The notes beneath the pieces are model-generated. The model made no database searches and was not told the DNA's origin. It saw only the letters and a list, made by a program, of their open reading frames with translations. Below are positions 1-64,000 of a stretch of 64,000 bases of DNA, one piece after another. Source of the DNA: an uncultured Gammaproteobacteria bacterium (GTDB lineage Bacteria; Patescibacteriota; Microgenomatia; Levybacterales; UBA12049); contig OZ246394.1 of NCBI GenBank assembly GCA_965230895.1, positions 1,121,887 through 1,185,886 on the forward strand. Direction: 5' to 3'. Numbering within the stretch: position 1 is the first letter of the stretch; every line of letters starts with the position of its first letter. The translations under genes were made by a program, and so were the position numbers.

Positions 1-3000
1 AGGGAAAGTCCGGCCATCCAGACGCCATCTCTTTGGAAGACATCGTTGGCTTTAATAATGATAGAATTGTTCAATTCTCCAGGGAGACTTAATGCGACCT
101 GCGCTTCACCTCGTTGAATTGCTTGCTGGACATCTAGCTTTGAGGGATTAAGACCCGATGCCTGACTGAATTCCATATTTTGTATTTGAAGCACTACGGC
201 ATCACCTTGGCGTAATGTGTGGAAACGTAATTCGTTTCGCTCCGAAGGACGGGTATCATAACCGTAATATTCTCTGTGATTTGTCTTTGTAGCCCATTCA
301 TTCCAGACTCCCGTCTCACCAGATACTGGGCGTTCAATTGTGCGCGTTTCAAATCGAGTTGCAATATTTTCTGTATTTACCAAGCTACTCCCTTGATCAT
401 ATTGCAATGTATCGCCCTGGAAAAATGCGTCATTTATAAGTACCTGGTCTGGCTTTGCATCAAGGACTAGATCAAATCTCCCATTATCTTCAACCCAATG
501 TGTTCCATCAGGGACATTTACTCGGTGCCCCATGATATCTGCTGCATGGGATGTCGTCGACGTAAATCCTTCGGTCGCTGGTCCAACCTCTCCTGCTCCA
601 AAAAATCGTTCAAGTGATGTCATCTGTGTTGGACGATCTGCCAACCCGATCGATTCAGCACCTCGATGTAAGCCTGCAAAAATCTCTTGCGTTACAGCAT
701 GGCCAATGACGCTTCCACCAGCCGCCATGACAAATGTCATTGAACCTTGTTTTGCTTGCGCGAGAACTCGCGCTCGTCTCATCGCACTGTCACGACTATC
801 GATAGACTCGTTTGACTCTATACTTGTGCTGAGTGCTGCTTGAAATTGGTTCTGAACTTCGGTACCGCGTTGAATATTTCGTTGCAATGCGTCAGAGAGA
901 GGATTAAGTATTTTATCTACAGAATCTCCTGGCTGGAAATCAACACCGAGCGAACGTGCATACGCTTGCATACCAGGAACATTATCTTGTGCATACTTGC
1001 GAAGCTCTGCAGTTGTTCGGGCTTTTAAAAGTTCGAGATCTGTCTTTTGAGCGTCCAATGATTGGTCTGTCGTTGTACGATATAATTCGACATTTGTGTT
1101 ATCATCCATCATTTGGCGGCGAACTTTACTATCTGCAAGTAATCCAAAAGCGTTATTTAGGATGTCATTGGTCACACGACCTGATTGAAGTTGCTTTCGT
1201 GCTTGCTCCAAAGGATCAAGGACGCCTGTTTTGATATCAAGCATTGGCAACTCGAGCTTCTTCATTTCATTGCGTCGTTTTGCTTCTTTATCAAAGGCAA
1301 CTCCTCGTGCAGCCTCACGACCATGCTGCTCATATTCCCTTGTGAATCGTGAACGTTCTTGCCCAGCCCGTACTGCACCAGCTACGGCAGAACCTCCTAA
1401 GATTGGTAAGAATATATTTCCACCTAAAGCTCCAGCTCGCTGCAGAGCATACAATCCCAAACCAGTAGCGAAGCCTGCAGTGTTATGGCCGCCGACAAAG
1501 CCAAGAGCCTTTAATCGCCCACTTGCGGAGTCAATTGCATCAAGATACGCGCCAGGCACAGGGAATTCTGGACCTCTATCTTGCTCTATCTTTTGGTAAA
1601 GATCCATAACACGCTGATTCGTAACGGAACGTGCATATTTTGCTTCGCGTTTTGTTTCTTGTACACTTCCTTGCTCACCAGCTTGCAATGTACCGACGTT
1701 AACTTTAAGCACCATTTGGTCAACATAGTTTTGGAGATTACCTTCTGATTGGAGATGGTTTTTGATAGACATTAACTGCGGCAAGAGAACATTTTCGACC
1801 ATAGGGACAATATTTGTTCCATAACTCATGGAGAGATCCAAATTACTGCGAACATCTTCTGGAAGATTATTTCTCCAATTTGTAAATTCTTTACTGAAGA
1901 ATTTCTCTTGAACAGCAGTACGAATTTCAAGAAGACGATCCTCGCTCAACGTCCCTCCATTTGCTAAGCCTTCTGTAAGCATCGGAGTAATTACTTCATT
2001 TTTGAAGAAGTCAGCGACCGGTCCTGTCATTACAATTTCTTGCGCACGCTTTTCGCCTACAGCAGTTCGTATTGCATCATCACTAAACTCAGTACCAAGC
2101 CTTCGCGCCAAACCTTCTCCTGCTTTAAAATCACCTGTGAGCACATCTTTATATGATTGGACGAGTTCTGGGTTTGCTGCGACAAAAGCTTGTACTCCTG
2201 GCTCACCTGAACTACGAGCATCATAAGCGCTGCGGAGCGTCCGAACAATTTCAACTTCTTGTGCAGCCAGCTCACGTTGATTCCGTCCAGCAAGTTCTCG
2301 CAAGTTTTTTATTTTGTTTTTGCCTCGCTCCCAACGACTCATATCATCGGTTTGATTCTCATTGATCTTATCGCGTGCTGAAGCGACTCTATCTTTCATT
2401 TTTTCCCGACGGTTCATCCCATCTCTTCGAGCATCTCTATCCGCTTTTTCTTGATCTCTGGCTGCAGTAATAGTTTCCTGAGCTGCATTGCGTATATTTC
2501 GTAAGAACTCATACGGCAAAGACTTCATTTGCACACCAGCTTCAGCCAAAAGCTGGTGCGATTGATCTTTTTCTTTTACATAGGTGTTCAGACTATGCAC
2601 GCCATATTTCCACCAACGAGGAATTGCTTGCTTAAATGATTGCTTCAGTTGATCGATTTTAGTGGAGTCTTCACCTTCAGCTTTGCCTGCCCACTTTTCC
2701 TTGCCTTCAGTCATGCGAGCTCGAGCAGTCATACGCGCTTCTTGCTCGACAACTTCTTGCTCTGTCTGACCTTCTTTTCCGATTCTATGCTTTGCCGCTG
2801 CAACTGAGAACTCAACACTCGCTAATTCTCGAAGAACTTCTTCAGGATCACGAGTGTCCGCATCTTTTGGAAGACTAGGCGTTGGTTGTTCTTCAGAATG
2901 CTTTTGTGGTTCTCTTTTTTCCGGTGCAGGACCATCGTGTGTGCCACGATCTTTAGTATCCACTGGAGCAGGACGAGGTGCAGATGTCCCCTCTGTAGTC

Positions 3001-3026
3001 GTTGGTGCTGGTTTAAATTCCGCCAT
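1..3026 (-). CDS. Giant hypothetical protein, 5' part only (>1008 aa in window; 3' end runs off window start)
   Basis: My own translation of the minus strand shows an uninterrupted frame from ATG at 3026 (preceded by AAAGGA 6 nt upstream and an in-frame TAG at 3084-3086) down to position 1. It is absent from the ORF track only because there is no stop codon in the window. The plus-strand small ORFs at 276-3152 are antisense shadows. The product has Gly-rich hydrophobic segments (e.g. FVGGHNTAGFATGLGLYALQRAGALGGNIFLPILGGSAVAGAV) and charged helical stretches. GC is visibly higher than in the rest of the window. Confidence 0.7.
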   Translation of the reverse strand, partial: MAEFKPAPTTTEGTSAPRPAPVDTKDRGTHDGPAPEKREPQKHSEEQPTPSLPKDADTRDPEEVLRELASVEFSVAAAKHRIGKEGQTEQEVVEQEARMTARARMTEGKEKWAGKAEGEDSTKIDQLKQSFKQAIPRWWKYGVHSLNTYVKEKDQSHQLLAEAGVQMKSLPYEFLRNIRNAAQETITAARDQEKADRDARRDGMNRREKMKDRVASARDKINENQTDDMSRWERGKNKIKNLRELAGRNQRELAAQEVEIVRTLRSAYDARSSGEPGVQAFVAANPELVQSYKDVLTGDFKAGEGLARRLGTEFSDDAIRTAVGEKRAQEIVMTGPVADFFKNEVITPMLTEGLANGGTLSEDRLLEIRTAVQEKFFSKEFTNWRNNLPEDVRSNLDLSMSYGTNIVPMVENVLLPQLMSIKNHLQSEGNLQNYVDQMVLKVNVGTLQAGEQGSVQETKREAKYARSVTNQRVMDLYQKIEQDRGPEFPVPGAYLDAIDSASGRLKALGFVGGHNTAGFATGLGLYALQRAGALGGNIFLPILGGSAVAGAVRAGQERSRFTREYEQHGREAARGVAFDKEAKRRNEMKKLELPMLDIKTGVLDPLEQARKQLQSGRVTNDILNNAFGLLADSKVRRQMMDDNTNVELYRTTTDQSLDAQKTDLELLKARTTAELRKYAQDNVPGMQAYARSLGVDFQPGDSVDKILNPLSDALQRNIQRGTEVQNQFQAALSTSIESNESIDSRDSAMRRARVLAQAKQGSMTFVMAAGGSVIGHAVTQEIFAGLHRGAESIGLADRPTQMTSLERFFGAGEVGPATEGFTSTTSHAADIMGHRVNVPDGTHWVEDNGRFDLVLDAKPDQVLINDAFFQGDTLQYDQGSSLVNTENIATRFETRTIERPVSGETGVWNEWATKTNHREYYGYDTRPSERNELRFHTLRQGDAVVLQIQNMEFSQASGLNPSKLDVQQAIQRGEAQVALSLPGELNNSIIIKANDVFQRDGVWMAGLS

Positions 3027-3177
3027 ACATTGTCCTTTCTTAGAGTTTGCAAAAATAGCAGCATATGTGCCGCCTCTTTGCCTCTATCCATTTATTATAC
3101 ATACTCTCATATAAGACAACAACGAATTTTTGAGAAAATAAGCACCTTGTAATGAACGTAAAAGGTAGATGTAAGGA

Positions 3178-3537
3178 TTAGTTTGAGGAATCAGCTGGAG
3201 TACTGAGATATACACCTTGAAATTCAATTAACACATCCGTCATAAACTCTGTAAAGTTAGCAATATGATCTACTGCAAACTGTTGCAGTTCTGCTTGCGA
3301 AGTATTTTGTTTCAACAAATTTTCAAACTCTGTAACATCTTCATCTGAAAATGCAGCAATAACCCGAGCCATGATAAAGTCATTGAGTCTTATTTGCAAA
3401 TCCTTTCGCAGTTCTTCACGAACCGAGTCATCCATATCGGGATAATTTTTCTTGTCGATGAGATCGTCTATGTATTGATTAATATTTTGCTGGTCCATGG
3501 ATATATTTACTATAGAGTGCAACTTCGGAGATGTCAA
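3178..3537 (-). CDS. Small acidic hypothetical protein (119 aa)
   Basis: Intact ORF lying between the PP2C-domain gene (17-nt gap) and the giant gene, on the same strand. It is Asp/Glu-rich and has no recognisable motif. Confidence 0.45.
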   Translation of the reverse strand: MTSPKLHSIVNISMDQQNINQYIDDLIDKKNYPDMDDSVREELRKDLQIRLNDFIMARVIAAFSDEDVTEFENLLKQNTSQAELQQFAVDHIANFTEFMTDVLIEFQGVYLSTPADSSN

Positions 3538-3554
3538 TCATATGAGAAGTGCTA

Positions 3555-5753
3555 TTAGGAGATAGGCTCATATACGAAAGACGGAAAAGCCTGTGTAACA
3601 TCATCTTCTCCCTTTTCATAAAAAAATTGTACAAGCGCTCGTGTATTTTCGGGCTTCTTACTCTCGTGCTCTCGAAAAGCATCTTTCCAAGCAGTTTTAC
3701 CTTCCTCGTCAAACCCGTTTATACTCAAATATGCATCCATACTATCAACGGAATCTACCTCAAAAGTTGCAGCGGCTAATTCATTTGCGTATCCTATGTA
3801 AATATTACTCTGCACGTCGCCTGCCTGCTCAAGCTGTTGCATCTCTTGCTCTATCTTTGTACGTCTTTCTATCGTTAACCTACTTTTTCGAGCACGCATC
3901 ATATTTTTATAGAGCACGTCGACATCTACTTGTTGAAGAATATCACTGTTATCCACATAGGTAATAAATTGCTGTTCAATTGGAGTTATTCGTCGACCAA
4001 TCTTTGCTTCCACTGCTGCAATAAGTTGTTTACTTGCAAGTATGTACTCCAAGTTTTGGCCAAAGAGCGTATTACTTGCTTTTGCAGCATCAAGTGCTGC
4101 AGATGGCTTCTTATCAGGAATATCTGCTGAGATATCAATCACTTCAGCTGTCATATCGTCTTTCTTTGCACGGACATCGCTACTTAACCTTGATCTAGCT
4201 TGAGCAGCTTCGATCAGTTTTGAAACAGCCTGAGACGCATTTTCTCCAGAGGCAAGAAGAGATTCTATAGCACTATCCGTGAGATTATCATGGATCCCAT
4301 CTGAAGTTATAAGATACCGATCGTCTTCTTCAACAGCATGCACTGTTAAAGAAGGCTCGATATATTGGATTCCTAGTGCCTGTCCTACTTCATTCCTTGT
4401 ATGGAAAGCATTCTTTTCCGGACGACTTAAAGCGCGAAAGTCATCTGCTGTATCAAGCGCTGCGAGCTTTCTCTGACGGGCCCATTGCTCATTTGGATCA
4501 ACAAAAGGACGCGGGTCATCAAGCGTTAGAACCTCGAGCTTTCCATCCCGGAGACGATAGAGTCGAGTATCACCGATATTAACATGAATTAGCTGCTTTT
4601 TCCCATCATTTCCCTCATAGATGTGGCTCAATGAGAGAGTCGTTAATCCCTTACCCTGTGTCGTTTCCAAAACCATCTCATTACATCCAATTGAGATGCG
4701 CATGAGGAAATCTGAAACTTCTTCAAGCGTTGCACCGTCAGGGATATACTTCACTGCTTCGGCGAGATAGTCTTTCGCATTTTGGACGGCCTTATCAGCC
4801 TCATCGCTTCCGCCTACACCATCAAGCACTCCAAACGACCGACTATCCATATCAAAGAGTAATCGATCTTGATGCGGTTTGCCTTTCTCATTCTTAACTG
4901 TCTCTCCTGCTGCAATGTCACCATACGATACCTTTTCTTCAGTCTCGCTTGGCGTTGTCGTTTCGATCGGAGCAGGTGTAGTTTCTAAAACTGTTACACC
5001 TAACTTATGGGCAAGAGCATCCAGACGTGTTCTTTCAGTTGCTGAAGGTTTGCGCTGTATCCCAGACTGTATTTTTGTAGCAATTTTTGCTTTCACATCT
5101 TCTTTTTGTGACAAAATTGCTCGTGCAACAGCAAAATCAGCTACTAATTCATCAGCATTTTTATCAGTACCGAAAATAGCCAACATTGGCTTGATCGCAT
5201 CCAATCTATTTTCTAATCGAGCTATATCGACGGAACCATCAGCTCTTGTGCATCCATCTGAGATATCTTCAATGAACCGATTAATATTACTGCCCTTTTC
5301 GGAGACATACTTCTGCCTGAATGTTTCCACTTGTGCATAGAGTCCCTGATCATTCATGTTATTATCGGAGACATCCAAGCCAATAGCTCCCAATGTCATT
5401 CGGCGCTCCCCTCGTATATGCGTATCTACCGCCGGATCTTGAAAAAACTCTTGCATTGAATCGTAAAAATCCATATTCCATTCTTTATTGCGGACATCAA
5501 AATCACGGTTATCATTTTTATCAAATTCATGCCGACTTTCTAATGAAACCTTATTTGCAGCGGTTAATGCTGTATGAAGTGCATCAGGAGTTTTTTGAGA
5601 GAGCGTATCGCGTTGCTCATCAGACATACTATGCGCCTCATGCCGCACAAAAGAAGTTTCGACCGCTGCTGCTGTAACATGTGCTATTGCTGGGGTAACT
5701 TGGACACGACTTTCTGATTCACGATTATGGGGACGCTCTGTATGTTCTCTCAT
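3555..5753 (-). CDS. PP2C-family Ser/Thr phosphatase-domain protein (732 aa) with uncharacterised N- and C-terminal regions
   Basis: The central region carries the PP2C signature blocks: FGVLDGVGGSDEADKA (the DGHGG-like metal-binding motif), IGDTRLYRL (GDSR-like), and YLITSDGIHDNLTD (the DG..D C-terminal metal motif). About 290 aa N-terminal and about 240 aa C-terminal have no identifiable motifs. Confidence 0.6.
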   Translation of the reverse strand: MREHTERPHNRESESRVQVTPAIAHVTAAAVETSFVRHEAHSMSDEQRDTLSQKTPDALHTALTAANKVSLESRHEFDKNDNRDFDVRNKEWNMDFYDSMQEFFQDPAVDTHIRGERRMTLGAIGLDVSDNNMNDQGLYAQVETFRQKYVSEKGSNINRFIEDISDGCTRADGSVDIARLENRLDAIKPMLAIFGTDKNADELVADFAVARAILSQKEDVKAKIATKIQSGIQRKPSATERTRLDALAHKLGVTVLETTPAPIETTTPSETEEKVSYGDIAAGETVKNEKGKPHQDRLLFDMDSRSFGVLDGVGGSDEADKAVQNAKDYLAEAVKYIPDGATLEEVSDFLMRISIGCNEMVLETTQGKGLTTLSLSHIYEGNDGKKQLIHVNIGDTRLYRLRDGKLEVLTLDDPRPFVDPNEQWARQRKLAALDTADDFRALSRPEKNAFHTRNEVGQALGIQYIEPSLTVHAVEEDDRYLITSDGIHDNLTDSAIESLLASGENASQAVSKLIEAAQARSRLSSDVRAKKDDMTAEVIDISADIPDKKPSAALDAAKASNTLFGQNLEYILASKQLIAAVEAKIGRRITPIEQQFITYVDNSDILQQVDVDVLYKNMMRARKSRLTIERRTKIEQEMQQLEQAGDVQSNIYIGYANELAAATFEVDSVDSMDAYLSINGFDEEGKTAWKDAFREHESKKPENTRALVQFFYEKGEDDVTQAFPSFVYEPIS

Positions 5754-5820
5754 ATATTCAGTATAGCAAAATGTGATCTAGCACACAGAAAACTGCTGGG
5801 ATTTATGCTATAAATAATCA

Positions 5821-7002
5821 ATGAAGAAATTTTATCAATTCATTACTGCATTTTTCTTTATCCCGCTTCTCCTCGCTTTTCCATTTGCTCAACAAACCCA
5901 GGCTGCAGAATTTCGTGCAGGAGATGAGGTGCGGATCAATGCAGATGAACAAAATCTTAATAATCTTTACCTCTTTGGTGGAAATATAACTTTAGACGCT
6001 CCGGTCGCAAATGAATTGACGACAGCAGGTGGGGATTTAAATCTTAATAGTGCTGTTGAAGGAAGCGCTCTAATAGGTGGAGGAAATATCACCATACGAG
6101 GACCAATTGGCAATAATGCTAGAATAGCGGGCGGAGATATTACGATTGATGCGCCAATAACAAACGACCTTGTTATTACAGGGGGCAATATAACAATCAC
6201 TAAGAACGCTTCAATTGGAGGAGATATCCTCTTTGCTGGGGGAAAGCTTACTGTAGACGGATCGGTTGCTGGCAAAATTCAGGCAAATGGTGGAGATATC
6301 GTAATTAATAGTACAGTCGATGGAGATGTTTCAGGGAATATAGAGAAGTTAATACTTGGTCCTGCAGCAAATATTTCTGGCAATCTTTCATACAAATCAC
6401 CGGAGCAGGCAAAAATTGAACAAGGGGCAACTATTTCTGGGCAAACGAATTACCAGCCTGAACATAACGACCAAGACCGCGAAAAGAGTGCAGCGGGATT
6501 CTTTGCAGGGGCCGCATTCTATAAGTTGATTGCAGATATAATTATTTGTCTCCTTTTCGTGTACTTCCTCAAAGGCTCAATCATAGCTATTATCAATAGA
6601 ATGAGATCCTCACCAGTAAAAAGTGGTGCTGTAGGGTTTGCATTCATTATCCTTGTACCGATCGCCGGTTTTCTCCTGTTCCTTTTACTTTTCCTCGGAG
6701 TCGTAACCATGTTGAGTTATGCTCTATTCTGGCTTATTAGCATATTCATTGCGCAGCTCTTTCTTGGCTGGGCACTTATGCATTGGCTTCAAAGAAGTAA
6801 TAAAGCAGAGTATATTCTCGATTGGAAAGCGGCTATTGCAGGACCAATTATTGTGTTTATTTTAATGTTTATTCCGGTCTTTGGATGGTTGGCATTTGCT
6901 GTAGTTTTCTTAATTGCACTTGGAGCAATGCTTGGAGAATTGATAACTCTTATTTCTACGCAAAAGCAAATAACCACGACCAAACCTTCACGAAAGAAGT
7001 AA
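5821..7002 (+). CDS. Membrane protein with a bactofilin-like beta-helical repeat domain (393 aa)
   Basis: The N-terminal hydrophobic signal/anchor is followed by a region of about 170 aa of imperfect repeats (GGNITI, GGDITIDAP, GGNITITK, GGDILFAGG, NGGDIVINST, SGNIEKLIL) that resemble the alternating G-D/N-I pattern of the bactofilin (DUF583) beta-helix. The C-terminal half has about 4 predicted TM helices. Confidence 0.5.
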   Translation: MKKFYQFITAFFFIPLLLAFPFAQQTQAAEFRAGDEVRINADEQNLNNLYLFGGNITLDAPVANELTTAGGDLNLNSAVEGSALIGGGNITIRGPIGNNARIAGGDITIDAPITNDLVITGGNITITKNASIGGDILFAGGKLTVDGSVAGKIQANGGDIVINSTVDGDVSGNIEKLILGPAANISGNLSYKSPEQAKIEQGATISGQTNYQPEHNDQDREKSAAGFFAGAAFYKLIADIIICLLFVYFLKGSIIAIINRMRSSPVKSGAVGFAFIILVPIAGFLLFLLLFLGVVTMLSYALFWLISIFIAQLFLGWALMHWLQRSNKAEYILDWKAAIAGPIIVFILMFIPVFGWLAFAVVFLIALGAMLGELITLISTQKQITTTKPSRKK

Positions 7003-7061
7003 AAGAGATTGGGATTGCTTGAAAGGAGTTGCAATATTTTTGTACTGTAAATGTACAAATA

Positions 7062-7544
7062 TTAACGCTTTGGTGATTGCTTCTTTCGTCGAGCTTTACC
7101 GCCGGTACCGACAGCACGTCGTTCACGGACACGAGCATCTCGTGACAAGAAGCCTTTTTTCTTAAGAAGTGCACGGTATTCTTCTGGATTCAGCTTGTTC
7201 AATGCATTTGCAATACCTGCAACTGCTGCTTGTAGTTGTCCTGAAGGTCCACCGCCTGCAACTTTGATAGTGAATGCAAAATTCTTTTGATGCGCGTTTG
7301 TAACACGAAGTGGTTCTGTATAAAGATGGCGACTGACATCACCTGAGAAGTATTGATCAATTGGCTTTTCATTAACCAACATATCACCTTTTTTCACTGA
7401 AAGTTCGCCCCAAGTAAGTTCTGCTTTTACATTTTCATAGAGTCGGACTCGAGCAACTGATTCTTTTCGTCGGCCAACTGCAAAAGTATAATCTTTTCGA
7501 GCTGTTTTATTTCTTTTAATTGGTTGTTGTACTTCTTCTGCCAT
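7062..7544 (-). CDS. rpsI: 30S ribosomal protein S9
   Basis: GRRKESVARVRL ... C-terminal GGKARRKKQSPKR is typical of S9. Confidence 0.93.
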   Translation of the reverse strand: MAEEVQQPIKRNKTARKDYTFAVGRRKESVARVRLYENVKAELTWGELSVKKGDMLVNEKPIDQYFSGDVSRHLYTEPLRVTNAHQKNFAFTIKVAGGGPSGQLQAAVAGIANALNKLNPEEYRALLKKKGFLSRDARVRERRAVGTGGKARRKKQSPKR

Positions 7545-7549
7545 AGTAT

Positions 7550-7978
7550 TTAGTTTTTAAATTTATCTGCGTAAGTATGTTCTGCATCCGCAAAGATAAA
7601 TAATCGTGTCAACATTTTATCACGTAAACGGTTTTGTGGGAGCATACCTTTTACAGCATGTAACAAAACACCTTCTGGTTTGCGTGCTCGTAATTCCTTC
7701 AATGTTTCTTCTTTAAAACCACCTGGATATCCAGAATGTCGGTAATACATTTTTTGAACTTCTTTTTTTCCAGTTACTTTAATATCTTTAGCATTTGTAA
7801 CGACTACATAATCTCCGCAGTCAAGGTTACGAACAAAATATGCTTTTCCTTTACCCATTAAAAGTTGTGCAATTTCAGAAGCAACACGTCCAAGAGTTTG
7901 GTCTTTAACATCAACATGGTGCCATGCTCTTTTGATGTCTTTCGCCTTTGTTGGTTGTGTTTGTGCTGCTTGGTTCAT
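7550..7978 (-). CDS. rplM: 50S ribosomal protein L13
   Basis: WHHVDVKDQTLGRVASEIAQLLMGKGK... is the canonical L13 N-terminus. Confidence 0.93.
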   Translation of the reverse strand: MNQAAQTQPTKAKDIKRAWHHVDVKDQTLGRVASEIAQLLMGKGKAYFVRNLDCGDYVVVTNAKDIKVTGKKEVQKMYYRHSGYPGGFKEETLKELRARKPEGVLLHAVKGMLPQNRLRDKMLTRLFIFADAEHTYADKFKN

Positions 7979-7981
7979 AGT

Positions 7982-8512
7982 TTATCCTTTTTTCTGTCGA
8001 GTCACCATTTGTTTTGGTGCTGAGCTCTTTACTGCTTTTGTTTTCTTTTCTGGTTTTGCAACTGCTGCTGTTGCTTTCACTTCTGTTGTTTTTGCTGCTT
8101 TTGCAGGCTTAGCTGTTTTTGCTTTCTTTTCTTTAACAGGCTTTGCAACTGCTTTTTCACCTTTAACAACCCATTCCATAATAACTTCAGGTGAATTATC
8201 AGCAACTCTGCGTCCAACTTTAATGATTCGAGTATAACCACCTTGTCGATCCATGAATCGTGGAGCGATTTGTTCAATAAGTTTTGCAGCTGCGATATGT
8301 CGGACATCAGGAGCCAATGCTCGTAATGCAACTTCTCCACCTTTTTTTGCTTTGGTAACTAATTTATCAGCTGCACTTCTAATTGCTTTTGCTTTTGCTT
8401 CAGAAGTTCTGATTCGCTCTTCGAGAACAAGGGACGTAAGCAGGTTTTTAAACAAAGCTTTACGCTCGTTTGCATCTCTCTTAAATTGGCGACCAAATAC
8501 ATTCTTTTTCAT
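7982..8512 (-). CDS. rplQ: 50S ribosomal protein L17 with Lys/Ala-rich C-terminal extension
   Basis: The L17 core MKKNVFGRQFKRDANERKALFKNL...GYTRIIKVGRRVADN is present. The start is placed at the internal ATG at 8512 (the track ORF extends to 8545). A C-terminal AKPVKEKKAKTAKPAKAAK tail follows. Confidence 0.85.
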   Translation of the reverse strand: MKKNVFGRQFKRDANERKALFKNLLTSLVLEERIRTSEAKAKAIRSAADKLVTKAKKGGEVALRALAPDVRHIAAAKLIEQIAPRFMDRQGGYTRIIKVGRRVADNSPEVIMEWVVKGEKAVAKPVKEKKAKTAKPAKAAKTTEVKATAAVAKPEKKTKAVKSSAPKQMVTRQKKG

Positions 8513-8652
8513 AGATAATAAAAAATCCGAAGCTCGAAATCCCAAATACGAAACAAAACCAATTTTTCAAAATACTAACTACAATCTTTAATTGTGGGCA
8601 TTTGTATTTTGAGCTTGTTTCGAATTTCGATATTCGAATTTCGGATTTACTC

Positions 8653-9585
8653 TTATACGTTTACGTTTAAACTAATTCCTTTTTCTCCAAGTTTTTCTTC
8701 GATAACTGAGATGGATTTACCACCCATGTTTCGCATGGAGACTAAGTCTTTTCGTGGAGTACTCAACAATTGTTCAATTGTTTCGATTCCACCATTTCGA
8801 AGACTATTGTAAATTCTTGTTGGAAGATCTAATTCGTCAATTGTCATCTTCAATAAATTCTGTGGAATTGAAGAAGTAACAACTGGACTTTCTGCTACTG
8901 CTGCTGATTCTTTTGGTTCATAAATCTGTTGGAAGTATGAAGTCAAAAGCTTAGCTGCTTGCATAAGTGAATCTTTTGGATCAACTGTACCGTTTGTCCA
9001 GATCTTAAGAGTTACTTTATCAAGATCAGTTCGGCGACCAACACGTGTTGCTGCAACTTGGTAAGTTACTCTTCGTACTGGAGTGTATACAGCATCAGTT
9101 GTCATAACACCAAGAGCTGTTGAGCGTCGTTCTTCAGCGAGTGAGAAACCAAAGCCTTTTTCAACTGTAAGTTCCATTTCAAGTTTTGCTTTATCTCCTG
9201 AGAGTGAACCGATGTATTGATCTTTGTCAACAACTTCAACTCCATCAGTTGCTTCAAGGTCAGCTGCTGTAACTTTCTTTGGACCTTTAACTGAAAGTTT
9301 TACAGTTGCACTGTCTCGGCCTTCAGCAAGCTTTAAGTTAAGTTCTTTAACATTAAGGAGAAGATCTACGATATTTTCCTTCAAACCAGCGAGTGTTGAG
9401 AACTTGTGTTTAACACCTGTGATTCGAACTGATGTAACAGCTGCACCTGGGATTGAAGTGTAGAGAACTCTTCTCAACGCATTTCCCATTGTGTGACCAT
9501 AACCTGGTTCGAGTGGTTCGATAACAAATTCTCCAAAATCTGGAGCGGTTGTAATTTCTTTAACTTTAAAATTGAATTCTTCCAT
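8653..9585 (-). CDS. rpoA: DNA-directed RNA polymerase subunit alpha
   Basis: N-terminal domain GYGHTMGNALRRVLYTSIPGAAVTSVRITGVKHKFSTLAG, and a C-terminal domain with the helix-hairpin-helix region (IDELDLPTRIYNSLRNGGIETIEQL). Confidence 0.95.
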   Translation of the reverse strand: MEEFNFKVKEITTAPDFGEFVIEPLEPGYGHTMGNALRRVLYTSIPGAAVTSVRITGVKHKFSTLAGLKENIVDLLLNVKELNLKLAEGRDSATVKLSVKGPKKVTAADLEATDGVEVVDKDQYIGSLSGDKAKLEMELTVEKGFGFSLAEERRSTALGVMTTDAVYTPVRRVTYQVAATRVGRRTDLDKVTLKIWTNGTVDPKDSLMQAAKLLTSYFQQIYEPKESAAVAESPVVTSSIPQNLLKMTIDELDLPTRIYNSLRNGGIETIEQLLSTPRKDLVSMRNMGGKSISVIEEKLGEKGISLNVNV

Positions 9586-9689
9586 ATATTTTTTTTAGAA
9601 TTTAATCTAGATGTGTATAATACCCTATAAAGTCGTTTTTGACAATAGGCAATAGCTCATCTTTGATGAGTCTATTGAGTATTATACCA

Positions 9690-10292
9690 CTATCGAGAAT
9701 AATATTCAATAATCTGTCTTGTACTAAAAGGAACCTGAATATCCTCTGCTACTGGCATACGAACTAACTTGCCCGCAGGACCTTTTTGCTCGAGGAACCC
9801 CATAGTTTCTTTTTTCTCTTCTAATACTTTAATAACGTCTGGATTCTTTTGAATCTTTTCGTCCAAAGCGATAACATCTCCAACCTTCACTGTGTAAGAT
9901 GGGATAGTCATTTTCTTTCCATTAACCAAAACGTGTCCGTGAGTAACAAATTGTCGTGACATCATACGTGACTTTGTAAGTCCGAGTCTATAAACAACAT
10001 TGTCGAGTCTTCTTTCCAAAAGTGAGAGCAAGAGTTCTTCTGTATCTCCTTTTTGTGTAGATGCTAAATCAACAATCTTTCGAAACTGCTTTTCGAGAAG
10101 TCCATAAGTTACCTTAGCTTTTTGTTTCTCACGAAGCTGTTGACCAAAATCAGATGGTCTTCTTTTTCCTTTTTTACCATGTACCCCTGGTGGTACATTG
10201 AGACGACGCATCAAACTTGCTGATGTTTTTTCTAAAAGGTTTACACCTTCTCGTCGTACTAATTTATGTTTTGGTCCTGTATATCTTGCCAT
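9690..10292 (-). CDS. rpsD: 30S ribosomal protein S4
   Basis: MARYTGPKHKLVRREG... S4 N-terminus and S4 domain. Confidence 0.93.
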   Translation of the reverse strand: MARYTGPKHKLVRREGVNLLEKTSASLMRRLNVPPGVHGKKGKRRPSDFGQQLREKQKAKVTYGLLEKQFRKIVDLASTQKGDTEELLLSLLERRLDNVVYRLGLTKSRMMSRQFVTHGHVLVNGKKMTIPSYTVKVGDVIALDEKIQKNPDVIKVLEEKKETMGFLEQKGPAGKLVRMPVAEDIQVPFSTRQIIEYYSR

Positions 10293-10297
10293 AATGT

Positions 10298-10705
10298 TTA
10301 AACTCTTCTCTTCTTCTTAGATCGTGGGCCGTTGTGCGGCATTGGTGTTACATCAGAAATTGATGTAATGACCGGTCCTGCACTTTTAATACCTCTGAGT
10401 GATGAATCTCGTCCAGCTCCTGGGCCTTTAACGAACACATCAACTGACTTCATACCTTGCTCAACAATTCTCTTAACAGCTTCTTCAACTGCAATACTTG
10501 CAGCATATGGAGTTGATTTACGAGTACCCTTAAATCCTCGTGATCCTGATGAACTCCATCCAAGTGCATCACCTTTGTCATTTGTGACAGTAACTAATGT
10601 GTTATTGAATGTAGCTGTGATGTAAACACGTCCGTGTTCAGTTACAGGTGCTCCACCCTTTTTCTTTGCTTTTGTTGTTACTTTTTTTACTGGTTTCTTT
10701 GCCAT
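10298..10705 (-). CDS. rpsK: 30S ribosomal protein S11
   Basis: S11 core (GRVYITATFNNTLVTVTNDKGDALGWSSSG...RDSSLRGI) with a Lys-rich N-terminal tail. Confidence 0.93.
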   Translation of the reverse strand: MAKKPVKKVTTKAKKKGGAPVTEHGRVYITATFNNTLVTVTNDKGDALGWSSSGSRGFKGTRKSTPYAASIAVEEAVKRIVEQGMKSVDVFVKGPGAGRDSSLRGIKSAGPVITSISDVTPMPHNGPRSKKKRRV

Positions 10706-10722
10706 ATATTACTTTCTAAGGC

Positions 10723-11130
10723 TTATTTACCTTTTGCCTTTGCGGCTGCTTCCATCTTTGCCATTACTTCTTTCTTAATAGCTCCGATAGTTACACGCTT
10801 TCCTCTCTTTGTACGAGCATTTGATCGTGTTCTCTGCCCTCGTGATGGTAAACCTGCTGTATGTCTCTTACCTCGGTAAGATCCGATATCTCGAAGACGT
10901 CGTACATTTGCTGCAATATCTGCTTTAAGGTCTCCTTCGATTTTAATCTTTTCCAATACCTTTGTTAGTCGCTTAATCTCATCTTCGGTAAGATCTTTTG
11001 CCCGTTTTTCTCCGTCTACTTCAGCTTGTTTAAGAATTTCTTTAACATTACTTGGACCAACACCATAAATATATGGTAATGCATAATTTACTTTTTTTTC
11101 ATCTGGTATTGTAACTCCAACTACTCGCAT
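10723..11130 (-). CDS. rpsM: 30S ribosomal protein S13
   Basis: MRVVGVTIPDEKKVNYALPYIYGVGPSN... S13. Confidence 0.93.
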   Translation of the reverse strand: MRVVGVTIPDEKKVNYALPYIYGVGPSNVKEILKQAEVDGEKRAKDLTEDEIKRLTKVLEKIKIEGDLKADIAANVRRLRDIGSYRGKRHTAGLPSRGQRTRSNARTKRGKRVTIGAIKKEVMAKMEAAAKAKGK

Positions 11131-11133
11131 ATA

Positions 11134-11247
11134 TTATCCTTGTCTTTGTTTATGTCGTGCGTTTTCGCACACAACACGAATAACGCCTCGGCGTTTAATA
11201 ATTTTACATTTTAGACATCGCTTTTTGACACTTGCTTGTACTTTCAT
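11134..11247 (-). CDS. rpmJ: 50S ribosomal protein L36 (37 aa, zinc-binding type)
   Basis: Not in the ORF track because it is under 60 aa. My own translation of the minus strand gives [37 protein letters not shown] with a C-x2-C...C-x4-H motif. It sits between infA and rpsM, as expected. Confidence 0.9.
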
Positions 11248-11259
11248 AATTCATTTCCT

Positions 11260-11478
11260 TTATCTGTACCGATACATTATCCTGCCTCGCTCAAGATCAT
11301 ATGGAGTCATTTCGATTCTGACTTTATCTCCCGGTAAAATTTTAATAAAATGCATACGCATTTTTCCGGAGAGATGACAGAGAACGAGTGAGCCATCTTC
11401 TAGTTCGACACGAAACAATGTATTGGGCAGCGCTTCTCTCACGACGCCATCTTTTTCAAAAGATCCTTGGTGAGCCAT
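11260..11478 (-). CDS. infA: Translation initiation factor IF-1
   Basis: S1-like OB fold: [57 protein letters not shown]. The start is placed at the internal ATG at 11478. Confidence 0.9.
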
Positions 11479-11617
11479 TTGTGCATTATAACAAAGCAGG
11501 CTCAAAAGAGCAACAATGAGAAGAGCATCTTAGGCACCAAATATTTCAGTTGTCCCAAAACCGCTTTTTAAGCATATTTTGATTCAGCTGAAATGCGTGG
11601 TGCTTTCGATACGCTTC

Positions 11618-12370
11618 TTAAACTGTCAGCATCAGTGGGCCGTCTTTTGTAATAGCGATTGTGCGCTCGTACAGTCCTGCTATTTTACCATCTGCTGTAC
11701 GAATCGTCCAGTGATCATTATCAAGCATAACCTCAGGTGTACCCATATTATAGATAATCTCAACAGCAATAGTCATACCTTCACGAAGCTTCGGTGTCTT
11801 TTCAATCTTACCATGAAGATATCCTGGAACCTCTGGTTCTTCATGTAATTCTTTACCCACACCATGACCGATCAAACTTCGAACGATACTGTAGCCGCTT
11901 TGTTTTTCTACGATATCTTGAATCGTTTTAGAGATATGTCCGATATTGTTGCCAATTACAGCTTGCGCTATCGCTTCATCAAGAGCGGTCTTACCAATCG
12001 ATAAAAATTTCTGAGCTTCTTTACTTCCAGCTCCAACAATTGTTGAATCACTCATGTCAGTATGAAACCCTTCGTAGAAGACTCCACAGTCCACACCAAC
12101 GACGTCACCTTCTTTAAATGCATAATCTGTCGGAATTCCATGAACAACAACGTCATTGGTCGACATACAGATTGTATAGTCGTATCCTTCGACTTTCATA
12201 AATCCAGGCTCTCCACCCAATTCACGGATCCTTCGTTCTGCTAATCGATCTAAATCTAATTCGGTTACACCTGGTTTTACCGCAGCCATAACTTCGCCAA
12301 GAACTGTGGCGAGGATGTGGCCTCCATGTTGCATAATTTTAATTTCTTCTGGTGATTTTATATGTATCAT
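11618..12370 (-). CDS. map: Methionine aminopeptidase type I
   Basis: MetAP pita-bread fold motifs are present (HGIP, FKEGDVVGVDCG, metal ligands D/D/H/E/E), 250 aa. Confidence 0.92.
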   Translation of the reverse strand: MIHIKSPEEIKIMQHGGHILATVLGEVMAAVKPGVTELDLDRLAERRIRELGGEPGFMKVEGYDYTICMSTNDVVVHGIPTDYAFKEGDVVGVDCGVFYEGFHTDMSDSTIVGAGSKEAQKFLSIGKTALDEAIAQAVIGNNIGHISKTIQDIVEKQSGYSIVRSLIGHGVGKELHEEPEVPGYLHGKIEKTPKLREGMTIAVEIIYNMGTPEVMLDNDHWTIRTADGKIAGLYERTIAITKDGPLMLTV

Positions 12371-13056
12371 AATAAGTTTTTTCTTTTTAATTCATTTTTA
12401 ATTGATGCAAGCGTATCTGCTTCATCCATTTCAGAATCATCTAGGATAAAGTATCCAAGCTTCTCTGGATCTTTTGCGAGAGGATCCATTGCTCTATTTT
12501 GGTCCCGCTCATCTCTTTCCCGGACATCTGCAAGTACTGTGGCAAAATCTATGGTATCACCCTGCTCAGTATATTGCTTTAATCTCCTCTTTGCACGAAC
12601 TTCATCTGTCGCAGTGAGAAAGACACGTAATGCAGCATTCGGAAAAACGACAGTTGCTGTATCTCGTCCTTCGATTACAACAATATGACCCTGATTAACC
12701 ATATCTTCTGCAACGCTTCTTTGCAAAAGCACTAATTGTTTTCTTACCTCTGGAAGTGATGCAACAACAGAAGATCCATTTGCTGCATCTGGTTCTTTAA
12801 TTCTATCGGTAACATCTTCTCCATTGAGGAAAATCTGCTTCTCTCTGAACTCTATTTTAACATCCTTTAAAAGACTGATCACTTCCTGAGCGTTATGCAG
12901 GTCAATGCCCTTCTTAATCCCAGCTAATGCAACTGCTCTATACGTTCCTCCTGTGTAGAGATAAAAGCCCTGCAAATCGTCCGCAAGCTTTGAAGCAACT
13001 GTCCCTTTCCCGGCAGCAACCGGCCCATCGATAGCAATTACAAATCCTTTTGACAT
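12367..13056 (-). CDS. cmk: Cytidylate kinase
   Basis: IAIDGPVAAGKGT P-loop, GRD...VVFP, and a general match to Cmk architecture (recalled E. coli Cmk aligns along its length). Confidence 0.85.
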   Translation of the reverse strand: MSKGFVIAIDGPVAAGKGTVASKLADDLQGFYLYTGGTYRAVALAGIKKGIDLHNAQEVISLLKDVKIEFREKQIFLNGEDVTDRIKEPDAANGSSVVASLPEVRKQLVLLQRSVAEDMVNQGHIVVIEGRDTATVVFPNAALRVFLTATDEVRAKRRLKQYTEQGDTIDFATVLADVRERDERDQNRAMDPLAKDPEKLGYFILDDSEMDEADTLASIKNELKRKNLL

Positions 13057-13057
13057 A

Positions 13058-13606
13058 TCATATTACCTTTAACTTTTTTAATATCTCTTTATTAATGTCC
13101 GGAATTTTCTGTTCACCATTGATGGTGACAAGCTTGCGCTTCTTTTTGTAGTATTCTAGCACAGGCCTGGTGAAATTATGGAATAATTCAATTCGCTTTC
13201 TAATTGCACGCAATGTGTCATCCTCTCGCTCATTTCCTTCTTCTCCACGATATGATAGCCTCCATAAAGCTTCTTTATCAGATACTTCCAGATATATTAC
13301 TTTATCGATACCATTTCCGAATTCTTCAGCCTGCTTCGCAGTACGAGGGAAACCATCTAAGATGTATCCCTTTTTATATTCTTTTCGGGAAAGATATTCA
13401 GAAACAATTTCCAGAACTTTATCATCGGAGATAAGATATCCAGCATTCATTGTTTCTTTGATATAACGGCCAAGCGGAGTTCGTTCTTTAGCAAGTTCCC
13501 GAAAAATATGTCCGGTTGAGAGGTATGGTATTTTTAATTTTTTTTTAAGTAAGTTTCCTTGTGTTGATTTCCCAGCACCCTGGATCCCGATTATAATTAG
13601 TTTCAT
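13058..13606 (-). CDS. adk: Adenylate kinase (short form, no zinc-lid cysteines)
   Basis: [17 protein letters not shown]-loop, and LSTGHIFRE (NMP-binding). Confidence 0.88.
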   Translation of the reverse strand: MKLIIIGIQGAGKSTQGNLLKKKLKIPYLSTGHIFRELAKERTPLGRYIKETMNAGYLISDDKVLEIVSEYLSRKEYKKGYILDGFPRTAKQAEEFGNGIDKVIYLEVSDKEALWRLSYRGEEGNEREDDTLRAIRKRIELFHNFTRPVLEYYKKKRKLVTINGEQKIPDINKEILKKLKVI

Positions 13607-14895
13607 TATTTATTCAAAAACCCTTCGTAGTTTCTCATCACCAAATTTGCTTCAATTGCCTTGAATGTTTCAAGTACAACTGAGACCACAATCAAAATAC
13701 TTGCGCCTCCAAGAAGGAGAGTTTGCAGACCGGTAAGCACTCGGCCAATCTCTGGCAAAATTGCGACAAACCCCAAGAAACAAGCTCCGACCAAGGTAAT
13801 TCTCGTAAGAATATAATTCAAATATTTTGTCGTTGGCTGGCCTGGACGAACACCAGGTATAAAGCCTCCATACTTTTGAATATCTTCTGAAATCTTTTTC
13901 GGGTTGAAGACAACTGCTGTATAAAAGAATGTAAAGGCAACAACCAATAAGAAATAGAACGCATTGTAGAGGAATCCTGTCGGAGCAAACCAGATATTAA
14001 TCCATTGCGCCATACCTCGAAGCGCTCCATTATCTGATGTCGCGAAAACACTTGCAAGTAATGATGGCAGCAAAACGATAGACACAGCAAAGATGATCGG
14101 GATAACACCAGCCTGATTAAGGCGAAGTGGAAGGTGTGTTGATTGGCCACCATACATTTTATTACCACGCATACGCTTTGCATAATGGACCGGAATTTGT
14201 CTTGTCGCTTCGTTCACAACGATGATACCGATAATGACCAATAAACTCATTACCGTGAAGCCTAATAGACTTAAGCTTGCTTGTGTATCTGCAGTCGAGA
14301 AGGTCTGTCCAATTAAGACAGGTAATTGGCCTACGATACCTGCGACAATCAAGAGTGAGATACCATTTCCAATACCCCGATCAGTTATCAATTCTCCCAA
14401 CCAAACAAGCAGCATTGAACCTGCAACTAAGGTAAAGATAAATGCTACGAAATCCAATGGAGCAAGGCTCACAACCAAACCCTGACTCTTTAACAATGCA
14501 TAGACACCAATCGCCTGGAGTACCGCTAAAGGCACCGTAAGGAATCTTGTGTACTGATTTATTTTTCGACGCCCAGAATCGCCTTCTTTGGACAACTCTT
14601 CAAGTTTTGGAAAGACCATGGTAAGAAGCTGTAAAATGATGGATGCATTAATGTATGGATTAAGGCCTAAAGCCATGACAGAGAAATTAGCAAGCGTACC
14701 CCCAGAAAAGACATTGAGGAATCCTAAAAATTGGTTGTTCGCAAAGATATTCTTAAGTTGAGCTACATCAACTCCGGCAACTGGAACATGTGCTAGGAAA
14801 CGAAACACCAAGAAAATAAAAAGGATAAAGAGAATTTTGTTGCGTAATTCCGGCGATTTAAAACTATTACGGAGAGTATCAAATATACTATTCAT
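13606..14895 (-). CDS. secY: Preprotein translocase subunit SecY
   Basis: 429 aa, about 10 TM segments, in its canonical position after rplO. Confidence 0.93.
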
Positions 14896-14968
14896 GTTCT
14901 TTTTAGTATGCTGTATGGGATTTTTCTATACAGGAGCTCTAGTATATCAAATCCTTGCAAGCGATATA

Positions 14969-15412
14969 CTAAACACTTTCGACCGATCCCCCGGCCTTTT
15001 GAATCTTTTCTGCTGCGTTCTTAGAAACTGGTAATTTAACTGTCAATGCAACATCAAGTGTACCATTTCCAAGGATTTTGATCTTTCGGTGTTTCCCAAG
15101 TTCATCTCTAACTAATCCTTGTTTTGTAAGTGATGCGACATCCACAACTGCACCTTTTGCAAAAACATTCAATGCATCAACATTAAGAATATATGCTTTT
15201 TCTTGCAATGAAGCGTTTCGACTTTTACCTCGAAGGAATGGCAAACGCTTTGTCAAAGGTAATGCTCCACCTTCAAATCGAAGTGGAACACTATTTCGAG
15301 CTTTTTGCCCTTTTTGTCCTCGTCCTGAAGTTTTACCACGACCTGATCCGTGCCCCAAACCTACACGTTTTTTACTTTTTGATTTTATCTGCTTTAATTC
15401 TGTTAAGTTCAT
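14969..15412 (-). CDS. rplO: 50S ribosomal protein L15
   Basis: GLGHGSGRGKTSGRGQKGQKAR Gly/Arg-rich L15 N-terminus. Confidence 0.93.
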   Translation of the reverse strand: MNLTELKQIKSKSKKRVGLGHGSGRGKTSGRGQKGQKARNSVPLRFEGGALPLTKRLPFLRGKSRNASLQEKAYILNVDALNVFAKGAVVDVASLTKQGLVRDELGKHRKIKILGNGTLDVALTVKLPVSKNAAEKIQKAGGSVESV

Positions 15413-15414
15413 AA

Positions 15415-15942
15415 TTAACCTTTCTTAACGACAGCTACTCGATCTTTTTCTTTTGCAACCTGCTCACTGACTTTTCTCAATGCTTCAAGTGTCGCATAGA
15501 TATTACTAATCTTATTTGTTGTTCCAAGCATCTTTGAAGAGATATTTTGGATACCTGCTGCTGATACAACACTTCGAACAGCTCCACCTGCGATAATACC
15601 ACTTCCTGGAGGTGCTGGCTTTAGCATAATCTTTGCTGCACCAATCTTCACATCGATTCTGATAGGGATGGTACCTTCGACCAATGGGATTTCGATTAAA
15701 CCTTTCTTTGCTTTACTAATACCTTTTCGGATAGCACTTGAGACATCTGGAGCTTTACCTAAACCTACTCCAACTCGACCTTTTTTATCACCAACAACTG
15801 TAAGCGCTGAGAATCCAACTTTATTTCCACCTTTTGTTTTCTTTGAAACACGGTTAATTTGTACAACATTCTCTTCAAATTCACTCGGAGTTTGATTAAA
15901 TTGTCTTCTTTGATTGTTATTTTGATTTTGATTAAATGCCAT
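15415..15942 (-). CDS. rpsE: 30S ribosomal protein S5 (Asn/Gln-rich N-terminal tail)
   Basis: S5 dsRBD and C-terminal domains (VVQINRVSKKTKGGNKVGFSALTVVGDKKGRVGVGLGKA). It is directly followed by rplO with a 2-nt gap, so there is no room for rpmD (L30). Confidence 0.93.
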   Translation of the reverse strand: MAFNQNQNNNQRRQFNQTPSEFEENVVQINRVSKKTKGGNKVGFSALTVVGDKKGRVGVGLGKAPDVSSAIRKGISKAKKGLIEIPLVEGTIPIRIDVKIGAAKIMLKPAPPGSGIIAGGAVRSVVSAAGIQNISSKMLGTTNKISNIYATLEALRKVSEQVAKEKDRVAVVKKG

Positions 15943-16277
15943 TAGAGTGAAAGACCCCCTTCTCGTGCGCCTTCAGCGACAGCTTTAACGCGACCATGAT
16001 ATGCAAATCGACCTTTGTCGAATGCTACTTCTTTGATTTTCTTCGCAAGCGCTAATTTAGCAATTTCAGCACCAACCAACTTTGCTCGTTCAATTGGTGT
16101 ACCTTTTGCTTTTAATGCCTTTTCAGAAATTCCTACAATTGTATCACCAGATGTGTTGATTACTTGAGCATACACATATGCATTTGATCGAAAGACACTA
16201 AGTCGTGGCCGATCACTAACACTTGCTGCTTTTTTTCTGATTCTTGTTTGTCGTTGTTTATTTCTTGCTGTGTTCAT
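15942..16277 (-). CDS. rplR: 50S ribosomal protein L18
   Basis: RLSVFRSNAYVYAQVINTSGDTIVGISE... L18. Confidence 0.92.
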   Translation of the reverse strand: MNTARNKQRQTRIRKKAASVSDRPRLSVFRSNAYVYAQVINTSGDTIVGISEKALKAKGTPIERAKLVGAEIAKLALAKKIKEVAFDKGRFAYHGRVKAVAEGAREGGLSL

Positions 16278-16280
16278 AGC

Positions 16281-16829
16281 TTATTTACCTGCAGCCTTTG
16301 CTGCTTTTCCAGCCTTTCTTCTGATTCTTTCTCCCTTATATTTTATACCTTTTCCTTTATAAGGCTCTGGTGGTTTTGCTGCTCTAATTTCAGCTGCAAT
16401 CTCACCAACTTGTACTTTATCACTTCCTGCAACAGAAATGACATTATCAGTAACTGAAAGTGCAATTCCTGTAACTGGCTTAAACTTTACCGGATGAGCA
16501 AAACCAAGTGACAGTACCAAATCAGTTCCCTGCATGTTCGCTCTATAACCAACTCCAACGATTTCTAATTGCTTTTCAAAACCTGTATCAACACCCTTAA
16601 TTAAGTTTGCTAAGTTTGCGCGTGTCAAACCGTACATTGCCCGAACCTTTCGATCTTCTTGATCATCAACAGTAAGGATAACTTTTCCTTCTTCTTGTGC
16701 AACTTTAACACCTGCAGGAATTGTCATAGACATTGTTCCTTTTGGACCGGTTACAGTTGCTTCAGAACCCTGAACTTGTACAGCAACATTGCTACCCAAT
16801 GTAATTGGTAATTTACCGATCTTAGACAT
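16281..16829 (-). CDS. rplF: 50S ribosomal protein L6
   Basis: MSKIGKLPITLGSNVAVQVQGSEATVTGPKG... The start is placed at the internal ATG at 16829, because the track ORF runs 41 codons further into rpsH. Confidence 0.9.
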   Translation of the reverse strand: MSKIGKLPITLGSNVAVQVQGSEATVTGPKGTMSMTIPAGVKVAQEEGKVILTVDDQEDRKVRAMYGLTRANLANLIKGVDTGFEKQLEIVGVGYRANMQGTDLVLSLGFAHPVKFKPVTGIALSVTDNVISVAGSDKVQVGEIAAEIRAAKPPEPYKGKGIKYKGERIRRKAGKAAKAAGK

Positions 16830-16833
16830 ATCT

Positions 16834-17223
16834 TTACCAAATTTGGAAAAGTAATTCTCCTCCAACTCCTTTCTTGATAGCGTCTTTTCCGGTAAGCACT
16901 CCAACGTTTGTTGAAATAACTGCTGTTGTTGCACGTCCTTGCTTTCGAGCAATTTCAGTTGGCTTTACATATGTTCTTAATGATGGCTTTGAAACCAAAT
17001 GAACATCAGTAATAGCAGGCTTTCTCTTCTGATACCGAAGAGCAATTGAAAGCATTCTATGTCCATCAACTGTTTCTTCTTTTACTTCATCCAAGAATCC
17101 TTCTTTTTTCAACACCTGTGCAACAGCCTTACTAAGGTTTGCATATGGTGTTACGATCACTTTCTTGTGGGCAAGTGATGCGTTCTTAAGTTGAATAACA
17201 AAATCTCCAATAACGTAATTCAT
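16834..17223 (-). CDS. rpsH: 30S ribosomal protein S8
   Basis: S8 family, 129 aa, in its canonical position. Confidence 0.92.
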   Translation of the reverse strand: MNYVIGDFVIQLKNASLAHKKVIVTPYANLSKAVAQVLKKEGFLDEVKEETVDGHRMLSIALRYQKRKPAITDVHLVSKPSLRTYVKPTEIARKQGRATTAVISTNVGVLTGKDAIKKGVGGELLFQIW

Positions 17224-17231
17224 AGTTTAAT

Positions 17232-17417
17232 TTACCAAGAAGCTTTATAAACTCCTGGAAGTACTCCTTTCATTGCTTGTTCTCGGAAACAAATTCTGCA
17301 CAAACCGAATCTTCGGATGTACGCTTTGTCTCTTCCACAGATTCCACATCGGTTTACCAACCGAGTTGGGAACTTCTGTTTTTTCTGCATTTTTACAACG
17401 TTTGATGTTTTAGCCAT
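17232..17417 (-). CDS. rpsN: 30S ribosomal protein S14 type Z (zinc-binding)
   Basis: 61 aa, with the [20 protein letters not shown] zinc motif. Confidence 0.93.
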
Positions 17418-17464
17418 AGTTTTACTTCTTTCGAGCCTAGTGATTATATCACAAGTTCAGACTC

Positions 17465-18016
17465 TTAGCTTTTTGCCTCCTTTGCAAAAGGCATTCCCAA
17501 TGCTTCAAGTAACTTAAAGCCGTGGTCATTTTGTGTTGCTGTCGTTACAAATACCATTTCCATACCTTGAAGTCTTTCAACACTTGCTGGATCGATTTCA
17601 GGAAATGTTGAGTATTCATGGAATCCAAGTGTGTAGTTCCCTCGTCCATCAAAACTTGTTCGTGGAACTCCACGGAAATCTTTAATACGTGGTAAAACAA
17701 TTTTTACCAATCGATCATAGAATTCAAACATTCTGTTTCCTCGAAGTGTTACAACCAAACCGATTGTGTCACCCTGTCGGATTTTAAATCCAGCAATAGC
17801 TTTCTTTGCTCGAGTTGGTTTTGCTTTTTGACCTGTAACTTGACCCAACGCAACAGCCATCTTTTCGATAACCTTTTTGTCATTAATTGCGTCTTTTACA
17901 CCCATGTTAACAACAATCTTTGAAAGCTTTGGTATACCCATTGGATTTTTAATATTAAGATCTTTTTCCAACGCTGGTACTATTTCTTCGTTATATTTCT
18001 TTTGTAAATCTGTCAT
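17465..18016 (-). CDS. rplE: 50S ribosomal protein L5
   Basis: L5 family, 183 aa. Confidence 0.92.
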   Translation of the reverse strand: MTDLQKKYNEEIVPALEKDLNIKNPMGIPKLSKIVVNMGVKDAINDKKVIEKMAVALGQVTGQKAKPTRAKKAIAGFKIRQGDTIGLVVTLRGNRMFEFYDRLVKIVLPRIKDFRGVPRTSFDGRGNYTLGFHEYSTFPEIDPASVERLQGMEMVFVTTATQNDHGFKLLEALGMPFAKEAKS

Positions 18017-18027
18017 AATTTATTCCT

Positions 18028-18333
18028 CTATATTTCCGCTTGGCATTTCTTGCATACGCGAACCTTCTCATCTTTGAGCATCTTATATCCAACTCTTGTG
18101 AGTTTTTTACATTTCGGACAAATCAATTGCACGTTTGAAATTGCAACTGGCTTTGTAAGTGTGATGATTTCTGACTTTTGTCCTGGTGTTCGAGATTTCA
18201 AATGTCTCTTCACCTGGTTAATACCATCCACAACTACTTTTGCTTCTTTTGTAAAGACCTTTTGTACGGATCCTGTTTTACCGTTATCTTTACCTCGTAC
18301 TATACTGACTTGATCTCCTGTTTTTAATTTCAT
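18028..18333 (-). CDS. rplX: 50S ribosomal protein L24 with C-terminal Cys4 zinc-ribbon-like tail
   Basis: KOW domain MKLKTGDQVSIVRGKDNGKTGSV, followed by a C-terminus CPKCKK...VCKKCQ. Confidence 0.9.
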   Translation of the reverse strand: MKLKTGDQVSIVRGKDNGKTGSVQKVFTKEAKVVVDGINQVKRHLKSRTPGQKSEIITLTKPVAISNVQLICPKCKKLTRVGYKMLKDEKVRVCKKCQAEI

Positions 18334-18334
18334 A

Positions 18335-18709
18335 TTAAACTACCTCCACTGCCATACTGGCAATCTTTGTGAACCCTCTATCTCGGACTTCTCGGGCAAT
18401 AGGTCCAAAGATACGTGTTCCACGAACGTTTTTGTCTTTTGGATTATCGATAACAACAACTGCGTTATCAGAAAATCGCACATATGATCCATCTGGTCGT
18501 CGGAATTCTTTTCGAGTCCGGACAATTACAGCTTTAACCATTTCTGAGTCTTTCACTTGACCGTGTGGGATAGCTGTCTTTACGACGGCATTAACCACAT
18601 CGCCAATGCGACCGAACTTTCTTCGTGAGCCACCGAATATATGAATTACATATAGTTCTTTTGCTCCTGAATTATCTGCTGCTTTTACAATAGATCGTAA
18701 CTGTAACAT
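18335..18709 (-). CDS. rplN: 50S ribosomal protein L14
   Basis: [27 protein letters not shown]... L14. Confidence 0.93.
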
Positions 18710-18712
18710 ATT

Positions 18713-18952
18713 TTATTTATCCTTCTTTACTTCCTTTATTGCGAAGTACTTTGTTTTTGAAACTGGTTTCGTTTCAACAATTCGCACTTCATTACCAACT
18801 GCCACTTCCTGACCATTCAACGCTACATTAAATTTCTTTGTAACTTTCATAAGTTTTTTGTACAACGGATGAGGAACACGTCGTGAAACTTCAACCACTG
18901 CTGTATCTTTCATTTTTGTCGAAACTACTTTTCCTACTAATATCTTTGCCAT
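18713..18952 (-). CDS. rpsQ: 30S ribosomal protein S17
   Basis: 79 aa OB-fold protein, in its canonical position. Confidence 0.9.
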   Translation of the reverse strand: MAKILVGKVVSTKMKDTAVVEVSRRVPHPLYKKLMKVTKKFNVALNGQEVAVGNEVRIVETKPVSKTKYFAIKEVKKDK

Positions 18953-18967
18953 AATTCTTTTTAAACG

Positions 18968-19213
18968 CTATTTTTTAGGCGCTTCTGCTACCTCCTTTTT
19001 TTCAACTTTTGCTGCCGCTGTTACTTTTTCAGCGAGAATTGTCTTCATAACAGCAATCTCTTTTCGAGTGTTTGTCATACTTCGAGTATTTTTTAATTTA
19101 CTCTGCACATTGTCCATTCGAATCTGAGAAAGTGTATTATACGATTCTTTGAGCAATTTTTCCAATTCTTCAGTTGTTTTACTATGTAATTCTTTTCTAT
19201 CGTTAATTTTCAT
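18968..19213 (-). CDS. rpmC: 50S ribosomal protein L29
   Basis: 81 aa helical protein, in its canonical position between rplP and rpsQ. Confidence 0.85.
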   Translation of the reverse strand: MKINDRKELHSKTTEELEKLLKESYNTLSQIRMDNVQSKLKNTRSMTNTRKEIAVMKTILAEKVTAAAKVEKKEVAEAPKK

Positions 19214-19214
19214 G

Positions 19215-19628
19215 TTACATTTCTCCCTTTACTAAGATCTTGCTTTTCACTGAAAGCTTATGTGATGCCAAACGTAGTGCTTCTTTTGCAATTACTGCTG
19301 ATACCCCTGTCATTTCGAACATAATTCGTCCAGGTTTTACAACAGCGACATATTCTTTAATATCACCTTTTCCTCCACCCATACGAACTTCAGCTGGCTT
19401 CTTTGTAATAGGCTTATCTGGGAAAATAGTAATCCAAGTCTTACCACCACGTTGTGTGTAATTACTAATCGCACGTCGTGCTGATTCAATCTGGCGACTA
19501 CTAATCATCCCAAGCTCCATTGCCTGAAGTCCAAAATCACCATACGAAAGCTTTGTTCCTCGTGTTGCAGCACCTTTTGCATTTCCTCGCTGCATCTTTC
19601 GATACTTTTGTCTCTTCGGCATTAACAT
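19215..19628 (-). CDS. rplP: 50S ribosomal protein L16
   Basis: [15 protein letters not shown]... L16. Confidence 0.93.
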
Positions 19629-19629
19629 A

Positions 19630-20283
19630 TTACAGTGCGTCTCCTCCCTCAGGTCTATTAATCCAAACTTTAATACCGATATACCCCTTCTTTGTTAATG
19701 CTGGGTATTGAGCATAACTGATATCTTCACGAATTGTAGACAACGGAACTGTTCCCAAATGGATCTTTTCTCGTCGTGCAATTTCTGCTCCATTAATACG
19801 TCCAGTCAAAAGAATCTTGACTCCAAGTGCTCCTGAACCCATAACTCGCTCTGCAGTTGAATTAAGAATTCTCTTGAATGGAAGTCTTCGAACCAATTGA
19901 TCTGCAATATTGTTCGCAACTAAGTATGCATTCAAGTTTGGTTCTTTCACTGGTTCAACTCGGATATCCATTTTTGGAGCTTTTCCACCACGCTGCTTTG
20001 TAAAGAATACTGTAATTGCTTTCTTTAATTCTTCAAGTCCACTTCCACCTCGACCAATAACAATACCTGGTCGTGAAACATGGATGATGATCTTCAAACT
20101 GTTAATTGATCGCTCAATTTCAACACTTGCGATACCTGCTGATCGCAATCGTTCCATAAGCATCTTTCGAAGACCAAAATCTTCGAGCAAGACATCCTTG
20201 TATTGTCGTTCGTTGAACCATCGACTACTCCAAGTATGTACTGCACCTAATCTAATAACGTGTGGATTAACTTTTTGTCCCAT
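19630..20283 (-). CDS. rpsC: 30S ribosomal protein S3
   Basis: [13 protein letters not shown]... KH domain. Confidence 0.93.
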
Positions 20284-20297
20284 AAATATATTTTAGC

Positions 20298-20825
20298 TTA
20301 TTTAGCTTTTTCCTCCTTTTTCTTTGGCTCGCTTTTAGCGGCTTCTGTTTTCTTCTTTCCAGTCAAGCGAGAAGCTAATGCTTTAACACCTGATTGCTTT
20401 TTTTCTTCTTTTCCGTACATTGCTGCTTCAACTGCTGCATCTGCTCTTTCAGAAGCTGTCGCAACTTGAGCTTTTGCTGCTGCATTTGCAACAACCTTTT
20501 CTTTCAAAATAATAGTCAAATGAGTTCCGCGCTTTTTGTACGGATGAATTCGACCTCGAGTTGAAGGACGGAATCTCTTCAACACTTGTCCTTGATTCGC
20601 CATGATTGTACTGATGTACAAGTTCTTTGCCTCAAGGTTTGCATTGGTTACAGCGTTTGCAACTGCACTCTTTAATGTCTTTGCAATTGGCCCTGCTGCC
20701 TTTTGTTCTGTTACCTGAAGCATGCGGTACGCATCTTCAACAGGTAAATTTCTTACCGCGTCAGCTACTAATCGTATCTTACGTGGACTTATTCTTACTG
20801 ATTTTGCTATTGCTCGTACTTCCAT
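20298..20825 (-). CDS. rplV: 50S ribosomal protein L22 with Lys/Ala/Glu-rich C-terminal extension
   Basis: L22 core MEVRAIAKSVRISPRKIRLVADAVR..., followed by a low-complexity tail of about 60 aa. Confidence 0.9.
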   Translation of the reverse strand: MEVRAIAKSVRISPRKIRLVADAVRNLPVEDAYRMLQVTEQKAAGPIAKTLKSAVANAVTNANLEAKNLYISTIMANQGQVLKRFRPSTRGRIHPYKKRGTHLTIILKEKVVANAAAKAQVATASERADAAVEAAMYGKEEKKQSGVKALASRLTGKKKTEAAKSEPKKKEEKAK

Positions 20826-20837
20826 AATTTCTCCTCA

Positions 20838-21122
20838 TTAAGTCTTACTGATTTCACGTGCCACGACCTTACCATGACCTCTAAAGTGTCGTGTTGGCGC
20901 AAATTCACCAAGTCTGTGACCTACCATGTTTTCTGAGATCAATACTGAGATAAAGTGCTTACCATTGTGAATCATCATTGTGTAACCCACAAATTCTGGC
21001 GGAATTTGACTTGCGCGTGCCCATGTTTTGATAGGTTCGTTTTTGCCAGCTTCCTTTTGTTTTACAACTTTAGCAAACAATTTTTGATCTATATATGGTC
21101 CTTTTTTTGTACTTCTACCCAT
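20838..21122 (-). CDS. rpsS: 30S ribosomal protein S19
   Basis: [12 protein letters not shown]...HNGKHFISV... S19. Confidence 0.93.
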
Positions 21123-21137
21123 AGTTATATTAAGAAA

Positions 21138-21887
21138 CTATTTCTTTCTTCCTCCCTTTCTTCTTGAGACAATGAATTTGTCTGAATATTTCTTTGGTTT
21201 TCGAGTCTTACCGACTGCGATTCTTCCTGCGTAAGTCTTTGGCGCAGGCATACCAACACCAGACTTCGCTTCTCCACCACCATGTGGGTGAGATCGTGGA
21301 TTCATAGCAACTCCACGAACTGATGGTCGTCGACCCATGTGGCGAGATCTTCCCGCCTTACCAATAACTTCGTTTTTCCAATCAACATTTCCAAGTTGTC
21401 CAACGGTTGCAAATCCAGCTGTCAAAATTTTTCGAACTTCACCTGATGGAAGTTTCAAGAAAACATAATCGCCTTCTTTTGCATTAACAATAGCGCCTGT
21501 ACCAGCACTTCGAGCCATCTGGCCACCTTTGCCAGGTGTTAATTCAATATTGTGAACGATTGTACCTGCAGGCATTTCACCCAAAGGTAAAGCGTTTCCA
21601 AGTGTTGCCTCAACTCCTGCGCCAGATGCGATTGTATCATTTTCTTTTAATCCTTGTGGAGCCAAAATATATCTTTTTTCTCCATCTGCGTATTGTATCA
21701 AAGCAATATCGCAAGTTCTATTTGGATCATATTCAATTGCTACAACTCGACCAACGACATTGAGCTTATTTCGCTTGAAATCAATTGCTCTAAAATACCG
21801 TTTATGCTGTCCACCTTGATGACGTACAACTACTTGTCCACTTGCATCTCTTCCTGAATGCTTTTTCTTAATTGCCTTTAATTTCAT
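21138..21887 (-). CDS. rplB: 50S ribosomal protein L2
   Basis: L2 RNA-binding and C-terminal domains (GRNxxG-like, SGGGG..KSG..). The start is placed at the ATG at 21887, which abuts the rplW stop; the track ORF extends to 21923. Confidence 0.9.
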   Translation of the reverse strand: MKLKAIKKKHSGRDASGQVVVRHQGGQHKRYFRAIDFKRNKLNVVGRVVAIEYDPNRTCDIALIQYADGEKRYILAPQGLKENDTIASGAGVEATLGNALPLGEMPAGTIVHNIELTPGKGGQMARSAGTGAIVNAKEGDYVFLKLPSGEVRKILTAGFATVGQLGNVDWKNEVIGKAGRSRHMGRRPSVRGVAMNPRSHPHGGGEAKSGVGMPAPKTYAGRIAVGKTRKPKKYSDKFIVSRRKGGRKK

Positions 21888-21888
21888 A

Positions 21889-22191
21889 TTATTTCTTTGC
21901 CTCCTCAGCACCACCTGGTTCAAAAAGACTTATTTTATCACCTTTTTTCAAAGAGACAGTTGCCTTTTTGTAAGCAGCCTGTGGAACTTCAACTCTTCGC
22001 ATTCCAACTCTTTGACTTCGGCCTTTAATGATTCTTGTTGCAACACTCACAACAGTTACATTAAACATATCTTTAATCGCTTGCTTAATAACAGGTTTTG
22101 TCGCAAATCGGTCAACAATAAAAGTATATTTACCTTTATTTACATCTTCCATTGATTTTTCTGTTATTAATGGTTTTACAATTACGTTCAT
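21889..22191 (-). CDS. rplW: 50S ribosomal protein L23
   Basis: 100 aa, in its canonical position between rplD and rplB. Confidence 0.9.
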   Translation of the reverse strand: MNVIVKPLITEKSMEDVNKGKYTFIVDRFATKPVIKQAIKDMFNVTVVSVATRIIKGRSQRVGMRRVEVPQAAYKKATVSLKKGDKISLFEPGGAEEAKK

Positions 22192-22994
22192 TATTTGTCC
22201 TTTCCTAAGAAAAACTTTTCCATTTCAGCAATTGCATCTTTAGCAACAACTAAATTCTTTGTTTGTAATACTTCGTATGTATTCATTCTACTTACAGCTG
22301 TAAAGTTAACACCTGTAATATTTCGTCCTGCCCTTCGAGCACTATCCATTCCTGTTGCTGTAACAAATAAAAGATTTTGCTTTTTGTCTGCTACACCCAA
22401 CTTTTTAAGCATTTCTGAGAAACCTTTTGTCTTTGGTTCAAGCTTTTCCAAACCTGACAGAACCATTACTTGCTTATCTTGTACCTTTGCTGACAAGGCA
22501 CTAAATAATGCTTTTCTCTTCATCTTTTTAGGCAATGAAAGACTAAAATCTCGTGGTTTTGGACCATGAGCAATTCCTCCTTTTACAAAAATAGGTGCTC
22601 GAACTCCACCGTGTCGAGCTCGGCCTGTACCTTTTTGTCGATAAATTTTTCGAGTTGAGCCATCTACTTCACCTCGTGACTTTGTAGAAGCATTACCTTG
22701 TCTTTGATTTGCTAAATAAACACGTACTGCTTGAGCAAGCAATGTTTTGTTTACTCTTTCACCAAAGATTGCACCTGGAAGAGCAACTGTACCAGCTTCT
22801 TTTCCAGTTGTATCTACAACCTTCACTGAAACTGAAGCGTTATTACTCTCTTTTACAGGTTTTACCTTGATAGGTGCTTCTGCTTTTACTTCTTCTTTTT
22901 TAACAGCTTTTACTGGAGCAACCTTCTTTGTGACTGGCTTTGCTTTAGGTGCTGCTGTTGTTTTCTTTACTTCTTTTGTTTCGACTTTTGCCAT
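22191..22994 (-). CDS. rplD: 50S ribosomal protein L4 with Lys/Ala/Val-rich N-terminal extension
   Basis: The L4 core begins at about VKVVDTTGKEAGTVALP. An N-terminal low-complexity tail of about 55 aa precedes it. Confidence 0.9.
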   Translation of the reverse strand: MAKVETKEVKKTTAAPKAKPVTKKVAPVKAVKKEEVKAEAPIKVKPVKESNNASVSVKVVDTTGKEAGTVALPGAIFGERVNKTLLAQAVRVYLANQRQGNASTKSRGEVDGSTRKIYRQKGTGRARHGGVRAPIFVKGGIAHGPKPRDFSLSLPKKMKRKALFSALSAKVQDKQVMVLSGLEKLEPKTKGFSEMLKKLGVADKKQNLLFVTATGMDSARRAGRNITGVNFTAVSRMNTYEVLQTKNLVVAKDAIAEMEKFFLGKDK

Positions 22995-23014
22995 AACTCG
23001 TTATAAACGTATTA

Positions 23015-23899
23015 TTACGCTTTTTTCTCCTCCTTTGCTTCTTCTTTCGTTTCTGAAACGTCTTCGCCAACTTCTTTTGCTGCAACTTCTTCACTTGCTG
23101 CTTCTTTTACTTCTTCAGTTTTTTCAGCTTGCGCTTCTGCTGCTTCTTGCTGTTCTACAATCTCTGCTGCTGCCTCTACTACTGTTGTTGGCTCTTCTAC
23201 TGGTGTTCCTTCCACAGCTGGAGTCTCTACCTCTTCAGCGGATTTGAGCAATGGAACAAATTTCTTTTGCTCACCTGTTTTTGTAATAACAATAATGCTC
23301 TTCTTATACCCTGGAACCAAACCAAGAACATACAGCTTTTTATTCACTGCATCAACATCAACAACTGTTAGATTTTGTACAGTTACAGTATCAACGCCCA
23401 TATGACCAGCCATTCTTTTACCTTTATAAACACGACCTGGAGTTGTACCTTGTCCAATAGATCCTGGCGCTCTGTGTCGATCTGATTGACCATGAGTTTT
23501 CGGACCGCCTCCAAAATTATGTCGTTTTACAGTTCCAGCAAATCCTTTACCTTTTGATGTACCAGTTACCTTGATAACGTCTCCTGGTTTGAAGACAGCA
23601 TCTACTGCAATAAGATCACCAACTAATGGCAGTTCACCTTCGCCGTCCCATGCTACTTCTTTGATACTTGAAGGAGCTTTTTCAAGCTTTGCTTTCTTCA
23701 CATGTCCAACAATTGCTTTCGTAGCATTCTTCTTTACACCATATCCTAATTGGATTGCTGCGTATTTATCTGTATCTTCTGTTTTTACTTGCACAACAAC
23801 ATTGTCCTGCAAAGAGACTTCAGTCACAGGAATTCTATGACCGTTCTCTAAGAACTTTTGTGTTTGTTCAATTTTTTGTCCTATTAATGCTTGTATCAT
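23015..23899 (-). CDS. rplC: 50S ribosomal protein L3 with acidic Glu/Ala-rich C-terminal extension (about 85 aa)
   Basis: L3 core (FAGTVKRHNFGGGPKTHGQSDRHRAPGSIG), followed by EEPTTVVEAAAEIVEQQEAAEAQAEKTEEVKEAASEE... Confidence 0.9.
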   Translation of the reverse strand: MIQALIGQKIEQTQKFLENGHRIPVTEVSLQDNVVVQVKTEDTDKYAAIQLGYGVKKNATKAIVGHVKKAKLEKAPSSIKEVAWDGEGELPLVGDLIAVDAVFKPGDVIKVTGTSKGKGFAGTVKRHNFGGGPKTHGQSDRHRAPGSIGQGTTPGRVYKGKRMAGHMGVDTVTVQNLTVVDVDAVNKKLYVLGLVPGYKKSIIVITKTGEQKKFVPLLKSAEEVETPAVEGTPVEEPTTVVEAAAEIVEQQEAAEAQAEKTEEVKEAASEEVAAKEVGEDVSETKEEAKEEKKA

Positions 23900-23929
23900 A
23901 ATATTTAAACCTAAACTAACTTAACGCAC

Positions 23930-23951
23930 AAAAAAAGTAGCCTTAGGCTAC
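23930..23951 (-). terminator. Candidate intrinsic terminator/attenuator between rpsJ and rplC
   Basis: On the minus strand, the hairpin GUAGCC-uaa-GGCUAC is followed by a run of 7 U, located 30-50 nt upstream of the rplC start. Confidence 0.5.
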
Positions 23952-24094
23952 CTTTATCATTCATAACGTCAAAACGTTTTATGATGTGATCCCCTCTAAA
24001 CGGGGTGGCCTAGCAAGGCATTTTTAATCAATCATACTCTTCGCATGTTTAATTAGTTTGGGCATCAATGTAATTTATACGCAAAAAAAGAAGA

Positions 24095-24403
24095 CTACAT
24101 CTTCAATTCTACGTCTACTCCGGCTGGTAATGCTAAATTCGTTAAACTATCTATTGTTTTGCCTGTTGGTGAAACTATGTCGATTAATCGCTTGTGAATT
24201 CGAATTTCGAAATGATCACGTGCATCTTTATCAATAAACGGTGATTTGTTTACTGCATAAACGCTACGATCAGTCGGAAGTGGAACAGGACCAATAACCT
24301 TAGCTCCTGTTCTAATAACAGAATCTAAGATCTGCTGACAACACGCATCTAAGACGCGAGCATCATAACTTTTTAATCGGACTCTAATTCTTCCTTTTTG
24401 CAT
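24095..24403 (-). CDS. rpsJ: 30S ribosomal protein S10
   Basis: MQKGRIRVRLKSYDARVLD... S10. Confidence 0.93.
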   Translation of the reverse strand: MQKGRIRVRLKSYDARVLDACCQQILDSVIRTGAKVIGPVPLPTDRSVYAVNKSPFIDKDARDHFEIRIHKRLIDIVSPTGKTIDSLTNLALPAGVDVELKM

Positions 24404-24440
24404 AGTTTTACTTTCAGACTGTCAAAGATCTACTCCAAAT

Positions 24441-24463
24441 AAAAAAATCCCGCTTTCGCAGGA
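24441..24463 (-). terminator. Candidate intrinsic terminator immediately after tuf stop
   Basis: On the minus strand, AUCCUGC-gaaa-GCGGGAU (one G-U pair) is followed by UUUUUUU, starting right after the tuf TAA. Confidence 0.5.
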
Positions 24464-25642
24464 TTATTTTATTATTTTGGTGATCACACCAGCTCCAACG
24501 GTTCTTCCGCCTTCGCGAATCGCGTATCGGAGACCTTCTTCAAGAGCTACTGGAACAATAAGTTTAACTTTCATGTTTGTTGTGTCACCAGGCATAACCA
24601 TTTCTACACCATCTGGGAGAGTAACATTACCTGTAACGTCTGTTGTTCGGATATAGAATTGTGGTCGATATCCCTTAAAGAATGGTGTATGACGTCCACC
24701 TTCTTCTTTAGTCAAAACATAAGCTTCAGCTTCGAATTCAGTGTGAGGAGTGATACTCTTTGGTTTAGCAATAACTTGACCTCTTTCAACATCTTTCTTT
24801 TCAAGACCTCGGAGAAGAAGACCTACGTTATCTCCTGCTTGACCTTGATCAAGAATCTTCTTAAACATTTCTACACCTGTTACAACTGAATCTTTATTCT
24901 TATCAAGTCCTACGATTTCAACTGGTTCATTAACTTTAACAACTCCTCTTTCAATTCTTCCAGTTACAACCGTTCCTCGACCTTTAATTGAGAAAACATC
25001 TTCAACTGGCATCAAGAATGGCTTATCAAGATCACGAACTGGATCTGGAACGAAGTCATCAACTGCTTGCATGAGATCAAGGATCTTTTGTTCGTATTCA
25101 GCATTTCCTTCAAGTGCTTTCAAAGAAGAACCTCGGATGATTGGAGTGTCATCGCCAGGATATTGATACTTAGAGAGCAACTCTCGGATTTCCATTTCTA
25201 CAAGATCAAGAAGTTCTGGATCATCTACCATATCACACTTGTTAAGGTAAACAACAATTGCTGGAACACCAACTTGTCGTGCAAGAAGGATGTGTTCACG
25301 CGTTTGAGGCATTGGGCCATCTGGAGCAGAAACTACTAAGATTGCTCCGTCCATTTGAGCTGCACCAGTGATCATGTTTTTGATGTAATCAGCATGTCCT
25401 GGAGCATCAATGTGTGCATAGTGACGCTTATCTGTTTCGTATTCTTGGTGAGAGATATTGATTGTAACTCCTCTTTGTCGTTCTTCAGGAGCGTTATCAA
25501 TGTCAGCGTAAGATCGAGCTTGTGCAAAACCTTTTTTTGCAAGAACAGTGGTGATAGCCGCTGTTGTTGTCGTCTTACCATGGTCTACGTGACCAATAGT
25601 TCCGATATTTACGTGTGGTTTGTTTCGTTGAAATGTTGCCAT
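24464..25642 (-). CDS. tuf: Elongation factor Tu
   Basis: [21 protein letters not shown] motifs; 392 aa. Confidence 0.97.
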
Positions 25643-25852
25643 AGTGTTTTAAAAATAAAATCTCTCAATTCATTTATTGAGAGTAAATGTATGATACTAC
25701 AAAAAACGTGCCCCGTCAATAGGTTATTGTAAGAAAAACAGACTAAAACTCATGTATTTTGTTACTTTCCGTTGTTTTAGTATATTTATATTAAGGTATA
25801 TATAAGATATATATGCTTGACATTAGATTTTTTAAAGTGCAACAATAAAGAT

Positions 25853-28144
25853 ATGAATCCTGACCAAGGCACTACGTCACAAACACAACCTCTACCAGCA
25901 CATGATACTCTAAGTGCACAGTCAAGAAAACCATTGCCAAAGAAGTTTTTTATTATTGGGGGCCTTTTATTATTGCTCATCATTGCAATTGCATTGACAT
26001 TATTATTTGGGAAAAGTGAGAAAACTACCTCGAAAGATAATACTTCAGCGGTAGCTCCAACTTCAGGATTTGAAGAGATTAAAGAAACTGCGGAAAATTC
26101 ACCAACTGCAAAAGCTAGCTCGCATGTTGTAGTTTATGGATCATGGACAGGACAATCATCTTTAATAAAAGCAATTGATACAAATACCTCCAAAACTCAG
26201 TTAATCGCTACCCTTCCTATGGCAATTAAAAAAGTCGCTGTTCTTAACAACCAATCTCTCCTTTATATTGGGGACGTTGATAAAAAGGATCATGGGAAAA
26301 ACGTCACTATATACGATATAAAAGAGAAGAAGGTAGTTTCTACTATCTCAGCTTCTGAAGGGTACGGAATTGATGAATATACATTATCTCCAGATAAGAA
26401 GTATCTTGCGCTATGGGAGGTTCAATTTGCACAAGGATCAGAAATATTACAAGGTGGAAAGTCCAGAGTTTATACAGTTGCATTATCGAACCCAACAGTT
26501 AAGAATCTTATATATGATGAGCAAGCATTACAACCAATTCACTATCCACGAGCAATTCTTAATGATGGAACAGTATTTATGGATATGTTTATGCCAAATG
26601 ATCCACTTGGTGGAGCAGGATGGGCATACGGCATGAGTATGGCTTCGTTTGATGGGACAAATAAACGCGATATTGATTCATTAAAGTCAGGAACATATGG
26701 AAATCAGCCAGCATTATCACAGGAAGGTCGATATCTGCTCTTAACAGGATATGATGGAAAGTATGGAGATGGCACAGGCGTTAAGAATGGGATTCGCCAA
26801 GCAATCCTTACATCAAATACTGTTGATCTTGTTGATACAAAAACACTTCAGAGGTATAAATTACCAAATCTTTCAAACAATGATAGCTATGCATCTGCGC
26901 ATTGGGACTTTGTGACAGGCAAGATTATACTTTCAGTAGTAGGCGCAACAGCGGATAAAACAGGTCTTTATGCCTATGATATTGCATCAAAATCTCTTCA
27001 AAAGATTTCTGTTCCCTCGATAAATAACACTGAGTATATGCAAATCTCTAATCTACCAAATAACCAATTATTGATAGGCACATTTGAAGAAAATTCATCA
27101 AATCTTGGTAATTTAGGAGCAAATTATGAATATGCTTATACAAAACTAATGACATTGGATACTAAGACCTCTAAAAGCAAACCAATCTCTCTTGAAGATA
27201 CGTATGCACAATATATAACAGTACTTCCAGCTGATTATTTCAATAATGTCCTCGGGATCAAAACAATAGCCCAAGCAAATCCTCAGCCTACATTTGTAGA
27301 CCAGTATTCTGATCAAAATGCTACAAAAGAACGGTTGCAACTTTATACATTCTTCTTGAAATATGATTTGCAGCCTGTTCGCCTAAAGCAACAAAGCACG
27401 CCTGTTTCAACAACTCCAGTTAATTTATCAAAGATTACGCTGACGCCAAACACAACCTATCCACCACATAACGACGATAATATGCCAAAATGTAATGACG
27501 TTACAGCAAAAGTTTGTGCAGAAAAAGGTCAAGGTCCAGGAACAAAGGACTACACAATGTGTAAAGGTATGTACAAAGCACAAAATATGGAAAGAACGTG
27601 TGATGACTCTCCCCTTTACCTTTATGGTACACCTGGACAAAAAGTCCAAGTAACGATAAACACACCTGTTTATAACGCAATCCCATCCTATGATAGGGGA
27701 TACGAAATTACATTGATGCAACATGGGAAAATGCTTATCAATAATAACTCGTATGACAGAATTTCTTATGACTACTCATCAAATTTGAAAATAAGAAAAG
27801 CTCCAAAAGAGGGAAGTGTAACAACAAAGGAGAATTTGCCTTCCCTACTTAAAGATTATGCAAGAAAGCTTGGGCTCAATGATAAAGAGACTAAAGATTT
27901 AATCTCTGCTGGTTTACAGAAAGTCAAAACACCATACGCATTCGTCTCTTTCTATGATCATGAGACATCACATCGTATATTGCCAATCACATTCAATCCT
28001 CAGCCAGATAATTACTTAAATGTTGTATTCTATTTCAAGCAGCTCCAACAAAAGCCGAACCTAACCCCAGTCCCTCCTACATTCCCAGATCCGGTTAAAA
28101 GAGATGGATTTACTGCAATCGAAGTAAGTGAAGTTGTTGAGTGA
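25853..28144 (+). CDS. Membrane-anchored (N-terminal TM) extracytoplasmic protein, paralog A, with an extra Cys-containing C-terminal region
   Basis: The N-terminal polar tail is followed by a TM helix (FFIIGGLLLLLIIAIALTLLF) and then a domain of about 420 aa that is colinear and clearly homologous with the downstream gene. Shared blocks include YGSWTGQ, SPDKKY..WEVQF, LLGGKSR.Y, PTVKN..YDE, WAYGMS, FDGTNKRDI, GTYG.QPALS, LGNLG and QYITVLP. An SPDxKY-type motif suggests a TolB-like beta-propeller, which is a guess. The track start at 25817 is TTG. The ATG at 25853 (MNPDQG) matches the MDPAQP start of the paralog. Confidence 0.6.
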   Translation: MNPDQGTTSQTQPLPAHDTLSAQSRKPLPKKFFIIGGLLLLLIIAIALTLLFGKSEKTTSKDNTSAVAPTSGFEEIKETAENSPTAKASSHVVVYGSWTGQSSLIKAIDTNTSKTQLIATLPMAIKKVAVLNNQSLLYIGDVDKKDHGKNVTIYDIKEKKVVSTISASEGYGIDEYTLSPDKKYLALWEVQFAQGSEILQGGKSRVYTVALSNPTVKNLIYDEQALQPIHYPRAILNDGTVFMDMFMPNDPLGGAGWAYGMSMASFDGTNKRDIDSLKSGTYGNQPALSQEGRYLLLTGYDGKYGDGTGVKNGIRQAILTSNTVDLVDTKTLQRYKLPNLSNNDSYASAHWDFVTGKIILSVVGATADKTGLYAYDIASKSLQKISVPSINNTEYMQISNLPNNQLLIGTFEENSSNLGNLGANYEYAYTKLMTLDTKTSKSKPISLEDTYAQYITVLPADYFNNVLGIKTIAQANPQPTFVDQYSDQNATKERLQLYTFFLKYDLQPVRLKQQSTPVSTTPVNLSKITLTPNTTYPPHNDDNMPKCNDVTAKVCAEKGQGPGTKDYTMCKGMYKAQNMERTCDDSPLYLYGTPGQKVQVTINTPVYNAIPSYDRGYEITLMQHGKMLINNNSYDRISYDYSSNLKIRKAPKEGSVTTKENLPSLLKDYARKLGLNDKETKDLISAGLQKVKTPYAFVSFYDHETSHRILPITFNPQPDNYLNVVFYFKQLQQKPNLTPVPPTFPDPVKRDGFTAIEVSEVVE

Positions 28145-28186
28145 TCGAGCTTGACAAACTCTCCGCAATATTGACAAAATAGCTCT

Positions 28187-29635
28187 ATGGATCCTGCCCA
28201 ACCAAATCCCAATCAACCATTACAGCAGCCACAACAACCGCCACAGTCAGAGCAAGCTGCTACGCCCGTTGCACCAACACAGCCACCAGCACCTGACGCA
28301 ACAAAGCCTTTCCCAAAAAAACTCGCGCTAATAGCAGGCGGAGGTGCGCTCATTCTTCTCATTATTATTGCAGTTATATTTGGCCTGAGTGGAAGAAAAT
28401 CTTCTAACGGAACTGTAATGCCCACTCCAACGAAAGCTCAATCTGGGGGAGAAGTTAAAGCAACGCCTGTAACAAGAGATCCTGATGATCCACAAAAGAT
28501 GATGATCTATGGAACATGGACAGGGCAAACAACTGTAGTCCGGGGAGTTGATATTGGCAGCTCCGAGAGTCTTAATATTGCTACGCTTCCACTTGAGGTA
28601 AAGAAGATTTCAGTTCTCTCCTCGCAGAACCTGATGTACATAGATCAAGTTGACACAAAAGAGTTAGGACGTAGGATAACTATTTATAATCTTAAGACCA
28701 AAACTTCAAGTCAAAGCATTCCGGCCTCTTCAGGATATGGGATAGAAGATTATGCTTTATCTCCGGATAAAAAGTATATTACTATTTGGGAAGTCCAATT
28801 TGGATCGACAACACAATCTCTTCTAGGTGGAAAATCAAGAATCTATGCAATTGATTTATCAAGACCTACAGTAAAAAACATTCTTTATGATGAAACAGTA
28901 AGTACAACTATTCCGATACACTACCCAATAGGTATTTTGAATAATGGTACTGTCTTCGCAGATACTCTTATTCCGAGTGGCACAAATGGCAGTAAAGATT
29001 GGGCATATGGTATGAGTGTTGTTGACTTTGACGGTACAAATAAGCGAGATATTGAATCGATGAAGAAAGGAACCTATGGAACCCAACCAGCACTTTCCCC
29101 TGACGGCAAATACCTCCTATTTGCAGGATATGATGGATCAAAAGGTAACGATCCTGCAGGGAGACAAGCAATAATGACACCAAACACGATTGATGTTCTC
29201 AATACTGAATCACTTAAACGATTCACACTACCAAACCTTTCAAGTACAAATACCTATCCAACGGTTTCATGGGAATCTCAAACAGGAAGAATCTTTTTTG
29301 CTCAATTTTCGCTCGATACTCAGAAAACAAATTCATTCTCATATGATCTGGGCAAGCAAAAACCAACTGAGATCGTTATTCCAATTGAAGGCGATTCGAG
29401 ATATGGATATGTAGAACAACTAAATGATGCAAAAGCACTTATCGGAGCACAAGATCTCGATCCATCTAACCTAGGCAACTTAGGAAATGCTCCTGCTTAT
29501 GCCTACACACAACTAGCACTTTTAGACGTGCAGACTTCAAAAGTTAACTTTGTCTCAGTACAGGATGCATTTGTACAGTATATAACTGTATTACCTACCA
29601 CCTACTTTAAATCCACACTTGGTGAGGCTCAATAG
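28187..29635 (+). CDS. Membrane-anchored extracytoplasmic protein, paralog B (482 aa)
   Basis: The Pro/Gln-rich N-terminal tail is followed by a TM helix (LALIAGGGALILLIIIAVIFGL), then a domain homologous to paralog A. Confidence 0.6.
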   Translation: MDPAQPNPNQPLQQPQQPPQSEQAATPVAPTQPPAPDATKPFPKKLALIAGGGALILLIIIAVIFGLSGRKSSNGTVMPTPTKAQSGGEVKATPVTRDPDDPQKMMIYGTWTGQTTVVRGVDIGSSESLNIATLPLEVKKISVLSSQNLMYIDQVDTKELGRRITIYNLKTKTSSQSIPASSGYGIEDYALSPDKKYITIWEVQFGSTTQSLLGGKSRIYAIDLSRPTVKNILYDETVSTTIPIHYPIGILNNGTVFADTLIPSGTNGSKDWAYGMSVVDFDGTNKRDIESMKKGTYGTQPALSPDGKYLLFAGYDGSKGNDPAGRQAIMTPNTIDVLNTESLKRFTLPNLSSTNTYPTVSWESQTGRIFFAQFSLDTQKTNSFSYDLGKQKPTEIVIPIEGDSRYGYVEQLNDAKALIGAQDLDPSNLGNLGNAPAYAYTQLALLDVQTSKVNFVSVQDAFVQYITVLPTTYFKSTLGEAQ

Positions 29636-29651
29636 GGGAGACTGGCCATTT

Positions 29652-30731
29652 TTAAAAATAGGAATATGCCCAAAAGGAGAAACTTGTAATACCTCTTGTA
29701 CGTAAGTATTGTTGTTTTTGCCGTACAGAAGTCATATCTTCAAACCAAACAACATGCTTTTGCCCTTCACTATCTGTATAAGTAACTCTTGTTTCTGCAG
29801 ACAAAGCATCACGTTTAATAGCACATGACGTATAGTCGCAATCGTCAAGAAACTTCTGCTCAATTTCTTTATAAGTTAACGGTGAGCCTTGTGAAATAGC
29901 TTTTCCATTATTATCAACTTCCCAATCATAGCCAAACATACCAAAAATGATAGTAACATTCTTTGGAGAAGTGTACTGAAGAATATCATCTGCTAGTTCA
30001 GTCATATCATAACCATACGTTTCTTTACCTTGCATAGGAAAGTTTGGTCCCGGATTTGAGCGTGACTTATGGAAATCATACGCCATTAGCATAAAAGTGT
30101 TGTTCGCCTCAGAAAGTGATTTCACATCAAAAGGCCTTAGTCGATAAAACGTATCACCATATAAAGCCATAGTAAACTCCAATTTTGCCTCCTTCGTTTT
30201 TGTTGCAAAGTTATTTGAGAAGGTACTGATTTGATCTACAAGAGAGTCAAAAGGGATAGCACTCATTTCTAAATCGAGAACAATTCCTGAAAAACCGTTT
30301 TGTTTAGCATATGATACAGATTGATCTATTATTCGTGCCTGGGCGTTTTTATCTTTTAATATATTTGCGTTTACTTCCGAATCAACCATGCGTAGAACCA
30401 GAAGCGTTTTTTTACCTTGAGGCACATTTTCCCTAAAAGCATCTATTCGTGCATATCCTTCTTCTTCTGAAATTCCTTTCGCATTTGGTGTTATCCCGAA
30501 ATATAAATATTGGTCGTAGCCATTAAATGTCTCATCTCCAATTGCCCAATAAGGAACAAAAACAGAATTTACTGTTTTTTGATTTGGATCAATAGCAATT
30601 GAAGGAGTAGGAGAGAGCACTGTTTCTAAAATAGGTTGGGATAGATCTTTTCCTATTTTTGCTTTTGCGGCCTGAATAATAACGAAGACTAAGGCAAAGA
30701 GTAAAACAACTACAAGGATAAAACGCTTCAT
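29652..30731 (-). CDS. Secreted/anchored glycoside-hydrolase-family-18-like protein (putative)
   Basis: N-terminal hydrophobic signal. GFSGIVLDLEMS resembles the GH18 D-x-x-D-x-D-x-E catalytic block (G-F-D-G-I-D-I-D-W-E) but does not retain all acidic positions, so it may be inactive or divergent. Confidence 0.4.
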   Translation of the reverse strand: MKRFILVVVLLFALVFVIIQAAKAKIGKDLSQPILETVLSPTPSIAIDPNQKTVNSVFVPYWAIGDETFNGYDQYLYFGITPNAKGISEEEGYARIDAFRENVPQGKKTLLVLRMVDSEVNANILKDKNAQARIIDQSVSYAKQNGFSGIVLDLEMSAIPFDSLVDQISTFSNNFATKTKEAKLEFTMALYGDTFYRLRPFDVKSLSEANNTFMLMAYDFHKSRSNPGPNFPMQGKETYGYDMTELADDILQYTSPKNVTIIFGMFGYDWEVDNNGKAISQGSPLTYKEIEQKFLDDCDYTSCAIKRDALSAETRVTYTDSEGQKHVVWFEDMTSVRQKQQYLRTRGITSFSFWAYSYF

Positions 30732-30786
30732 ATATGTATTATACCTCACTCTTCCAGAAACTCTTTTTTTACTCTATACTTAAGCT

Positions 30787-31227
30787 ATGGAAAAAGAAAA
30801 AAAGGCGATAATCTTCAATATCGTACTAGCTCTCGCAACAGTATTCCTTCTTATCACAGGGCCTTTATATGTCGTAGAAAATCTTACTTTCGTAATGGTC
30901 CAAGTATTTGGTATTTTACTTATTCTTTGGGCGCTTCTATCCAGAAACATGAATCGGACGCATACACATAAGCTTCCTCCTGGATATTTCTGGGTTTCAA
31001 AAGGTCCATATGAGATTATCCGTCATCCAATTTATGCAGGCTTCTTACTGATTCTGTCGAGCATGGTACAGTATAATTTTGAGATTATTCGTATCACATT
31101 ATTCCTTCTAATAATCGCTATCATATTTCTAAAAATTATTAGAGAAGAGGATACGATGCAAAAAGAGATAACTGAGTATGGTGAGTATATGCTGAAAACA
31201 AAACGGATTATTCCATATTTGTTTTAG
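30787..31227 (+). CDS. Isoprenylcysteine carboxyl methyltransferase / phospholipid methyltransferase family membrane protein
   Basis: Multi-TM, with the family motif VSKGPYEIIRHPIYAGFLL. Confidence 0.65.
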   Translation: MEKEKKAIIFNIVLALATVFLLITGPLYVVENLTFVMVQVFGILLILWALLSRNMNRTHTHKLPPGYFWVSKGPYEIIRHPIYAGFLLILSSMVQYNFEIIRITLFLLIIAIIFLKIIREEDTMQKEITEYGEYMLKTKRIIPYLF

Positions 31228-31894
31228 GAAGATCTTCTCGTTTTAAGATAATAAAATATTCTTCTTTTCTTCTTTTTCTAAAAGCTCCAAGAATATTATC
31301 GATATCATGTTTTTGCGACTCATGCTTTGTCATTGCAGAAACTTTTTGCTCCCAAACAGGCTCAATATCAACGACTTTGGAAATATCGCTGTCTTTATAC
31401 CCTGGAGGGAAATAGATAAAATATGGCTTCTGAAAAGAACGTGCATATTCTGACATACAGTAATACCAAAGTTCAGAAACCGTTGAAACTTTTTCAAACA
31501 CAAAACTTGTAATCATGGATACAGCAATATGATCTATATGCCCTGATACCCCTCGTGGCTCATATGTTATAAGCATCTCTGGATCAAGTGATTCAATTTG
31601 CTGTTGTACTTTATCAGCTATTTCATGATATAGATTGTTTGAGAGTGTGCCATCGTGATAATCAAGAAAAAATACTTCTTTAACACCGATTGCAGTTGCA
31701 GACGCTTTCAGTTCGCCTCTGCGAATTTCTCCAAGGTTTACCCCGCTTGAATTCTCGAGGCTATTCATACCTGCGTCCCCATTTGTTACACAAATGATAT
31801 AAACATCTCGCTCTTTTGCCATCATGGCCATAGTCCCTCCTGGACCAAATACTTCATCATCTGGATGCGCAAATACTGCTACTACTGACTTCAT
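31208..31894 (-). CDS. PIG-L/LmbE family N-acetylglucosaminyl deacetylase
   Basis: AVFAHPDDEVFGPGGT motif and HxDH (SGHIDHIAV). The start is placed at the ATG at 31894, just before the motif (the track ORF extends to 32071). Confidence 0.7.
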   Translation of the reverse strand: MKSVVAVFAHPDDEVFGPGGTMAMMAKERDVYIICVTNGDAGMNSLENSSGVNLGEIRRGELKASATAIGVKEVFFLDYHDGTLSNNLYHEIADKVQQQIESLDPEMLITYEPRGVSGHIDHIAVSMITSFVFEKVSTVSELWYYCMSEYARSFQKPYFIYFPPGYKDSDISKVVDIEPVWEQKVSAMTKHESQKHDIDNILGAFRKRRKEEYFIILKREDLPKTNME

Positions 31895-32525
31895 ATATTC
31901 TATTATAGCAAGCTTTTTAAAATATGCGGTAGGGGATGCAAATTTTACATTTTTCAGTACGCTCAAATTGAAAGCTATTTTCCTTTTTACTTTAATGCGA
32001 GTTTTTTGCATCCGGCGGGGGAGCCAAAAATCGTTTTTGGCAGGGGAGTCGCATATCATTATTTTTTCCATAATAATTTGTTTAGAAACTGTTTTATAAA
32101 TGATTTAACACTAAGAATTCTCAGGAAAGTTTTCAACATAAGATTTTAAAGTTATCCACAAAAAGACTTTCGTATCTTTTTGTTATTGGCAGTAGGCATT
32201 TCATTGTGAGAATAAACACCTATAATACGCAGAACATACTGATCGAACTATATCATCCGTGGCTAATTCTAGAGTTTAAGTCCCTATAATAAGCATTCGT
32301 ATTTTTTGCATTATATCGTGAAAAGTACCGTTGTGAAAAGATGATGATATAGTTGTATATGGTAATACTATGGGACTTAGATGATGCAGTTTGCACTACT
32401 CTCTTCCCTGTCTTTGTGGCTAAGTATATAATTCGTAGGACAAAAAATTATTTAAAATACAGAATACACTTGGAAAAATCAAAATTATGAAAGATATTAC
32501 AGATTAACTTCAGGCGTTTAAAGGA

Positions 32526-34667
32526 TTATTGCTCTATTCTACCTGTGAAAGTAGATTTAGCGAGGAGCTGGTCGATAATGTTCTTTGGAACATATTCATA
32601 ATGACTTGGTTCCATATAGAAACTTGCACGTCCCTTCGTCAATGAACGGAGTTGTGTTGCATATCCTGAAAGTTCTGAAAGTGGAACTTGCGCCAAAATA
32701 ATTGTCGCATTCCCCCGCTCTTCTGATCCACCGATTTGAGCCCGCTTTGATGAAAGATCACCCATAACTTCTCCCATGTATTCACTTGGAAGTGTTACTT
32801 CAACTTTCATGATCGGTTCAAGGAGTGTAATCCCCGCCTTCTTTGAAGCAGCTTGAATTGCTTGAGATGCAGCAATCTTAAACGCAACTTCGGAAGAGTC
32901 AACATCGTGGTATGAACCGTCATAGCAAGTTACTTTAACGTCGATAAGTGGATATCCTAAGAGCACACCATTATCCAAAGTTTCTTTAACACCCTTTTCT
33001 ACAGCCTTAATAAATTCTGCAGGAATAGCTCCTCCTTTGATCGCATTAACGAATTCATAGCCTTCACCTCGAGGTTTTGGTTCAAGTCGAAGCCAGCAAT
33101 GACCATATTGACCTCGTCCTCCGGACTGCTTAATGTATTTACCTTCAGCTTCTGCAATTTGTGAAATAGCTTCTTTATATGCAACTTGTGGAGCACCGAC
33201 GTTTGCCTCGACGTTAAATTCTCTCTTCATACGATCAACCATGATTTCAAGTTGGAGTTCTCCAATACCTGAGATAATAGTTTGGCCTGTTTCATGGTTT
33301 GTCTTAACTGTAAATGTAGGATCTTCTTCTTGAAGTCTCTTCATTGAATACCCAAGCTTTTCTTGATCTGATTTAGTCTTTGGTTCAATAGCAAGTGAGA
33401 TAACTGGTTCTGGGAATGTAATTTGCTCAAGAATAATTGGCTTATCTTCATCGCAGAGAGTATCTCCAGTAATGGTATCTTTCAATCCTACAATAGCTAC
33501 GATTTCTCCAGCATATGCCTCTTTTATTTCTTCACGGTCATTCGCATGCATCATGAGAAGACGACCAATACGTTCTTTAACACCTTTGTTTGCATTGTAA
33601 ACGTATGATCCTGCAGAAAGTTTTCCTGAGTACACACGGAAGTATGCAAGTTTTCCAACGTGAGGATCATTTTGGATTTTGAACGCCAATCCTGAGAAAG
33701 CTTCTTCAGGAATAAGTCTTCGGTTTTCTTCAGCATTTGTTTTTGGATTGATCCCTCGAACATCAGACAAATCTTGTGGTGATGGAAGGTAATCTACGAC
33801 TGCGTCAAGAAGTGGTTGAACACCTTTATTTCGAAGAGATGTGCCCGCGTACATAGGAACCAATTTGTATGCAATAACAGCTGCTCGAAGTGCTTTTCGA
33901 AGTTCTTCGACAGATGGTTCTTCTCCACCGAGATACTTTTCAAGAAGAGCATCATCAGTTTCTGCAATCTTTTCGATAAGCTTATTTCGATATTCTTCAA
34001 CTTGATCTTTCATGTCTTCAGGAACTTCATCCTTTACTTCATACTTTGCACCAAGTTCATCTGAACCCCAGATGTATGATTGTCGTGTCAAAAGATCAAC
34101 ATTACCTTGATATGTATTTTCAGCTCCAATTGGGAGAACCATAATTGCTGGATTTGCACCAAGTCGATCTTCAACACTTTTGACAGTATTAAGGAAGTCT
34201 GCACCAAGCTTATCCATCTTGTTAACGAAACAAAGTCGTGGAACTTTGTATTTGTCAGCTTGTCGCCATACAGTTTCAGATTGTGACTGTACACCTTCTT
34301 CAGCGTCAAGAACGGTAATACCACCATCAAGTACACGAAGTGAACGTTCTACTTCAGCTGTAAAGTCGACGTGCCCTGGAGTGTCAATAATGTTGAATCG
34401 AGTATCAAGTCCTACAAACATACCTGTTCTTGGAGTCCAGAATGCTGTGGTCGCTGCTGATACGATAGTAATACCGCGCTCTTTCTCTTGTTCCATCCAG
34501 TCCATCTGAGTATTACCTTCATCAATGTCACCAATCTTGTATGTACGCCCTGTGTAGAAAAGAATACGTTCTGTTGTAGTAGTTTTTCCTGCATCAATAT
34601 GCGCAATAATTCCGATATTTCGGATGCGGTCTAAAGGATAAATACGTGATTTTGGATCTGCTGCCAT
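32526..34667 (-). CDS. fusA: Elongation factor G
   Basis: [20 protein letters not shown] and the domain IV/V blocks; 713 aa. Confidence 0.97.
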
Positions 34668-34768
34668 AGTTTTAACAAAAAATCATCCCGATTCTCGGGA
34701 CTGAAAGAGTATAGCATATACTTTGAGAGAAAAAAAGAGACTTTTGCCTAAACTGATATAATTCTAGA

Positions 34769-35506
34769 ATGACTGAAGCATTGAAAAGACAACCGTACAC
34801 TCTTGATGCGTTTGAACAAATGACTGTGGACAATTTTCGACGAGCTGAAGGAGAGATCACAGATTGGAAGCTTTATTATGCAGAAAGGTTGACTGACGAA
34901 ACCAAAGAATTTGGATTCCAACACGGACCTGGTTTATTGCTGTTGTCACCCGCTTATATGGTACCTGACTACGCTGTAGAAGATGAATCACTCCAGGAAG
35001 GTATGGCTGATGAACTTGGTGATAAGCTCTACTTCGCCGCTCATTTAGCTCGGCATATAGGTATTCCTTTGAAACGTATTGCAGCAAATGCACTAGGCAA
35101 ACATACTGATACACAATATACAGGCATAGAAACATTTTCAGACCTTCAAACAACAGTTATGGCAAACGCTCATAAAATTTCTATTCCCAATGAGCTTAGT
35201 TATGGAATGTTAAGCTTTATAAATGACGATCAGCCTCATATCGATGCACCCTTTACGAAAACAACTTTACAGGACAACCCACTTTTTGTCTTGATGCGGT
35301 TTACAAATAGACTTGTGGATTCTCTTGACCCGAGCACAAGAGATAGAGCGGCTGTTGAACCGACAGTAGATACCACAACTGCATTAGGTGATTATGTAAA
35401 TGCACTCACATATGTAGCCAAAGCCCGTCTTGGGAAAAATATTGAAGATATTGCACTTGCCACAAAAGCAAAATCTGAACACCGAAAGAAATACGGCAAA
35501 GTGTAA
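34769..35506 (+). CDS. MazG-like nucleoside triphosphate pyrophosphohydrolase domain protein (putative)
   Basis: ADELGDKLYFAAHLARHIGIPL resembles the MazG EExGDLLF..V.LAR..G motif; otherwise uncharacterised. Confidence 0.4.
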   Translation: MTEALKRQPYTLDAFEQMTVDNFRRAEGEITDWKLYYAERLTDETKEFGFQHGPGLLLLSPAYMVPDYAVEDESLQEGMADELGDKLYFAAHLARHIGIPLKRIAANALGKHTDTQYTGIETFSDLQTTVMANAHKISIPNELSYGMLSFINDDQPHIDAPFTKTTLQDNPLFVLMRFTNRLVDSLDPSTRDRAAVEPTVDTTTALGDYVNALTYVAKARLGKNIEDIALATKAKSEHRKKYGKV

Positions 35507-35595
35507 TTACCTCTTTTTTATTCCCTTTCAGCTTTGACTTTTTCTCGTAAAAGCCATACACTAAAATTAAGCCGTGTTGTATCAACGACGGCTTT

Positions 35596-36210
35596 GTGGC
35601 TATGGCTGAAAATACTGTCCCATCAATCAATTTGCTACCAAAGAAAGGTGAAAGCTTTTTAAACCAGTTTCTTAATTGGACACTGACAATTGGAAGACTT
35701 CTCATCATCATAGTTGAGTTCGTGGCATTAGGCACTTTTCTCTTTAGATTTGATCTTGATATGAAAATCGTTGATCTTAAAGACAAGATTGAAGCGCAAA
35801 GCTTTATTGTCGCTAACTTTCAAAAATCTGAGGCAAATTTCCGGGACATCCAAGACCGTTTGGAACTTATAAAGCGGTATGAACAGATTGGTGGAACAAC
35901 ATCAGGTATTTTTGCAGATATTACAAAGTTAGGAGCAGGAAAAGTCACATTCAAAGATCTTACTGTCGAACCTGAAAACGCAAAAATTGAAGCACAAGCA
36001 GGTTCCCCTGCTGCACTTATGGCTTTTGTGGCAGCATTAAAGCAGCACCCATCAGTAACAGGTGTCATTGTGGATAAAGTGCAAAACAGCGCTTCAACAT
36101 CCCTTGTCAGTGTAAGTATTACAGCAACGCTTAAGCCACAAGCTTTTGAAAAAGATGAATCATTAAATCCAAATGCGGGACAAGTGGCACCAATATTAGA
36201 GACTGAGTAA
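35596..36210 (+). CDS. PilN-like type IV pilus assembly protein
   Basis: N-terminal INLLP motif, then a single TM, then a periplasmic-type domain; about 200 aa. Confidence 0.55.
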   Translation: MAMAENTVPSINLLPKKGESFLNQFLNWTLTIGRLLIIIVEFVALGTFLFRFDLDMKIVDLKDKIEAQSFIVANFQKSEANFRDIQDRLELIKRYEQIGGTTSGIFADITKLGAGKVTFKDLTVEPENAKIEAQAGSPAALMAFVAALKQHPSVTGVIVDKVQNSASTSLVSVSITATLKPQAFEKDESLNPNAGQVAPILETE

Positions 36211-36212
36211 TT

Positions 36213-36833
36213 ATGAGACTGCCTAAAAGTTATTTTGAAAGTTTATCTGCGACAAAATATCGCGAATATTTAAAGCTTCTTCCAAATATGGAGAAGGAGC
36301 ATACACGTGCATTTGTAACAATTGCTTTGACATTTGCAGCGCTTTCATTCTTTGGTATTTTTGCAATTAATCCAACCTTAACAACGATTGCAGAACTACA
36401 AAAAGAATTAGAAGATAACCAAATGGTAGATCAACAATTATCAGCAAAAATAAATAATTTGAGTCTTCTGCAGCAGCAATACAACTTATTAGAATCTGAT
36501 CTTCCTGTGGTTTATGCAGCGATTCCAAAAACAGCAGATGCTCCACTTCTCAGTGCACAAATAGAGGCACTTGCTAGAAAACATAACGTTACGATTGAAA
36601 CCTACAGAATTGCAGAAGTACAACTCGCCTCAAATAAGCAAAAACTTACGAAAACCACTTCGTTTACCTTTACGCTTGAAGCAACTGGAACATATCAGAA
36701 CATGATTAATTTCTCGACAGCGCTTGCAGGTCTTAATAGAATAGTTACTGTAGAATCCATGAGTATAAGTAGAGATAGTAAAACAAATGAACTTATGCTT
36801 ACATTACGAGGCAGACAATATTTCAAACCATAA
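36213..36833 (+). CDS. PilO-like type IV pilus assembly protein
   Basis: TM helix plus coiled coil plus a C-terminal alpha/beta region; about 200 aa, translationally coupled to the PilN-like gene. Confidence 0.45.
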   Translation: MRLPKSYFESLSATKYREYLKLLPNMEKEHTRAFVTIALTFAALSFFGIFAINPTLTTIAELQKELEDNQMVDQQLSAKINNLSLLQQQYNLLESDLPVVYAAIPKTADAPLLSAQIEALARKHNVTIETYRIAEVQLASNKQKLTKTTSFTFTLEATGTYQNMINFSTALAGLNRIVTVESMSISRDSKTNELMLTLRGRQYFKP

Positions 36834-36836
36834 ACT

Positions 36837-37199
36837 ATGCGAGGAAAGAAACAACATAACCCACAAAAAGATATTTTATTTATTCTCGGATCATCGTTCG
36901 TAGTAGTCGTGGCATGGATTGGATTTAATCTTTACCATATATATATAACATCTACTGTTAGTGATGAGATACAAGTACAACTAACACCTATCAATCCAAC
37001 ATTTGATAAAGATTTAATCCGTGAACTTAAATCTCGAGAGAAAATAAATCCTGCATTTGATAAACAGCCAAGCGCATCAAGATCAGCTACTACCCCAACA
37101 GCTGAACCGACACCAGAAGCTTCAAATTCTGGGACTCTTGAGACATCATCACGATTTGCACCTGCCGACACGGAAATAGCGACAAGATCTGGACAATGA
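36837..37199 (+). CDS. Small membrane protein with Pro/Thr-rich tail
   Basis: One TM segment (ILFILGSSFVVVVAWIGF). Overlaps the next gene by 4 nt. Confidence 0.4.
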   Translation: MRGKKQHNPQKDILFILGSSFVVVVAWIGFNLYHIYITSTVSDEIQVQLTPINPTFDKDLIRELKSREKINPAFDKQPSASRSATTPTAEPTPEASNSGTLETSSRFAPADTEIATRSGQ

Positions 37200-38590
37200 T
37201 ATATAACACAAAAAGTCTTTTAAATAGAAAAGTTCCTGCTTACGCGGGGATCTTTGTCCTGCTAGTAACACTTGGCCTTACTGTTCTTTTAAGTGGAAAT
37301 ACCGTTCAATTTGTTAGTAAAGCAACTGTCGGTAGTGAGCCTAAGAATGTGCAAGTCAGTAATATTAGCGCGACATCATTTACAATATCGTACGAGACGG
37401 ACCAGACAGCGGTTAGTACTGTTGCCTATGGGAAAGATACGGCCCTAGGAGATGTTGCATTAGATGTTAGAGATGTACTGACGGGAACACCTGCAGAACA
37501 CAGGCTTCACTATGTAACTGTACAAAATCTTGAACCCGGTACAGCATACTACTATACAATTACATCTGGAGCTCAAGTATCTGACAATAATGGTGCTCCA
37601 TATGAGATACGTACTGCTACAAATGTTGCTACATCTCCACCAACAAATGGAACTATTTCAGGTTCGGTCGCACTTGAAGATGGAACATTTCCAAATGAAA
37701 GTATTGTATACATATCTACAGAGACATCTCAGCTTTTATCAGCACTCGTACAACCAAATGGAACATTTACAACTTCTCTTGCTCAACTACGGACAAAGGA
37801 TCTGACAGCATATTCACCCGTTTTAGAGAAAACACCAATAAAGATATCTGCAACGAATGCAGCACTTCAATCAGAGGTTTCAGTGCTAGGAGAACAAATA
37901 GCTGAAGTTCCTAAAATTATTCTTTCGAAGAATTATGATTTTACTTTGAGTGGAGATGAATTAACGGCGAGTGAATCTGGTTCTTCTGCTTCGCAATCAG
38001 CGGGATTCCCAATTTTTGATGAAGCAGTTTCAGTGAGTTCACCTACGATTACAACACCTGAAGATCAACAAGTATTTAAAGACGCACAACCGTTATTTAA
38101 AGGGCAAGCACTACCAAATACTGGAATTGAAATCGTAATAACTGCTGATAGTGAAATTGCAGCATCATTACAGAGTGACTCAACAGGCATGTGGGAATTT
38201 AGACCACCGGTTGCACTAAATCCTGGACAACATACGATTACGATTTCTTCAATTGATTCCAAAGGAGCTATGCAAGATGTATCTCGAGCATTTACCGTTA
38301 ATGCTTCTGGAGGACAATTTACTGAGCCTTCGGTCTCTCCTATCCAACCCACACAAGGTCCCCCTGTTACTCCAACAGTTGCAGCTCTCCCCTCTCCTAC
38401 TCCAACATTGGAGCCATCACCGACTGCAACACCAACAGCAATTCCATCACCTACAATTGATCCAAATGCGATTAGCCCAACAAGAGGACCGCTCTCCCCT
38501 ACTGGTAGCTATTCTACTGTTGCTGGAATAATCACAAGTGTACTTTTCTTAGCAGGTGGTGTTATACTATTCTTCACAATTGCTGTGTAA
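37196..38590 (+). CDS. Cell-surface protein with fibronectin-III-like domain, Pro/Thr-rich stalk and C-terminal TM anchor
   Basis: N-terminal signal/anchor, an FN3-like block (PKNVQVSNISATSFTISYETDQ...LEPGTAYYYTI), a PT-rich linker, and a C-terminal hydrophobic segment GIITSVLFLAGGVILFFTIAV. No canonical LPXTG was found. Confidence 0.45.
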   Translation: MIYNTKSLLNRKVPAYAGIFVLLVTLGLTVLLSGNTVQFVSKATVGSEPKNVQVSNISATSFTISYETDQTAVSTVAYGKDTALGDVALDVRDVLTGTPAEHRLHYVTVQNLEPGTAYYYTITSGAQVSDNNGAPYEIRTATNVATSPPTNGTISGSVALEDGTFPNESIVYISTETSQLLSALVQPNGTFTTSLAQLRTKDLTAYSPVLEKTPIKISATNAALQSEVSVLGEQIAEVPKIILSKNYDFTLSGDELTASESGSSASQSAGFPIFDEAVSVSSPTITTPEDQQVFKDAQPLFKGQALPNTGIEIVITADSEIAASLQSDSTGMWEFRPPVALNPGQHTITISSIDSKGAMQDVSRAFTVNASGGQFTEPSVSPIQPTQGPPVTPTVAALPSPTPTLEPSPTATPTAIPSPTIDPNAISPTRGPLSPTGSYSTVAGIITSVLFLAGGVILFFTIAV

Positions 38591-38625
38591 TATCAGCATA
38601 AACGTAACTTACCTATTTACCTATT

Positions 38626-39909
38626 ATGAATATCGCAATCGTTGGTGCAGGATTTACAGGACTTTCAGCAGCCTATCAGCTTGCAAAAAAAGGACATTCC
38701 GTTACTATTTTTGAAAAAGACACACAACCAGGTGGACTGGCAATTGGATATAAAGAAAAAAATTGGGATTGGACAGTTGAGAAACACTACCACCATTGGT
38801 TTACCAATGATAATTTCGTACTCGATTTAGCCAAAGATATTAATTATAACGTTCTTATCAAAACTCCAAAATCATCTTTCTTTATTGATAATGCTCCATA
38901 TAAATTTGATACACCAGCAGCAATTCTTTCTTTTCCAAAACTTCCCATGGTAGATAAAGTACGTATGGCAGCTGTATTCGCTTTCCTCTTTAGACTAAAC
39001 CCTTTCTGGAAAAGTTTGGAAGGATACAAAGTTTCCGAATTTGTACCAAAACTTATCGGGAAAAAAGCTTACGAGCTCCTGTGGAAACCACAGCTTGTAA
39101 ATAAAATGGGCCAACATGCTGACAAGATATCACTTGTTTGGTTCTGGGCAAGAGTTAAAAAGAGAACAACTTCTCTTGCATACCCTGAAGGTGGCTTTCT
39201 GCCATTTGCACAAGCAGTTGTTACAGCAATTGAGAAAAATGGTGGAAAAGTGAAATTCAACCAAGAAGTTGTAGAAATATCTGAAAAGAAAAATCTCATA
39301 ACAGTATCCTATCGAGGTGTTAATAAAAGAAAAAAAACTGAAACATTTGATAAAGTTATTTTTACGCTCCCCTCATTCCTTTTTCTTAAGACTACTCCAC
39401 AATTACCTCAAAAATATAAAAAGTCTTTAGTACGTTTACAAGGATTGAGCGCAACAAATATGCTTCTCCGATTAAAGAAACCTTTTTTTAAAGATAGTAC
39501 ATACTGGATGAGTATATGCGAACAAGATGCGCCAATTATGGCTATCATTGAGCACACAAACTTTATGGATAAGAAGCATTTTGACAATGAACATCTTGTT
39601 TATGTCGGCAATTACGCTTTTACTGATAACAAACTGGAGATTACGAAAGAGAAGTTACTACCAATGTATGATGCCTATTTGAAAAAAATTAATCCAGAAT
39701 ATCGAAAAAATTTAATTGGATACGAACTTTTCAAAGCTCCATTTGCACAACCAATCGTACCAACTAATTATTCCAAAATGATTCCTCAAATGAAAACACC
39801 TCTTAACAATGTTATTCTCGCAAATATCGAGCAAGTCTATCCTTGGGATCGCGGAACTAACTATGCAGTAGAGCTTGGTGAAAAAGCTGCTGATATGATA
39901 ACAGAATAG
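38626..39909 (+). CDS. FAD-dependent oxidoreductase, UDP-galactopyranose-mutase-like (putative)
   Basis: N-terminal Rossmann motif IAIVGAGFTGLSAAYQL...IFEK. The block VEKHYHHWFTNDNFVLD resembles Glf H-x-YG-x-H-I-FHTND. Confidence 0.45.
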   Translation: MNIAIVGAGFTGLSAAYQLAKKGHSVTIFEKDTQPGGLAIGYKEKNWDWTVEKHYHHWFTNDNFVLDLAKDINYNVLIKTPKSSFFIDNAPYKFDTPAAILSFPKLPMVDKVRMAAVFAFLFRLNPFWKSLEGYKVSEFVPKLIGKKAYELLWKPQLVNKMGQHADKISLVWFWARVKKRTTSLAYPEGGFLPFAQAVVTAIEKNGGKVKFNQEVVEISEKKNLITVSYRGVNKRKKTETFDKVIFTLPSFLFLKTTPQLPQKYKKSLVRLQGLSATNMLLRLKKPFFKDSTYWMSICEQDAPIMAIIEHTNFMDKKHFDNEHLVYVGNYAFTDNKLEITKEKLLPMYDAYLKKINPEYRKNLIGYELFKAPFAQPIVPTNYSKMIPQMKTPLNNVILANIEQVYPWDRGTNYAVELGEKAADMITE

Positions 39910-39945
39910 CTCCATTCAGAATATTTTCAGATATAATAAAAGGAT

Positions 39946-41613
39946 ATGCATCTGATCCTTAAGAATAAATATACGTATTTCGTTTCTATACTCACTATTT
40001 TAGGCTTTTTTCTCCATTTTTATAATCTTAATTGGGGTGCTCCATATTATTTTCATCCTGATGAAAGAAATGTCGCAAGTGCAATATCGCAACTTCGATT
40101 CCCCGAACAATTAAATCCTAATTTTTTTGCATACGGTTCGTTTCCTATTTATGTTGTTTTCTTCACGGGGCTTCTTTTTAATACAATTACAAATAATCCA
40201 CTCCATGGGCAAATTCCTTTTGATCAAGCGATCATTATCGGGAGGATGTATTCTGCGATTTTCGCAACAGCGCTTATACCATTGCTTTATATTTTGGGTA
40301 CAAAACTTCATGATAAACGGACTGGCGTAATTGCGGCAACATTTACCACATTAAGTACAGGATTTATCCAATTTGCACATTTCGGAACATTTGAGCTTTG
40401 GCTTACATTCTTTACTACCGTTCTCTTCTGGTTATGTCTAAAACTTTTAGAAAGAAAAACCATCAGGTACGTACTTCTTATTGGATTAGTTTGTGGGATA
40501 CTTGTTGCAACAAAAATTTCGCATCTTACTATTCTTCCGTTGCCACTTTTAGCATTAATAGCACTCCATATTAAAGGAAAGGGCAAGCATCATCACAAAT
40601 TCACTCGGCTATTGTTCTTTGTCCAAGAACTTGCACTTTTAGGAATTACTACTTTACTCATTTATTTTGCAACCAATCCATATGTGCTACTTGATTTCAA
40701 TGCCTTTTTTGCAAGCATGAACTATGAATCAAGTGTTGGATTAAATACGCTTCCTGTATTTTATACTCAAGGATTTTACGAGACGATACCTGTCTTTTAT
40801 CAATTTCTTAATATTTATCCATTCCTCCTTAACCCGATTATGACTATTCTTTTTGTCTTTACTTTTATATTCATCCTTGTCTGGGCAATTCGTTACAAAA
40901 ATTTACAGTATCTTTTGCTGCTGGGATTTTTCATTATTCTTTTTGTTTCTCAATCTTTTCTTTTTATTAAATGGGCTCGGTATATGATACCAACACTCCC
41001 CTTTCTCTATCTCATTATTGCCTTAACACTTTCGCATGTGCTTTTCAGGAAATCGTATGTTGCAAATGTCGCGAAGCATAGTCTAATGCGCGTAATAGTT
41101 ATTTCAATTTTTATTGTTAACACAATTTTTTCTCTTTCTTATTTTGTGACAGCCTTCGTCCAACCGGATACAAGAATCTCAGCTGCCACTTTTTCACGTC
41201 AGGCAATCCCCGCTACTGCAGCTGTTTTGACTGAAACATATGATATTGGAATAACACCTTTCAATAGTATCTTTACAAAGATAGTTATTTTTAACACCTA
41301 TGATCTTGATAGTGACTCACTTGAATATAACGAGACAACTTTGAATGAAATTGCAAAAAATTCAGATTATATAATCATCCCAAGTCAACGCGTACTGCAA
41401 ACACGTATCAATAACCCACAGCGTTACCCTATTGGCAATAAATTTTATAGTTCGTTAATGCATGGCAAATTCGGATATACCAAGGTTTATGAGACACCAT
41501 GTGACACAATCTGTAAAATTGCCTACTTAGGGGATCCTATCTATCACTTTGAACAGACGATTAATGTCTTTGACCGTCCAACTGTATTTATTTTCAAGAA
41601 TAATACTAAATAA
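39946..41613 (+). CDS. GT-C fold glycosyltransferase (family 39/83-like, polyprenyl-phosphate-sugar dependent), paralog 1
   Basis: More than 10 TM segments. An N-terminal loop carries the FHPDERNV motif (a DE in the first loop is typical of PMT/ArnT-like GT-C enzymes). It is homologous to the next gene. Confidence 0.6.
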   Translation: MHLILKNKYTYFVSILTILGFFLHFYNLNWGAPYYFHPDERNVASAISQLRFPEQLNPNFFAYGSFPIYVVFFTGLLFNTITNNPLHGQIPFDQAIIIGRMYSAIFATALIPLLYILGTKLHDKRTGVIAATFTTLSTGFIQFAHFGTFELWLTFFTTVLFWLCLKLLERKTIRYVLLIGLVCGILVATKISHLTILPLPLLALIALHIKGKGKHHHKFTRLLFFVQELALLGITTLLIYFATNPYVLLDFNAFFASMNYESSVGLNTLPVFYTQGFYETIPVFYQFLNIYPFLLNPIMTILFVFTFIFILVWAIRYKNLQYLLLLGFFIILFVSQSFLFIKWARYMIPTLPFLYLIIALTLSHVLFRKSYVANVAKHSLMRVIVISIFIVNTIFSLSYFVTAFVQPDTRISAATFSRQAIPATAAVLTETYDIGITPFNSIFTKIVIFNTYDLDSDSLEYNETTLNEIAKNSDYIIIPSQRVLQTRINNPQRYPIGNKFYSSLMHGKFGYTKVYETPCDTICKIAYLGDPIYHFEQTINVFDRPTVFIFKNNTK

Positions 41614-41615
41614 AA

Positions 41616-43310
41616 ATGTACAATAAACATATGTTGAAACAAAACTTACTTGCAAAAATTATCCTTCTTGGGATCGTACTCTTAGGTGGATTTTTGAGAT
41701 TTTATGATTTTGACTGGGATCAAGGACAACATCTCCATCCAGATGAAAGATTCTTAACAATGGTCGGGACCTCTATGATTATGCCAATTTCGTTTGCAGA
41801 TTATATGAATCCCGATACCTCGACGTTCAATCCCGCAAATATTGGTCATTCATTTTATGTTTATGGGACATTGCCAGTTGTCCTCACTAAGCTTATCGCA
41901 ATAAATCTAGGCTATGACAATTATGGGGATATCACGATTCTTGGACGATTATTTTCGGGCTTCGTAGATATACTGACAATTATTGTTATATATAAAATTA
42001 CTTCTTTACTTCAAAAACGGCATAAACTCCATCCGCATATCAAATATTGGGCTTCCTTTTTCTATGCCATTACTGTTTTACCGATACAACTCTCTCATTA
42101 TTTTGCAGTGGATACATTCCTCAATTTCTTTATGATAACTGCATTTTATCTTATGTTGCGTTTTAGTTATACAAAAAACCTAGCATTTGTAGCAGTAAGC
42201 GCAATTTTCTTTGGACTGGCTATTGGTTCAAAAATAAGTGCAATTTATATAGCGCCCCTGTTAGCATTCTTCTTAGTTAAAACATATATTCCCCATTTCC
42301 CAGTCCATAAAAAAGCTATTATCCACATCCTCTTATCTGGTTTCATTTTCAGTTTTACTGCATATTTAATTGGAAGATTAGCAGATCCTTACCTTTTTCA
42401 AACCGGAAATATTTTTGATCCGACAATAAGCAAACTCTTTCTTGATAACATCGATGCTTTAAAAAATTGGGGAAGCGCTGATGCATGGTTTCCACCAAGT
42501 GTCCAATGGATAAATAAAATACCAATTGTGTATCCACTGATAAATCTTGTACTTCTTGGCATAGGTGTTGGATATACGATTTTTCTTATCTGGGGTGCTA
42601 TCCAATTATTCAGGAGATATACTCATATTGATTTTATAGCAATTTTTTCTTGGACCCTATTCTTTTTTCTTTATCAAGGATTACAGTTTTCAACTACAAT
42701 GCGTTACTTCTTGCCACTCTATCCATTCTTAGCGTTGCTTGCTGCAATCGGTTTTTATGAACTTACGAAACATCGATCCAATGTCATTAGATTTATGTGC
42801 ATCATTTCTGTTGTACTTTGGACAATGTTTTTCTTTTCAATATATACTCTGCCACATACACGAAATACCGCAAGTATATGGATTTACGATCATATTCCAA
42901 ATGGACGTACACTGCTCAGTGAACATTGGGATGATAGCCTACCACTAGGTACAAATCCTCCATCACAAAAAACATATACACTTGAACAGCTTCCTGTATT
43001 TGATCCAGATACATCAGAAAAGTGGCAAAAAATGGATGAACTATTGGACAGGGGTGACTATCTAATACTCTCTTCAAATCGTGGTTGGGGCAGTATACCA
43101 ACAGTACCTGACAGATATCCTCAAACAACAAAGTACTACAAAGATTTATTAGGAGGAAATTCAAAGTATAAAAAAGTTGCAGAGTTTACATCCTATCCGT
43201 CACTTAACTATCTGGGTATTCCAATAAGTATTCCCGATGATTGGGCGGAGGAAGCTTTTACTGTCTATGATCATCCTAAAGTTATGATCTTTGAGAATAC
43301 AGAAAAATAA
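41616..43310 (+). CDS. GT-C fold glycosyltransferase, paralog 2
   Basis: LHPDERFLTMVG motif in the first loop, and the same multi-TM architecture. Confidence 0.6.
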   Translation: MYNKHMLKQNLLAKIILLGIVLLGGFLRFYDFDWDQGQHLHPDERFLTMVGTSMIMPISFADYMNPDTSTFNPANIGHSFYVYGTLPVVLTKLIAINLGYDNYGDITILGRLFSGFVDILTIIVIYKITSLLQKRHKLHPHIKYWASFFYAITVLPIQLSHYFAVDTFLNFFMITAFYLMLRFSYTKNLAFVAVSAIFFGLAIGSKISAIYIAPLLAFFLVKTYIPHFPVHKKAIIHILLSGFIFSFTAYLIGRLADPYLFQTGNIFDPTISKLFLDNIDALKNWGSADAWFPPSVQWINKIPIVYPLINLVLLGIGVGYTIFLIWGAIQLFRRYTHIDFIAIFSWTLFFFLYQGLQFSTTMRYFLPLYPFLALLAAIGFYELTKHRSNVIRFMCIISVVLWTMFFFSIYTLPHTRNTASIWIYDHIPNGRTLLSEHWDDSLPLGTNPPSQKTYTLEQLPVFDPDTSEKWQKMDELLDRGDYLILSSNRGWGSIPTVPDRYPQTTKYYKDLLGGNSKYKKVAEFTSYPSLNYLGIPISIPDDWAEEAFTVYDHPKVMIFENTEK

Positions 43311-43311
43311 C

Positions 43312-44445
43312 TTATTGTAAGATTGATTGATATGCTTCTAAAACTTTTTGTGTTGAATATATCTTATGCAGAGCTTCTTTACTTTTAATATAACTTTTTT
43401 TGTATTTAATAACTTGCACTAACTTGTCAGCAAAATCTTTCGAATTTTTCATTTTGGCAACCTCTCCCATTCCTGTCTGCTGGACAATTGTCCGAACTCC
43501 AGGAAGATTTGAAGAAACCACAGGGGTACCACAATACATTGCTTCAACCTGAACCATACCAAAGACTTCTGTCGGATTTATACTTGGTAATACAAGCACA
43601 TCAAGCATGCTATAAAACGCACCAAGTTCTGAATCTTTTAGTTCTCCAATAGTAATTATGTGATCTTTATACTTATTTAAATACCCTTGTATTCTCTTCT
43701 GATACGCCCTCTCTCCTACAACCTGTTCAGGTCCAGCAAGAACGATTGCAAATGGTTTATTAAGTAACGCTTGAATCCTCGGTATTGCTTCAAATACATA
43801 TTCAATCCCCTTTTCGGAGGCCAGTCTGCCAACGAAGCCAATATATTTTTTCTGTAAATCCGGAAACCGTTGTTGAAGACTTTGTTTTGAAGAAGATAAG
43901 ATTTTAGGTTCCAAAATAACTGGAGGAATAATATGTATAGGCTTTGTAATACTGCGTAATGTCTTTGAAAAGTTCTTATAATCTTTTGTTAATGTTATGA
44001 CATCATTTGATAATGAAAGCGAGAGATTATTGCTCCATTGAAGCATCCGAACAACAATGTTGTTGGTTAAACTTCCACTCATAGTGACATCACAGATATA
44101 AATACTGTGAACTTTTTTTCTTAATAACTTCGCAATAAGCGCAACTATGCATCCTTCAAATTGGGGTAAGTTAATAAGCACATGATCTGACGATTTCACT
44201 TCTTTATATACTGCATACCACCAGCCTGGCATCAAGAACCCCTTACTTAATCTGAGAATGAATGGAACACGAAATACTTGAACATGATTAATTGTTTCTT
44301 CACGCGGTAAAGATTTTTTATGTTGTGCTGTAATGACATGAACAACGTACCCATTTTTGGCTAAAAGCTCGGCTACATTTTTTATAGAATTGGTAAGCCC
44401 ACTGATATGTGGTGCATAATAAGCTGCACTGATAAGAATTTTCAT
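43312..44445 (-). CDS. Glycosyltransferase family 4 (GT-B)
   Basis: The C-terminal half carries the GT4 E-x7-E region (EVFGMVQVEAMYCGTPVV). The start is placed at the internal ATG at 44445. Confidence 0.7.
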   Translation of the reverse strand: MKILISAAYYAPHISGLTNSIKNVAELLAKNGYVVHVITAQHKKSLPREETINHVQVFRVPFILRLSKGFLMPGWWYAVYKEVKSSDHVLINLPQFEGCIVALIAKLLRKKVHSIYICDVTMSGSLTNNIVVRMLQWSNNLSLSLSNDVITLTKDYKNFSKTLRSITKPIHIIPPVILEPKILSSSKQSLQQRFPDLQKKYIGFVGRLASEKGIEYVFEAIPRIQALLNKPFAIVLAGPEQVVGERAYQKRIQGYLNKYKDHIITIGELKDSELGAFYSMLDVLVLPSINPTEVFGMVQVEAMYCGTPVVSSNLPGVRTIVQQTGMGEVAKMKNSKDFADKLVQVIKYKKSYIKSKEALHKIYSTQKVLEAYQSILQ

Positions 44446-44501
44446 AAAAACCGCTTTTGCAAAGCAATACTGAGTGTTATACAATACATTATACTACTAG
44501 T

Positions 44502-45059
44502 ATGAAGATAGGATTTGACTTAGACCGAGTTTTTATTAACACTCCACCATTTGTTCCTGGCAAAATTATTACTAAACTTTATAAAAAGAAGGATAATGGT
44601 GTCTTACTTTACAGAATACCTTCCCATTCAGAACAGCTCTTCCGGAAAGCAACGCATCACCCGCTTCTGCGCCCACCTATTGAAGAGAATTTAACTGTTT
44701 TGAGAAGTATTGCAAATAAAAATAATAAACTATACCTCATATCCAGTCGTTATAAATTCCTTGAAGACATCACAGGAAAACTTGTGAAGAGACACGGTCT
44801 TGATGACATTTTTGAAAAGCTTTACTTCAACTATGATAACAAACAACCTCACATATTTAAAAATGATATTCTCAAAAAACTAAAGCTTGATATGTATATT
44901 GATGATGATCTCTCATTGCTCCAATTTGTCGCCAAAGAAAATCCGAAGACTAAATTTTATTGGCTTGAAACTGATGAGAAGGATAGCGCCTTGGCTCATC
45001 ATAAAAAGTTAGAAAAAAATGTCTTCCCTATATCCAATTTATCCACTATACTAAGCTAA
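44502..45059 (+). CDS. HAD-superfamily hydrolase (phosphatase/5-prime-nucleotidase-like)
   Basis: Motif I is IGFDLDRV, motif II is LISS, and a K...DMYIDDD motif III/IV is present. The start is placed at the ATG at 44502. Confidence 0.55.
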   Translation: MKIGFDLDRVFINTPPFVPGKIITKLYKKKDNGVLLYRIPSHSEQLFRKATHHPLLRPPIEENLTVLRSIANKNNKLYLISSRYKFLEDITGKLVKRHGLDDIFEKLYFNYDNKQPHIFKNDILKKLKLDMYIDDDLSLLQFVAKENPKTKFYWLETDEKDSALAHHKKLEKNVFPISNLSTILS

Positions 45060-45060
45060 T

Positions 45061-47337
45061 ATGTTACCGTCAGATATTTATGCAGTATTGCAATGGTGGT
45101 CTATAATTCTTCTTATTGGAGTTGGCTTTCTTCCACTCACATTCCTTCTCTTCGACAAATTTTTTGATAAGGGATATATTTTTGCAAAACTTATTGGACT
45201 TATCCTCATAGGGTATTTCATTTTCGTACTAGGTGTTTTTAGAATTTTGCCATTCACGACTATTAGTATCTTCGTCGCCTTTTTTATACTAGTTATTGCC
45301 CAGATAGTTCTTCTTCCCAAAAAGTGGCGAATACTTTTCGTCCTTAAGAAATTTTGGCCAGTCTTTATCATCGAAGAAGTCCTATTTTTAACAATACTTT
45401 TCATCTGGGCATATATTCATTCTTTCGCCCCAGATATCCATGGATTAGAAAAGTATATGGACTTTGGCTTTATTAATTCGTTCTTGAGATCAGATTATTT
45501 ACCAGCCAAAGACATGTGGTTTACTCCATTTACTATTAATTACTATTACTTTGGACATTTACTGACAGCAATGTTGACAAAGATGTCAGGACTTTCATCT
45601 TCAATTACATTTAATCTTATGCTTTCAACCATCGTCGCTTTTTGCTTTGTCCAGACATTTTCAATCGGAGCAAATCTTTATGTGCACTTAACCCAAAATC
45701 CGAAAATCGCAAAATTAAAACTCGCAGTCGCTGGTTTTTTAAGCGCAGCACTTGTCACATTCGCTGGTAATCTTCATATTTTCTATGCGTTCTTTAAACC
45801 ATATAAAGCCGATGCTCCTGTACCATTCTGGCAATTACAATTTAGTCCGGCGGACTTCCCAAACTCATACTGGTATCCAAATGCTACTCGTTTTATTTAT
45901 AACACTATTCATGAATTCCCTATTTACTCCTGGGTTGTTGCCGATCTGCACGGACATGTATTAGATATTCCATTTGTTCTCTTAACAATAGGTTTACTCT
46001 TGGCACTTGTTTTGAATAGCACGACAAAGAATCCTGATGAAGAGCCAAAACTTAATAATACATTCCAAGTGCATCCTCTGTTCCTTATATTTACAGGTCT
46101 TCTCCTAGCTTGTATGTATATGACCAATGCTTGGGATGGGGCGATCTATTTATTACTTGTAGGATTAGTTCTCCTTTATGTTCATGGTACAAAAGCAGAA
46201 CTTTATAAAAAGGCATTTGATACAGAAGAAAAACCGGTAGTGGAAGTTCTGAAAAAAGCGAGTGATTCTGGCAAGAAAATAAGACGTTTTCAAGAATGGC
46301 AGTTTGCACTCGGTCGAGATTTTGTACTCGCTTTTCTGGTAGTTTTGGCTTCATTCTTTGCTTTCACAACACCATACAATATTAATTTTGATCCATTTGT
46401 CTCAGGAATTGGAGTTCTTTGTGCTCCTGAATTCCTAACTAATTTACAAAAGGTTGGACCTTTCCTTTTTGAAGCAAATCATTGCCAAAAATCATATCCT
46501 TGGCAATTATTTACTCTTTATGGTTTCTTCTACTTCTTTGTTGTTATTTTCGCAATTGCAATATTACGAGCAAAGGAGCATAAAGCTACAGATATTTTTG
46601 TATTAATGCTAGTTATACTCTCTACATTCCTCATTATTATTCCAGAATTTTTCTATGTAAAAGATATTTATCCTGCTCACTATCGAGCAAACACTATGTT
46701 TAAACTTGTCTTCCAAGCATTTATTATGCTCGGTTTAAGTAGTGCGTATATCATCGTCCGTTCTTTTGTACTTATGCAGTTTTCAAATCTTAGCGCGCTT
46801 AAAAGGTTAGGAATGATTTTATATCTATTTACGACAATCACTCTCGTCTACTTTGTACTTACTTATCCATACCTTGCAGTAAAAGCATATTATGGAGATT
46901 TCAAAAACTATCAAGGGCTCAATGGCATCGCTTATTTGCAAAAATTATATCCGGCAGATTATGACGCAATTGCTTGGCTTAACGAAAATGTAAAAGGACA
47001 ACCGGTTATTCTTGAAGCACAAGGAGACTCATATACTGATTTTGGAAGAGTATCAACAAATACAGGATTGCCGACGGTTCTTGGATGGACGGTCCATGAA
47101 TGGTTATGGCGCGGATCATATGATATCCCTTCACCAAGAATTGAAGAGGTAAAGACGTTATATGAAACAGGTGATATAAATGTTACAAAGAACCTTATTA
47201 AAAAATATAATATTCAATATGTTTTCATCGGGAATATGGAATTCCAGAAACATCCAAATCTCGACGCAGATAAATTTAACCAATTAGGAAAAGTTGTCTT
47301 CCAAAAAGAGAATACAAGAATCTATAAATTGAATTAG
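45061..47337 (+). CDS. DUF2298 / chlor_Arch_YYY-family polytopic membrane protein (putative GT-C-like glycosyltransferase)
   Basis: 758 aa, highly hydrophobic, with the hallmark NYYYFGH motif. Confidence 0.6.
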   Translation: MLPSDIYAVLQWWSIILLIGVGFLPLTFLLFDKFFDKGYIFAKLIGLILIGYFIFVLGVFRILPFTTISIFVAFFILVIAQIVLLPKKWRILFVLKKFWPVFIIEEVLFLTILFIWAYIHSFAPDIHGLEKYMDFGFINSFLRSDYLPAKDMWFTPFTINYYYFGHLLTAMLTKMSGLSSSITFNLMLSTIVAFCFVQTFSIGANLYVHLTQNPKIAKLKLAVAGFLSAALVTFAGNLHIFYAFFKPYKADAPVPFWQLQFSPADFPNSYWYPNATRFIYNTIHEFPIYSWVVADLHGHVLDIPFVLLTIGLLLALVLNSTTKNPDEEPKLNNTFQVHPLFLIFTGLLLACMYMTNAWDGAIYLLLVGLVLLYVHGTKAELYKKAFDTEEKPVVEVLKKASDSGKKIRRFQEWQFALGRDFVLAFLVVLASFFAFTTPYNINFDPFVSGIGVLCAPEFLTNLQKVGPFLFEANHCQKSYPWQLFTLYGFFYFFVVIFAIAILRAKEHKATDIFVLMLVILSTFLIIIPEFFYVKDIYPAHYRANTMFKLVFQAFIMLGLSSAYIIVRSFVLMQFSNLSALKRLGMILYLFTTITLVYFVLTYPYLAVKAYYGDFKNYQGLNGIAYLQKLYPADYDAIAWLNENVKGQPVILEAQGDSYTDFGRVSTNTGLPTVLGWTVHEWLWRGSYDIPSPRIEEVKTLYETGDINVTKNLIKKYNIQYVFIGNMEFQKHPNLDADKFNQLGKVVFQKENTRIYKLN

Positions 47338-47348
47338 TTATTTGAAAT

Positions 47349-47840
47349 TCAAGGTTGATTATTTACTAATGAAAATCCTTTCATAATTGCTTGTATCTCA
47401 GCATCATTTCCAGCTTTCTTTGTACTCACTACTTTTGTTTGAATTTCTTCCTTGGAAAACCAACCAAACTGAGAGTGGTCTTCTGGATGCAACTGGATCA
47501 TTTCGAAAGAATCTACAAACTGCGCAAAATAAATAACCTCGATAGAATGAGAACCTTTCACTTCATTCATGTATGTAAAAACTGCAAAGGGATTTCCTAC
47601 TGTAATTTCCATATTGAACTCTTCTCTAATTTCACGTTTTAATCCCTCTACAATATCTTCTCCGAAATCTATATGTCCACCAGGTAATTCGTAAACATCT
47701 GGAAGGAATTTTTTGGTAGCAGCTCTTTTTGGCAGAAATAGTTTTGTTGTATTTTCGAAGGTTGCATGAATGAAAGCGCAGGCTGTTATAACTTGCTGCC
47801 CTTGAGCAGGAATCTCGCTATCATGTTTTACTTCTGCCAT
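47349..47840 (-). CDS. NUDIX hydrolase
   Basis: Nudix box GGHIDFGEDIVEGLKREIREEFNMEI. Confidence 0.8.
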   Translation of the reverse strand: MAEVKHDSEIPAQGQQVITACAFIHATFENTTKLFLPKRAATKKFLPDVYELPGGHIDFGEDIVEGLKREIREEFNMEITVGNPFAVFTYMNEVKGSHSIEVIYFAQFVDSFEMIQLHPEDHSQFGWFSKEEIQTKVVSTKKAGNDAEIQAIMKGFSLVNNQP

Positions 47841-47841
47841 A

Positions 47842-49047
47842 TTAATTCTTTGAAGTCTTTGTGGGTTTTGCTGTTGGAATTGGTGTTGGTGTTAAAATAC
47901 CAAATTCCCCAACTTTACAATCAATTCCTTTTATTTGGCAGGCAATATACTCTTGTATCTCACCATATTCACCATTCCCCGCTCTTGGAGAAAGAACCCA
48001 TTGGTTTTTGTACTCCGGACTTATTGGAGGGTTTAACAAAAGTCCATACCGATCCTCTGACTGGTCCCCTGTGTCTATAATCGCACTCTTTATTCTGGCA
48101 CCTTCCATCTTCTTAGCCAGCTTAATAAAATCATCATATTCATCTTCAGAAATATCTGTTTTTATACTGTCCTGCAATGTTGTCATAAGGCCAACAAGCT
48201 TAACTGGATTAAGGAATGTATCGACTGAAAGGATCCGGTCCTTAAACGCTGCGATTACTTTTTCTTGCCTCTTAGAGCGTGCAAAATCAGAGCCTTCCTT
48301 TCCAGTTCCGTGACGAGAACGGACATATTTTAGCGCAGTTTCTCCACTCATTTTTTGTTTACCTTTATCAAAATGGAGATGCTCGTATCTGCATGGAAAT
48401 GCATCGACTTCTGATGCGCTTCCTGACGCAATTTCGGCTGATAAACTTGCAATCCGATCTTCAGTGAGTCCGCACGCATCCGCCTCCATGCCAGAGATCG
48501 GATATTGATAGTCATCAAATGTATTATCCACTTCAAGCTCCAATCCTCCGACCATGTCTACCATTTTTTCAAACCCTCCAAAGTCTATCTTTACAGCATA
48601 GTCAATTGGTTGGTTCAACATATTTCCAACAAGAGCTTTTGTCGCCTTTAGACCGTTCCCTTCTTCTTTCTGTTCAGCAAACGTATATGTTGTATTAATC
48701 TTTGCTCCTAAATCAGGTACCCATGTATCTCGAGGAATTGAAACAAGTGTGACACGTTTGGTATTTGGATCTATATTTGCGTAAATGATTGTGTCAGTTA
48801 AATCAGGCCCATCATGATTACCTCCACCAACACCTAAAAGCAATAGATTTACTTTCTGATCTGGAGAACTAGCTTTTTTCAGTTGAATTTCCTGCTTAAA
48901 TATGAGTTCCCATAAGACAGGTATATATTTACCGGCCTTCACAAGCCCTATCCCAAGTAAAACCGCAAGAAAAACCAGTAGAGCAATTTTTACTCTACTT
49001 CTAACAGGTTTTCTCCGTCGTGAACGTAAAGGTGTGTGATGGTCCAT
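47842..49047 (-). CDS. LytR-CpsA-Psr (LCP) family cell-wall glycopolymer phosphotransferase
   Basis: N-terminal TM helix, and an LCP domain with LLLGVGGGNHDGPDLTDTIIYANIDP...IPRDTWV. Confidence 0.8.
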   Translation of the reverse strand: MDHHTPLRSRRRKPVRSRVKIALLVFLAVLLGIGLVKAGKYIPVLWELIFKQEIQLKKASSPDQKVNLLLLGVGGGNHDGPDLTDTIIYANIDPNTKRVTLVSIPRDTWVPDLGAKINTTYTFAEQKEEGNGLKATKALVGNMLNQPIDYAVKIDFGGFEKMVDMVGGLELEVDNTFDDYQYPISGMEADACGLTEDRIASLSAEIASGSASEVDAFPCRYEHLHFDKGKQKMSGETALKYVRSRHGTGKEGSDFARSKRQEKVIAAFKDRILSVDTFLNPVKLVGLMTTLQDSIKTDISEDEYDDFIKLAKKMEGARIKSAIIDTGDQSEDRYGLLLNPPISPEYKNQWVLSPRAGNGEYGEIQEYIACQIKGIDCKVGEFGILTPTPIPTAKPTKTSKN

Positions 49048-49072
49048 GAATTAAACAATAATTGATGATGAA

Positions 49073-49738
49073 TTAAGCATTCTCTATAAGTTTAACGAAT
49101 TTATCCGCGTCGAGACTCGCGCCTCCGACAAGGGCGCCGTCAATTGATGGAGATTGCGTAAAGTCATGAATATTTTCGGGAGTAACACTCCCACCATAGA
49201 GAACGAATTCCACTTGAGGATTTTTCTCTTTTATCGTTTTAACTACTTTTTCTGCGTTTTCTGGAGTATCTGGATGTCCAGAGCCGATTGCAAAAATAGG
49301 TTCATATGCTACAAGCGTTACTCCTTCTGGAATAGGAGTATTTTCATCTTGCACGCAAAATATTGGTGTTAGATTACTCTTCAATGCCATTGCTACCTTC
49401 TTCGCCAAAAGTTCATCATCTTCATTAAAAAGCTTTCTGCGTTCTGAATGGCCAATAATTGCATAATCAGCGAATTCTTTTATTTCTTCAGCTGTGACCT
49501 CTCCTGTATATGCGCCTTCGTCAAAAGGAGATACATCCTCGCTTCCAAATGAAACAGGAAGGATAACTTCATTCGAATATGATTTTAATAACGGTAATAA
49601 GGTATAGGGGGCACAAACAACAGCAACTTTATTTTCATGCTTTTCTAAACCTGCATTTGCTAAATGTTGCAGCCAATCATTTGTATCTTGAGTCGTTTTA
49701 TTTGACTTCCAATTAGCGATGATAAAGAGTTTCTTCAT
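49073..49738 (-). CDS. tpiA: Triosephosphate isomerase
   Basis: ANWKSN, IGHSERR and AYEPIFAIGSG motifs. Confidence 0.92.
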   Translation of the reverse strand: MKKLFIIANWKSNKTTQDTNDWLQHLANAGLEKHENKVAVVCAPYTLLPLLKSYSNEVILPVSFGSEDVSPFDEGAYTGEVTAEEIKEFADYAIIGHSERRKLFNEDDELLAKKVAMALKSNLTPIFCVQDENTPIPEGVTLVAYEPIFAIGSGHPDTPENAEKVVKTIKEKNPQVEFVLYGGSVTPENIHDFTQSPSIDGALVGGASLDADKFVKLIENA

Positions 49739-49848
49739 ATGCTACAATGGGTGTACTTTACGTCATTGCGTGGCAACCTCTTTTTCGAAATTTTGCCATT
49801 CTGTCCTTCAGAACTTCTCGCAATGACAACCAATATTCATTATACTCT

Positions 49849-51696
49849 ATGGAAGACACACTACTCAAGGATTTAAATCCTGAACAGAAAGAAGCCGTAC
49901 TTGCGACAGATGGACCAATGATTATCCTTGCTGGAGCAGGCTCAGGCAAAACAAGAGTCCTCACCTATAAAGTTATGCACCTTCTTTCCAAAAGAAATGT
50001 CGCGCCCGAGGAAATCCTCATGATTACCTTTACCAATAAAGCAGCAAAGGAGATGAAAGAGCGTATGGCAAAGATGTTGAATGCATCTGCTCTTCCATGG
50101 ATCGCAACATTTCATTCTATGTGCGCAAAAATCCTCCGAAGAGAGAGTAAGTATCTTGGGTTTTCAAACAGGTTTGTCATCTATGATTCACAAGATCAGG
50201 TGGATGCAGTGAAAGAAGCTATGGCTCGATTAGGTATATCCACGAAGGATTTCAAGCCTTATTCTGTACTTGCGACCATCTCTCAAGCAAAAAACGAGTT
50301 ACTTACTGCAACAGAGTATTTAAACTTTGCGCGTGGATATTTCCAAGAAAAAGTTTCAAAAATTTATCCTATGTATCAAACAATTCTTAAAGAAAACGAT
50401 GCATTAGATTTTGATGATTTAATCCTTCATACAATTAAGCTTTTTCGAGAGAATGAGAAAATACTCCAACGATATCAAGCTCAATTCAGATATGTACTTA
50501 TAGATGAATACCAGGATACAAATAGAGCCCAGTATACATTAACGAAGCTTCTTTCAGGCCGATGGAAGAATATATGCGTTGTTGGAGATTTTTCTCAAAG
50601 TATTTACAGCTGGCGTGGCGCAGATTATAAAAACTTAATGAGGTTTAAAGAAGATTTCGTTGGGACCAAAACGTTTTCTCTTTCTCAGAACTATAGATCA
50701 ACGCAAAAGATTCTTGATGGAGCCTCATCTGTTATTTCTAAGAACACGACACACCCAGTACTAAAGTTATGGACAAATAATCCAGATGGTGAAGAAATTG
50801 AGCTCTATGAATCAGGCAATGAACAAGAAGAAGCAGATTTTATTATTAGGACGGTTGCAAATCTTGGTTTTAAAAATCTCAATAAAGTCGCGGTTCTTTA
50901 TCGAACAAATGCCCAGTCTCGTGTTATTGAAGAAGCGCTTCTCCATCACGGTTTACCATATCTACTCATTGGAGGAACGAGATTTTATGACAGAAAAGAA
51001 ATTAAAGATGTTCTTTCTTATTTACGAGTCATTTGTAATCCAAAAGATATGGTCGCATATAAACGAATTGAAAAACTCGGTAAAGGACGACTTGCTAAGT
51101 TCCTTGCCTACCAAAGTAGTCTCCCGGAAAACATGAGTGATGAAGAAATTGAACAAAAGGATGAAGAAATTTTATCTCAGGTAAAAACTATCGATATTCT
51201 TGATAATGTTTTAAAGAGTACAAATTATCTCGATCTTTACGATGAAAAGGTTGAGGAAGATCGAGCAAGATTAGAAAATATTAAAGAACTTCGTTCGGTA
51301 GCTATTGAATTCCCAAATTTGCCTGACTTTTTAGAAAATGTGGCATTGGTTGAGCAAGAATATCATTCGGATAAACAAGAAAATAGCGAAAAGAAAAACG
51401 CAATTACACTTATGACACTCCATGCAGCAAAAGGGCTTGAGTTCCCCATCGTCTTTATGATCGGTATGGAAGAAGGACTTTTCCCTCATTCGAGAGCGTT
51501 GATGGATAAAGCAGAATTAGAAGAGGAACGAAGACTTTGTTATGTTGGTATGACTCGCGCAAAAGAAAAGCTTTATTTAACGTATGCAAGAAGACGTCTC
51601 TTTTTCGGTCAAAGAAATACAAATACTGTTTCAAGATTTGTACTTGAGCTTCCTGAGCACCTTATTTCTCAGAAAACAAGCGTAGATTATTTTTAA
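49849..51696 (+). CDS. UvrD/PcrA/Rep-family ATP-dependent DNA helicase (short form, about 615 aa)
   Basis: Walker A GAGSGKT, DEYQDTN and further helicase blocks. The start is placed at the ATG at 49849. Confidence 0.85.
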   Translation: MEDTLLKDLNPEQKEAVLATDGPMIILAGAGSGKTRVLTYKVMHLLSKRNVAPEEILMITFTNKAAKEMKERMAKMLNASALPWIATFHSMCAKILRRESKYLGFSNRFVIYDSQDQVDAVKEAMARLGISTKDFKPYSVLATISQAKNELLTATEYLNFARGYFQEKVSKIYPMYQTILKENDALDFDDLILHTIKLFRENEKILQRYQAQFRYVLIDEYQDTNRAQYTLTKLLSGRWKNICVVGDFSQSIYSWRGADYKNLMRFKEDFVGTKTFSLSQNYRSTQKILDGASSVISKNTTHPVLKLWTNNPDGEEIELYESGNEQEEADFIIRTVANLGFKNLNKVAVLYRTNAQSRVIEEALLHHGLPYLLIGGTRFYDRKEIKDVLSYLRVICNPKDMVAYKRIEKLGKGRLAKFLAYQSSLPENMSDEEIEQKDEEILSQVKTIDILDNVLKSTNYLDLYDEKVEEDRARLENIKELRSVAIEFPNLPDFLENVALVEQEYHSDKQENSEKKNAITLMTLHAAKGLEFPIVFMIGMEEGLFPHSRALMDKAELEEERRLCYVGMTRAKEKLYLTYARRRLFFGQRNTNTVSRFVLELPEHLISQKTSVDYF

Positions 51697-51731
51697 TCTT
51701 ATATACTTCTTACTCAGCAATTACATCTTTC

Positions 51732-52487
51732 TTGCCTCAACATGATATTTTTGTAATTAGGAGAATAGCCTATATGAAAGGAACTGTAATCTTTGCAGAC
51801 CAGCCAACTGAAGAACAAAAATTTAGATCTCGTCAAACAGATATTACTGTAACGAAAAATGAGTTGCAAGAAGCTGTTAAGGAGGCCTATGAAAAAGGTG
51901 TAGAAGATGCAAAGAAGGAACTTAAAAAAGAAGAAGCTCCAACTAATGATCCTGATGCTTGGCAAGCAAATTTAACAGCGGAGCAACGTGAAGGTGTAAA
52001 AAAAGGTGAAATAAAAGCCGCGGAAGAGGAAGCAAAAAAGCGAGAGCAAACTAAGCAGAAACTTGATGCTATAGCTGACAAACATGACGTAATTTTATTT
52101 ACTGCTAAGACAGTTTTCCCTTTTAGCATTTTTCCAGATACTCTTGTCATTGATACAACAAAGATAACAATTGTCAGAAAGCAAATGTTTGCGACCGAGA
52201 ATATCATAACTGTTCCTCATAAAGATATTGCGGACGCATCTGTGCAGACGGCACTTTTCCTAGCAACCTTTACATTGACATATACATTACATACTCAGAG
52301 CCCAGGAGCTGCACAGCCTATTACAGAAACTATCTCCAGTTTACGAAGAGAAGATGCAATCAAAGCAAAGAATCTCATTAAAGGTATACTTGTAGCGAGA
52401 GCAGAGAGTATTGATATTTCCAAGATAGAACCAGATGAACTCTTAAATACTATTGAAAGATTCGGACATACTGATGGAGTTGTTTGA
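51732..52487 (+). CDS. Hypothetical protein with Lys/Glu-rich N-terminal region
   Basis: ORF only; no recognisable motif, and the start is uncertain. Confidence 0.35.
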   Translation: MPQHDIFVIRRIAYMKGTVIFADQPTEEQKFRSRQTDITVTKNELQEAVKEAYEKGVEDAKKELKKEEAPTNDPDAWQANLTAEQREGVKKGEIKAAEEEAKKREQTKQKLDAIADKHDVILFTAKTVFPFSIFPDTLVIDTTKITIVRKQMFATENIITVPHKDIADASVQTALFLATFTLTYTLHTQSPGAAQPITETISSLRREDAIKAKNLIKGILVARAESIDISKIEPDELLNTIERFGHTDGVV

Positions 52488-52499
52488 TACAATAGATGT

Positions 52500-53534
52500 A
52501 TGGACATTCTTCCAATAGAAAGTATACACGCCTCTGCGTTCGATAAAGTTACTAAACATCCGCTACAAAGTTTTGAATGGGGTCTTTTTAGAGAGAAAAC
52601 GAAAGTGAAAGTAATCCGCCGCGAAGTTTTTCAGAAAGACAAATTAATTGATGGTTTCCAACTAACTATTCATAAAATTCCAAGAACTCCTTTTACCATC
52701 GGCTATTTACCAAAAGGTACACTTCCAACAAAAGAAATAGTGAAAGAATTACAAAAAATTGGGAAAGAAGAAAAATGCATATTTATCCAGTTGGAACCAA
52801 ACATCATAAAAACAATTAATGGTAACCCAACGAAAGATAGTACCTGGGATTTCAAAAAACTTGGACTTATACGAGCAGCTCATCCGCTTTTTACACAATA
52901 CTCATTTATATTAGATCTGACAAAAACTGAAGAGGAACTCCTCAAAGATATGCATGCGAAATCTCGATACAATATAAAAGTAGCCAGAAAGCATAACGTA
53001 GAGGTTACTCAAAATAATACAGATGCTGGGTTTAAAGAGTATTGGCGCTTAACCGAGGAGACAACACAAAGACAAAAGTTCTATGCTCATACTAAAGAGT
53101 ATCATAAACTTCAATGGGAAACGTTTCCTCATGAGCCGAAAAATGACGCACTTTCTTCGCACCTTTTTACTGCAAAATATGAAGGCAAAACATTAACAGC
53201 GCTATTGTTCTTTGTCTACCACGATACACTTTATTATCCTTATGGTGCATCCAGTAATGAGCATCGCAATGTCATGCATTCTAATCTTGCGATGTGGGAA
53301 GGGATACGTTTTGGACAAAAATTAGGACTCAAGAAATTTGATATGTGGGGAGCCATGGGGCCAAATCCTGATCAAAAAGATCCATGGTTTGGGTTTCATA
53401 ATTTCAAACAAAAGTTCGGTCCAGACCATGTAGAATTTCTTGGGAGTTATGATTTGGTAATTAACCCATTACTTTATCAGAGTTACAAGATAGCTGATAA
53501 ACTCAGATGGATGCTGTTGAAGTTTAAAAAATAA
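52500..53534 (+). CDS. FemAB-family peptidoglycan interpeptide-bridge aminoacyltransferase
   Basis: GNAT-like duplicated fold blocks (KSRYNIKVARKHNV, LQWETF, YGASSNEHRN) typical of FemX/FemAB. Confidence 0.6.
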   Translation: MDILPIESIHASAFDKVTKHPLQSFEWGLFREKTKVKVIRREVFQKDKLIDGFQLTIHKIPRTPFTIGYLPKGTLPTKEIVKELQKIGKEEKCIFIQLEPNIIKTINGNPTKDSTWDFKKLGLIRAAHPLFTQYSFILDLTKTEEELLKDMHAKSRYNIKVARKHNVEVTQNNTDAGFKEYWRLTEETTQRQKFYAHTKEYHKLQWETFPHEPKNDALSSHLFTAKYEGKTLTALLFFVYHDTLYYPYGASSNEHRNVMHSNLAMWEGIRFGQKLGLKKFDMWGAMGPNPDQKDPWFGFHNFKQKFGPDHVEFLGSYDLVINPLLYQSYKIADKLRWMLLKFKK

Positions 53535-54065
53535 TTATTTTTTGTTTTTAGGGATTTGATAAACGTATACTTCGTCCTCTTCATCTTTTGCAATCATTGG
53601 CAAATCAATTTTGTAAACAAACGTCACAACCTTTGTTCCCGGTTTTAATTCTTCAAGTAATTTAGGGCGTAATCGAGCCATAGTCTTCGGGATAAGGTAC
53701 ATAATAACAACCGATGCATCTGATATATCTACATCAAAAAAGTTTTTCCTATAAATTTTTACCTTGTCAGAAAGTTTGGCGAAACGGATCGACAAGCGAG
53801 AAGTGAAAACGCGAAAAGGATCAATTTCTACTCCAACTCCCATTGCACCAAATTCTTTTGCAGCAATCATAAGTGCTGTTCCTTCACCTGATCCAAGATC
53901 ATAGATAATATCTCCTTTCTGAATTTTTGCGAGTTTGCATTGAATCCGTGCAATACGTGGAGAAGTTCTCCACCAAGGTGACCACGGACTATCAGGTGGC
54001 CAAACCATCGACAGGAGAAAAAATAGAATAACTAAGATAATAAAAACAAGAATTATGAAAAGCAT
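53535..54065 (-). CDS. Membrane-anchored class I SAM-dependent methyltransferase
   Basis: N-terminal TM helix. Motif I is IYDLGSGEGT, with an acidic residue at the end of beta2 (VEID). Confidence 0.6.
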   Translation of the reverse strand: MLFIILVFIILVILFFLLSMVWPPDSPWSPWWRTSPRIARIQCKLAKIQKGDIIYDLGSGEGTALMIAAKEFGAMGVGVEIDPFRVFTSRLSIRFAKLSDKVKIYRKNFFDVDISDASVVIMYLIPKTMARLRPKLLEELKPGTKVVTFVYKIDLPMIAKDEEDEVYVYQIPKNKK

Positions 54066-54132
54066 TAGACTTTCCTATCATATCAAATTTCTACTGTATT
54101 TGATTGACAACCTGCTCTATAATTAAGATACT

Positions 54133-54855
54133 ATGAATCCTTTACTGTATATCATTACATTTGCGGTTAGTGCATATGTTCTTTTAAGTATAGTGCAACC
54201 GCGTCCATCTTTTATTTTATTGCTTCCAATCTTGTTACTAACAATTGGTATTGGCTGGTATCTCAATAAACATATACAGAAAGAGCATGAAGATAATCTA
54301 AAAAAGGACGTAGAATATACGTTAGAGGAAGAAAATGCAACCCATTGGCTCCATCAATCATTTATCCCCAAAACAAATATTCTTCTCAAAAATCATATTA
54401 AGGAAATCATTTTTTATACAGGAATTGTGTTGTTATTATTCATATTTGCATGGAGTTATCTAGTAGCTGGACTGACAAATGCAATTCTTAGCGTTTGTAC
54501 AGCGGCAATTCTTTACTCTTTATTTGTTTTTTATACTTTACACGCAGATAAGTGGTATAAATATTTCTTCAAACATATCCCTAAGCAATATAAACACTTC
54601 CAAAAGAATAACTGGATCCACGGCTATGTAATTCTTCTGCCCTTCACGTTTATTTGTTTTGTCATATATCTCTTGTTTAATTACAATGGCGCTATTTTAA
54701 CACTACTTTTAGGTATTCCTGTATTTATACTTGCCTATACATTATTCTTTTTAGCACTTTACAGTGGATCATATTTGTATAGGGAGTATCGAAAAGATGA
54801 GTTAGAAAATGCAGAAGAATCTTTACGGGAATATCTAAAAGAAGAAAAAAATTAG
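54133..54855 (+). CDS. Polytopic membrane protein, unknown function
   Basis: About 6 hydrophobic segments; no motif. Confidence 0.4.
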   Translation: MNPLLYIITFAVSAYVLLSIVQPRPSFILLLPILLLTIGIGWYLNKHIQKEHEDNLKKDVEYTLEEENATHWLHQSFIPKTNILLKNHIKEIIFYTGIVLLLFIFAWSYLVAGLTNAILSVCTAAILYSLFVFYTLHADKWYKYFFKHIPKQYKHFQKNNWIHGYVILLPFTFICFVIYLLFNYNGAILTLLLGIPVFILAYTLFFLALYSGSYLYREYRKDELENAEESLREYLKEEKN

Positions 54856-55466
54856 CTTCGTGCAAGTGAATTTGCCAGTTTATCTACACGTTCATTATTA
54901 ATATCTCCAGAATGGCCTAAAACTTTTTCATAGTGAACTGTTAATCCATTCTTACTTATAACATCTGCAATATCATAAAATATTTTTGCATTCTCTTTCA
55001 CTTTATCAGGATGCTTCAGTAGATTGTTTAAACTAATCTGACTATCAGAATATATTTTTATCTTCTTTTTGTTATTTTCTGCTGCCCATACAATTGCATG
55101 GTAAATTGCTAACCCTTCAGCAACATTATTTGTTTGCTTGCCTTCAACAAGTCCTGCTCTTTCTGCATCACCTGAGACGAATGCCCAAGCTGCTTTTGCA
55201 CGAGGAGTTCCATTATAGATGCATGCTCCGTCAGTCCAAATCTCGACATCATATTCCATTTTTATTTTTTCTGTGCCGTCAAGTTCCAATGGAATGCTCC
55301 TTGGGTTTAAGACCTTAAATTTGTCACTATGGTACAATTTCTGACAATGAGAACAATAATAGTAATGCGTGTAGTAATATGGTTTTTTTAATTGATCTGC
55401 AGTTCTTTTTGTTGGACGTAACGATAAGACTCTACCACAATTTTTACATAGTTCAGTTTTATCCAT
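54852..55466 (-). CDS. rnhA: Ribonuclease HI with N-terminal zinc-ribbon
   Basis: RNase H fold (EIWTDGAC...AEGLAIYHAI...YSDSQ...D) is preceded by CKNCG...CSHC. Confidence 0.75.
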   Translation of the reverse strand: MDKTELCKNCGRVLSLRPTKRTADQLKKPYYYTHYYYCSHCQKLYHSDKFKVLNPRSIPLELDGTEKIKMEYDVEIWTDGACIYNGTPRAKAAWAFVSGDAERAGLVEGKQTNNVAEGLAIYHAIVWAAENNKKKIKIYSDSQISLNNLLKHPDKVKENAKIFYDIADVISKNGLTVHYEKVLGHSGDINNERVDKLANSLARS

Positions 55467-55496
55467 AGATTTTTATTATACACTGTCCGGAGGTTA

Positions 55497-57632
55497 TTAG
55501 AGGATGAGTTTGTTGTCATTAACTCTTGGCTCGACAACATCTCCAGGCTTTATGGTCCCTTCTATAATTCGCATAGCAATTTCATCTACTAGCTTTTCCT
55601 CTATTGCTCTTCGTAGTGGCCTTGCACCAAAGACAGGATCATATCCAACTTCAGCAAAGTAGAGAGCAAGCTCATCAGTGATCTTCAATTCAATGCCGTT
55701 TTCAGACATGCGTTCCTTTACATGCTCAAGCTGTTGTTCAGTTATCTTCATTAGATCTTTTGGGGAGAGTGAGTTATAAATAATAACTGAATCCAAGCGA
55801 TTAAGAAATTCTGGTCTGAAATGTCCATGCAGGACATCCCAAACTTTTTTCTTTGCATCTTCTTTATCTTTTGCTTCACGGATTACATCTCCACCAAGAT
55901 TACTTGTCATAATAATAATTGTATTTCTGAAATCTACTGTCGTTCCCTTACTATCTGTTAATCGTCCATCATCTAAGAGTTGCAAAAATACATTAAAGAC
56001 CTGTGGATGTGCTTTTTCTATTTCATCAAAAAGGATAACTGAATATGGTCTACGGCGGACTGCTTCGGTCAATTGTCCTCCTTCATCATATCCGACATAT
56101 CCTGGAGGAGCGCCAATCAATCGAGCAACAGCATGTGATTCCATATATTCACTCATATCAATTCGTGTCATAGCATGCTCATCATTGAATAATATTCGAG
56201 CGAGGGCTTTTGCTGTTTCGGTTTTACCGACACCTGTTGGACCTAAGAAAAGGAACGATCCAATTGGTTTATCTTTTTCGCCAAGACCTGAACGGGATCT
56301 GCGAATTGCTCGAGATAAAACAGTTACTGCCTCCTCTTGCCCAACGACTTGATCCTTCAGATCATCTTCAAGTTGTAACAATCTCTCTGATTCTGTAGAG
56401 AGGATTCTGGTTGCTGGAATTCCGGTCCATCGACTCACAACTCTTGCGATATCATCATCATCGACTTCTTCACGAAGTACTCGTTCTTCTGAAGGAATTT
56501 GATCCCATTCGTCATGAAGCTCTTTTAATTTCTTCTCCAGCTCAGGAATTTTGCCATATTTAATTTCTGCTGCTTTTTGTAAATCAACATCGCGCTCTGC
56601 TTGCTCTAGCTCCACTCGATGAGCATCAATCTTTGCACGAATCTCCTGAATTTTTTGAATCATATCTTTTTGTTTTGTCCATCGTTCTTCGAGCTTCTGT
56701 GACTTCTCTTTCAACTTTTCTAATTCATTTTCTTGCTGTGCTTTTCTACTTTTTGCAATTTCAGTTTTTTCACGTTTAAGAGCAGCCAATTCAATTTCTA
56801 TTTGCGTAATCTTCCTCTTCAACTCGTCTAATTCTGCGGGCATACTTTCGGTCTCAATTTTTATCGCTGCCGCTGCCTCATCGATTAAATCAATTGCTTT
56901 ATCTGGTAAAAATCGTTGTGGAATGTATTGAGCAGATAGTCTTGCTGAAGCGATAATTGCATTATCTGTAATGCGAATCCCATGATGAAGCTCATATTTT
57001 TGCTTAATCCCTCGAAGGATAGAGATCGTATCTTCTATTGTCGGCTCGTCTACGGCAACTGGTTGAAATCTTCGGGCAAGCGCAGGATCTTTCTCAATAT
57101 ACTTTCTGTATTCGGCAATTGTTGTCGCGCCAATCATACGAAGACTCCCACGAGCAAGTGCAGGTTTGAGAATATTGGCAGCATCGGTTGAACCTTCTGC
57201 TGCTCCACCACCAACTAGTGTGTGGAGCTCATCGATGAACATAACATATTTACCATCTGCTTCTTCTACAGCTTTAATCACTCCTTTTAATCGTTCTTCA
57301 AATTCGCCACGAAATTTCGCACCAGCAAGAAGCTGTGCAAAATCGAGTACAACAAGTTCTTTATCTTTAAGTGGAGTTGGGACTGCATGTTCAATTATTT
57401 TTTGAGCGAGTCCCTCTACGATTGCGGTTTTACCAACGCCAGGGTCACCTATGAGGATTGGATTATTCTTTGTTCTCCTCGAGAGAATTTCCATTACTCG
57501 GCGAATTTCTACTTCTCTACCGACGACAGGATCAATCTTTCCTTGTTTCGCATTATTTGTTAAATTGATTGTGAATTTCTCAAGGGCTTCTGTTGGGGAG
57601 ACTGGCTTGAGAAGATCTTGAATGTTATCCAT
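55497..57632 (-). CDS. clpB: ClpB-type AAA+ disaggregase lacking the N-terminal domain
   Basis: Two NBDs (GDPGVGKTA and GPTGVGKTE) and a long coiled-coil M-domain of about 120 aa. The protein starts just before NBD1. Confidence 0.85.
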   Translation of the reverse strand: MDNIQDLLKPVSPTEALEKFTINLTNNAKQGKIDPVVGREVEIRRVMEILSRRTKNNPILIGDPGVGKTAIVEGLAQKIIEHAVPTPLKDKELVVLDFAQLLAGAKFRGEFEERLKGVIKAVEEADGKYVMFIDELHTLVGGGAAEGSTDAANILKPALARGSLRMIGATTIAEYRKYIEKDPALARRFQPVAVDEPTIEDTISILRGIKQKYELHHGIRITDNAIIASARLSAQYIPQRFLPDKAIDLIDEAAAAIKIETESMPAELDELKRKITQIEIELAALKREKTEIAKSRKAQQENELEKLKEKSQKLEERWTKQKDMIQKIQEIRAKIDAHRVELEQAERDVDLQKAAEIKYGKIPELEKKLKELHDEWDQIPSEERVLREEVDDDDIARVVSRWTGIPATRILSTESERLLQLEDDLKDQVVGQEEAVTVLSRAIRRSRSGLGEKDKPIGSFLFLGPTGVGKTETAKALARILFNDEHAMTRIDMSEYMESHAVARLIGAPPGYVGYDEGGQLTEAVRRRPYSVILFDEIEKAHPQVFNVFLQLLDDGRLTDSKGTTVDFRNTIIIMTSNLGGDVIREAKDKEDAKKKVWDVLHGHFRPEFLNRLDSVIIYNSLSPKDLMKITEQQLEHVKERMSENGIELKITDELALYFAEVGYDPVFGARPLRRAIEEKLVDEIAMRIIEGTIKPGDVVEPRVNDNKLIL

Positions 57633-57642
57633 ATCTTCCCCA

Positions 57643-57671
57643 ATTTTACAATTAGCAATGCGTCATGTCAA
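57643..57671 (-). promoter_or_regulatory. Candidate sigma70-like promoter for clpB (TTGACA-17-TAAAAT) ending 10 nt before the ATG
   Basis: Read on the minus strand from the sequence. It implies a leaderless or near-leaderless transcript. Confidence 0.4.
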
Positions 57672-58035
57672 GTGCTAATTTGAGTATATTTTAACGTACT
57701 GGAGCCGTAAATACTGTAAAAAATGATCCAAAAATATTTCGTAATTGTTTTTCGATAAATGCTATCATACCTGCCTATGTATCCTCCTTTCTGTAAGATT
57801 CTTGTTTCTAAAAGAGAAGGTTATCTGTCATTACTGATCGTTAGTCCTTACGGGTCGATTCAGAATGGCTTTAAAGACAACCTATCTTTTCTTTATTAAA
57901 CATCTAATTGATTAATTTAATCTTAAGGCTTCTGCCTAAGAATAAAACCAAAAATGCGTAAGGATACAGTAATAGTAAAGATCTCTGTAAAGAAGAGCTT
58001 GCTGAAGAATTAATGTGTCGATATAATGCTTCGAC

Positions 58036-58773
58036 ATGGAAAAACCAAGAATTCTCATACCTCTGCCTATTTCAAATCTTAAATCAGAAGGAATTATTAC
58101 GAGCAAAAGTTTTCATAAACTGCAACGTGAAGGATTTCAACCGCTAGTAGCAACTGTGACAATGCGACCAAGCGAAATCAAATCCTTATACAACAAAGTC
58201 GACGGTGTCGTGTTTCCTGGTGGTAGCGACATTGATCCTCAACTTTATGGCCAGCGGACACATAGTGCTGCCGGAGAGATCAATAGAGAACAAGATAGAT
58301 TTGAATTAGAACTTGCGAAAAGATTACTCGATGATGAAAAACCAACTTTAGGTATTTGTAGAGGAGCTCAGATGCTTGCGATCGCAAATGGAGGAGAGCT
58401 TTTTCAGCATATACCAGATATTACAAAAGAGCCCCATGGTGTTTCAATTGATGTTGAAGGAGAGTCAAGTTTTCACGATATTGTCGTATTTGAAAATACA
58501 CAAGCACACAATATTTTTGGTACAAATAGATTAAGAAGTATTATATCCAGGCATCATCAAGCAATAGCAAGTCCGGGGAAAATGCAAACTTCTGGAGAGT
58601 CACCGGAAAGAATTATTGAAATCATTGAGAATCCCACTCATCCTTTTTATTTTGGGATTCAACCACACCTAGAATTACTCCAACCATCAGATATGGCTTA
58701 TAGAAATACTTCAGATTTATTCAATGCATATAAAGATGCTGTACTTATCTATGTTGGTCAATCAAAAAATTAG
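58036..58773 (+). CDS. Class I glutamine amidotransferase-like, peptidase C26 (gamma-glutamyl hydrolase, PuuD-like)
   Basis: LGICRGAQML catalytic Cys block, and a His near the C-terminus (IQPHLE). Confidence 0.65.
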   Translation: MEKPRILIPLPISNLKSEGIITSKSFHKLQREGFQPLVATVTMRPSEIKSLYNKVDGVVFPGGSDIDPQLYGQRTHSAAGEINREQDRFELELAKRLLDDEKPTLGICRGAQMLAIANGGELFQHIPDITKEPHGVSIDVEGESSFHDIVVFENTQAHNIFGTNRLRSIISRHHQAIASPGKMQTSGESPERIIEIIENPTHPFYFGIQPHLELLQPSDMAYRNTSDLFNAYKDAVLIYVGQSKN

Positions 58774-58796
58774 ATTTTGCCCTTAGGATATCCCTG

Positions 58797-58853
58797 TTGC
58801 TCATCCATAAACATGTGTTATAATAAAGTTACCAAAGAGATTGTTAACACAAT
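58797..58853 (+). promoter_or_regulatory. Candidate promoter (TTGCTC-16-TGtTATAAT) plus palindrome TGTTAACA/ATTGT-TAAC-ACAAT upstream of the 1084-aa gene
   Basis: Extended -10 at 58816-58824 and an inverted repeat at 58840-58853. A leader of about 180 nt follows before the ATG at 59022. Confidence 0.4.
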
Positions 58854-59021
58854 CTTTGGACTTTAAAAACTCATAATCAAATCGACGGACACCCCATTTC
58901 ATGCGCTCTACATGACGGATTAATACTCTTTTAGGAGCAATAACGCCCGCCACTCACATTTTTTTAATTCTTTCTATGAAAGAGCTTTCTTGCTGTGGAA
59001 TGATTTGATTGGAAAGACTCT

Positions 59022-62000
59022 ATGACTGAACGCGAACCAACACATAAAGAAAGAAAGGGAAAAGGCCATAAAGATATGGGCGGAGAAATTGTATCTCCGG
59101 CGGAGCTTCTTGCACCATATGATAAACCTCCATTTGACCCGCTTAGACAAGGTGGACTACTTACAACTGCAACGACAACAGAAGCATATGTAAGACCTTC
59201 CTATTTTAGAAAAAACCCTGAAGGGCTTACGAAAAGTGATGTTAAAGGTATTTATATGGAGGATAAGCCGCCAGAAAAATTAGGTTTTACTGAAATTGAT
59301 TCTGGTCTTGAAGGAGAATATTTTATTTTTGATGACCAAGGCGAAACAGTCTCGGCAATGAATCCAGGAGACCCTTTCAGGACTGCGCTAGAAAGATTTA
59401 ATGCAACTGCACAAGAAAATGGTCAAGAAGAGATTGGATACACAGTGGAAATGGCTGCAAATTGTGTTGAGTTAACCTTCGATCATGGAACGGATATTAA
59501 ACGAAGAAACAGAAGTTACCTAGGCACGCTAAAATCACTTGTAAAAATTGCAGACGAAACTGGAGTAAATATTGCACCAATAGCAAATATCCCACATAGA
59601 CGACTACAACCAGAGGAAATAACTGATGATCCATATACACAAAAAATAACATTCGATGTTCAAGGATGGGATGCAGCACAACATTTTGACATTGCATCAA
59701 TTCAACCACACGTAGAAGTGCTCGATCATTTAGCTGCCCGCAAAGTAATCAATCATTTACAGCATGTATCACCTATTCTTTTGGGTGCAACTCTTTCTGG
59801 ACCATTTATGGATGGACGTTTAGAGCCTAATCCTGAAGAACGATATGGTACTGCTCCTGGAGTTGATGGCGATCCATGGAAGGAAGCAACGATAGAAAAC
59901 TTAGAACAAGGCGAACATCATTCATACAGACCAAAAGGAAGATTTTTTGGATCCCCTTCTGGAGGAGTTCTGAGACAACCAATTCCAGAAGATGAGGAAG
60001 AATTCTTGGCATCTATTGGTGCAAAGTTGGAAAAAGGTGAAGTTCCAACTGCAGGACGAGAAGGTGGGCATCACACAGATAGATATCGAGTTGACATACC
60101 ACCGCATGGCACTCTTGAATTATGCACACTTGATCCCGCTGGAGGCAAAATAGAACGAGTTGTTTCCATGCGCGAATTTGTACGTGGACTTGGATGGAAG
60201 ATGCAAATGCATATTATTAATGGAGACTTTGAGCAAGTTCAAGAACGTTATCCAGCATTATTTGGCCAAGAACCATCAACCGAATCATTTGAGATAGCTC
60301 ATCATAATAGTATGCGCGTTGCAAAACATGGAGCAGATGCAATCTTACAAGGTATGGACGGAGAAGAACATACGACAAGAGAGCTTTGGACACAGCTAAG
60401 AGAATTTGTACAAGAACCATTTATAGACGAGGCACATGGTATTGCCTATGAAGGTCTCCCTCCAAGAATAATTGCAGAAGTAAGTAGAGCATTTCTTGAC
60501 CCTGATAAAACTATGGAGAAATTTAAAGATGCTGAAGGAATTACATCTGTTAAAGGTTTCTATGAAACTGGTATCGGGAATATCAGCCATTGGATGATGC
60601 AGGGTGCTAAGGACAGAATTGAATCAGGGATGGAAGAAAAAGAAGCTGTAATGGCTGTAACTGTTGATGTTGCGAAATCGTTTCATGAACATATTAAGAG
60701 CGCTTCAGAAAAAGACCTCGATACCCTTTATAAAAATCCAAACGGAACCTTTACTATCAACGCATTACCCACCGATGAAGCAAAAACATATTGGGATAAG
60801 CTCTTACAAAAAAATCTTGTACCTGATGCAGGTGAACATTTATTACAAATGGGACATCCTGTTGAGTTGCCGTCTACCCTTTCAGAGCAAATCGTCGCTG
60901 GAGCAAAGGCAACCCATGACATCATTTTGGCAAAGATAAAAGAACAAGGTGGCGTCACAGAATGGCTAAAGGATGCTCCCGTTATGTTTGGGCCCCATGT
61001 CATTAATGATCCCGAGGTAAATAAGCAACTTGATAGCAGAATAGATAAGGGATTTGGATTGCCGCTAGAATTCGACACTCTTTTAAGCCGTAAAGATGGA
61101 GAATTACATACTCCTATACTTGAGATTCATACCGCCATTAGCTATGAAACTGTCTTAGCGGATAGACTGGAAGCAGCTGGGTATGATACAACTGCTTCAA
61201 ACACAAGATTCGGTGAAACTTCTCCAGCAGATATTTATGCAAGCTTCCCAGAATTGTTTGCGGGAGGAGAACCTATTGTAGTAATGGATACTTTCCCATT
61301 TGATTCCACGAGACCAGATAAAGTTGGTATGCAGCGGCTTATGGGAAATCCAGACAGCCTCCCAATTTCGCCATTGGATATCATTGGCAAAGATGAGAAT
61401 GGATACTATTATCATCCGTACATTGAAGACCCTGAAAAACCACTTGATGCAAAAAGAGATGAACAAGGTAAACCGATAAAAGATACGTCAAAAACCGAAT
61501 ATGTAAAGCATGCGTTTGCGCGAATGGCACAATATGATCTTGATGTTTTGTGGGACACGATTAATGCAAATCCTGATAAAGAAGCTGCTCAGGAACAAGG
61601 AGATTTAATAGCACAATTTCTACGAGATAGTTCCGTTAATTGGGTTTGGCATCCTTCATGGCAACATCTCGGTGACAAAAAAATGATGCCAGATGTTAGA
61701 AAAAAAATGATCGAAGACGCCAACCCGCTTGCTGATCAGTATGTTCCAGTTTATGGGGCAGGAGAAACAGTAGTTGAGTCAGGCAAATATATAAAAAAGC
61801 CTACAAGCGCACAACATGGGGTTGATCAGTCAAGAGAAACTGTACAACAGAATGATGTTGTTACAGTAGAAGAAGGATATGTATATCAAGGACTTATAAC
61901 ACCTTTACCTGTGGTATCGTACGTTGAGGGTTACCTCGCTGAAGAGATGAGAAGAGCTGATCAAACTACATTGCGAAGCATCGATAGAGTCGCAGGAAAC

Positions 62001-62276
62001 AATTTAAGACCAATTACTGGACAACTTGAAATTAGAGCTTTAATACCTCCCTACTGGAGAACAGATACAGAGGATACTGCAGGTGAAATCGCTGGTAGAT
62101 ATATGACAAGATTTGCTCCTCGCTGGGATAGACCAGAGAAAGAGCTAAAGCTTACCCAAACCAACGCTTTAGGAATAACAACAGCACTTCATAGACATCT
62201 TGATTCGACCCAAGACAATGAAAACCACGTGTTCTATCCGTATGGTATGGCTCCGGTAGTCGTCTACGAAGCATAA
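59022..62276 (+). CDS. Large (1084 aa) protein with N-terminal GCS2/YbdK-like carboxylate-amine ligase region and about 650 aa uncharacterised C-terminal region
   Basis: The blocks GVNIAPIANIPHRR, IQPHVEV and LLGATLSGPFMDGR line up with the GTHPF, GQHVHVG and LSAASPYMQG motifs of the glutamate-cysteine-ligase family 2. There is no signal peptide or TM segment. Confidence 0.4.
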   Translation: MTEREPTHKERKGKGHKDMGGEIVSPAELLAPYDKPPFDPLRQGGLLTTATTTEAYVRPSYFRKNPEGLTKSDVKGIYMEDKPPEKLGFTEIDSGLEGEYFIFDDQGETVSAMNPGDPFRTALERFNATAQENGQEEIGYTVEMAANCVELTFDHGTDIKRRNRSYLGTLKSLVKIADETGVNIAPIANIPHRRLQPEEITDDPYTQKITFDVQGWDAAQHFDIASIQPHVEVLDHLAARKVINHLQHVSPILLGATLSGPFMDGRLEPNPEERYGTAPGVDGDPWKEATIENLEQGEHHSYRPKGRFFGSPSGGVLRQPIPEDEEEFLASIGAKLEKGEVPTAGREGGHHTDRYRVDIPPHGTLELCTLDPAGGKIERVVSMREFVRGLGWKMQMHIINGDFEQVQERYPALFGQEPSTESFEIAHHNSMRVAKHGADAILQGMDGEEHTTRELWTQLREFVQEPFIDEAHGIAYEGLPPRIIAEVSRAFLDPDKTMEKFKDAEGITSVKGFYETGIGNISHWMMQGAKDRIESGMEEKEAVMAVTVDVAKSFHEHIKSASEKDLDTLYKNPNGTFTINALPTDEAKTYWDKLLQKNLVPDAGEHLLQMGHPVELPSTLSEQIVAGAKATHDIILAKIKEQGGVTEWLKDAPVMFGPHVINDPEVNKQLDSRIDKGFGLPLEFDTLLSRKDGELHTPILEIHTAISYETVLADRLEAAGYDTTASNTRFGETSPADIYASFPELFAGGEPIVVMDTFPFDSTRPDKVGMQRLMGNPDSLPISPLDIIGKDENGYYYHPYIEDPEKPLDAKRDEQGKPIKDTSKTEYVKHAFARMAQYDLDVLWDTINANPDKEAAQEQGDLIAQFLRDSSVNWVWHPSWQHLGDKKMMPDVRKKMIEDANPLADQYVPVYGAGETVVESGKYIKKPTSAQHGVDQSRETVQQNDVVTVEEGYVYQGLITPLPVVSYVEGYLAEEMRRADQTTLRSIDRVAGNNLRPITGQLEIRALIPPYWRTDTEDTAGEIAGRYMTRFAPRWDRPEKELKLTQTNALGITTALHRHLDSTQDNENHVFYPYGMAPVVVYEA

Positions 62277-62317
62277 CTTGCCATTACATTCCTATTTTTT
62301 TATACTGGAACTATCCT

Positions 62318-63103
62318 ATGAATCTTAATGACTTCCCTCTTTTCTCCTCTGAGATGATTAAAAACTACATTTATGTGGGTATAACATTGCTGGTCGCTGT
62401 TTTGGTTGATAATATTCTCCGATCGCTTATCAAAGTTCCAAAGCATTTTGACAACAGACGTGCACGACGCTTTACGGTTATTACTCGAAATATGATAACT
62501 GCAGTTGTCTATTCTATCACGGCATATATTATTTTGACACTCTTGGGGATTGACCTGACTCCACTTCTGGCCTCAGCCTCGATTATTGGTATCATTCTTG
62601 GTATTGGAGCACGATCAATTATTGAAGACTTTGTTACTGGTCTTTTTCTTCTTTCCCATGATTCTGTAGCTATGGGTGACTATGTAAAAATAGCAGACAA
62701 TGTTGAAGGATATGTAGAAAGGATGGATTCAAGAACAATGACTATTCGGGGCCAAGATGGCTCACTTTATTTAATTCCCAATGGACAAATAAAGGGAATC
62801 TCAAACTATTCACGGAATAAAGCAAATGTCCTTATTGATCTCCCCCTTAAAGCAAATCAAGATATTAATAAAACTATCAAATGTGCAGAAAAAGCTCTTG
62901 ATGATCTAAAAAAAGATGACAAGCTAGGCGATGCAGTTTTAAATGGCTCTGCAGTTAATGGGATTGAAGATTTTAGAAATCCTGAAATTATGATCTTAAG
63001 AGTTACGTTGATTACGCAACCTATTCGCAGATGGGAATTAGGAAGAAAATACCGATACTTAGTCAAGCGAGAGTTCGAAAAGAGCAAGATTACTTTTGCC
63101 TAA
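62318..63103 (+). CDS. Small-conductance mechanosensitive channel (MscS family)
   Basis: 3 TM segments plus a beta domain, with a conserved pore helix and GDYVKI..VEGYVERMDSRTMTIRGQDGSLYLIPNGQ. Confidence 0.8.
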   Translation: MNLNDFPLFSSEMIKNYIYVGITLLVAVLVDNILRSLIKVPKHFDNRRARRFTVITRNMITAVVYSITAYIILTLLGIDLTPLLASASIIGIILGIGARSIIEDFVTGLFLLSHDSVAMGDYVKIADNVEGYVERMDSRTMTIRGQDGSLYLIPNGQIKGISNYSRNKANVLIDLPLKANQDINKTIKCAEKALDDLKKDDKLGDAVLNGSAVNGIEDFRNPEIMILRVTLITQPIRRWELGRKYRYLVKREFEKSKITFA

Positions 63104-63143
63104 CTCTTGACAGAGCTTCTTTGATCTGCTCTACTAAATATAG

Positions 63144-63602
63144 ATGAAAAAGAAACTGTCCACTAAAACAAGTTCATCGAAGAGTACTCGCCGTACAACA
63201 AGAAAAGTAACAAGCGGCGGTCAAACTATCGTTTTCCATAGAATTGTCATTGTCAGTGCAGTTCTCGCCCTCTTTGTCGTTGGAGCGATTACATTAAATC
63301 GACATGATGTTATGAAGTCTGTAGCAGGGACAAGCATTATGCGTGGTGCTTTTGCAGAAGCAACCGTTAAAGTTCCTAACGATCTCCAAAATGCTGTTTC
63401 ATATACTATCTATTACAAACAGGCAGATGAGAAAGAATTCACTAACTCAGTTCAAAATGTGTCTCCTACTGTTGGATCATACACTATCTCCCATCTTAAA
63501 AAAGGTGCTTCATATGAGTACAGATTTGCTGCTGTAGATGCATCCGGAAAAGAATATATGTACTCAGAGATTATTCCTCTTACTGATCTTCGATCAATGT
63601 AA
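63144..63602 (+). CDS. Membrane-anchored hypothetical protein (152 aa)
   Basis: Basic N-terminal tail, one TM, and a small beta-rich domain. Confidence 0.4.
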   Translation: MKKKLSTKTSSSKSTRRTTRKVTSGGQTIVFHRIVIVSAVLALFVVGAITLNRHDVMKSVAGTSIMRGAFAEATVKVPNDLQNAVSYTIYYKQADEKEFTNSVQNVSPTVGSYTISHLKKGASYEYRFAAVDASGKEYMYSEIIPLTDLRSM

Positions 63603-63612
63603 TCATCTCTTT

Positions 63613-64000
63613 TTAAATCTGCACTTTAGAGAATAAATATGCTCCAACAGTTAAGACAATTGCTGTCAAAACTGAAAGTATCAGAAGATCCAGCCCTAAC
63701 CCAAAATGACTAGCACCAGTTAATGTCCCTCTAATACCATCGACTCCATAGGTTAAAGGGTCAATCATGGTCACTGCACCTAAAGCAGGCGGTAAATTAT
63801 TTAAAGGGAATAATGCCCCAGAAAGAAAAAACGTCGGCTGTACTAAAAAATTCATAATAAGTTGAAATCCACTGATATCTTCGAGAATTGATGCAAGCGC
63901 AATTCCTACCCCAGTATAAAAAACTGCTACCAAAATCATGAACAGGAAGGTTAAAGGAAGAAGCGAGAAGTCAGGACGAAAACCAAAAATAGTAGCTAAA
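63613..64000 (-). CDS. ABC-2 type transporter permease, C-terminal part (gene continues beyond window end)
   Basis: The frame stays open upstream of the first in-window ATG (63939) to the window edge. The hydrophobic C-terminus is typical of ABC-2 permeases. Confidence 0.5.
   Translation of the reverse strand, partial: LATIFGFRPDFSLLPLTFLFMILVAVFYTGVGIALASILEDISGFQLIMNFLVQPTFFLSGALFPLNNLPPALGAVTMIDPLTYGVDGIRGTLTGASHFGLGLDLLILSVLTAIVLTVGAYLFSKVQI

Follow-up and report, generated by a model that had tools for sequence, protein, structure and literature searches.

The 64-kb window (here, the whole stretch of 64,000 nucleotides that was analyzed) carries fusA and tuf separated by a gap of 6,883 bp (25643–32525) that contains five genes on both strands:

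24095–24403, minus strand: rpsJ (S10), the start of the S10 operon, which is intact on to rplQ-rplM-rpsI at 7062–8545
24464–25642, minus strand: tuf (EF-Tu; TIGR00485, 734 bits versus a cut-off of 522; Pfam GTP_EFTU, D2, and D3)
25853–28144, plus strand: ins1 (763 aa), beta-propeller protein with a membrane anchor and about 300 aa of additional C-terminal sequence
28187–29635, plus strand: ins2, tandem paralogue of ins1 (482 aa; AlphaFold2 model, pLDDT 86.9)
29652–30731, minus strand: GH18-family glycosidase with an N-terminal signal-anchor helix (359 aa; PF00704, 2e-19)
30787–31227, plus strand: ICMT/PEMT-family membrane methyltransferase (146 aa; PF04140, 3e-7, above the gathering score)
31208–31894, minus strand: PIG-L/LmbE-family deacetylase (228 aa from M60; PF02585, 1.5e-30)
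31895–32525, no strand: AT-rich spacer 3' of fusA, without a recognizable gene or RNA
32526–34667, minus strand: fusA (canonical EF-G; TIGR00484, 1060 bits versus a cut-off of 659)
34769–35506, plus strand: MazG-like gene (tandem all-alpha NTP pyrophosphohydrolase; family-level assignment), divergent from fusA
35596–36833, plus strand: PilN-like and PilO genes (PilO, PF04350, 6e-14; PilN below threshold)

The layout described by the sequence-only reading, with fusA some 6.9 kb from tuf, five interveners (two paralogs, GH18, ICMT, and PIG-L), and an intact tuf and S10 operon, is borne out by the ORFs and the domain matches. The tuf gene is the first gene of an intact tuf-S10-spc-alpha block; Pfam matches 3' of tuf include S10, L3, L4, L23, L2, S19, L22, and S3, and further L16, L29, SecY, RpoA, L17, L13, and S9. 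The window belongs to a Candidatus Levybacteria genome: the best EF-G matches come from Candidatus Levybacteria MAGs, and the protein is 77–82% identical to those encoded by fusA genes that, in related species, still lie behind rpsL-rpsG. A tblastn search of the whole window with E. coli S12 and S7 (E ≤ 1e-3) gave no match; the absence of rpsL-rpsG upstream of fusA thus holds, and the canonical str operon is disrupted, as that reading had it, both at rpsG|fusA and at fusA|tuf. The spacer 3' of fusA shows no protein or DNA homology apart from the extension of the PIG-L ORF and no Rfam match even at E ≤ 1, and its fusA-proximal 146 nt (32380–32525) fold with z = +0.4.

The ins1 ORF (25817–28144) opens at TTG 25817, with ATG 25853 as the likely start; its product has no Pfam match and is 47% identical to that of ins2 across about 380 aa. 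In the AlphaFold2 model of the ins2 protein, a transmembrane helix (residues 44–66) precedes a beta-propeller (residues 104–470), for which Foldseek returns generic propellers (oligogalacturonate lyase, 7e-12; TolB; amine dehydrogenases). All 86 members of this propeller family are named "hypothetical"; homologues of ins1 occupy the same slot in loci L006, L084, L086, L088, L091, L099, and L125, and the gene is duplicated only in this genome and in L006. The GH18 ORF reaches GTG 30749 (29652–30749), the likely start being at 30731; the DxE residues D159 and E161 do not vary among 7 orthologues (numbering of the 365-aa ORF), and the closest PDB relative is B. subtilis YdhD (3cz8, 6e-12). The ICMT-like protein carries an RHPIY motif and matches NF040696 at 5e-11, below the cut-off of that model; its orthologues keep their position and orientation in L083–L086, L089–L091, L125, and L126. 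The PIG-L ORF spans 31208–32071, with the likely start at 31894 (orthologues are 217–222 aa long), and encodes both the AHPDDE and HxDH motifs; the closest PDB relatives are archaeal diacetylchitobiose deacetylases (2e-14).

The GH18, ICMT, and both propeller proteins are membrane-anchored or integral, and the envelope-related cargo proposed from the sequence is plausible for the slot genes of the window, although not as a general property of the slot, which holds unrelated genes in other species. With a GH18 outside the cytoplasm whose DxE motif is intact and a cytoplasmic, chitobiose-deacetylase-like PIG-L, the module may have a part in the envelope or in handling a GlcNAc polymer. Several GH18-bearing species have no PIG-L in the slot, and GH18 homologues outside the slot do not adjoin PIG-L, which weakens the case for a functional pairing of the two.

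Each of the genes in the slot, as well as fusA and tuf, is preceded by promoter-like elements:

24446–24465, minus strand: predicted terminator-like hairpin and T-run (consensus scan), overlapping the tuf stop codon 42 nt ahead of rpsJ
25662–25683, minus strand: tuf 5' leader hairpin of 8 bp, then a U-rich tract (folding, multiple loci)
25691–25719, minus strand: dedicated tuf promoter-like site, TTGACG-17-TATCAT (motif scan and conservation)
25817–25846, plus strand: ins1 promoter-like site, TTGACA-18-AACAAT, ending 6 nt ahead of ATG 25853 (leaderless type)
28151–28180, plus strand: ins2 promoter-like site, TTGACA-18-CAAAAT, ending 6 nt ahead of the ATG (leaderless type)
30738–30743, minus strand: GH18 -10 box TATAAT, 6 nt ahead of the ATG (leaderless type)
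30775–30780, plus strand: own -10 box of the ICMT gene, TATACT
31902–31907, minus strand: own -10 box of the PIG-L gene, TATAAT
34685–34718, minus strand: dedicated fusA promoter-like element (conservation), with the extended -10 TATGCTATACT at 34708–34718

Promoter and terminator scans of the region yield no more sites than shuffled sequence, so the argument for promoters stands on cross-species conservation alone. The -35 and -10 elements of tuf are kept in more than 20 Levybacteria loci, in intergenic DNA that is otherwise unalignable. In all 20 leaders folded, the tuf hairpin lies 5–10 nt past the -10 box, and it is the minimum-free-energy fold in 18 of these (mean z = -1.8); the stem sequences vary among loci, and the tuf ATG has no Shine-Dalgarno sequence ahead of it. 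The fusA leader contains a hairpin (34685–34701) and a U-run, recognized by eye; the TATGsTATACT box upstream aligns in 14/14 loci and recurs in most Levybacteria loci with rpsL-rpsG upstream. Both this box and the hairpin are missing in L019 and L026, where fusA is about 70 bp or less from rpsG. For GH18, gTATAAT is found 6–8 nt ahead of the ATG in 19/21 orthologous loci, and 6 genes were observed with a -10 box ending at position -7, compared to 0.34 expected. Because every slot gene has its own -10 box 6–7 nt before the ATG, each of the five is probably expressed as a separate leaderless transcript.

The plus-strand MazG-like gene that was said to lie upstream of fusA is there, with the assignment holding at the family level. 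The single-protein match to Pfam MazG is below threshold (E 0.05–0.12); 34 of 47 remote homologues match the same model (best 6e-8), the family profile matches E. coli MazG and YpjD in PDB, and E44, E47, E82, and D85 are invariant in the family. The gene is private to this species and missing in the 12 relatives compared, where the PilN-like gene begins 117–607 bp from fusA. The PilN-like and PilO genes open a pilus/glycosylation cluster that is found upstream of fusA in place of rpsL-rpsG and retains its order there in L003–L007, L086, L089, L093, L102, L104, L117, and L125.

Comparison across relatives shows that the separation of fusA and tuf is a feature of the lineage. The two genes are more than 500 bp apart in all 20 loci that have both in view and an EF-G at least 77% identical to that of the window (0.7–10.8 kb, median 5.7 kb), in 6/18 loci at 60–76% EF-G identity, and in 2/39 loci below 60% (mostly Bacilli, the baseline). 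In Levybacteria, the junctions exceeding 500 bp are fusA|tuf (20/20) and rpsG|fusA (8/8), against 1/19 for tuf|rpsJ and 2/18 for rpsJ|rplC: at the lineage scale, it is the junctions on either side of fusA that are specifically expanded and variable. The proposed hotspot stands to this extent, but not as a site of a discrete or recent accessory insertion. L013 groups with Levybacteria but has fusA and tuf adjacent, a possible reversal or misplacement; it also has the conserved tuf promoter, hairpin, and U-run, despite a fusA|tuf distance of 105 bp.

The three closest relatives (L084, L086, and L125) share the order fusA, PIG-L, ICMT (-), GH18, propeller (-), tuf, with GH18 only about 51% identical despite 92% identity of EF-G, and this four-gene core order is kept in relatives whose orthologues are only 40–60% identical. 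GH18 genes with at least 42% identity and fusA or tuf in view always lie between or adjoin these two; homologues at or below 40% identity with full flanks are located elsewhere. Pairwise identities of GH18 and EF-G co-vary across 20 loci (Mantel r 0.69, reached by 0/5000 permutations). GH18 is also in the slot where rpsL-rpsG stay upstream (L009, L103, L110, L118, and L166); the species that retain these genes show the arrangement rpoB-rpoC-rpsL-rpsG-[1.7–8.7 kb]-PPIase (minus strand)-fusA. The slot is still turning over: in other species, it holds unrelated housekeeping genes, including ATP-citrate-lyase-like genes, MurB, lipid-synthesis enzymes, Maf, an MFS transporter, and a two-component system, and the spacing of the core genes and the extra genes among them differ widely between loci.

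An assembly or binning chimera, with unrelated contigs fused in the fusA-tuf interval, has in its favor that the source is a metagenome assembly. The stretch from fusA to the propeller is, however, identical in independent Logan assemblies from three runs, and therefore the arrangement is not an assembly artefact; one 30.7-kb Logan contig runs on into an ORF at the tuf position, the slot proteins are listed on one 1.6-Mb NCBI contig, and many further MAGs and metagenome contigs have the arrangement, so that the chimera is refuted for practical purposes. A recent, horizontally acquired island, delivered by a mobile element to a fusA-tuf junction that was still intact, would agree with the presence of non-translation genes on both strands and with two recent parts, the propeller duplication and the MazG-like gene just outside the slot. 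This is highly improbable and largely refuted already, given the core order shared with relatives whose orthologues are 40–60% identical and the co-divergence of GH18 with EF-G. No integrase, transposase, or tRNA was found; the computed search for flanking direct repeats, like the earlier inspection by eye, detected none, with repeats at chance level only, and the slot genes resemble the rest of the window in GC, GC3, and codon usage. It is also very unlikely that fusA moved away from tuf, or represents a second copy at a new site, instead of genes having entered between two neighbors that stayed in place. In the window, fusA is indeed unlinked from rpsL-rpsG and abuts a different cluster, but relatives that retain rpoBC-rpsL-rpsG keep the collinear order on through fusA, GH18, tuf, and S10, and both junctions show gaps, which makes in-place expansion and one break upstream of fusA the simpler history; moreover, by its scores the protein is a canonical EF-G and not an EF-G2.

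A different question is whether the placement is selected rather than neutral, such that an envelope module between the most strongly expressed translation-factor genes gains growth-rate-coupled expression, as might arise if transcripts ran on from fusA into PIG-L or if tuf and ins1 shared their divergent control region. Wherever a sampled Levybacteria locus has a GH18 of 42% identity or more, that gene is kept in the slot; PIG-L runs in the direction of fusA, beginning about 33–40 bp after it in L004 and L086; scanning and folding found no terminator-like site past the fusA gene of the window; and the promoters of tuf and ins1 stand back to back within 174 bp. Nevertheless, selection of this kind appears unlikely, given the conserved -10 box of each slot gene, the unrelated genes that fill the slot in other species, the widely varying core-gene distances and extra genes, and the spacer of about 630 bp between fusA and PIG-L in the window.

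We conclude that the fusA/tuf split is very probably an old, vertically inherited gene order of the lineage, as opposed to an island or a recent insertion; the lack of an integrase, tRNA, flanking repeat, or compositional anomaly argues for a fixed ancestral synteny of the core. For the core, it is thus largely this arrangement, and not the insertion favored by the sequence-only reading, that was found. The ancestor of this Levybacteria group would have had a collinear rpoB-rpoC-rpsL-rpsG-fusA-tuf-S10 block, invaded in place at both fusA-flanking junctions by ordinary, non-mobile chromosomal genes. GH18, which is found in species with and without rpsL-rpsG upstream, was therefore likely the first entrant at fusA|tuf; PIG-L, ICMT, and the membrane-anchored beta-propeller gene would have joined it to form the four-gene core, vertically inherited thereafter. 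In the sub-lineage of the window, a larger rearrangement may have cut between rpsG and the fusA promoter, bringing the pilus/glycosylation cluster next to fusA; tandem duplication of the propeller gene (ins1 and ins2) and insertion of the MazG-like gene between the PilN-like gene and fusA, the latter in this species only, would complete the picture. The EF-G/EF-Tu neighbor-joining tree is poorly resolved within the group, so the order of events is based on parsimony of shared neighbors, not on a robust species tree; we infer this order, like promoter activity and leaderless translation, from sequence comparison. The split would be tolerated because fusA and tuf no longer rely on the rpsL promoter, having their own promoters and 5' hairpin, U-rich leaders without Shine-Dalgarno sequences, with tuf driving, or at least heading, the S10 block; the leaderless-type -10 box on every slot gene would also explain this tolerance. 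The separation of fusA and tuf is real yet fairly ordinary.

Compared to the canonical str operon rpsL-rpsG-fusA-tuf of E. coli, Bacillus, and most bacteria, which is tight also in related Microgenomates (e.g., L019, L026, and L029), fusA and tuf of the window are orthologous and have kept their order and orientation, with rpsJ still directly after tuf; by contrast, the four genes are non-contiguous, fusA and tuf are each preceded by a promoter-like element of their own, and there is no rpsL-rpsG within 29 kb upstream of fusA on the contig. Natural unlinking of tuf from fusA is known, for example, in Bacteroidota and Campylobacterota, where tuf is found with tRNA-secE-nusG and fusA-tuf co-transcription is dispensable. 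Unlike in those groups, tuf of the window heads the S10 operon, a few kb from fusA and in the original order. The archaeal chitin pathway pairs a chitinase with a PIG-L-family diacetylchitobiose deacetylase (Dac of Thermococcus and Pyrococcus; PDB 3wl4, 3we7, and 8bgn), and among solved structures, PIG-L of the window is nearest to these enzymes, with a GH18 with intact DxE nearby. However, identity to the deacetylases is low, and the same activity would be putative; the GH18 is nearest to YdhD, a sporulation glycosylase; PIG-L is absent from several GH18-bearing slots; and no glucosaminidase or transporter partner was seen.

In Gammaproteobacteria and Bacilli, junctions of the translation supercluster have received non-mobile multigene insertions followed by larger rearrangements (PMC6735719, PMC8046335), and the pattern in the window matches this known process, in which genes without mobility enter clusters of translation operons. 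In both cases, the sites are junctions between transcription units, the inserted genes lack mobility functions, the downstream unit has its own promoter, and a small insertion is followed by full disconnection in a sub-lineage, here of rpsL-rpsG from fusA. The window differs in belonging to Patescibacteria/CPR and in the junctions involved, rpsG|fusA and fusA|tuf, which lie inside the single str operon of E. coli and not at the str/S10 boundary; furthermore, the expansion is found throughout the sampled lineage, and a four-gene core is conserved in the slot.

The tuf and fusA genes of this Candidatus Levybacteria genome are separated by a slot of 6,883 bp (25643-32525) that holds five genes on both strands, so that the contiguity and common direction of rpsL, rpsG, fusA and tuf characteristic of the str operon are absent. 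The ORF listing and profile searches thus bear out the sequence-only reading, which had put the separation at five genes and about 6.9 kb. The genes of the region are as follows.

24464-25642, minus strand: tuf (EF-Tu; ORF listing and profile searches)
25817/25853-28144, plus strand: ins1, a membrane-anchored protein of the slot
28187-29635, plus strand: ins2, a tandem paralogue with 47% identity to ins1 over ~380 residues
29652-30731/30749, minus strand: GH18 protein
30787-31227, plus strand: ICMT/PEMT-family membrane protein, 146 aa
31208-31894/32071, minus strand: PIG-L deacetylase
32526-34667, minus strand: fusA (canonical EF-G; TIGR00484, 1060 bits)
34769-35506, plus strand: MazG-like gene, 245 aa, upstream of fusA on the opposite strand

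Downstream of tuf, the S10 operon is intact, as had been claimed: EF-Tu is directly followed by S10, L3, L4, L23, L2, S19, L22, S3, L16 and L29, and the block continues to SecY, RpoA, L17, L13 and S9. A GC-rich hairpin with a T-run, 24446-24465(-), overlaps the tuf stop codon 42 nt ahead of rpsJ, where it may serve as a partial terminator or attenuator separating tuf from the S10 operon. Downstream of rpsI are two large ORFs, 3-3026(-) (>1008 aa, running off the window) and 3555-5753(-) (732 aa), neither of which has a Pfam match; their GC content (0.45 and 0.43, respectively) is noticeably higher than the ~0.38 used for comparison. On the other side, past the MazG-like gene, lie genes for a PilN-like protein, PilO, an Ig/fn3 protein, an amine-oxidase-type flavoprotein and two PMT_2 glycosyltransferase paralogues, the latter in tandem at 39946-41613(+) and 41616-43310(+) with ~25% identity. 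The earlier observation that rpsL-rpsG is missing upstream of fusA also stands: tblastn with E. coli S12 and S7 detected no homologue in the entire 64-kb window, and among the 120 S7 matches listed, none lay on the 1.6-Mb contig carrying the window's proteins. The arrangement is not an assembly artefact, because three independent Logan assemblies carry the identical DNA; the exact look-up of the window sequence returned short Logan contigs only.

The slot proteins can be assigned to families with different degrees of precision. The AlphaFold2 model of ins2 (81 homologues, pLDDT 86.9) consists of a disordered N-terminal tail, one transmembrane helix (44-66) and a large all-beta domain (104-470) that in Foldseek searches retrieved many beta-propellers (oligogalacturonate lyase, amine dehydrogenases, TolB) at TM 0.4-0.5, none of them favoured; the Pfam PD40 repeat falls just short of the cut-off (19.2 vs 20.9 bits). 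ins2 is thus predicted to adopt a beta-propeller fold, and no specific family can be assigned to ins1 or ins2. ins1 has an additional C-terminal region of ~300 residues without a recognisable domain. The ins family comprises 86 members, all named "hypothetical", and the few for which an organism is given are mostly from Levybacteria. The GH18 assignment follows from the PF00704 domain (70.7 bits vs a cut-off of 29.6) and the D-x-E motif: D159 and E161 ("..GIVLDLE..") are invariant in 7 orthologues, with the first two Asp of the DxxDxDxE motif replaced. This protein has an N-terminal signal-anchor helix, and its nearest solved structure is B. subtilis YdhD; a literature search on GH18 or chitinase in Levybacteria gave nothing directly relevant. 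The PIG-L protein contains the PF02585 domain (106.7 bits vs 28.2) with the zinc-binding AHPDDE and HIDH motifs and is most similar to archaeal diacetylchitobiose deacetylases; its scores against the BshB, MshB and Mca equivalog models stay under the thresholds, which leaves it unassigned to these bacillithiol and mycothiol enzymes. The ICMT-like protein belongs to the ICMT/PEMT family (PF04140, 31.2 bits vs 24; the RHPxY SAM-site motif present as RHPIY), scoring far short of the NCBIfam isoprenylcysteine methyltransferase equivalog (42.7 vs 160). Three of the four slot gene types are membrane-anchored or integral, and the genes may reasonably be supposed to function in the envelope or on a GlcNAc polymer. 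Species with GH18 and no PIG-L weaken the case for a functional link between the two.

The annotated PIG-L ORF (283/287 aa, compared with 217-222 aa in orthologues) probably over-extends into the spacer downstream of fusA. This spacer (31895-32525) consists of ~630 bp of AT-rich non-coding DNA in which blastn, blastx and tblastx detected no stretch homologous to relatives; its fusA-proximal 146 nt fold no better than shuffled sequences, and Rfam yielded nothing at gathering score across the window and nothing at E ≤ 1 for 24-36 kb. The region's best match to the sigma-70 consensus, TTCACA-16-TATAAT at 32337-32310(-), lies inside the spacer with no obvious gene behind it.

The label "MazG-like" given to the gene upstream of fusA in the sequence-only reading is below threshold for the protein taken alone, which scores 13.5 bits against the Pfam MazG cut-off of 22, but is recovered at the family level. 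Since the single-sequence structure model was unusable (pLDDT 37), family-level profile searches were employed: Pfam MazG matches 34 of the 47 remote homologues (best 6e-8), the family profile matches the MazG structure 3cra and YpjD 2gta in the PDB (E 1e-3 to 3e-3), and the acidic metal-binding motif (E44, E47, E82, D85) is invariant in the family. The gene itself is found in this species only. A word-indexed search of 5.8 billion proteins returned nothing other than the query, and a full HMMER scan detected 67 other cluster representatives, all with at most 44% identity. At the corresponding position in 12 relatives, the PilN-like gene starts 117-607 bp from fusA, with nothing between.

An EF-G scan with one genome from each GTDB species assigns the window to Candidatus Levybacteria (Patescibacteria) and shows several arrangements among the relatives, whose loci are denoted here by L numbers. 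In the five nearest species (L003-L007, EF-G identity 80-84%), the pilus-type cluster seen in the window occupies the place of rpsL-rpsG upstream of fusA, and the gap between fusA and tuf is 2.4-7.9 kb, with a GH18 orthologue inside in all five, adjoining tuf except in L006, and PIG-L in the slot of three (L004-L006). L008-L011 (77-81%) retain rpsL-rpsG upstream; here the insertion ahead of fusA measures 0.6-4 kb and the distance from fusA to tuf 0.7-7.6 kb. In more distant Microgenomates (L013, L017, L019, L020, L022, L024-L026, L029 and others), the operon is mostly tight and canonical. Three contexts retrieved from the S7 matches, all from relatives with rpsL-rpsG upstream of fusA, have the order rpoB-rpoC-rpsL-rpsG-[1.7-8.7 kb]-cyclophilin(-)-fusA, and in both records that extend beyond fusA slot genes come next. 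The cyclophilin-type PPIase is conserved immediately upstream of fusA on the opposite strand (L166:11359-12027, L167:18302-18967, L168:11913-12641), and the variable 1.7-8.7 kb insertions in these Levybacteria sit between the PPIase and rpsG. In relatives without rpsL-rpsG upstream of fusA, the PMT_2 pair is kept there with the PilN/PilO cluster and the flavin amine-oxidase gene. Several GTDB representative MAGs that clearly resemble Levybacteria or Microgenomates in EF-G and gene order (L003, L006, L010, L012-L016 and others) carry NCBI titles such as "uncultured Gammaproteobacteria", "Pseudomonadales" or "Limnocylindrales", and these records are probably mislabelled.

A metagenome scan with the GH18 alignment added 13 loci showing fusA, GH18 and tuf. 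Three of them are L084, L086 and L125, in which EF-G is 92% identical to that of the window vs just 51% for GH18, and the order is fusA-(0-2 ORFs)-PIG-L-ICMT(-)-GH18-one propeller gene(-), with tuf next in L084 and L125; the L086 record stops before tuf. All GH18 homologues with at least 42% identity and with fusA or tuf in view lie between or adjoining these genes, and more distant homologues with full 10-kb flanks are located elsewhere. Pairwise identities of GH18 and EF-G co-vary across 20 loci (Mantel r = 0.69; 0 of 5000 permutations reach this value), as would be expected for vertical co-inheritance. GH18 is present in the slot also where rpsL-rpsG is still upstream (L009, L103, L110, L118, L166), and therefore its entry preceded the separation of fusA from rpsG. 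This order of events is a parsimony argument, because the EF-G/EF-Tu neighbour-joining tree resolves the in-group too poorly to order them.

Junction lengths were compared between the lineage and distant bacteria. Loci were grouped by EF-G identity to the window (at least 77%, Levybacteria; below 60%, mostly Bacilli), and the loci with a distance above 500 bp between neighbouring genes were counted.

Loci with more than 500 bp at each junction (Levybacteria; EF-G identity below 60%)
fusA to tuf: 20/20 (median 5.7 kb, up to 10.8 kb); 2/39
rpsG to fusA: 8/8; 1/46
tuf to rpsJ: 1/19; 15/30
rpsJ to rplC: 2/18; 0/29

Several other phyla, too, normally have tuf apart from fusA. Outside the core of GH18, PIG-L, ICMT and propeller genes, the slot content varies among species and is without a common theme.

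Slot genes of relatives
L003: ATP-citrate-lyase-like genes, MurB, NUDIX protein
L005: CDP-alcohol phosphatidyltransferase, PHP protein, DAG kinase, CarS-like protein, AP-endonuclease-2-fold protein; three of these common to L007
L004 and L006: glyoxalase
L009: SAM methyltransferase
L010: arginine decarboxylase, EamA transporter, LPG-synthase domain protein, histidine kinase with response regulator
L011: epimerase, Maf, MFS transporter

The envelope or surface theme proposed earlier plausibly applies to the window's own gene types but not to the slots of other species. The ATP-citrate-lyase-like pair (Citrate_bind/ATP-grasp and CoA-ligase/citrate-synthase domains), unexpected in a lineage thought to be minimal in central metabolism, occurs downstream of fusA in three Levybacteria (L003:12143-15220, L012:10241-13249, L168:18902-20474); in L003, the record with tuf in view, the pair lies inside the fusA-tuf slot.

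Two readings of the slot had been set against each other, an insertion hotspot and a fixed ancestral synteny, and the slot is both, at different depths. The junctions are variable and their content turns over, as the hotspot reading holds, but a core is conserved and the marks of mobile insertion are lacking. Scans against Pfam, NCBIfam and PHROGs found no integrase, transposase or other mobility gene among the slot genes and no mobility genes among ~30 slot proteins of relatives; the window contains 0 tRNAs; and the proposed search for flanking direct repeats or integrase remnants yielded nothing meaningful, the sole long "repeat" being the P-loop coding region, which is homologous between tuf and fusA, and the rest short chance matches. 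The slot genes (GC 0.35-0.41, GC3 0.25-0.34, synonymous-codon distance 0.05-0.11) are all within the window's range. Neither is the core patchy among close relatives, its order being kept in L084, L086, L125, L006, L089 and L091; the patchy items are the MazG-like gene and the propeller duplication only. Mobility genes, tRNA, repeats, anomalous composition and a patchy core all being absent, the evidence rules against an accessory island or mobile insertion. Fixed synteny, named in advance as what would overturn an insertion, accounts for the conserved core order and the co-divergence of GH18 with EF-G but not for the MazG-like gene or for the propeller gene, present in two copies in the window vs one in the closest relatives; these two changes are recent. 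What remains is a str operon broken up long ago, inherited vertically in that state and still turning over at its junctions.

Intergenic DNA among these species is unalignable apart from two elements. Ahead of tuf, the motif TTGACG-17-(TG)TATCAT (window 25719-25691) recurs in more than 20 loci, followed after 5-10 nt by a hairpin of 6-10 bp whose stem sequence is species-specific, a U-rich run and the ATG, with no Shine-Dalgarno sequence. Of 20 leaders folded, 18 have a hairpin at this position as their minimum-free-energy fold (mean z vs shuffles -1.8), a figure based on per-sequence folds and no formal covariation statistic, given that MAFFT placed the stems out of register and RNAalifold predicted no pairs. 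Upstream of fusA, an extended -10, TATGsTATACT (window 34718-34708), is present in 14 of the 14 aligned loci with the pilus cluster upstream and in most Levybacteria loci with rpsL-rpsG there; by eye, it is again followed by a hairpin, a U-run and the ATG. Promoter and leader together span 25662-25719(-) for tuf and 34685-34718(-) for fusA in the window and have counterparts in L003-L013 and L084-L125; they match no Rfam family, and a scan tool labels both hairpins "terminator-like". A strict extended -10 pattern search of the window found nothing, as the window's tuf promoter lacks the TG. The promoter argument rests on conservation because a generic promoter/terminator scan yielded no more sites than shuffled sequence. 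In L013, where fusA and tuf are 105 bp apart, the tuf promoter and hairpin already exist; Microgenomates beyond this group lack such a promoter and carry a Shine-Dalgarno sequence before tuf. These putative dedicated promoters argue against dependence on the rpsL promoter and, being present even where both genes are still adjacent, suggest a permissive condition for the break-up.

A -10 hexamer ends 6-7 nt ahead of the ATG in all five slot genes and in the MazG-like gene. Of the window's 56 genes, 16 carry a -10-like hexamer that ends 6-12 nt ahead of the start codon; such hexamers accumulate at positions -7 to -12, with 6 genes at position -7 vs 0.34 expected (examples: 25841-25846(+), 28175-28180(+), 30738-30743(-), 30775-30780(+), 31902-31907(-), 34757-34762(+), 5760-5770(-)). 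The gTATAAT ahead of GH18 recurs in 19 of 21 orthologous loci, and genes within ribosomal operons have Shine-Dalgarno-like sequences instead. This pattern suggests, at the sequence level, widespread leaderless or near-leaderless mRNAs in the window; a literature search on leaderless genes in CPR gave nothing directly relevant. The region would then be a string of independent units, namely fusA, five monocistrons that are probably leaderless, and tuf at the head of the S10 block, and the dedicated promoters of fusA and tuf would render insertions at both junctions harmless.

A broader scenario, which we regard as improbable, joins these features. The hairpin and U-tract leaders of tuf and fusA would be a lineage-specific cis-regulatory device, either a promoter-proximal attenuator or a stabiliser or translation enhancer for mRNAs without a Shine-Dalgarno sequence, that replaced the operon coupling of EF-G and EF-Tu and so enabled the break-up of the str operon; the retained GH18/PIG-L/ICMT/propeller module would serve growth-coupled scavenging or remodelling of a GlcNAc polymer, tied to an episymbiotic lifestyle. 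Apart from this scenario, the leaderless-type promoters and the hairpin/U-tract leaders of the elongation factors are by-products that may prove of greater use than the split and are the most promising leads; to our knowledge, the gene-expression signals of this uncultured lineage are essentially unstudied. A practical consequence is that, Levybacteria having no textbook str operon unit, annotation or binning checks built on the contiguity of rpsL-rpsG-fusA-tuf will mark normal genomes as anomalous.

In Gammaproteobacteria and Bacilli, insertions of non-mobile genes into translation operon clusters make up the majority of the events traced; they relax selection and are followed by larger rearrangements (Brandis and colleagues; PMC6735719, PMC8046335). 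The pattern involves insertion between translation transcription units, ordinary chromosomal cargo, a downstream unit that keeps its promoter, and later full disconnection in sub-lineages (PMC6735719, PMC8046335). Levybacteria show the counterpart of each, in the junction statistics, the heterogeneous housekeeping cargo, the conserved putative tuf and fusA promoters, and the disconnection of rpsL-rpsG in the sub-lineage with the pilus cluster, so that the invasion of translation supercluster junctions by non-mobile genes, with larger rearrangements to follow, extends from Proteobacteria and Bacilli to the candidate phyla radiation. The process is the same and the phylum different; however, the junctions affected in Levybacteria lie inside what is the str operon of E. 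coli, and the expansion is universal in the sampled lineage and has a conserved four-gene core.

Follow-up and report, generated by a model that had tools for sequence, protein, structure and literature searches.

The window, a stretch of 64,000 nucleotides, carries two adjacent open reading frames on its plus strand at the positions given in the initial annotation: gene A (25853..28144; 763 aa), the long form of the family described below, and gene B (28187..29635; 482 aa), a short form that belongs to the B clade and is truncated at its C-terminus. They lie in a conserved block with tuf (EF-Tu; 24464..25642, minus strand) at its left edge and fusA (32526-34667, minus strand) at its right edge. 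Between B and fusA are a convergent gene for a membrane-anchored GH18-family glycosidase (29652..30731, minus strand; Pfam GH18, E 2.3e-19), an ICMT-like membrane methyltransferase (30787-31227, plus strand) and a PIG-L/BshB-like deacetylase (31208-32059, minus strand). The closest solved relatives of the GH18 protein are the sporulation and spore-cortex enzymes YdhD, YaaH and a cortical-lytic enzyme, with PDB sequence matches to 3cz8 (YdhD, 6e-12) and to the cortical-lytic 4s3j/4s3k. Envelope genes are plentiful in the wider surroundings (among them PilO, PMT_2, GT4, LytR-CpsA-Psr and FemAB); no OmpA/Pal-like gene was found within the tuf-fusA block, and an Rfam scan of the window gave no RNA family match. 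An in-frame TTG at 25817, upstream of the ATG of A, is unlikely to be the start codon because homologues open with M-[DEQN]-P at the ATG position; this TTG falls within the -35 box of a promoter-like site.

By BLASTP, A and B are 44% identical across 464 aa, with 64% positives (E 9e-127), and the match is colinear from a KKxxPKK motif ahead of the transmembrane helix through to the end of B. This similarity is far beyond chance; A and B are paralogues in tandem, as had been claimed. Each protein contains one hydrophobic helix, at about aa 32-52 in A (25946..26008, plus strand; hydropathy, with a helix at aa 31-51 in the AlphaFold2 model) and at about aa 46-66 in B, where it is preceded by a tail (aa 1-45) and followed by the propeller domain (about aa 102-479). 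The tail of A (aa 1-31; 25853..25945, plus strand) is of low complexity (pLDDT <50), is predicted to be cytoplasmic from a positive-inside bias, ends in an RKPLPKK motif and is the fastest-evolving part of the protein, with 52% identity to its orthologue; that of B is rich in Pro and Gln as described earlier (12 P and 9 Q among the first 40 aa). In the 15 residues on either side of the helix, family proteins carry on average 3.5 K+R on the N-terminal side vs 1.9 on the C-terminal side, the N-terminal count being the higher in 64 of the 83 proteins and the lower in five. This bias supports the predicted type II (N-in/C-out) bitopic topology put forward in the initial annotation, and paired conserved Cys residues in the C-terminal part of the long forms are also in line with an extracytoplasmic ectodomain.

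The family is small, uncharacterised and found almost only in Levybacteria. It comprises 86 clusters in a database of 5.8 billion proteins; a profile run exhaustively against 1.84 billion representatives recovered 218 relatives, essentially all from Levybacteria (CPR). A set of 185,579 species genomes contained 45 family loci, and all those with flanking sequence show tuf and gene order of the Levybacteria type. The organism had been described as episymbiont-type; it is of CPR type, its relatives being Levybacteria of the Microgenomates group. About 15 Levybacteria loci have the order tuf, family gene(s), GH18, ICMT-like, PIG-L and fusA; the ICMT-like and PIG-L genes are kept in most tuf-fusA loci and missing from L013 and L047. 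Relatives have either one or two copies at this position, two being present in L003, L009, L012 and the window; L017 has five copies in a row and many genomes have a single one. The pair had been considered unusual as an insertion next to tuf. It does adjoin tuf, but the same order in about 15 loci marks an old, lineage-wide arrangement rather than a local novelty, and taken alone the tandem pair is an ordinary lineage-specific duplication within an old conserved gene order. A mobile or phage-derived insertion was rejected in view of this synteny and of a GC content (0.37-0.40) like that of the surroundings; viral contigs (IMG/VR) contained no relatives of the propeller or of the C-terminal domain of A, and PHROGs gave no match. 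A second family locus lies near rplJ-rplL, hexokinase and GalT and has no GH18 neighbour.

The AlphaFold2 model of A has a mean pLDDT of 81.5, with both the propeller and the C-terminal domain above 90. Residues 88-470 (26114..27262, plus strand) are modelled as about 29 strands, mostly at pLDDT >90, and Foldseek matched over 800 propeller chains at probability 1.0, the seven-bladed ones fitting best. The targets are generic seven-bladed propellers (target TM-score 0.53-0.57, identity 9-14%). Model and search agree on the propeller fold (a closed toroid of four-stranded antiparallel blades); the extracytoplasmic domain of A and B is probably a seven-bladed beta-propeller, and the guess of a propeller made from the letters alone proved sound. 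One blade of B (aa 299-315) comes close to the gathering threshold of 20.9 bits for PD40 (PF07676), at 19.2 bits (E 0.0012), while a Pfam scan found no PD40 match in A; a distant family member, P0329, exceeds the cut-off at the equivalent blade with 28.9 bits. Besides this borderline blade nothing in Pfam, NCBIfam or PHROGs matched A or B above threshold, and neither Pfam nor NCBIfam placed the domain in a well-characterised housekeeping family.

The domain had been called TolB/DPP-IV-like, which holds at the level of fold only. In common with PD40/TolB proteins, A and B have a predicted extracytoplasmic propeller and a plausible role as envelope scaffold; an 'SPDGKY-LxF'-type signature in at least one blade, borderline in B and above the cut-off in P0329, points the same way. 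The TolB propeller is six-bladed and that of A and B most likely seven-bladed; TolB is soluble and periplasmic whereas A and B have an N-terminal transmembrane anchor and no TolB N-terminal domain, and A has a different C-terminal module. TIGR02800 scores 12.8 bits for B, vs a cut-off of 343, and does not match A. A Tol-Pal association was also rejected: the neighbours are tuf, GH18, ICMT-like, PIG-L and fusA with no tol-pal genes nearby, and the organism, as inferred for CPR, would have no outer membrane. Like A, S9 prolyl oligopeptidases and DPP-IV couple a seven-bladed propeller to an alpha/beta domain at the C-terminus, DPP-IV is a type II membrane protein as A and B are predicted to be, and S9-type propellers match A in Foldseek at E ~1e-8. 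S9 enzymes carry some of their catalytic domain ahead of the propeller; A has no such segment, and its C-terminal domain is about 180 aa. We found no S9 peptidase or alpha/beta-hydrolase domain match and, in the C-terminal domain, no invariant Ser or His for a Ser-Asp-His triad. The only PDB sequence match to the family profile is a weak one, Leptospira Lp49 (3bws; E 0.014, 17 bits), likewise a surface-exposed bacterial propeller, but the similarity is marginal, covers about 70 residues and belongs to another architecture; PDB searches with the family, propeller and C-terminal domain profiles gave noise only, an engrailed homeodomain (E 0.12) included.

The best structural match is the seven-bladed oligogalacturonate lyase of family PL22 (3pe7, 3c5m; E 2.6e-11 for 3pe7, target TM-score 0.53), and amine dehydrogenases and prolyl oligopeptidases are also among the best Foldseek hits. 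The propeller might then be an extracytoplasmic enzyme (a glycan lyase, a hydrolase or a peptide-processing enzyme) acting together with GH18 and PIG-L on wall-derived or scavenged amino sugars. Sugar-related neighbours at both loci (GH18 and PIG-L; hexokinase and GalT) fit this proposal, as do the invariant or near-invariant propeller residues (H230, Y231, D244, W257, Y259, Y282, Y300, D301 and R315), which are polar or aromatic. We nevertheless consider an enzyme unlikely, since identities of 9-14% and TM-scores of about 0.5 amount to generic propeller similarity and no enzyme family of Pfam or NCBIfam is matched. PL22 in particular uses a His-rich Mn site, whereas H230 is the sole near-invariant His in the residue inventory (not a superposition), which makes a PL22-type metal site improbable; the propeller is 11-12% identical to PL22 enzymes, which are cytoplasmic or soluble rather than membrane-anchored.

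The additional C-terminal region of about 290 aa with Cys residues in A, pointed out in the initial annotation, has three parts. A linker predicted to be disordered carries the motif RLQLYTFFLK (aa 494-503; 27332..27361, plus strand), and residues Q, L, T, F, K, L, R and QQ of the linker region reach 90% conservation or more among the long forms, although pLDDT there is 45-70. Then follow a helical hairpin (27491..27601, plus strand; helices 547-557 and 565-578) with C547, C555, C570 and C583, four family-conserved Cys presumed to form two disulfides, and a C-terminal alpha/beta domain, C-dom (aa 584-763; 27602..28141, plus strand). C-dom is common to about 2,970 other CPR membrane proteins (~3,000 clusters). 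This widespread CPR module is undescribed; its structure is predicted with confidence and has no relative in the PDB. Pfam, NCBIfam and PHROGs returned nothing above threshold for three standalone C-dom proteins. These standalone proteins (~330-350 aa) are arranged as transmembrane helix, NLQL-type motif, 6-8 Cys and C-dom; 107 of 111 have an even number of Cys, and the motif lies at a fixed distance of 15-29 aa from the membrane anchor. They resemble A in the linker motif, the Cys-rich segment and the homologous C-terminal domain (27-31% identity), and share with it the C-dom invariants P, Y, Y, E, P-x-P-D, Y, R-x-G and E. Unlike A they have no propeller, have 8 Cys vs 4 and end in WGG vs SE. 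They are encoded in a separate gene cluster whose neighbours are all hypothetical proteins of surface type, including a VWA protein, and this context gave no clue to function. A linker-related motif also precedes the VWA domain of a VWA protein. It is conceivable, though we hold this only tentatively, that the C-terminal part of A is one instance of a CPR-wide surface module in which a motif (N/S/G)LQ(L/I/M)xx(F/L)x(F/L) leads into a disulfide-rich segment and a 180-aa domain, and that the motif could be a Microgenomates-specific signal for sorting, processing or partner docking. If so, the Levybacteria family would have originated by insertion of a propeller between the anchor and this signal.

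The duplication that gave rise to A and B is old, and duplication recurs elsewhere in the family. A and its L003 orthologue share 81% identity, and B is 65% identical to a 769-aa orthologue; B orthologues carry the C-terminal module that B has lost. Aligned with L003 DNA, the window shows a clean deletion of ~930 bp with its junction at 29624..29650 (plus strand); the deletion removed the linker, Cys hairpin and C-dom of B together with most of the intergenic spacer. The long form, as in A, is ancestral, and in the family tree the short, propeller-only forms have several independent origins. A promoter-like site lies before each gene, TTGACA followed after 18 nt by TG-extended AACAAT for A (25817..25846, plus strand) and by TG-extended CAAAAT for B (28151..28180, plus strand). 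Both sites end 6 nt 5' of the ATG, no Shine-Dalgarno was found between the site and the ATG of A, and the same layouts are present before both genes in L003. The identical placement is no more than suggestive of promoters, and promoter and terminator counts in the region are not above the shuffled expectation.

Both genes are under purifying selection, B evolving about twice as fast as A: dN is 0.127 for A and 0.242 for B, with dN/dS of about 0.06 and 0.15, ratios that are rough and used qualitatively as synonymous sites are saturated (pS 0.66-0.75). The values are comparable to those of GH18 and PIG-L. Could B be a decaying duplicate on its way to a pseudogene, with A alone functional? The loss of about 290 aa by deletion, the doubled dN, a branch longer than that of its orthologue and an identity to P0008 of 59-61%, vs 71% for the B orthologue of L003, would all fit such decay. 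We regard it as very unlikely, because the 482-codon reading frame is intact at a dN/dS of about 0.15, all family-invariant propeller residues are kept in B, an identical protein is present in other assemblies, the promoter-like site upstream is conserved, and the independent propeller-only forms elsewhere suggest that such a protein is useful.

Conservation is uneven along the propeller. The blades at aa 170-340 are the most conserved in the family, with a mean column identity per segment of 0.71-0.77, and aa 341-448 form the most variable propeller segment (0.50). Variable parts could point to host-attachment adhesins of an episymbiont, a function suggested in the initial annotation, in which the propellers would bind host structures and duplication would tune host range. 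Epibiotic lifestyles are known among CPR, to which the organism belongs, and the recurrent tandem copies, the low A/B identity in the tails and the blades at aa 341-448 (0.25-0.38) and the repeated loss of the C-terminal module are compatible with this idea. Host attachment is nevertheless not favoured, since three adjacent blades are strongly conserved family-wide, with 23 invariant columns across the family, and dN/dS is well below 1. Many genomes have one copy only, and neither hypervariable repeats nor signs of phase variation were observed. Literature searches on Levybacteria and beta-propellers, or on their hosts and cell surface, turned up nothing pertinent, and nothing in the dataset ties the lineage to a host. 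On these indirect arguments an adhesin role is less likely than an envelope scaffold.

The reading we prefer, at a probability of roughly 45%, is that the old paralogues A and B serve as ligand-binding propeller scaffolds of the envelope. The disordered cytoplasmic tail and single helix would hold the propeller outside the membrane, where it would act as a ligand-binding platform of the PD40/TolB kind rather than as an enzyme, with the three conserved adjacent blades (aa 170-340) as the putative binding surface. It may help to maintain the cell wall or envelope, perhaps together with the peptidoglycan-type GH18 neighbour. In the long form, the predicted series of conserved linker, disulfide-stabilised hairpin and 180-aa alpha/beta domain may provide a second, separable function such as attachment to the wall or to a partner; B would be a functional propeller-only derivative that arose by the ~930-bp deletion and probably has its own promoter. 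Against binding, the invariant Y, W, H, D, E and R residues would equally fit a catalytic site and the top structural matches are enzymes. As for the GH18 and envelope link, genes of the block differ in direction, and thus the synteny may reflect plain inheritance in one lineage; the family members at the second locus have no GH18 neighbour.

CPR bacteria have small genomes with many proteins of no assigned function, and few of their surface proteins are understood although their way of life is believed to centre on the cell surface. C-dom, a putative extracellular domain, forms a far larger family than the propellers and is unannotated in its ~3,000 clusters; the conserved linker motif is common to unrelated surface proteins, where it stands after the transmembrane helix or before another domain. 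The third element that the locus defines is the compact propeller family itself, membrane-anchored, specific to Levybacteria and marked by a strongly conserved three-blade face. All three are within reach of structural genomics, of a new Pfam entry and of proteomic work on processing.

Two adjacent, co-directional genes 42 bp apart encode paralogue A (25853-28144, + strand; 763 aa from ATG) and paralogue B (28187-29635, + strand; 482 aa). BLASTP aligned 464 colinear residues of the two proteins with 44% identity and 64% positives (E 9e-127), which bears out the tandem paralogy proposed in the initial annotation. Both share the layout described there, a low-complexity N-terminal tail followed by a K/R-rich motif (KPLPKK in A, KPFPKK in B) and one hydrophobic helix, and the tail of B is indeed Pro/Gln-rich, with 12 Pro and 9 Gln within its first 40 residues. 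Among 83 family members, the 15 residues flanking the helix contain on average 3.5 K+R N-terminally and 1.9 C-terminally; the N side is richer in 64 proteins and the C side in 5. The predicted topology is therefore N-in/C-out, in agreement with the type-II assignment, and A and B are predicted to be bitopic, outward-facing proteins. The Cys-containing extension of A was also found, as ~290 additional C-terminal residues carrying conserved C547, C555, C570, and C583. In all details open to checking, the earlier description of the gene pair was right. Upstream of each gene (25817-25846 for A, 28151-28180 for B) we observed a near-consensus TTGACA separated by 18 nt from a TG-extended -10-like box. 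The box stops exactly 6 nt short of the ATG, and no Shine-Dalgarno sequence is present. The same promoter-like layout precedes both orthologues in the related locus L003, which suggests that A and B have separate promoters and leaderless or near-leaderless mRNAs.

Paralogue A was modelled by AlphaFold2 from a 56-sequence family alignment (mean pLDDT 81.5). After a disordered tail and a TM helix (aa 31-51), the model shows a beta-propeller (aa 88-470; pLDDT mostly >90), a low-confidence linker (aa 470-545), a two-helix hairpin bearing the four Cys (aa 547-583), and a compact alpha/beta domain (aa 584-763, pLDDT >90), here called C-dom; separate modelling of the C-terminal 288 residues agreed with the full-length model. 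The propeller contains ~29 strands, so seven four-stranded blades are most likely. Foldseek returned more than 800 propeller matches in the PDB, the seven-bladed ones being the best: PL22 oligogalacturonate lyase 3pe7 (E 2.6e-11), quinohemoprotein and methylamine dehydrogenases, prolyl oligopeptidases, and WDR5; the six-bladed TolB fits less well. All of these matches have 9-14% identity and a target TM-score of ~0.5, and the likeness is a generic fold similarity. The propeller guess was thus correct, and the more specific "TolB/DPP-IV-like" label holds at the level of fold but not of sequence, where TolB and Dpp5 gave faint matches (E ~0.03). The only other sequence-level signal is a single blade of PD40 type in B, which scores 19.2 bits where the cut-off is 20.9; the equivalent blade of the distant family member P0329 is above the PD40 threshold. 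In a profile search the only PDB sequence match was Leptospira Lp49 (E 0.014).

Conservation is uneven over the propeller. Column identity in the family peaks at 0.71-0.77 over aa 170-340, roughly three adjacent blades, and reaches its minimum (0.50) at aa 341-448; A/B identity follows the same pattern (0.58-0.60 in the conserved part vs 0.25-0.38 in the variable part). The invariant or near-invariant residues of the conserved part (H230, Y231, D244, N249, W257, Y259, Y282, Y300, D301, and R315) are largely aromatic or charged, and many of them are predicted from strand order to lie in loops of one propeller face. Because the propeller matched no catalytic family or motif, and because this conserved multi-blade face exists beside variable blades, we propose, with a probability of about 45%, that it would serve envelope or cell-wall maintenance as a PD40/TolB-type ligand-binding platform. 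That the propeller is instead an enzyme would suit its structural neighbours, which are enzymes, and its polar or aromatic invariant residues; given the lack of any catalytic match, we consider it unlikely.

Among 5.8 billion proteins searched by word index, 86 relatives were recovered. All are unnamed or annotated as "hypothetical", and most of the few organism labels read Levybacteria. An exhaustive HMMER search of 1.84 billion representatives, its profile derived from propeller-only members, recovered only 218 at E<=1e-3, of which 133 reached E<=1e-30. The family is compact, with no gradual transition to the large PD40 or WD40 families; its propeller is a new, lineage-restricted version of a fold that is very common. 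With one genome per species (185,579 species), 45 loci carry family genes, many in records titled Levybacteria, Levyibacteriota (part of the Microgenomates group of Patescibacteria, or CPR), or Microgenomates. Other MAG records have implausible titles ("uncultured Gammaproteobacteria", "Limnocylindrales", "Sulfotelmatobacter", "Acidiferrales", "Saccharimonadales"), including L006, L012, L014-L018, L021, L024, L026, L030, and other loci. These titles appear to be wrong or placeholders, since where flanks are available tuf is 84-98% identical to that of the window and the gene order is the same as in Levybacteria loci.

The gene order in the window is rpsJ, tuf (-), A (+), B (+), GH18 glycosidase (-), ICMT-like methyltransferase (+), PIG-L deacetylase (-), and fusA (-). 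The tuf-to-fusA block also occurs in the closest genome, GCA_964507055, and in ~15 loci overall; L013 and L047 are without the ICMT-like and PIG-L genes and keep the convergent pairing of family gene and GH18. The block has unremarkable base composition, and neither the propeller nor C-dom was present in the viral contigs searched. It is therefore an old interruption of the fusA-tuf pair that has been inherited vertically: the genes do stand inserted next to tuf, as first described, but the insertion is not recent. Five genes separate tuf from fusA in the window (24464-34667), with no rpsG or rpsL beside fusA, and the gene next to fusA (34769-35506, +) is an ORF of no assigned identity. This lineage no longer has an intact classical str operon, and ~15 Levybacteria loci share the break. 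Relatives have one or two family copies at the tuf-fusA site: two in the window, L003/L006, L009, and L012, and one in 11 loci (L007, L013, L019, L023, L024, L026, L030, L032, L034, L041, and L047). Some Levybacteria carry family genes at other sites. L053 and L054 have one adjoining GalT and hexokinase genes downstream of rplJ-rplL, and one MAG has five head-to-tail away from tuf (L017, 3588-14262), the largest local expansion seen. Duplication next to core translation genes had been regarded as unusual; we find instead that tandem duplication of such propeller genes is ordinary and that the site beside tuf is inherited gene order.

Neighbour-joining of the propeller domains places A with P0050, P0053, and P0054, and B with P0002-P0015. 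A-type and B-type proteins share a contig elsewhere (e.g., P0050 with P0007, P0053 with P0005), and the duplication is therefore older than the genomes compared. The L009 pair (504 and 778 aa, 60-62% mutual identity) and the L012 pair (53%) may be independent duplications, the margins being small. All members of the basal clades have 700-800 aa, so the long form is ancestral; medium forms (~560-620 aa), which keep only the linker motif and Cys segment, and short forms (~465-525 aa) arose several times. The B orthologue in L003 has 769 aa with a complete C-terminal module (linker motif, Cys hairpin, and C-dom), and DNA alignment with L003 shows a clean ~930 bp deletion in the window, from just past the propeller to the intergenic hairpin. 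An assembly artefact was ruled out, since the identical 482-aa protein occurs in two independent read-set assemblies and on a 1.6-Mb contig. Nei-Gojobori dN against L003 is 0.127 for A, 0.242 for B, 0.119 for GH18, 0.110 for PIG-L, 0.025 for fusA, and 0.014 for tuf; dS is saturated, yet dN/dS (~0.06 for A, ~0.15 for B) is clearly well below 1. With its low dN/dS and higher dN, B is thus a functional, faster-evolving, propeller-only derivative. That B is a decaying copy is very improbable, given its intact ORF, this low ratio, and the recurrence of short forms.

The analysis establishes the fold, the limits of the family, its conserved synteny and modular architecture, purifying selection, and the deletion from which B arose. 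An envelope role for the proposed binding platform is suggested by its neighbours. The constant convergent one is the GH18 protein (29652-30731, - strand), with an N-terminal membrane anchor, whose nearest solved relatives are the sporulation/spore-cortex proteins YdhD and YaaH of Bacillus and a cortical-lytic enzyme, which act on peptidoglycan; classical chitinases rank below them. Of the DxxDxDxE motif, this GH18 protein has kept the final D-x-E only (GIVLDLE). Envelope genes also abound in the wider neighbourhood: PilO, two PMT_2 glycosyltransferases, GT4, DUF2298, LytR-CpsA-Psr, and FemAB. All but PilO lie at 39946-49047 and 52500-53534; the PilO cluster (35596-38590; a 204-aa unknown, PilO, a 120-aa unknown, and a 464-aa fn3/Big_13 protein) directly follows fusA, is syntenic in relatives, and probably encodes an apparatus for pilus assembly or a related surface function. 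Further on, a 1,084-aa ORF (59022-62276, +) has no Pfam match and shows weak, sub-threshold similarity to YbdK-type carboxylate-amine ligases at aa 92-266. Recurrent duplication and variable blades would also fit host adhesins, but the strongly conserved propeller core and the genomes with a single copy make that role doubtful for A and B.

The C-terminal module also occurs standalone, behind a TM helix, in proteins of ~330-350 aa. A profile built from both kinds matched 2,972 proteins at E<=1e-3; the 120 matches listed are all unnamed or hypothetical, none has a Pfam domain, and the few that carry labels are Patescibacteria. Ahead of C-dom, standalone proteins carry 6-8 Cys, and the count is even in 107 of 111, which fits extracellular disulfides. 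The linker motif of these proteins (typically NLQLK-x-(L/V/F)-x-F) is positioned 15-29 residues (median 26) past the TM helix and precedes a Pro/Thr-rich stretch; it is also found ahead of the VWA domain in a neighbouring protein. In the propeller family the motif follows the propeller (RLQLYTFFLK in A, aa 494-503; 27332-27361, + strand) and is present in ~30 long forms, where it is at least 90% conserved yet has a pLDDT of 45-70. The layout of A thus resembles a standalone module protein that has gained a propeller between anchor and motif. Standalone C-dom genes lie in a conserved cluster of hypothetical surface-protein genes (L051 1-9164, L052 1958-7524, L040 205-2716, L045 17337-18682), near rpsB-tsf or glyA. 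Besides two or three C-dom genes, the cluster encodes a VWA protein with a TM anchor, a coiled-coil protein of 121 aa, a 566-aa protein containing 45 Cys, a TM protein of ~220 aa, and a divergent 200-aa TM protein, whose equivalents in L020 and L045 have weak PsbP-like Pfam matches, with none for the L051 copy. The general form (N/S/G)LQ(L/I/M)xx(F/L)x(F/L) recurs, in disordered linkers, among unrelated CPR surface proteins: the propeller family, standalone C-dom proteins, and a VWA protein (L051 376-1296, 4840-5853, 6001-7020, and 7788-9164; L040 820-1872). As far as the searched libraries show, C-dom and a linker motif common to unrelated CPR surface proteins are new. The motif may be a sorting, processing, or docking signal.

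Follow-up and report, generated by a model that had tools for sequence, protein, structure and literature searches.

The Pgf operon of Streptococcus mutans encodes a GT-A enzyme, an epimerase and two GT-C enzymes together with their substrates (PMC12041528), while Caldicellulosiruptor bescii carries a 556-aa GT39 near cellulases with Pro/Thr linkers, and deletion of this GT39 abolishes cellulase glycosylation (PMC6151902). Two known routes combine UbiA, a phosphatase, DprE1-DprE2 and GT-C, or PRP-UbiA, an SDR and GT136 (PMC11127046).

We have analysed a locus within a 64-kb window (the whole stretch of DNA studied here) of an uncultured Levybacteria (CPR) genome. We tentatively read the region as a polyprenyl-phosphate-sugar-dependent extracytoplasmic glycosylation module whose acceptor is more likely a surface protein than a wall polymer, and give this reading slightly less than an even chance of being correct. 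The core of the module consists of a DUF2298/YYY protein and its dedicated soluble PRK07233 FAD enzyme, to which two ArnT/PMT-like GT-C paralogs have been added in this lineage. The genes considered are the following.

37196-38590, plus strand: Ig-like membrane protein (ig464), 464 aa, with Pfam domains Big_13, fn3 and Pur_ac_phosph_N
38626-39909, plus strand: flavoenzyme, a soluble PRK07233-family FAD enzyme, 427 aa, PF01593 (Amino_oxidase)
39946-41613, plus strand: GT-C paralog 1 (gtc1), PMT_2-type, 555 aa, YFHPDERNV at residues 35-43, soluble domain at the C-terminus (about 150 aa)
41616-43310, plus strand: GT-C paralog 2 (gtc2), PMT_2-type, 564 aa, HLHPDERFL at residues 39-47, C-terminal soluble domain
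43312-44445, minus strand: cytoplasmic GT4 glycosyltransferase, 377 aa from ATG, Glycos_transf_1 (E 1.4e-32) and Glyco_transf_4 (E 1.2e-8)
44502-45059, plus strand: small soluble HAD-like protein, 185 aa, with four HAD motifs
45061-47337, plus strand: DUF2298 / Chlor_Arch_YYY membrane protein, 758 aa, PF10060 and TIGR03662, NYYYFGH at residues 160-166
47349-47840, minus strand: Nudix hydrolase, 163 aa, PF00293 (E 1.3e-13)
47842-49047, minus strand: LCP (LytR-CpsA-Psr) enzyme, 401 aa, PF03816 (E 2.4e-34) and TIGR00350
52500-53534: FemAB

An earlier, sequence-only reading had described nine contiguous genes between 38626 and 49047, an interval that leaves out ig464 and in which we count eight, separated by gaps of 1-56 nt into which a further gene could not fit. 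Each has hundreds to thousands of homologues; the genes are real, and chance ORFs are excluded. That description was partly confirmed: the coordinates of the flavoenzyme, the GT-C pair, the GT4, the small HAD-like protein, the YYY protein, the LCP enzyme and FemAB (placed at 52.5 kb) stand, whereas the gene count and the Glf label of the flavoenzyme do not, and the HAD assignment is reached only below threshold. Our analysis shows directly which genes are present, the families and folds to which they are assigned, their conserved motifs, their linkage across phyla and one gene fusion.

Aligned from end to end, the tandem GT-C paralogs share 25% identity (BLASTP E 7e-37), and their PMT_2 scores (28.6 bits for gtc1 and 29.0 for gtc2) lie just above the gathering cut-off of 26.1. 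Profile comparisons matched gtc1 to STT3A (1.4e-3) and ArnT (2.2e-3), and gtc2 to Pmt2 (2.3e-4) and STT3 (4e-4). The HPDER motif follows TM1 in both proteins, at residues 37-41 of gtc1 and 41-45 of gtc2, where it lies within a 76-residue acidic loop (two K/R, nine D/E). Conservation of an acidic first-loop motif, on which the assignment as paralogous GT-C enzymes had been staked, was found in the alignments: all 38 homologues of gtc1 retain D39 and E40, and all 38 of gtc2 retain P42, D43, E44 and R45.

The YYY protein is a full member of its family (PF10060 E 2e-93; TIGR03662 E 1e-151, 506.7 bits where the cut-off is 300), as its NYYYFGH motif had suggested. Its profile found no match among PDB sequences. 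With its AlphaFold model (pLDDT 73, pTM 0.78, with functionally interesting loops below pLDDT 50), the sole Foldseek PDB matches at E<=1e-3 were DPY19 (1.3e-5), PglB (2.6e-4) and AftA (4.5e-4), all GT-C enzymes, at low TM-scores of 0.28-0.33 and rmsd of 11-15 Å; the C-terminal domain of the model resembles that of AglB. In hhalign, YYY and gtc2 also match each other through their C-terminal halves (E 2.5e-4, probability 43%). Residues invariant across phyla include E130, K131, D134, D151, N160-Y163, T282-I283-H284-E285, D295, H297, H299, N356, W358, D359 and W676...W683. The model makes it plausible that YYY is a third GT-C glycosyltransferase, with its C-terminal domain predicted to be extracytoplasmic.

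The flavoenzyme had been proposed to be a UDP-galactopyranose mutase (Glf), an identity that we rule out. Amino_oxidase (PF01593) covers its full length (E 2e-23), PRK07233 matches it with 381 bits against a cut-off of 252, and PF03275 (Glf) was absent in the Pfam HMM search. The top Foldseek matches of its AlphaFold model (pLDDT 87.8) were 2ivd/2ive (PPO), 3ka7, MAO and 5mog (PDS), and UGM was not found among the top 50. By both HMM and fold the enzyme thus groups with amine and protoporphyrinogen oxidases, the very outcome named beforehand as refuting the Glf assignment; it is an enzyme of the amine-oxidase / protoporphyrinogen-oxidase / phytoene-desaturase fold and of the PRK07233 family. 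An hhalign alignment with a true Glf was confined to the first 69 columns; the His-rich flavoenzyme segment E-K-H-Y-H-H-W-F-T aligned weakly (probability 28%) with the Glf segment H-x-x-G-S-H-I-F-H-T. The flavoenzyme keeps the motif E-[KR]-[FYH]-Y-H-H across phyla.

In Patescibacteria, Riflebacteria, Clostridia and Phycisphaerae, the genes for the flavoenzyme and DUF2298 lie close together. Rifleibacterium has the order gtc2-gtc1-flavoenzyme-YYY with overlapping stop and start codons (gtc1 orthologue E 3e-52, motif FHPDEMN; gtc2 orthologue E 2e-83), together with an orthologous GT4 (E 5.5e-68), a GT2 and an SDR. The two genes overlap by 4 nt in Phycisphaerae, and in Clostridia the YYY gene lies beside an operon of GT2, LPG_synthase_TM and flavoenzyme, with a phosphohexomutase and a sugar-1-phosphate nucleotidyltransferase at the same locus. 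In a deltaproteobacterium (L091) one protein of 1601 aa, encoded adjacent to a GT2, joins an entire gtc2-type enzyme to an entire DUF2298 protein. Directly upstream of two DUF2298 genes at the deltaproteobacterial locus, a GT2 and a true Glf (PF03275) take the place that the PRK07233 enzyme has in other phyla.

The 62 Levybacteria-type loci behave like glycan loci: the interval from flavoenzyme to YYY is 1.6-8.8 kb long and contains between 0 and 4 GT-C copies, with accessory ORFs for an SDR epimerase (25 of 59), methyltransferases, GT87 and, once each, GT2 and UbiA (the latter in L066). A locus can have as many as four or five GT-C enzymes, which exceeds the need of simple protein O-mannosylation, and polymer building fits this equally. 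The GT4, which reached no NCBIfam equivalog, is an accessory gene, present in just 8 of the 62 loci, with a further orthologue in L093. The HAD-like gene lies directly upstream of YYY in all 45 loci that have it, and here its stop codon falls 1 nt ahead of the YYY start codon; in L092 and L093 it is divergent yet adjacent. Its proposed role as a HAD phosphatase agrees with the four motifs, invariant in 36 homologues (D6-x-D8, S81/R83, K120 and D134-D135-D136), although Pfam and NCBIfam searches gave nothing above threshold, Acid_phosphat_B (best E 4.7e-4) and HAD_2 each matching 8 of the 36 members below the gathering cut-off; a profile search of PDB sequences found no match. The Nudix gene between YYY and LCP, passed over by the sequence-only reading, occurs at this position solely in the closest relatives of the window (L001-L003 and L047) and probably lies outside the glycosylation module.

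The nature of the acceptor is suggested by ig464, which has an N-terminal signal anchor, fn3/Big_13 domains, a Pro/Thr/Ser-rich stalk (approximately aa 381-440) and a C-terminal TM helix. Of the 66 ORFs in the window, it alone reaches 55% or more S/T/P over 40 aa, and 56 of 58 homologues retain an S/T/P-rich stretch of this kind. The gene runs in the direction of the flavoenzyme gene, 36 nt upstream of it (overlapping by 4 nt in L005), and is found upstream in 54 of 62 related loci. Because a co-transcribed Pro/Thr-rich protein is encoded just upstream, protein glycosylation is no less likely than a polymer linked to peptidoglycan. Elsewhere, GT2-DUF2298 of L088 has a sortase gene and a gene for a PT-rich surface protein beside it, and SLH and Big_5 surface proteins are encoded near the Clostridia module; no PT-rich neighbours were found at the loci of Rifleibacterium, Clostridia and the deltaproteobacterium. 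The module probably decorates a surface protein or a wall polymer, and we lean towards the former, the ig464 stalk, perhaps with other surface proteins, being the most likely acceptor.

In the scheme that we infer, from donor and acceptor to the flavoenzyme reaction and every enzyme activity, a polyprenyl-phosphate-linked sugar would be made and tailored in the cytoplasm by the flavoenzyme and the HAD-like phosphatase, with the GT4 as partner here and the SDR epimerase in most relatives. The lipid-linked sugar would then be flipped across the membrane and transferred on its outer face by the three GT-C enzymes, through acidic residues of their first outer loops. No gene for a polyprenyl-phosphate glycosyltransferase (GT2), UbiA or a flippase was found within the 64-kb window, so the pathway is incomplete in cis, and the polyprenyl-phosphate sugar synthase and flippase would have to be encoded elsewhere in the genome.

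The main alternative to a protein acceptor is a peptidoglycan-linked polymer. Outside the membrane, the GT-C enzymes would assemble a polysaccharide, or a polymer resembling teichoic acid, on a lipid carrier for ligation by LCP, as originally proposed but with no Glf, which we consider possible but rather unlikely. In its favour, an LCP gene follows closely after YYY in 52 of 54 Levybacteria-type loci, as it does in Shapirobacteria, AftA is one of the DUF2298 fold matches, and several GT-C copies and GT87 occur per locus; moreover, the HAD-like and SDR cassette (with UbiA in L066) and the FAD enzyme mirror the UbiA and PRP-UbiA routes introduced above. However, the LCP enzyme (basic N-terminal tail, single TM helix at residues 21-39) is encoded on the opposite strand, 25 nt downstream of and co-directional with tim (triosephosphate isomerase), in a separate tim-lcp-nudix unit. 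It adjoins DUF2298 in CPR genomes only, the contexts examined in Rifleibacterium, Clostridia, Phycisphaerae and the deltaproteobacterium all lacking it, and EF-G, TIM, PcrA and FemAB are equally syntenic in CPR. As the whole CPR stretch from EF-G to FemAB is syntenic, the adjacency of both ig464 and LCP could reflect inherited gene order. Nor does the 64-kb window contain an initiating phosphoglycosyltransferase, polymerase or exporter. Membership of LCP in the module is therefore doubtful, and of the earlier interpretation, the GT-C pair, the YYY protein, the presence of GT4, LCP and FemAB and the value of this context as a hint to DUF2298 function are supported, while the Glf step is lost and ligation by LCP remains weak.

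Other possibilities concern the flavoenzyme itself. It could be a functional analogue of Glf outside the Glf family, converting a nucleotide- or polyprenyl-phosphate-linked pyranose to the furanose transferred by DUF2298. The deltaproteobacterial Glf and GT2 in its usual place, the Clostridia operon with GT2 and a flippase-like protein but no other sugar-modifying enzyme nearby, and the weakly aligning His-rich segment all point this way; nevertheless, the argument from context rests on a single genome, the enzyme has no GLF domain and its fold neighbours are redox enzymes for hydrophobic or amine substrates, making such an analogue improbable. We know of no mutase in this fold subfamily. Marginally less probable still is that the enzyme saturates or desaturates the polyprenyl phosphate carrier rather than the sugar, giving a dolichol-like lipid preferred by DUF2298: its best TM-score is to phytoene desaturase (5mog, TMq 0.82) and, PRK07233 apart, the nearest named models in NCBIfam are HpnE and those of the CrtI/CrtD family, which all act on isoprenoids, but these score far below their family cut-offs, and translational coupling specifically to DUF2298 would be unexpected for a general carrier enzyme. 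Finally, the genes might form no functional unit and simply lie together because this CPR genome is compact and highly syntenic, since the order EF-G...PilO...TIM-PcrA-FemAB is preserved in approximately 80 loci and promoter and terminator scans scored at chance level. This may hold for LCP, Nudix and ig464; for the core (flavoenzyme, gtc1, gtc2 and YYY) it is largely refuted, as the flavoenzyme-YYY, gtc-YYY and GT4 associations recur in four other phyla in other orders and with other neighbours, one of them as a gene fusion, and for the region as a whole we regard it as very improbable.

A wall polymer built by these enzymes would find its likeness in mycobacterial arabinogalactan and in the pentofuranose three-component systems. 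The surface-protein glycosylation that we favour, with the ig464 stalk as proposed acceptor, would instead resemble protein O-glycosylation of the PMT/GT39 and Pgf types.

The region at 38626-49047 holds eight genes, not the nine contiguous ones counted in an earlier reading made from the sequence only. These genes and their upstream neighbours are listed here.

Genes of the region and its surroundings (coordinates, strand, product)
29652-30749, minus: GH18 glycoside hydrolase, near the EF-G gene
30787-31227, plus: ICMT/PEMT-like small membrane methyltransferase, near the EF-G gene
31208-32071, minus: PIG-L family deacetylase, near the EF-G gene
34769-37199, plus: run of small genes, encoding a 245-aa protein, a PilN-like protein (204 aa), PilO (PF04350) and a 120-aa membrane protein
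38626-39909, plus: flavoenzyme, 427 aa
39946-41613, plus: first of two tandem GT-C paralogs (gtc1), 555 aa
41616-43310, plus: second paralog (gtc2), 564 aa
43312-44445, minus: GT4 glycosyltransferase, 377 aa
44502-45059, plus: HAD-like protein, 185 aa
45061-47337, plus: YYY/DUF2298 protein, 758 aa
47349-47840, minus: Nudix hydrolase, 163 aa
47842-49047, minus: LCP enzyme, 401 aa

Four units can be proposed from the gene map. One runs on the plus strand from the PilN/PilO-like genes through the gene of an Ig-like protein (37196-38590) into the flavoenzyme, gtc1 and gtc2 genes; the second is the convergent GT4 gene; the third consists of the HAD-like and YYY genes, with 1 nt between stop and start; and the fourth is a minus-strand tim-lcp-nudix unit (47349-49738), with gaps of 25 and 1 nt and a short triosephosphate isomerase (TIM) of 221 aa. 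Consensus scans for promoters (57 promoter-like sites, 53.7 expected) and terminators (10 terminator-like sites, 9.9 expected) performed at chance level, and the sole intergenic promoter-like site compatible with the gene map, at 44457-44485, precedes the HAD-like gene. The window belongs to the genome of an uncultured Candidatus Levybacteria (Microgenomates, CPR/Patescibacteria). Its exact proteins recur on metagenome contigs, and an identical flavoenzyme was found on one contig of 1.61 Mb.

The small-gene run at 34769-37199 (plus strand), which precedes the gene of the Ig-like protein, shows synteny across Levybacteria and Shapirobacteria. A homologue of its PilN-like protein, in locus L093, matches PF05137, and its 120-aa membrane protein has a tail rich in Ser/Thr/Pro. 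The run resembles a module for envelope assembly, related to type IV pili or of another kind, and may share a transcript with the glycosylation genes. Further upstream, the GH18 and PIG-L pair keeps its position in other Levybacteria loci (L005, L006). Two large plus-strand ORFs at 25817-29635 (775 and 482 aa) had no Pfam match at E<=1e-3, and a 1084-aa ORF (59022-62276, plus strand) gave only a marginal match to GCS2 (glutamate-cysteine ligase family 2; E 2e-4, residues 95-266).

The flavoenzyme had been taken for a Glf-like mutase, and this assignment did not survive: both HMM matches and fold place the protein with Amino_oxidase/PPO enzymes, the alternative that the reading itself had named against it. 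Amino_oxidase (PF01593) covers residues 10-423 (E 2e-23; 83.8 bits, Pfam cut-off 19.8), and the Pfam GLF domain (PF03275) was not matched at E<=0.01. In NCBIfam the protein belongs to PRK07233, a family named 'hypothetical protein' (381.4 bits, cut-off 252), followed by HpnE and CrtI/CrtD models far under their cut-offs. It is predicted to be soluble and carries an N-terminal GxGxxG-type FAD motif (VGAGFTG, residues 6-12). UGM chains from the PDB align with residues 3-64 only, that is with the dinucleotide-binding motif (E 1e-3), and monoamine oxidases align also over residues 197-423. The AlphaFold model, built with 35 homologues as input, is confident (pLDDT 87.8, pTM 0.88), and its best 50 Foldseek neighbours in the PDB are PPO, the Methanosarcina oxidoreductase 3ka7, MAO, LAAO and PDS (TMq up to 0.82), with no UGM among them. 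An hhalign comparison with the true Glf of a deltaproteobacterial locus (L091) aligned 69 N-terminal columns and no more. We therefore rejected Glf as the identity of this enzyme, given the missing GLF domain, a nearest fold other than UGM and an alignment confined to the N-terminus. The protein is unusually conserved, with 60-85% identity among its best 120 homologues. Its motif E-[KR]-[FYH]-Y-H-H is common to several phyla; the exact string HYHH, considered as a general motif of the enzyme, turned out to be specific to Levybacteria. These results correct a mis-annotation that appears as 'protoporphyrinogen oxidase' in public sources and as 'Glf' in the sequence-only reading.

The tandem GT-C paralogs with an HPDER motif in loop 1 were borne out. 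Aligned from end to end, the two proteins share 25% identity (E 7e-37), and both narrowly pass the PMT_2 gathering score of 26.1 bits (gtc1 28.6, gtc2 29.0). Family profiles of 38 homologues each, compared with PDB sequences, matched yeast Pmt2 (2.3e-4) and STT3 (4e-4) for gtc2, and STT3A (1.4e-3) and ArnT (2.2e-3) for gtc1, with no unrelated, non-GT-C match at comparable E-values. In both paralogs HPDER directly follows the first hydrophobic helix (TM1), and within it D39/E40 of gtc1 and P42-D43-E44-R45 of gtc2 are invariant in the 38 sequences of each family. This P-D-E-x-R would correspond to the first-loop motif of ArnT, which reads QPDETRY in the E. coli enzyme. The loop that follows TM1 in gtc2 (76 residues, nine D/E and two K/R) has an acidic make-up that fits a location outside the membrane; the prediction of TM segments gave overlapping segments and was consulted for nothing beyond loop charge and overall topology. 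The paralogs thus have the features of GT-C enzymes, being polytopic, with a conserved acidic first-loop motif and similarity to known GT-C families, and they have in addition a conserved C-terminal domain of their own, roughly 150 aa long, that resembles the one in DUF2298. They are not GT39 PMTs, because neither PF02366 nor a MIR domain was matched even at E<=10; some orthologues elsewhere match PF02366 weakly. Agl23/TIGR03663 was likewise rejected (gtc1 16.5 bits, cut-off 126.25; gtc2 no match), and the ArnT equivalog of NCBIfam was matched by neither.

The identification of the YYY protein was correct: it is a full member of DUF2298 (PF10060, 314 bits; TIGR03662, 506.7 bits, cut-off 300.25) with NYYYFGH at residues 160-166. 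This is a large family, with 6708 representatives at E<=1e-3 when clustered at 50% identity, and we found almost no open literature on DUF2298/TIGR03662. According to its description, TIGR03662 was defined on Chloroflexi, Archaea and Clostridium phytofermentans. The AlphaFold model is of moderate quality (pLDDT 73, pTM 0.78), its helices being confident and its conserved loops poor. A Foldseek search of the PDB with it gave nothing but GT-C enzymes at E<=1e-3, namely the C-mannosyltransferase DPY19 as the best match (1.3e-5), PglB (2.6e-4 and 4.3e-4) and AftA (4.5e-4), and the soluble C-terminal domain resembles the C-terminal globular domain of AglB (E 0.04, TMt 0.52). From Foldseek only, we infer that DUF2298 would have a GT-C-like fold. 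Its profile matched no PDB sequence and no OST chain.

An alignment of ten DUF2298 proteins from at least five phyla revealed a conserved set of acidic and histidine residues, among them E130-K131-x-M133-D134, D151-x-W-F, N-Y-Y-Y, T282-I-H-E285-F-P, D295-L-H-x-H299 and M-x-N-x-W-D359, together with G-W-x-x-H-E-x-L-W in the C-terminal domain. The invariant T-I-H-E recalls the 'TIXE' loop motif of OST. Membership of the OST family (GT66) was nevertheless rejected, as the YYY protein did not match the STT3 domain (PF02516) at E<=10, OST sequences were not matched, and WWDxG/WWDYG is absent from the invariant residues, the nearest stretch being GWxVHEWLWRG. In hhalign, YYY and gtc2 show a weak link between their C-terminal halves (E 2.5e-4, probability 43%), which suggests that all three membrane enzymes may be distant relatives.

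Among the remaining genes, GT4 and LCP are clear family members. The former has Glycos_transf_1 (PF00534, 113 bits) and Glyco_transf_4 (PF13439, 35.6 bits) domains, both over their cut-offs, and reached no specific NCBIfam equivalog. The latter is a standard membrane-anchored enzyme (PF03816, 119 bits; TIGR00350, 110 bits), with a single TM segment at residues 21-39 behind a basic tail; its C-terminus bears a short Pro/Thr-rich tail (TPTPIPTAKPTKTSKN). The HAD phosphatase that had been proposed is upheld by its motifs but not by HMM matches above threshold. In an alignment of 36 sequences the four HAD motifs occur in order, invariant or nearly so (D6-x-D8 in FDLDRV, S81/R83, K120 and D134-D136). 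The 185-aa protein itself has HAD-family HMM matches at E about 0.05 only and no significant Pfam or NCBIfam family match; eight of the 36 homologues match Acid_phosphat_B (best 4.7e-4) and eight HAD_2, all under gathering scores, and the family profile matched no PDB sequence. The motifs make it likely that this protein is a HAD-like phosphatase. A Nudix gene occupies its position only in the nearest relatives of the window.

A genome scan with the DUF2298 alignment reached Levybacteria-type loci only. The best 80 genome loci for YYY come nearly all from Levybacteria/Patescibacteria MAGs or from mislabelled 'Gammaproteobacteria'. The Levybacteria gene order occurs in many MAGs under 'uncultured Gammaproteobacteria bacterium' titles (L010, L012, L019, L022 and others), and further MAGs with the locus are titled Acidiferrales, Sulfotelmatobacter or Limnocylindrales; all these titles are apparently taxonomic mislabels. 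About 80 Levybacteria-type loci keep the order EF-G, PilN/O-like, Ig-like, flavoenzyme, GT-C, HAD-like, YYY, LCP, TIM, PcrA and FemAB. As this order is kept across the lineage, adjacency within Levybacteria proves little.

The interval between the flavoenzyme and YYY genes behaves like a glycan-diversity island. It ranges from 1.6 to 8.8 kb, with zero to four detectable GT-C copies and at times a second YYY gene. Its 59 otherwise unlabelled ORFs include 25 SDR epimerases, three methyltransferases, three GT87, two more PMT_2, one GT2 and one UbiA prenyltransferase, and about twenty are of membrane-protein size and belong to no family. Where there is a HAD-like gene (45 of 62 loci), it directly precedes YYY without exception and usually follows the SDR gene; GT4 (8 of 62) takes the place of the SDR in the subclade of the window. 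In one locus the UbiA-family gene (L066:2496-3401, plus strand) directly follows the flavoenzyme gene and is itself followed by two GT-C, an SDR, the HAD-like gene and YYY, an arrangement that recalls, by analogy, the decaprenyl-phosphoribose/arabinose route.

More distant contexts were found via representatives of clusters and a further search for homologues; the sample outside CPR is small, comprising seven loci picked by hand. In Candidatus Rifleibacterium the order is gtc2-gtc1-flavoenzyme-YYY, with overlapping stops and starts, and after YYY come GT2, an orthologous GT4 (E 5.5e-68), a methyltransferase and an SDR. Two Clostridia MAGs (L089, L094) carry YYY beside an operon in which an LPG_synthase_TM (flippase-like) gene lies between GT2 and a PRK07233-type flavoenzyme; alongside are a phosphohexomutase, a sugar-1-phosphate nucleotidyltransferase, an SLH protein and a Big_5 protein, and the set is a compact candidate for biochemical reconstitution. 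On a Phycisphaerae contig the flavoenzyme and YYY genes overlap by 4 nt, with no other related gene nearby. The deltaproteobacterial locus (L091, GCA_016932595.1) encodes, in order, a true Glf (PF03275), GT2, a 1601-aa protein and a second DUF2298. The 1601-aa protein (L091:5203-10008, plus strand) is a fusion of a complete gtc2-type sequence (residues 14-756, E 4.5e-108), carrying HLHPDERF, with a complete DUF2298 (823-1577, E 1.5e-71), and would predict a defined interface between gtc2 and YYY. On a Firmicute-like contig (L088) that has no flavoenzyme, GT2 overlaps a 1008-aa DUF2298 gene; the genes of a sortase and of a PT-rich surface protein lie close by. GT2 enzymes of 235-325 aa adjoin DUF2298 in four contexts outside Levybacteria, and none of the contexts outside CPR has LCP. 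The neighbourhood shared across phyla, the translational coupling and the gene fusion argue that the flavoenzyme, the PMT_2-type enzymes and DUF2298 belong to one pathway.

Because the Clostridia flavoenzyme sits within the GT2 operon, we infer that the enzyme acts on the donor side, on a nucleotide- or lipid-linked sugar. As one candidate reaction, it may be the oxidase of an epimerase pair with the SDR, by analogy with DprE1/DprE2 on another fold; as another, it may be a mutase that contracts the ring as Glf does. A hint of the mutase comes from the deltaproteobacterial locus, in which a genuine Glf stands in the equivalent position. Alteration of the isoprenoid carrier, for which the resemblance to phytoene desaturase and HpnE could speak, is less likely. 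Literature searches on PRK07233 and on CrtI-like polyprenol reductase found nothing relevant.

In the scheme we propose from genes, folds and contexts, a polyprenyl-phosphate sugar would be built in the cytoplasm, flipped, and then used outside by a GT-C enzyme. Such a scheme is known (PMC11127046, PMC12041528), and GT2 beside DUF2298 in four contexts fits it. In the Clostridia the path may lead from hexose phosphate mutase through nucleotidyltransferase, GT2 and the flippase-like protein to DUF2298. The HAD-like protein and, in most relatives, the SDR could correspond to the phosphoribose-phosphatase and epimerase helpers of pentofuranose systems (PMC11127046). Neither a donor synthase (GT2) nor a flippase gene was found within the 64-kb window.

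As to the acceptor, the nearby LCP gene had led the sequence-only reading to a polymer ligated to peptidoglycan. The LCP enzyme is indeed there, but its linkage to the module is weak, since it shares a transcription unit with a glycolytic gene, tim, and accompanies the module inside CPR only. The GT-C count per locus is compatible with a wall polymer, and equally so with protein glycosylation. Directly upstream of the flavoenzyme gene, and overlapping it by 4 nt in some relatives, lies the gene of the Ig-like 464-aa protein (37196-38590, plus strand), a candidate glycosylation substrate with, in order, a signal anchor, fn3 and Big_13 domains, a stalk and a C-terminal TM helix. The stalk, of about 60 residues, is rich in Pro/Thr/Ser; among 66 ORFs of the window this protein alone has such a stretch, which is kept in 56 of 58 homologues. 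In actinobacteria, substrate genes lie near those of the transferases. The same proximity is found in Caldicellulosiruptor and streptococci (PMC6151902, PMC12041528), where glycosylation of Ser/Thr- or Pro/Thr-rich proteins is tied to a PMT-type GT-C (Caldicellulosiruptor, PMC6151902) or proceeds via other GT-C families (streptococci, PMC12041528). Given the stalk and these precedents, and an LCP gene that sits in the tim unit and follows the module in CPR only, we lean, tentatively and at somewhat under even chances, towards O-glycosylation of a surface protein; a peptidoglycan-linked wall polymer attached via LCP is somewhat less probable.

A wider reading, which we regard as possible but on balance doubtful, is that DUF2298 is an uncharacterised GT-C family with an obligatory PRK07233 partner that tailors its donor, the pair constituting a widespread surface glycosylation pathway. 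The flavoenzyme would then be a previously unrecognised enzyme acting on a lipid- or nucleotide-linked sugar donor, the candidates being a non-Glf pyranose-furanose mutase and an oxidase in the role of DprE1 on a different fold. The pathway would extend over Patescibacteria, Riflebacteria, Clostridia, Planctomycetota and others, with the pair sometimes fused or coupled to a PMT_2-type GT-C. The assembled contexts turn DUF2298, a large family of unassigned function, into a testable system, through the near-constant flavoenzyme, the GT2 and flippase-like genes of Clostridia, the deltaproteobacterial fusion and the Pro/Thr-rich candidate substrate in CPR. For CPR bacteria, attached as they are to other cells, the glycans that such a hypervariable locus would place on the envelope likely matter in host recognition and phage sensitivity.

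The kind of system is recognisable as GT-C-dependent extracytoplasmic glycosylation. Its unusual parts are DUF2298, the near-constant PRK07233 partner and the PMT_2-like enzymes with their own C-terminal domain. To our knowledge, a PRK07233 flavoenzyme occurs in none of the Gtr-type, Pgf-type, ArnT-type or pentofuranose systems described, and we found no report in the literature of the flavoenzyme-DUF2298 partnership or of a gtc2-DUF2298 fusion. The paralogs are of the PMT_2/ArnT type (PF13231; GT83, bacterial GT39) in size, at 555-565 aa compared with 556 aa for Cbes_1864 of C. bescii (PMC6151902). Like these enzymes they are multi-span, with an acidic P-D-E-x-R in the first outer loop, and a polyprenyl-phosphate monosaccharide donor is expected; unlike typical members they score marginally and have a C-terminal domain of their own. 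Three-component systems (GtrA/GtrB/GtrX, and the pentofuranose GT136 systems, PMC11127046) follow the same logic of lipid-phosphate sugar, flip and GT-C, and share with the module an SDR epimerase and a putative HAD phosphatase as auxiliaries; in relatives the likeness extends to GT2, or once UbiA, adjoining DUF2298. In contrast to them, the window lacks GT2, UbiA and a flippase and has three GT-C enzymes instead of one.

The mycobacterial decaprenyl-phosphoarabinose route comprises the UbiA enzyme Rv3806c, the phosphatase Rv3807c, the FAD oxidase DprE1, the SDR DprE2, AftA/Emb GT-C enzymes and Lcp1. The module resembles it in having an FAD enzyme, a probable phosphatase, several GT-C enzymes, one of them with an AftA-like fold match, a nearby LCP gene and, in most relatives, an SDR. 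However, DprE1 is a vanillyl-alcohol-oxidase-type flavoprotein, whereas the window flavoenzyme has the amine-oxidase/PPO fold; moreover, the phosphatase is HAD-like rather than PAP2, and UbiA occurs in one of about 60 related loci. The Pgf operon of S. mutans encodes the GT-A PgfS, the epimerase PgfE and the GT-C enzymes PgfM1/PgfM2, with adhesins as substrates (PMC12041528). It shares with the module two paralogous GT-C enzymes and an epimerase, Ser/Thr-rich substrates in the cluster and glycosylation outside the membrane, but its GT-C enzymes are of the YfhO family, not PMT_2/DUF2298, and it has no flavoenzyme. A likeness to GT66 (STT3/PglB/AglB) is seen in PglB among the top fold matches of DUF2298 and in the AglB-like C-terminal domain. 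Genes of TIGR03663 reportedly often neighbour YYY genes (TIGR03662), according to the TIGRFAMs description. This pairing of YYY with Agl23/TIGR03663, a PMT-like protein of haloarchaea for which flippase activity is reported (PMC11182771), mirrors the pairing of PMT-like and YYY proteins in the window.
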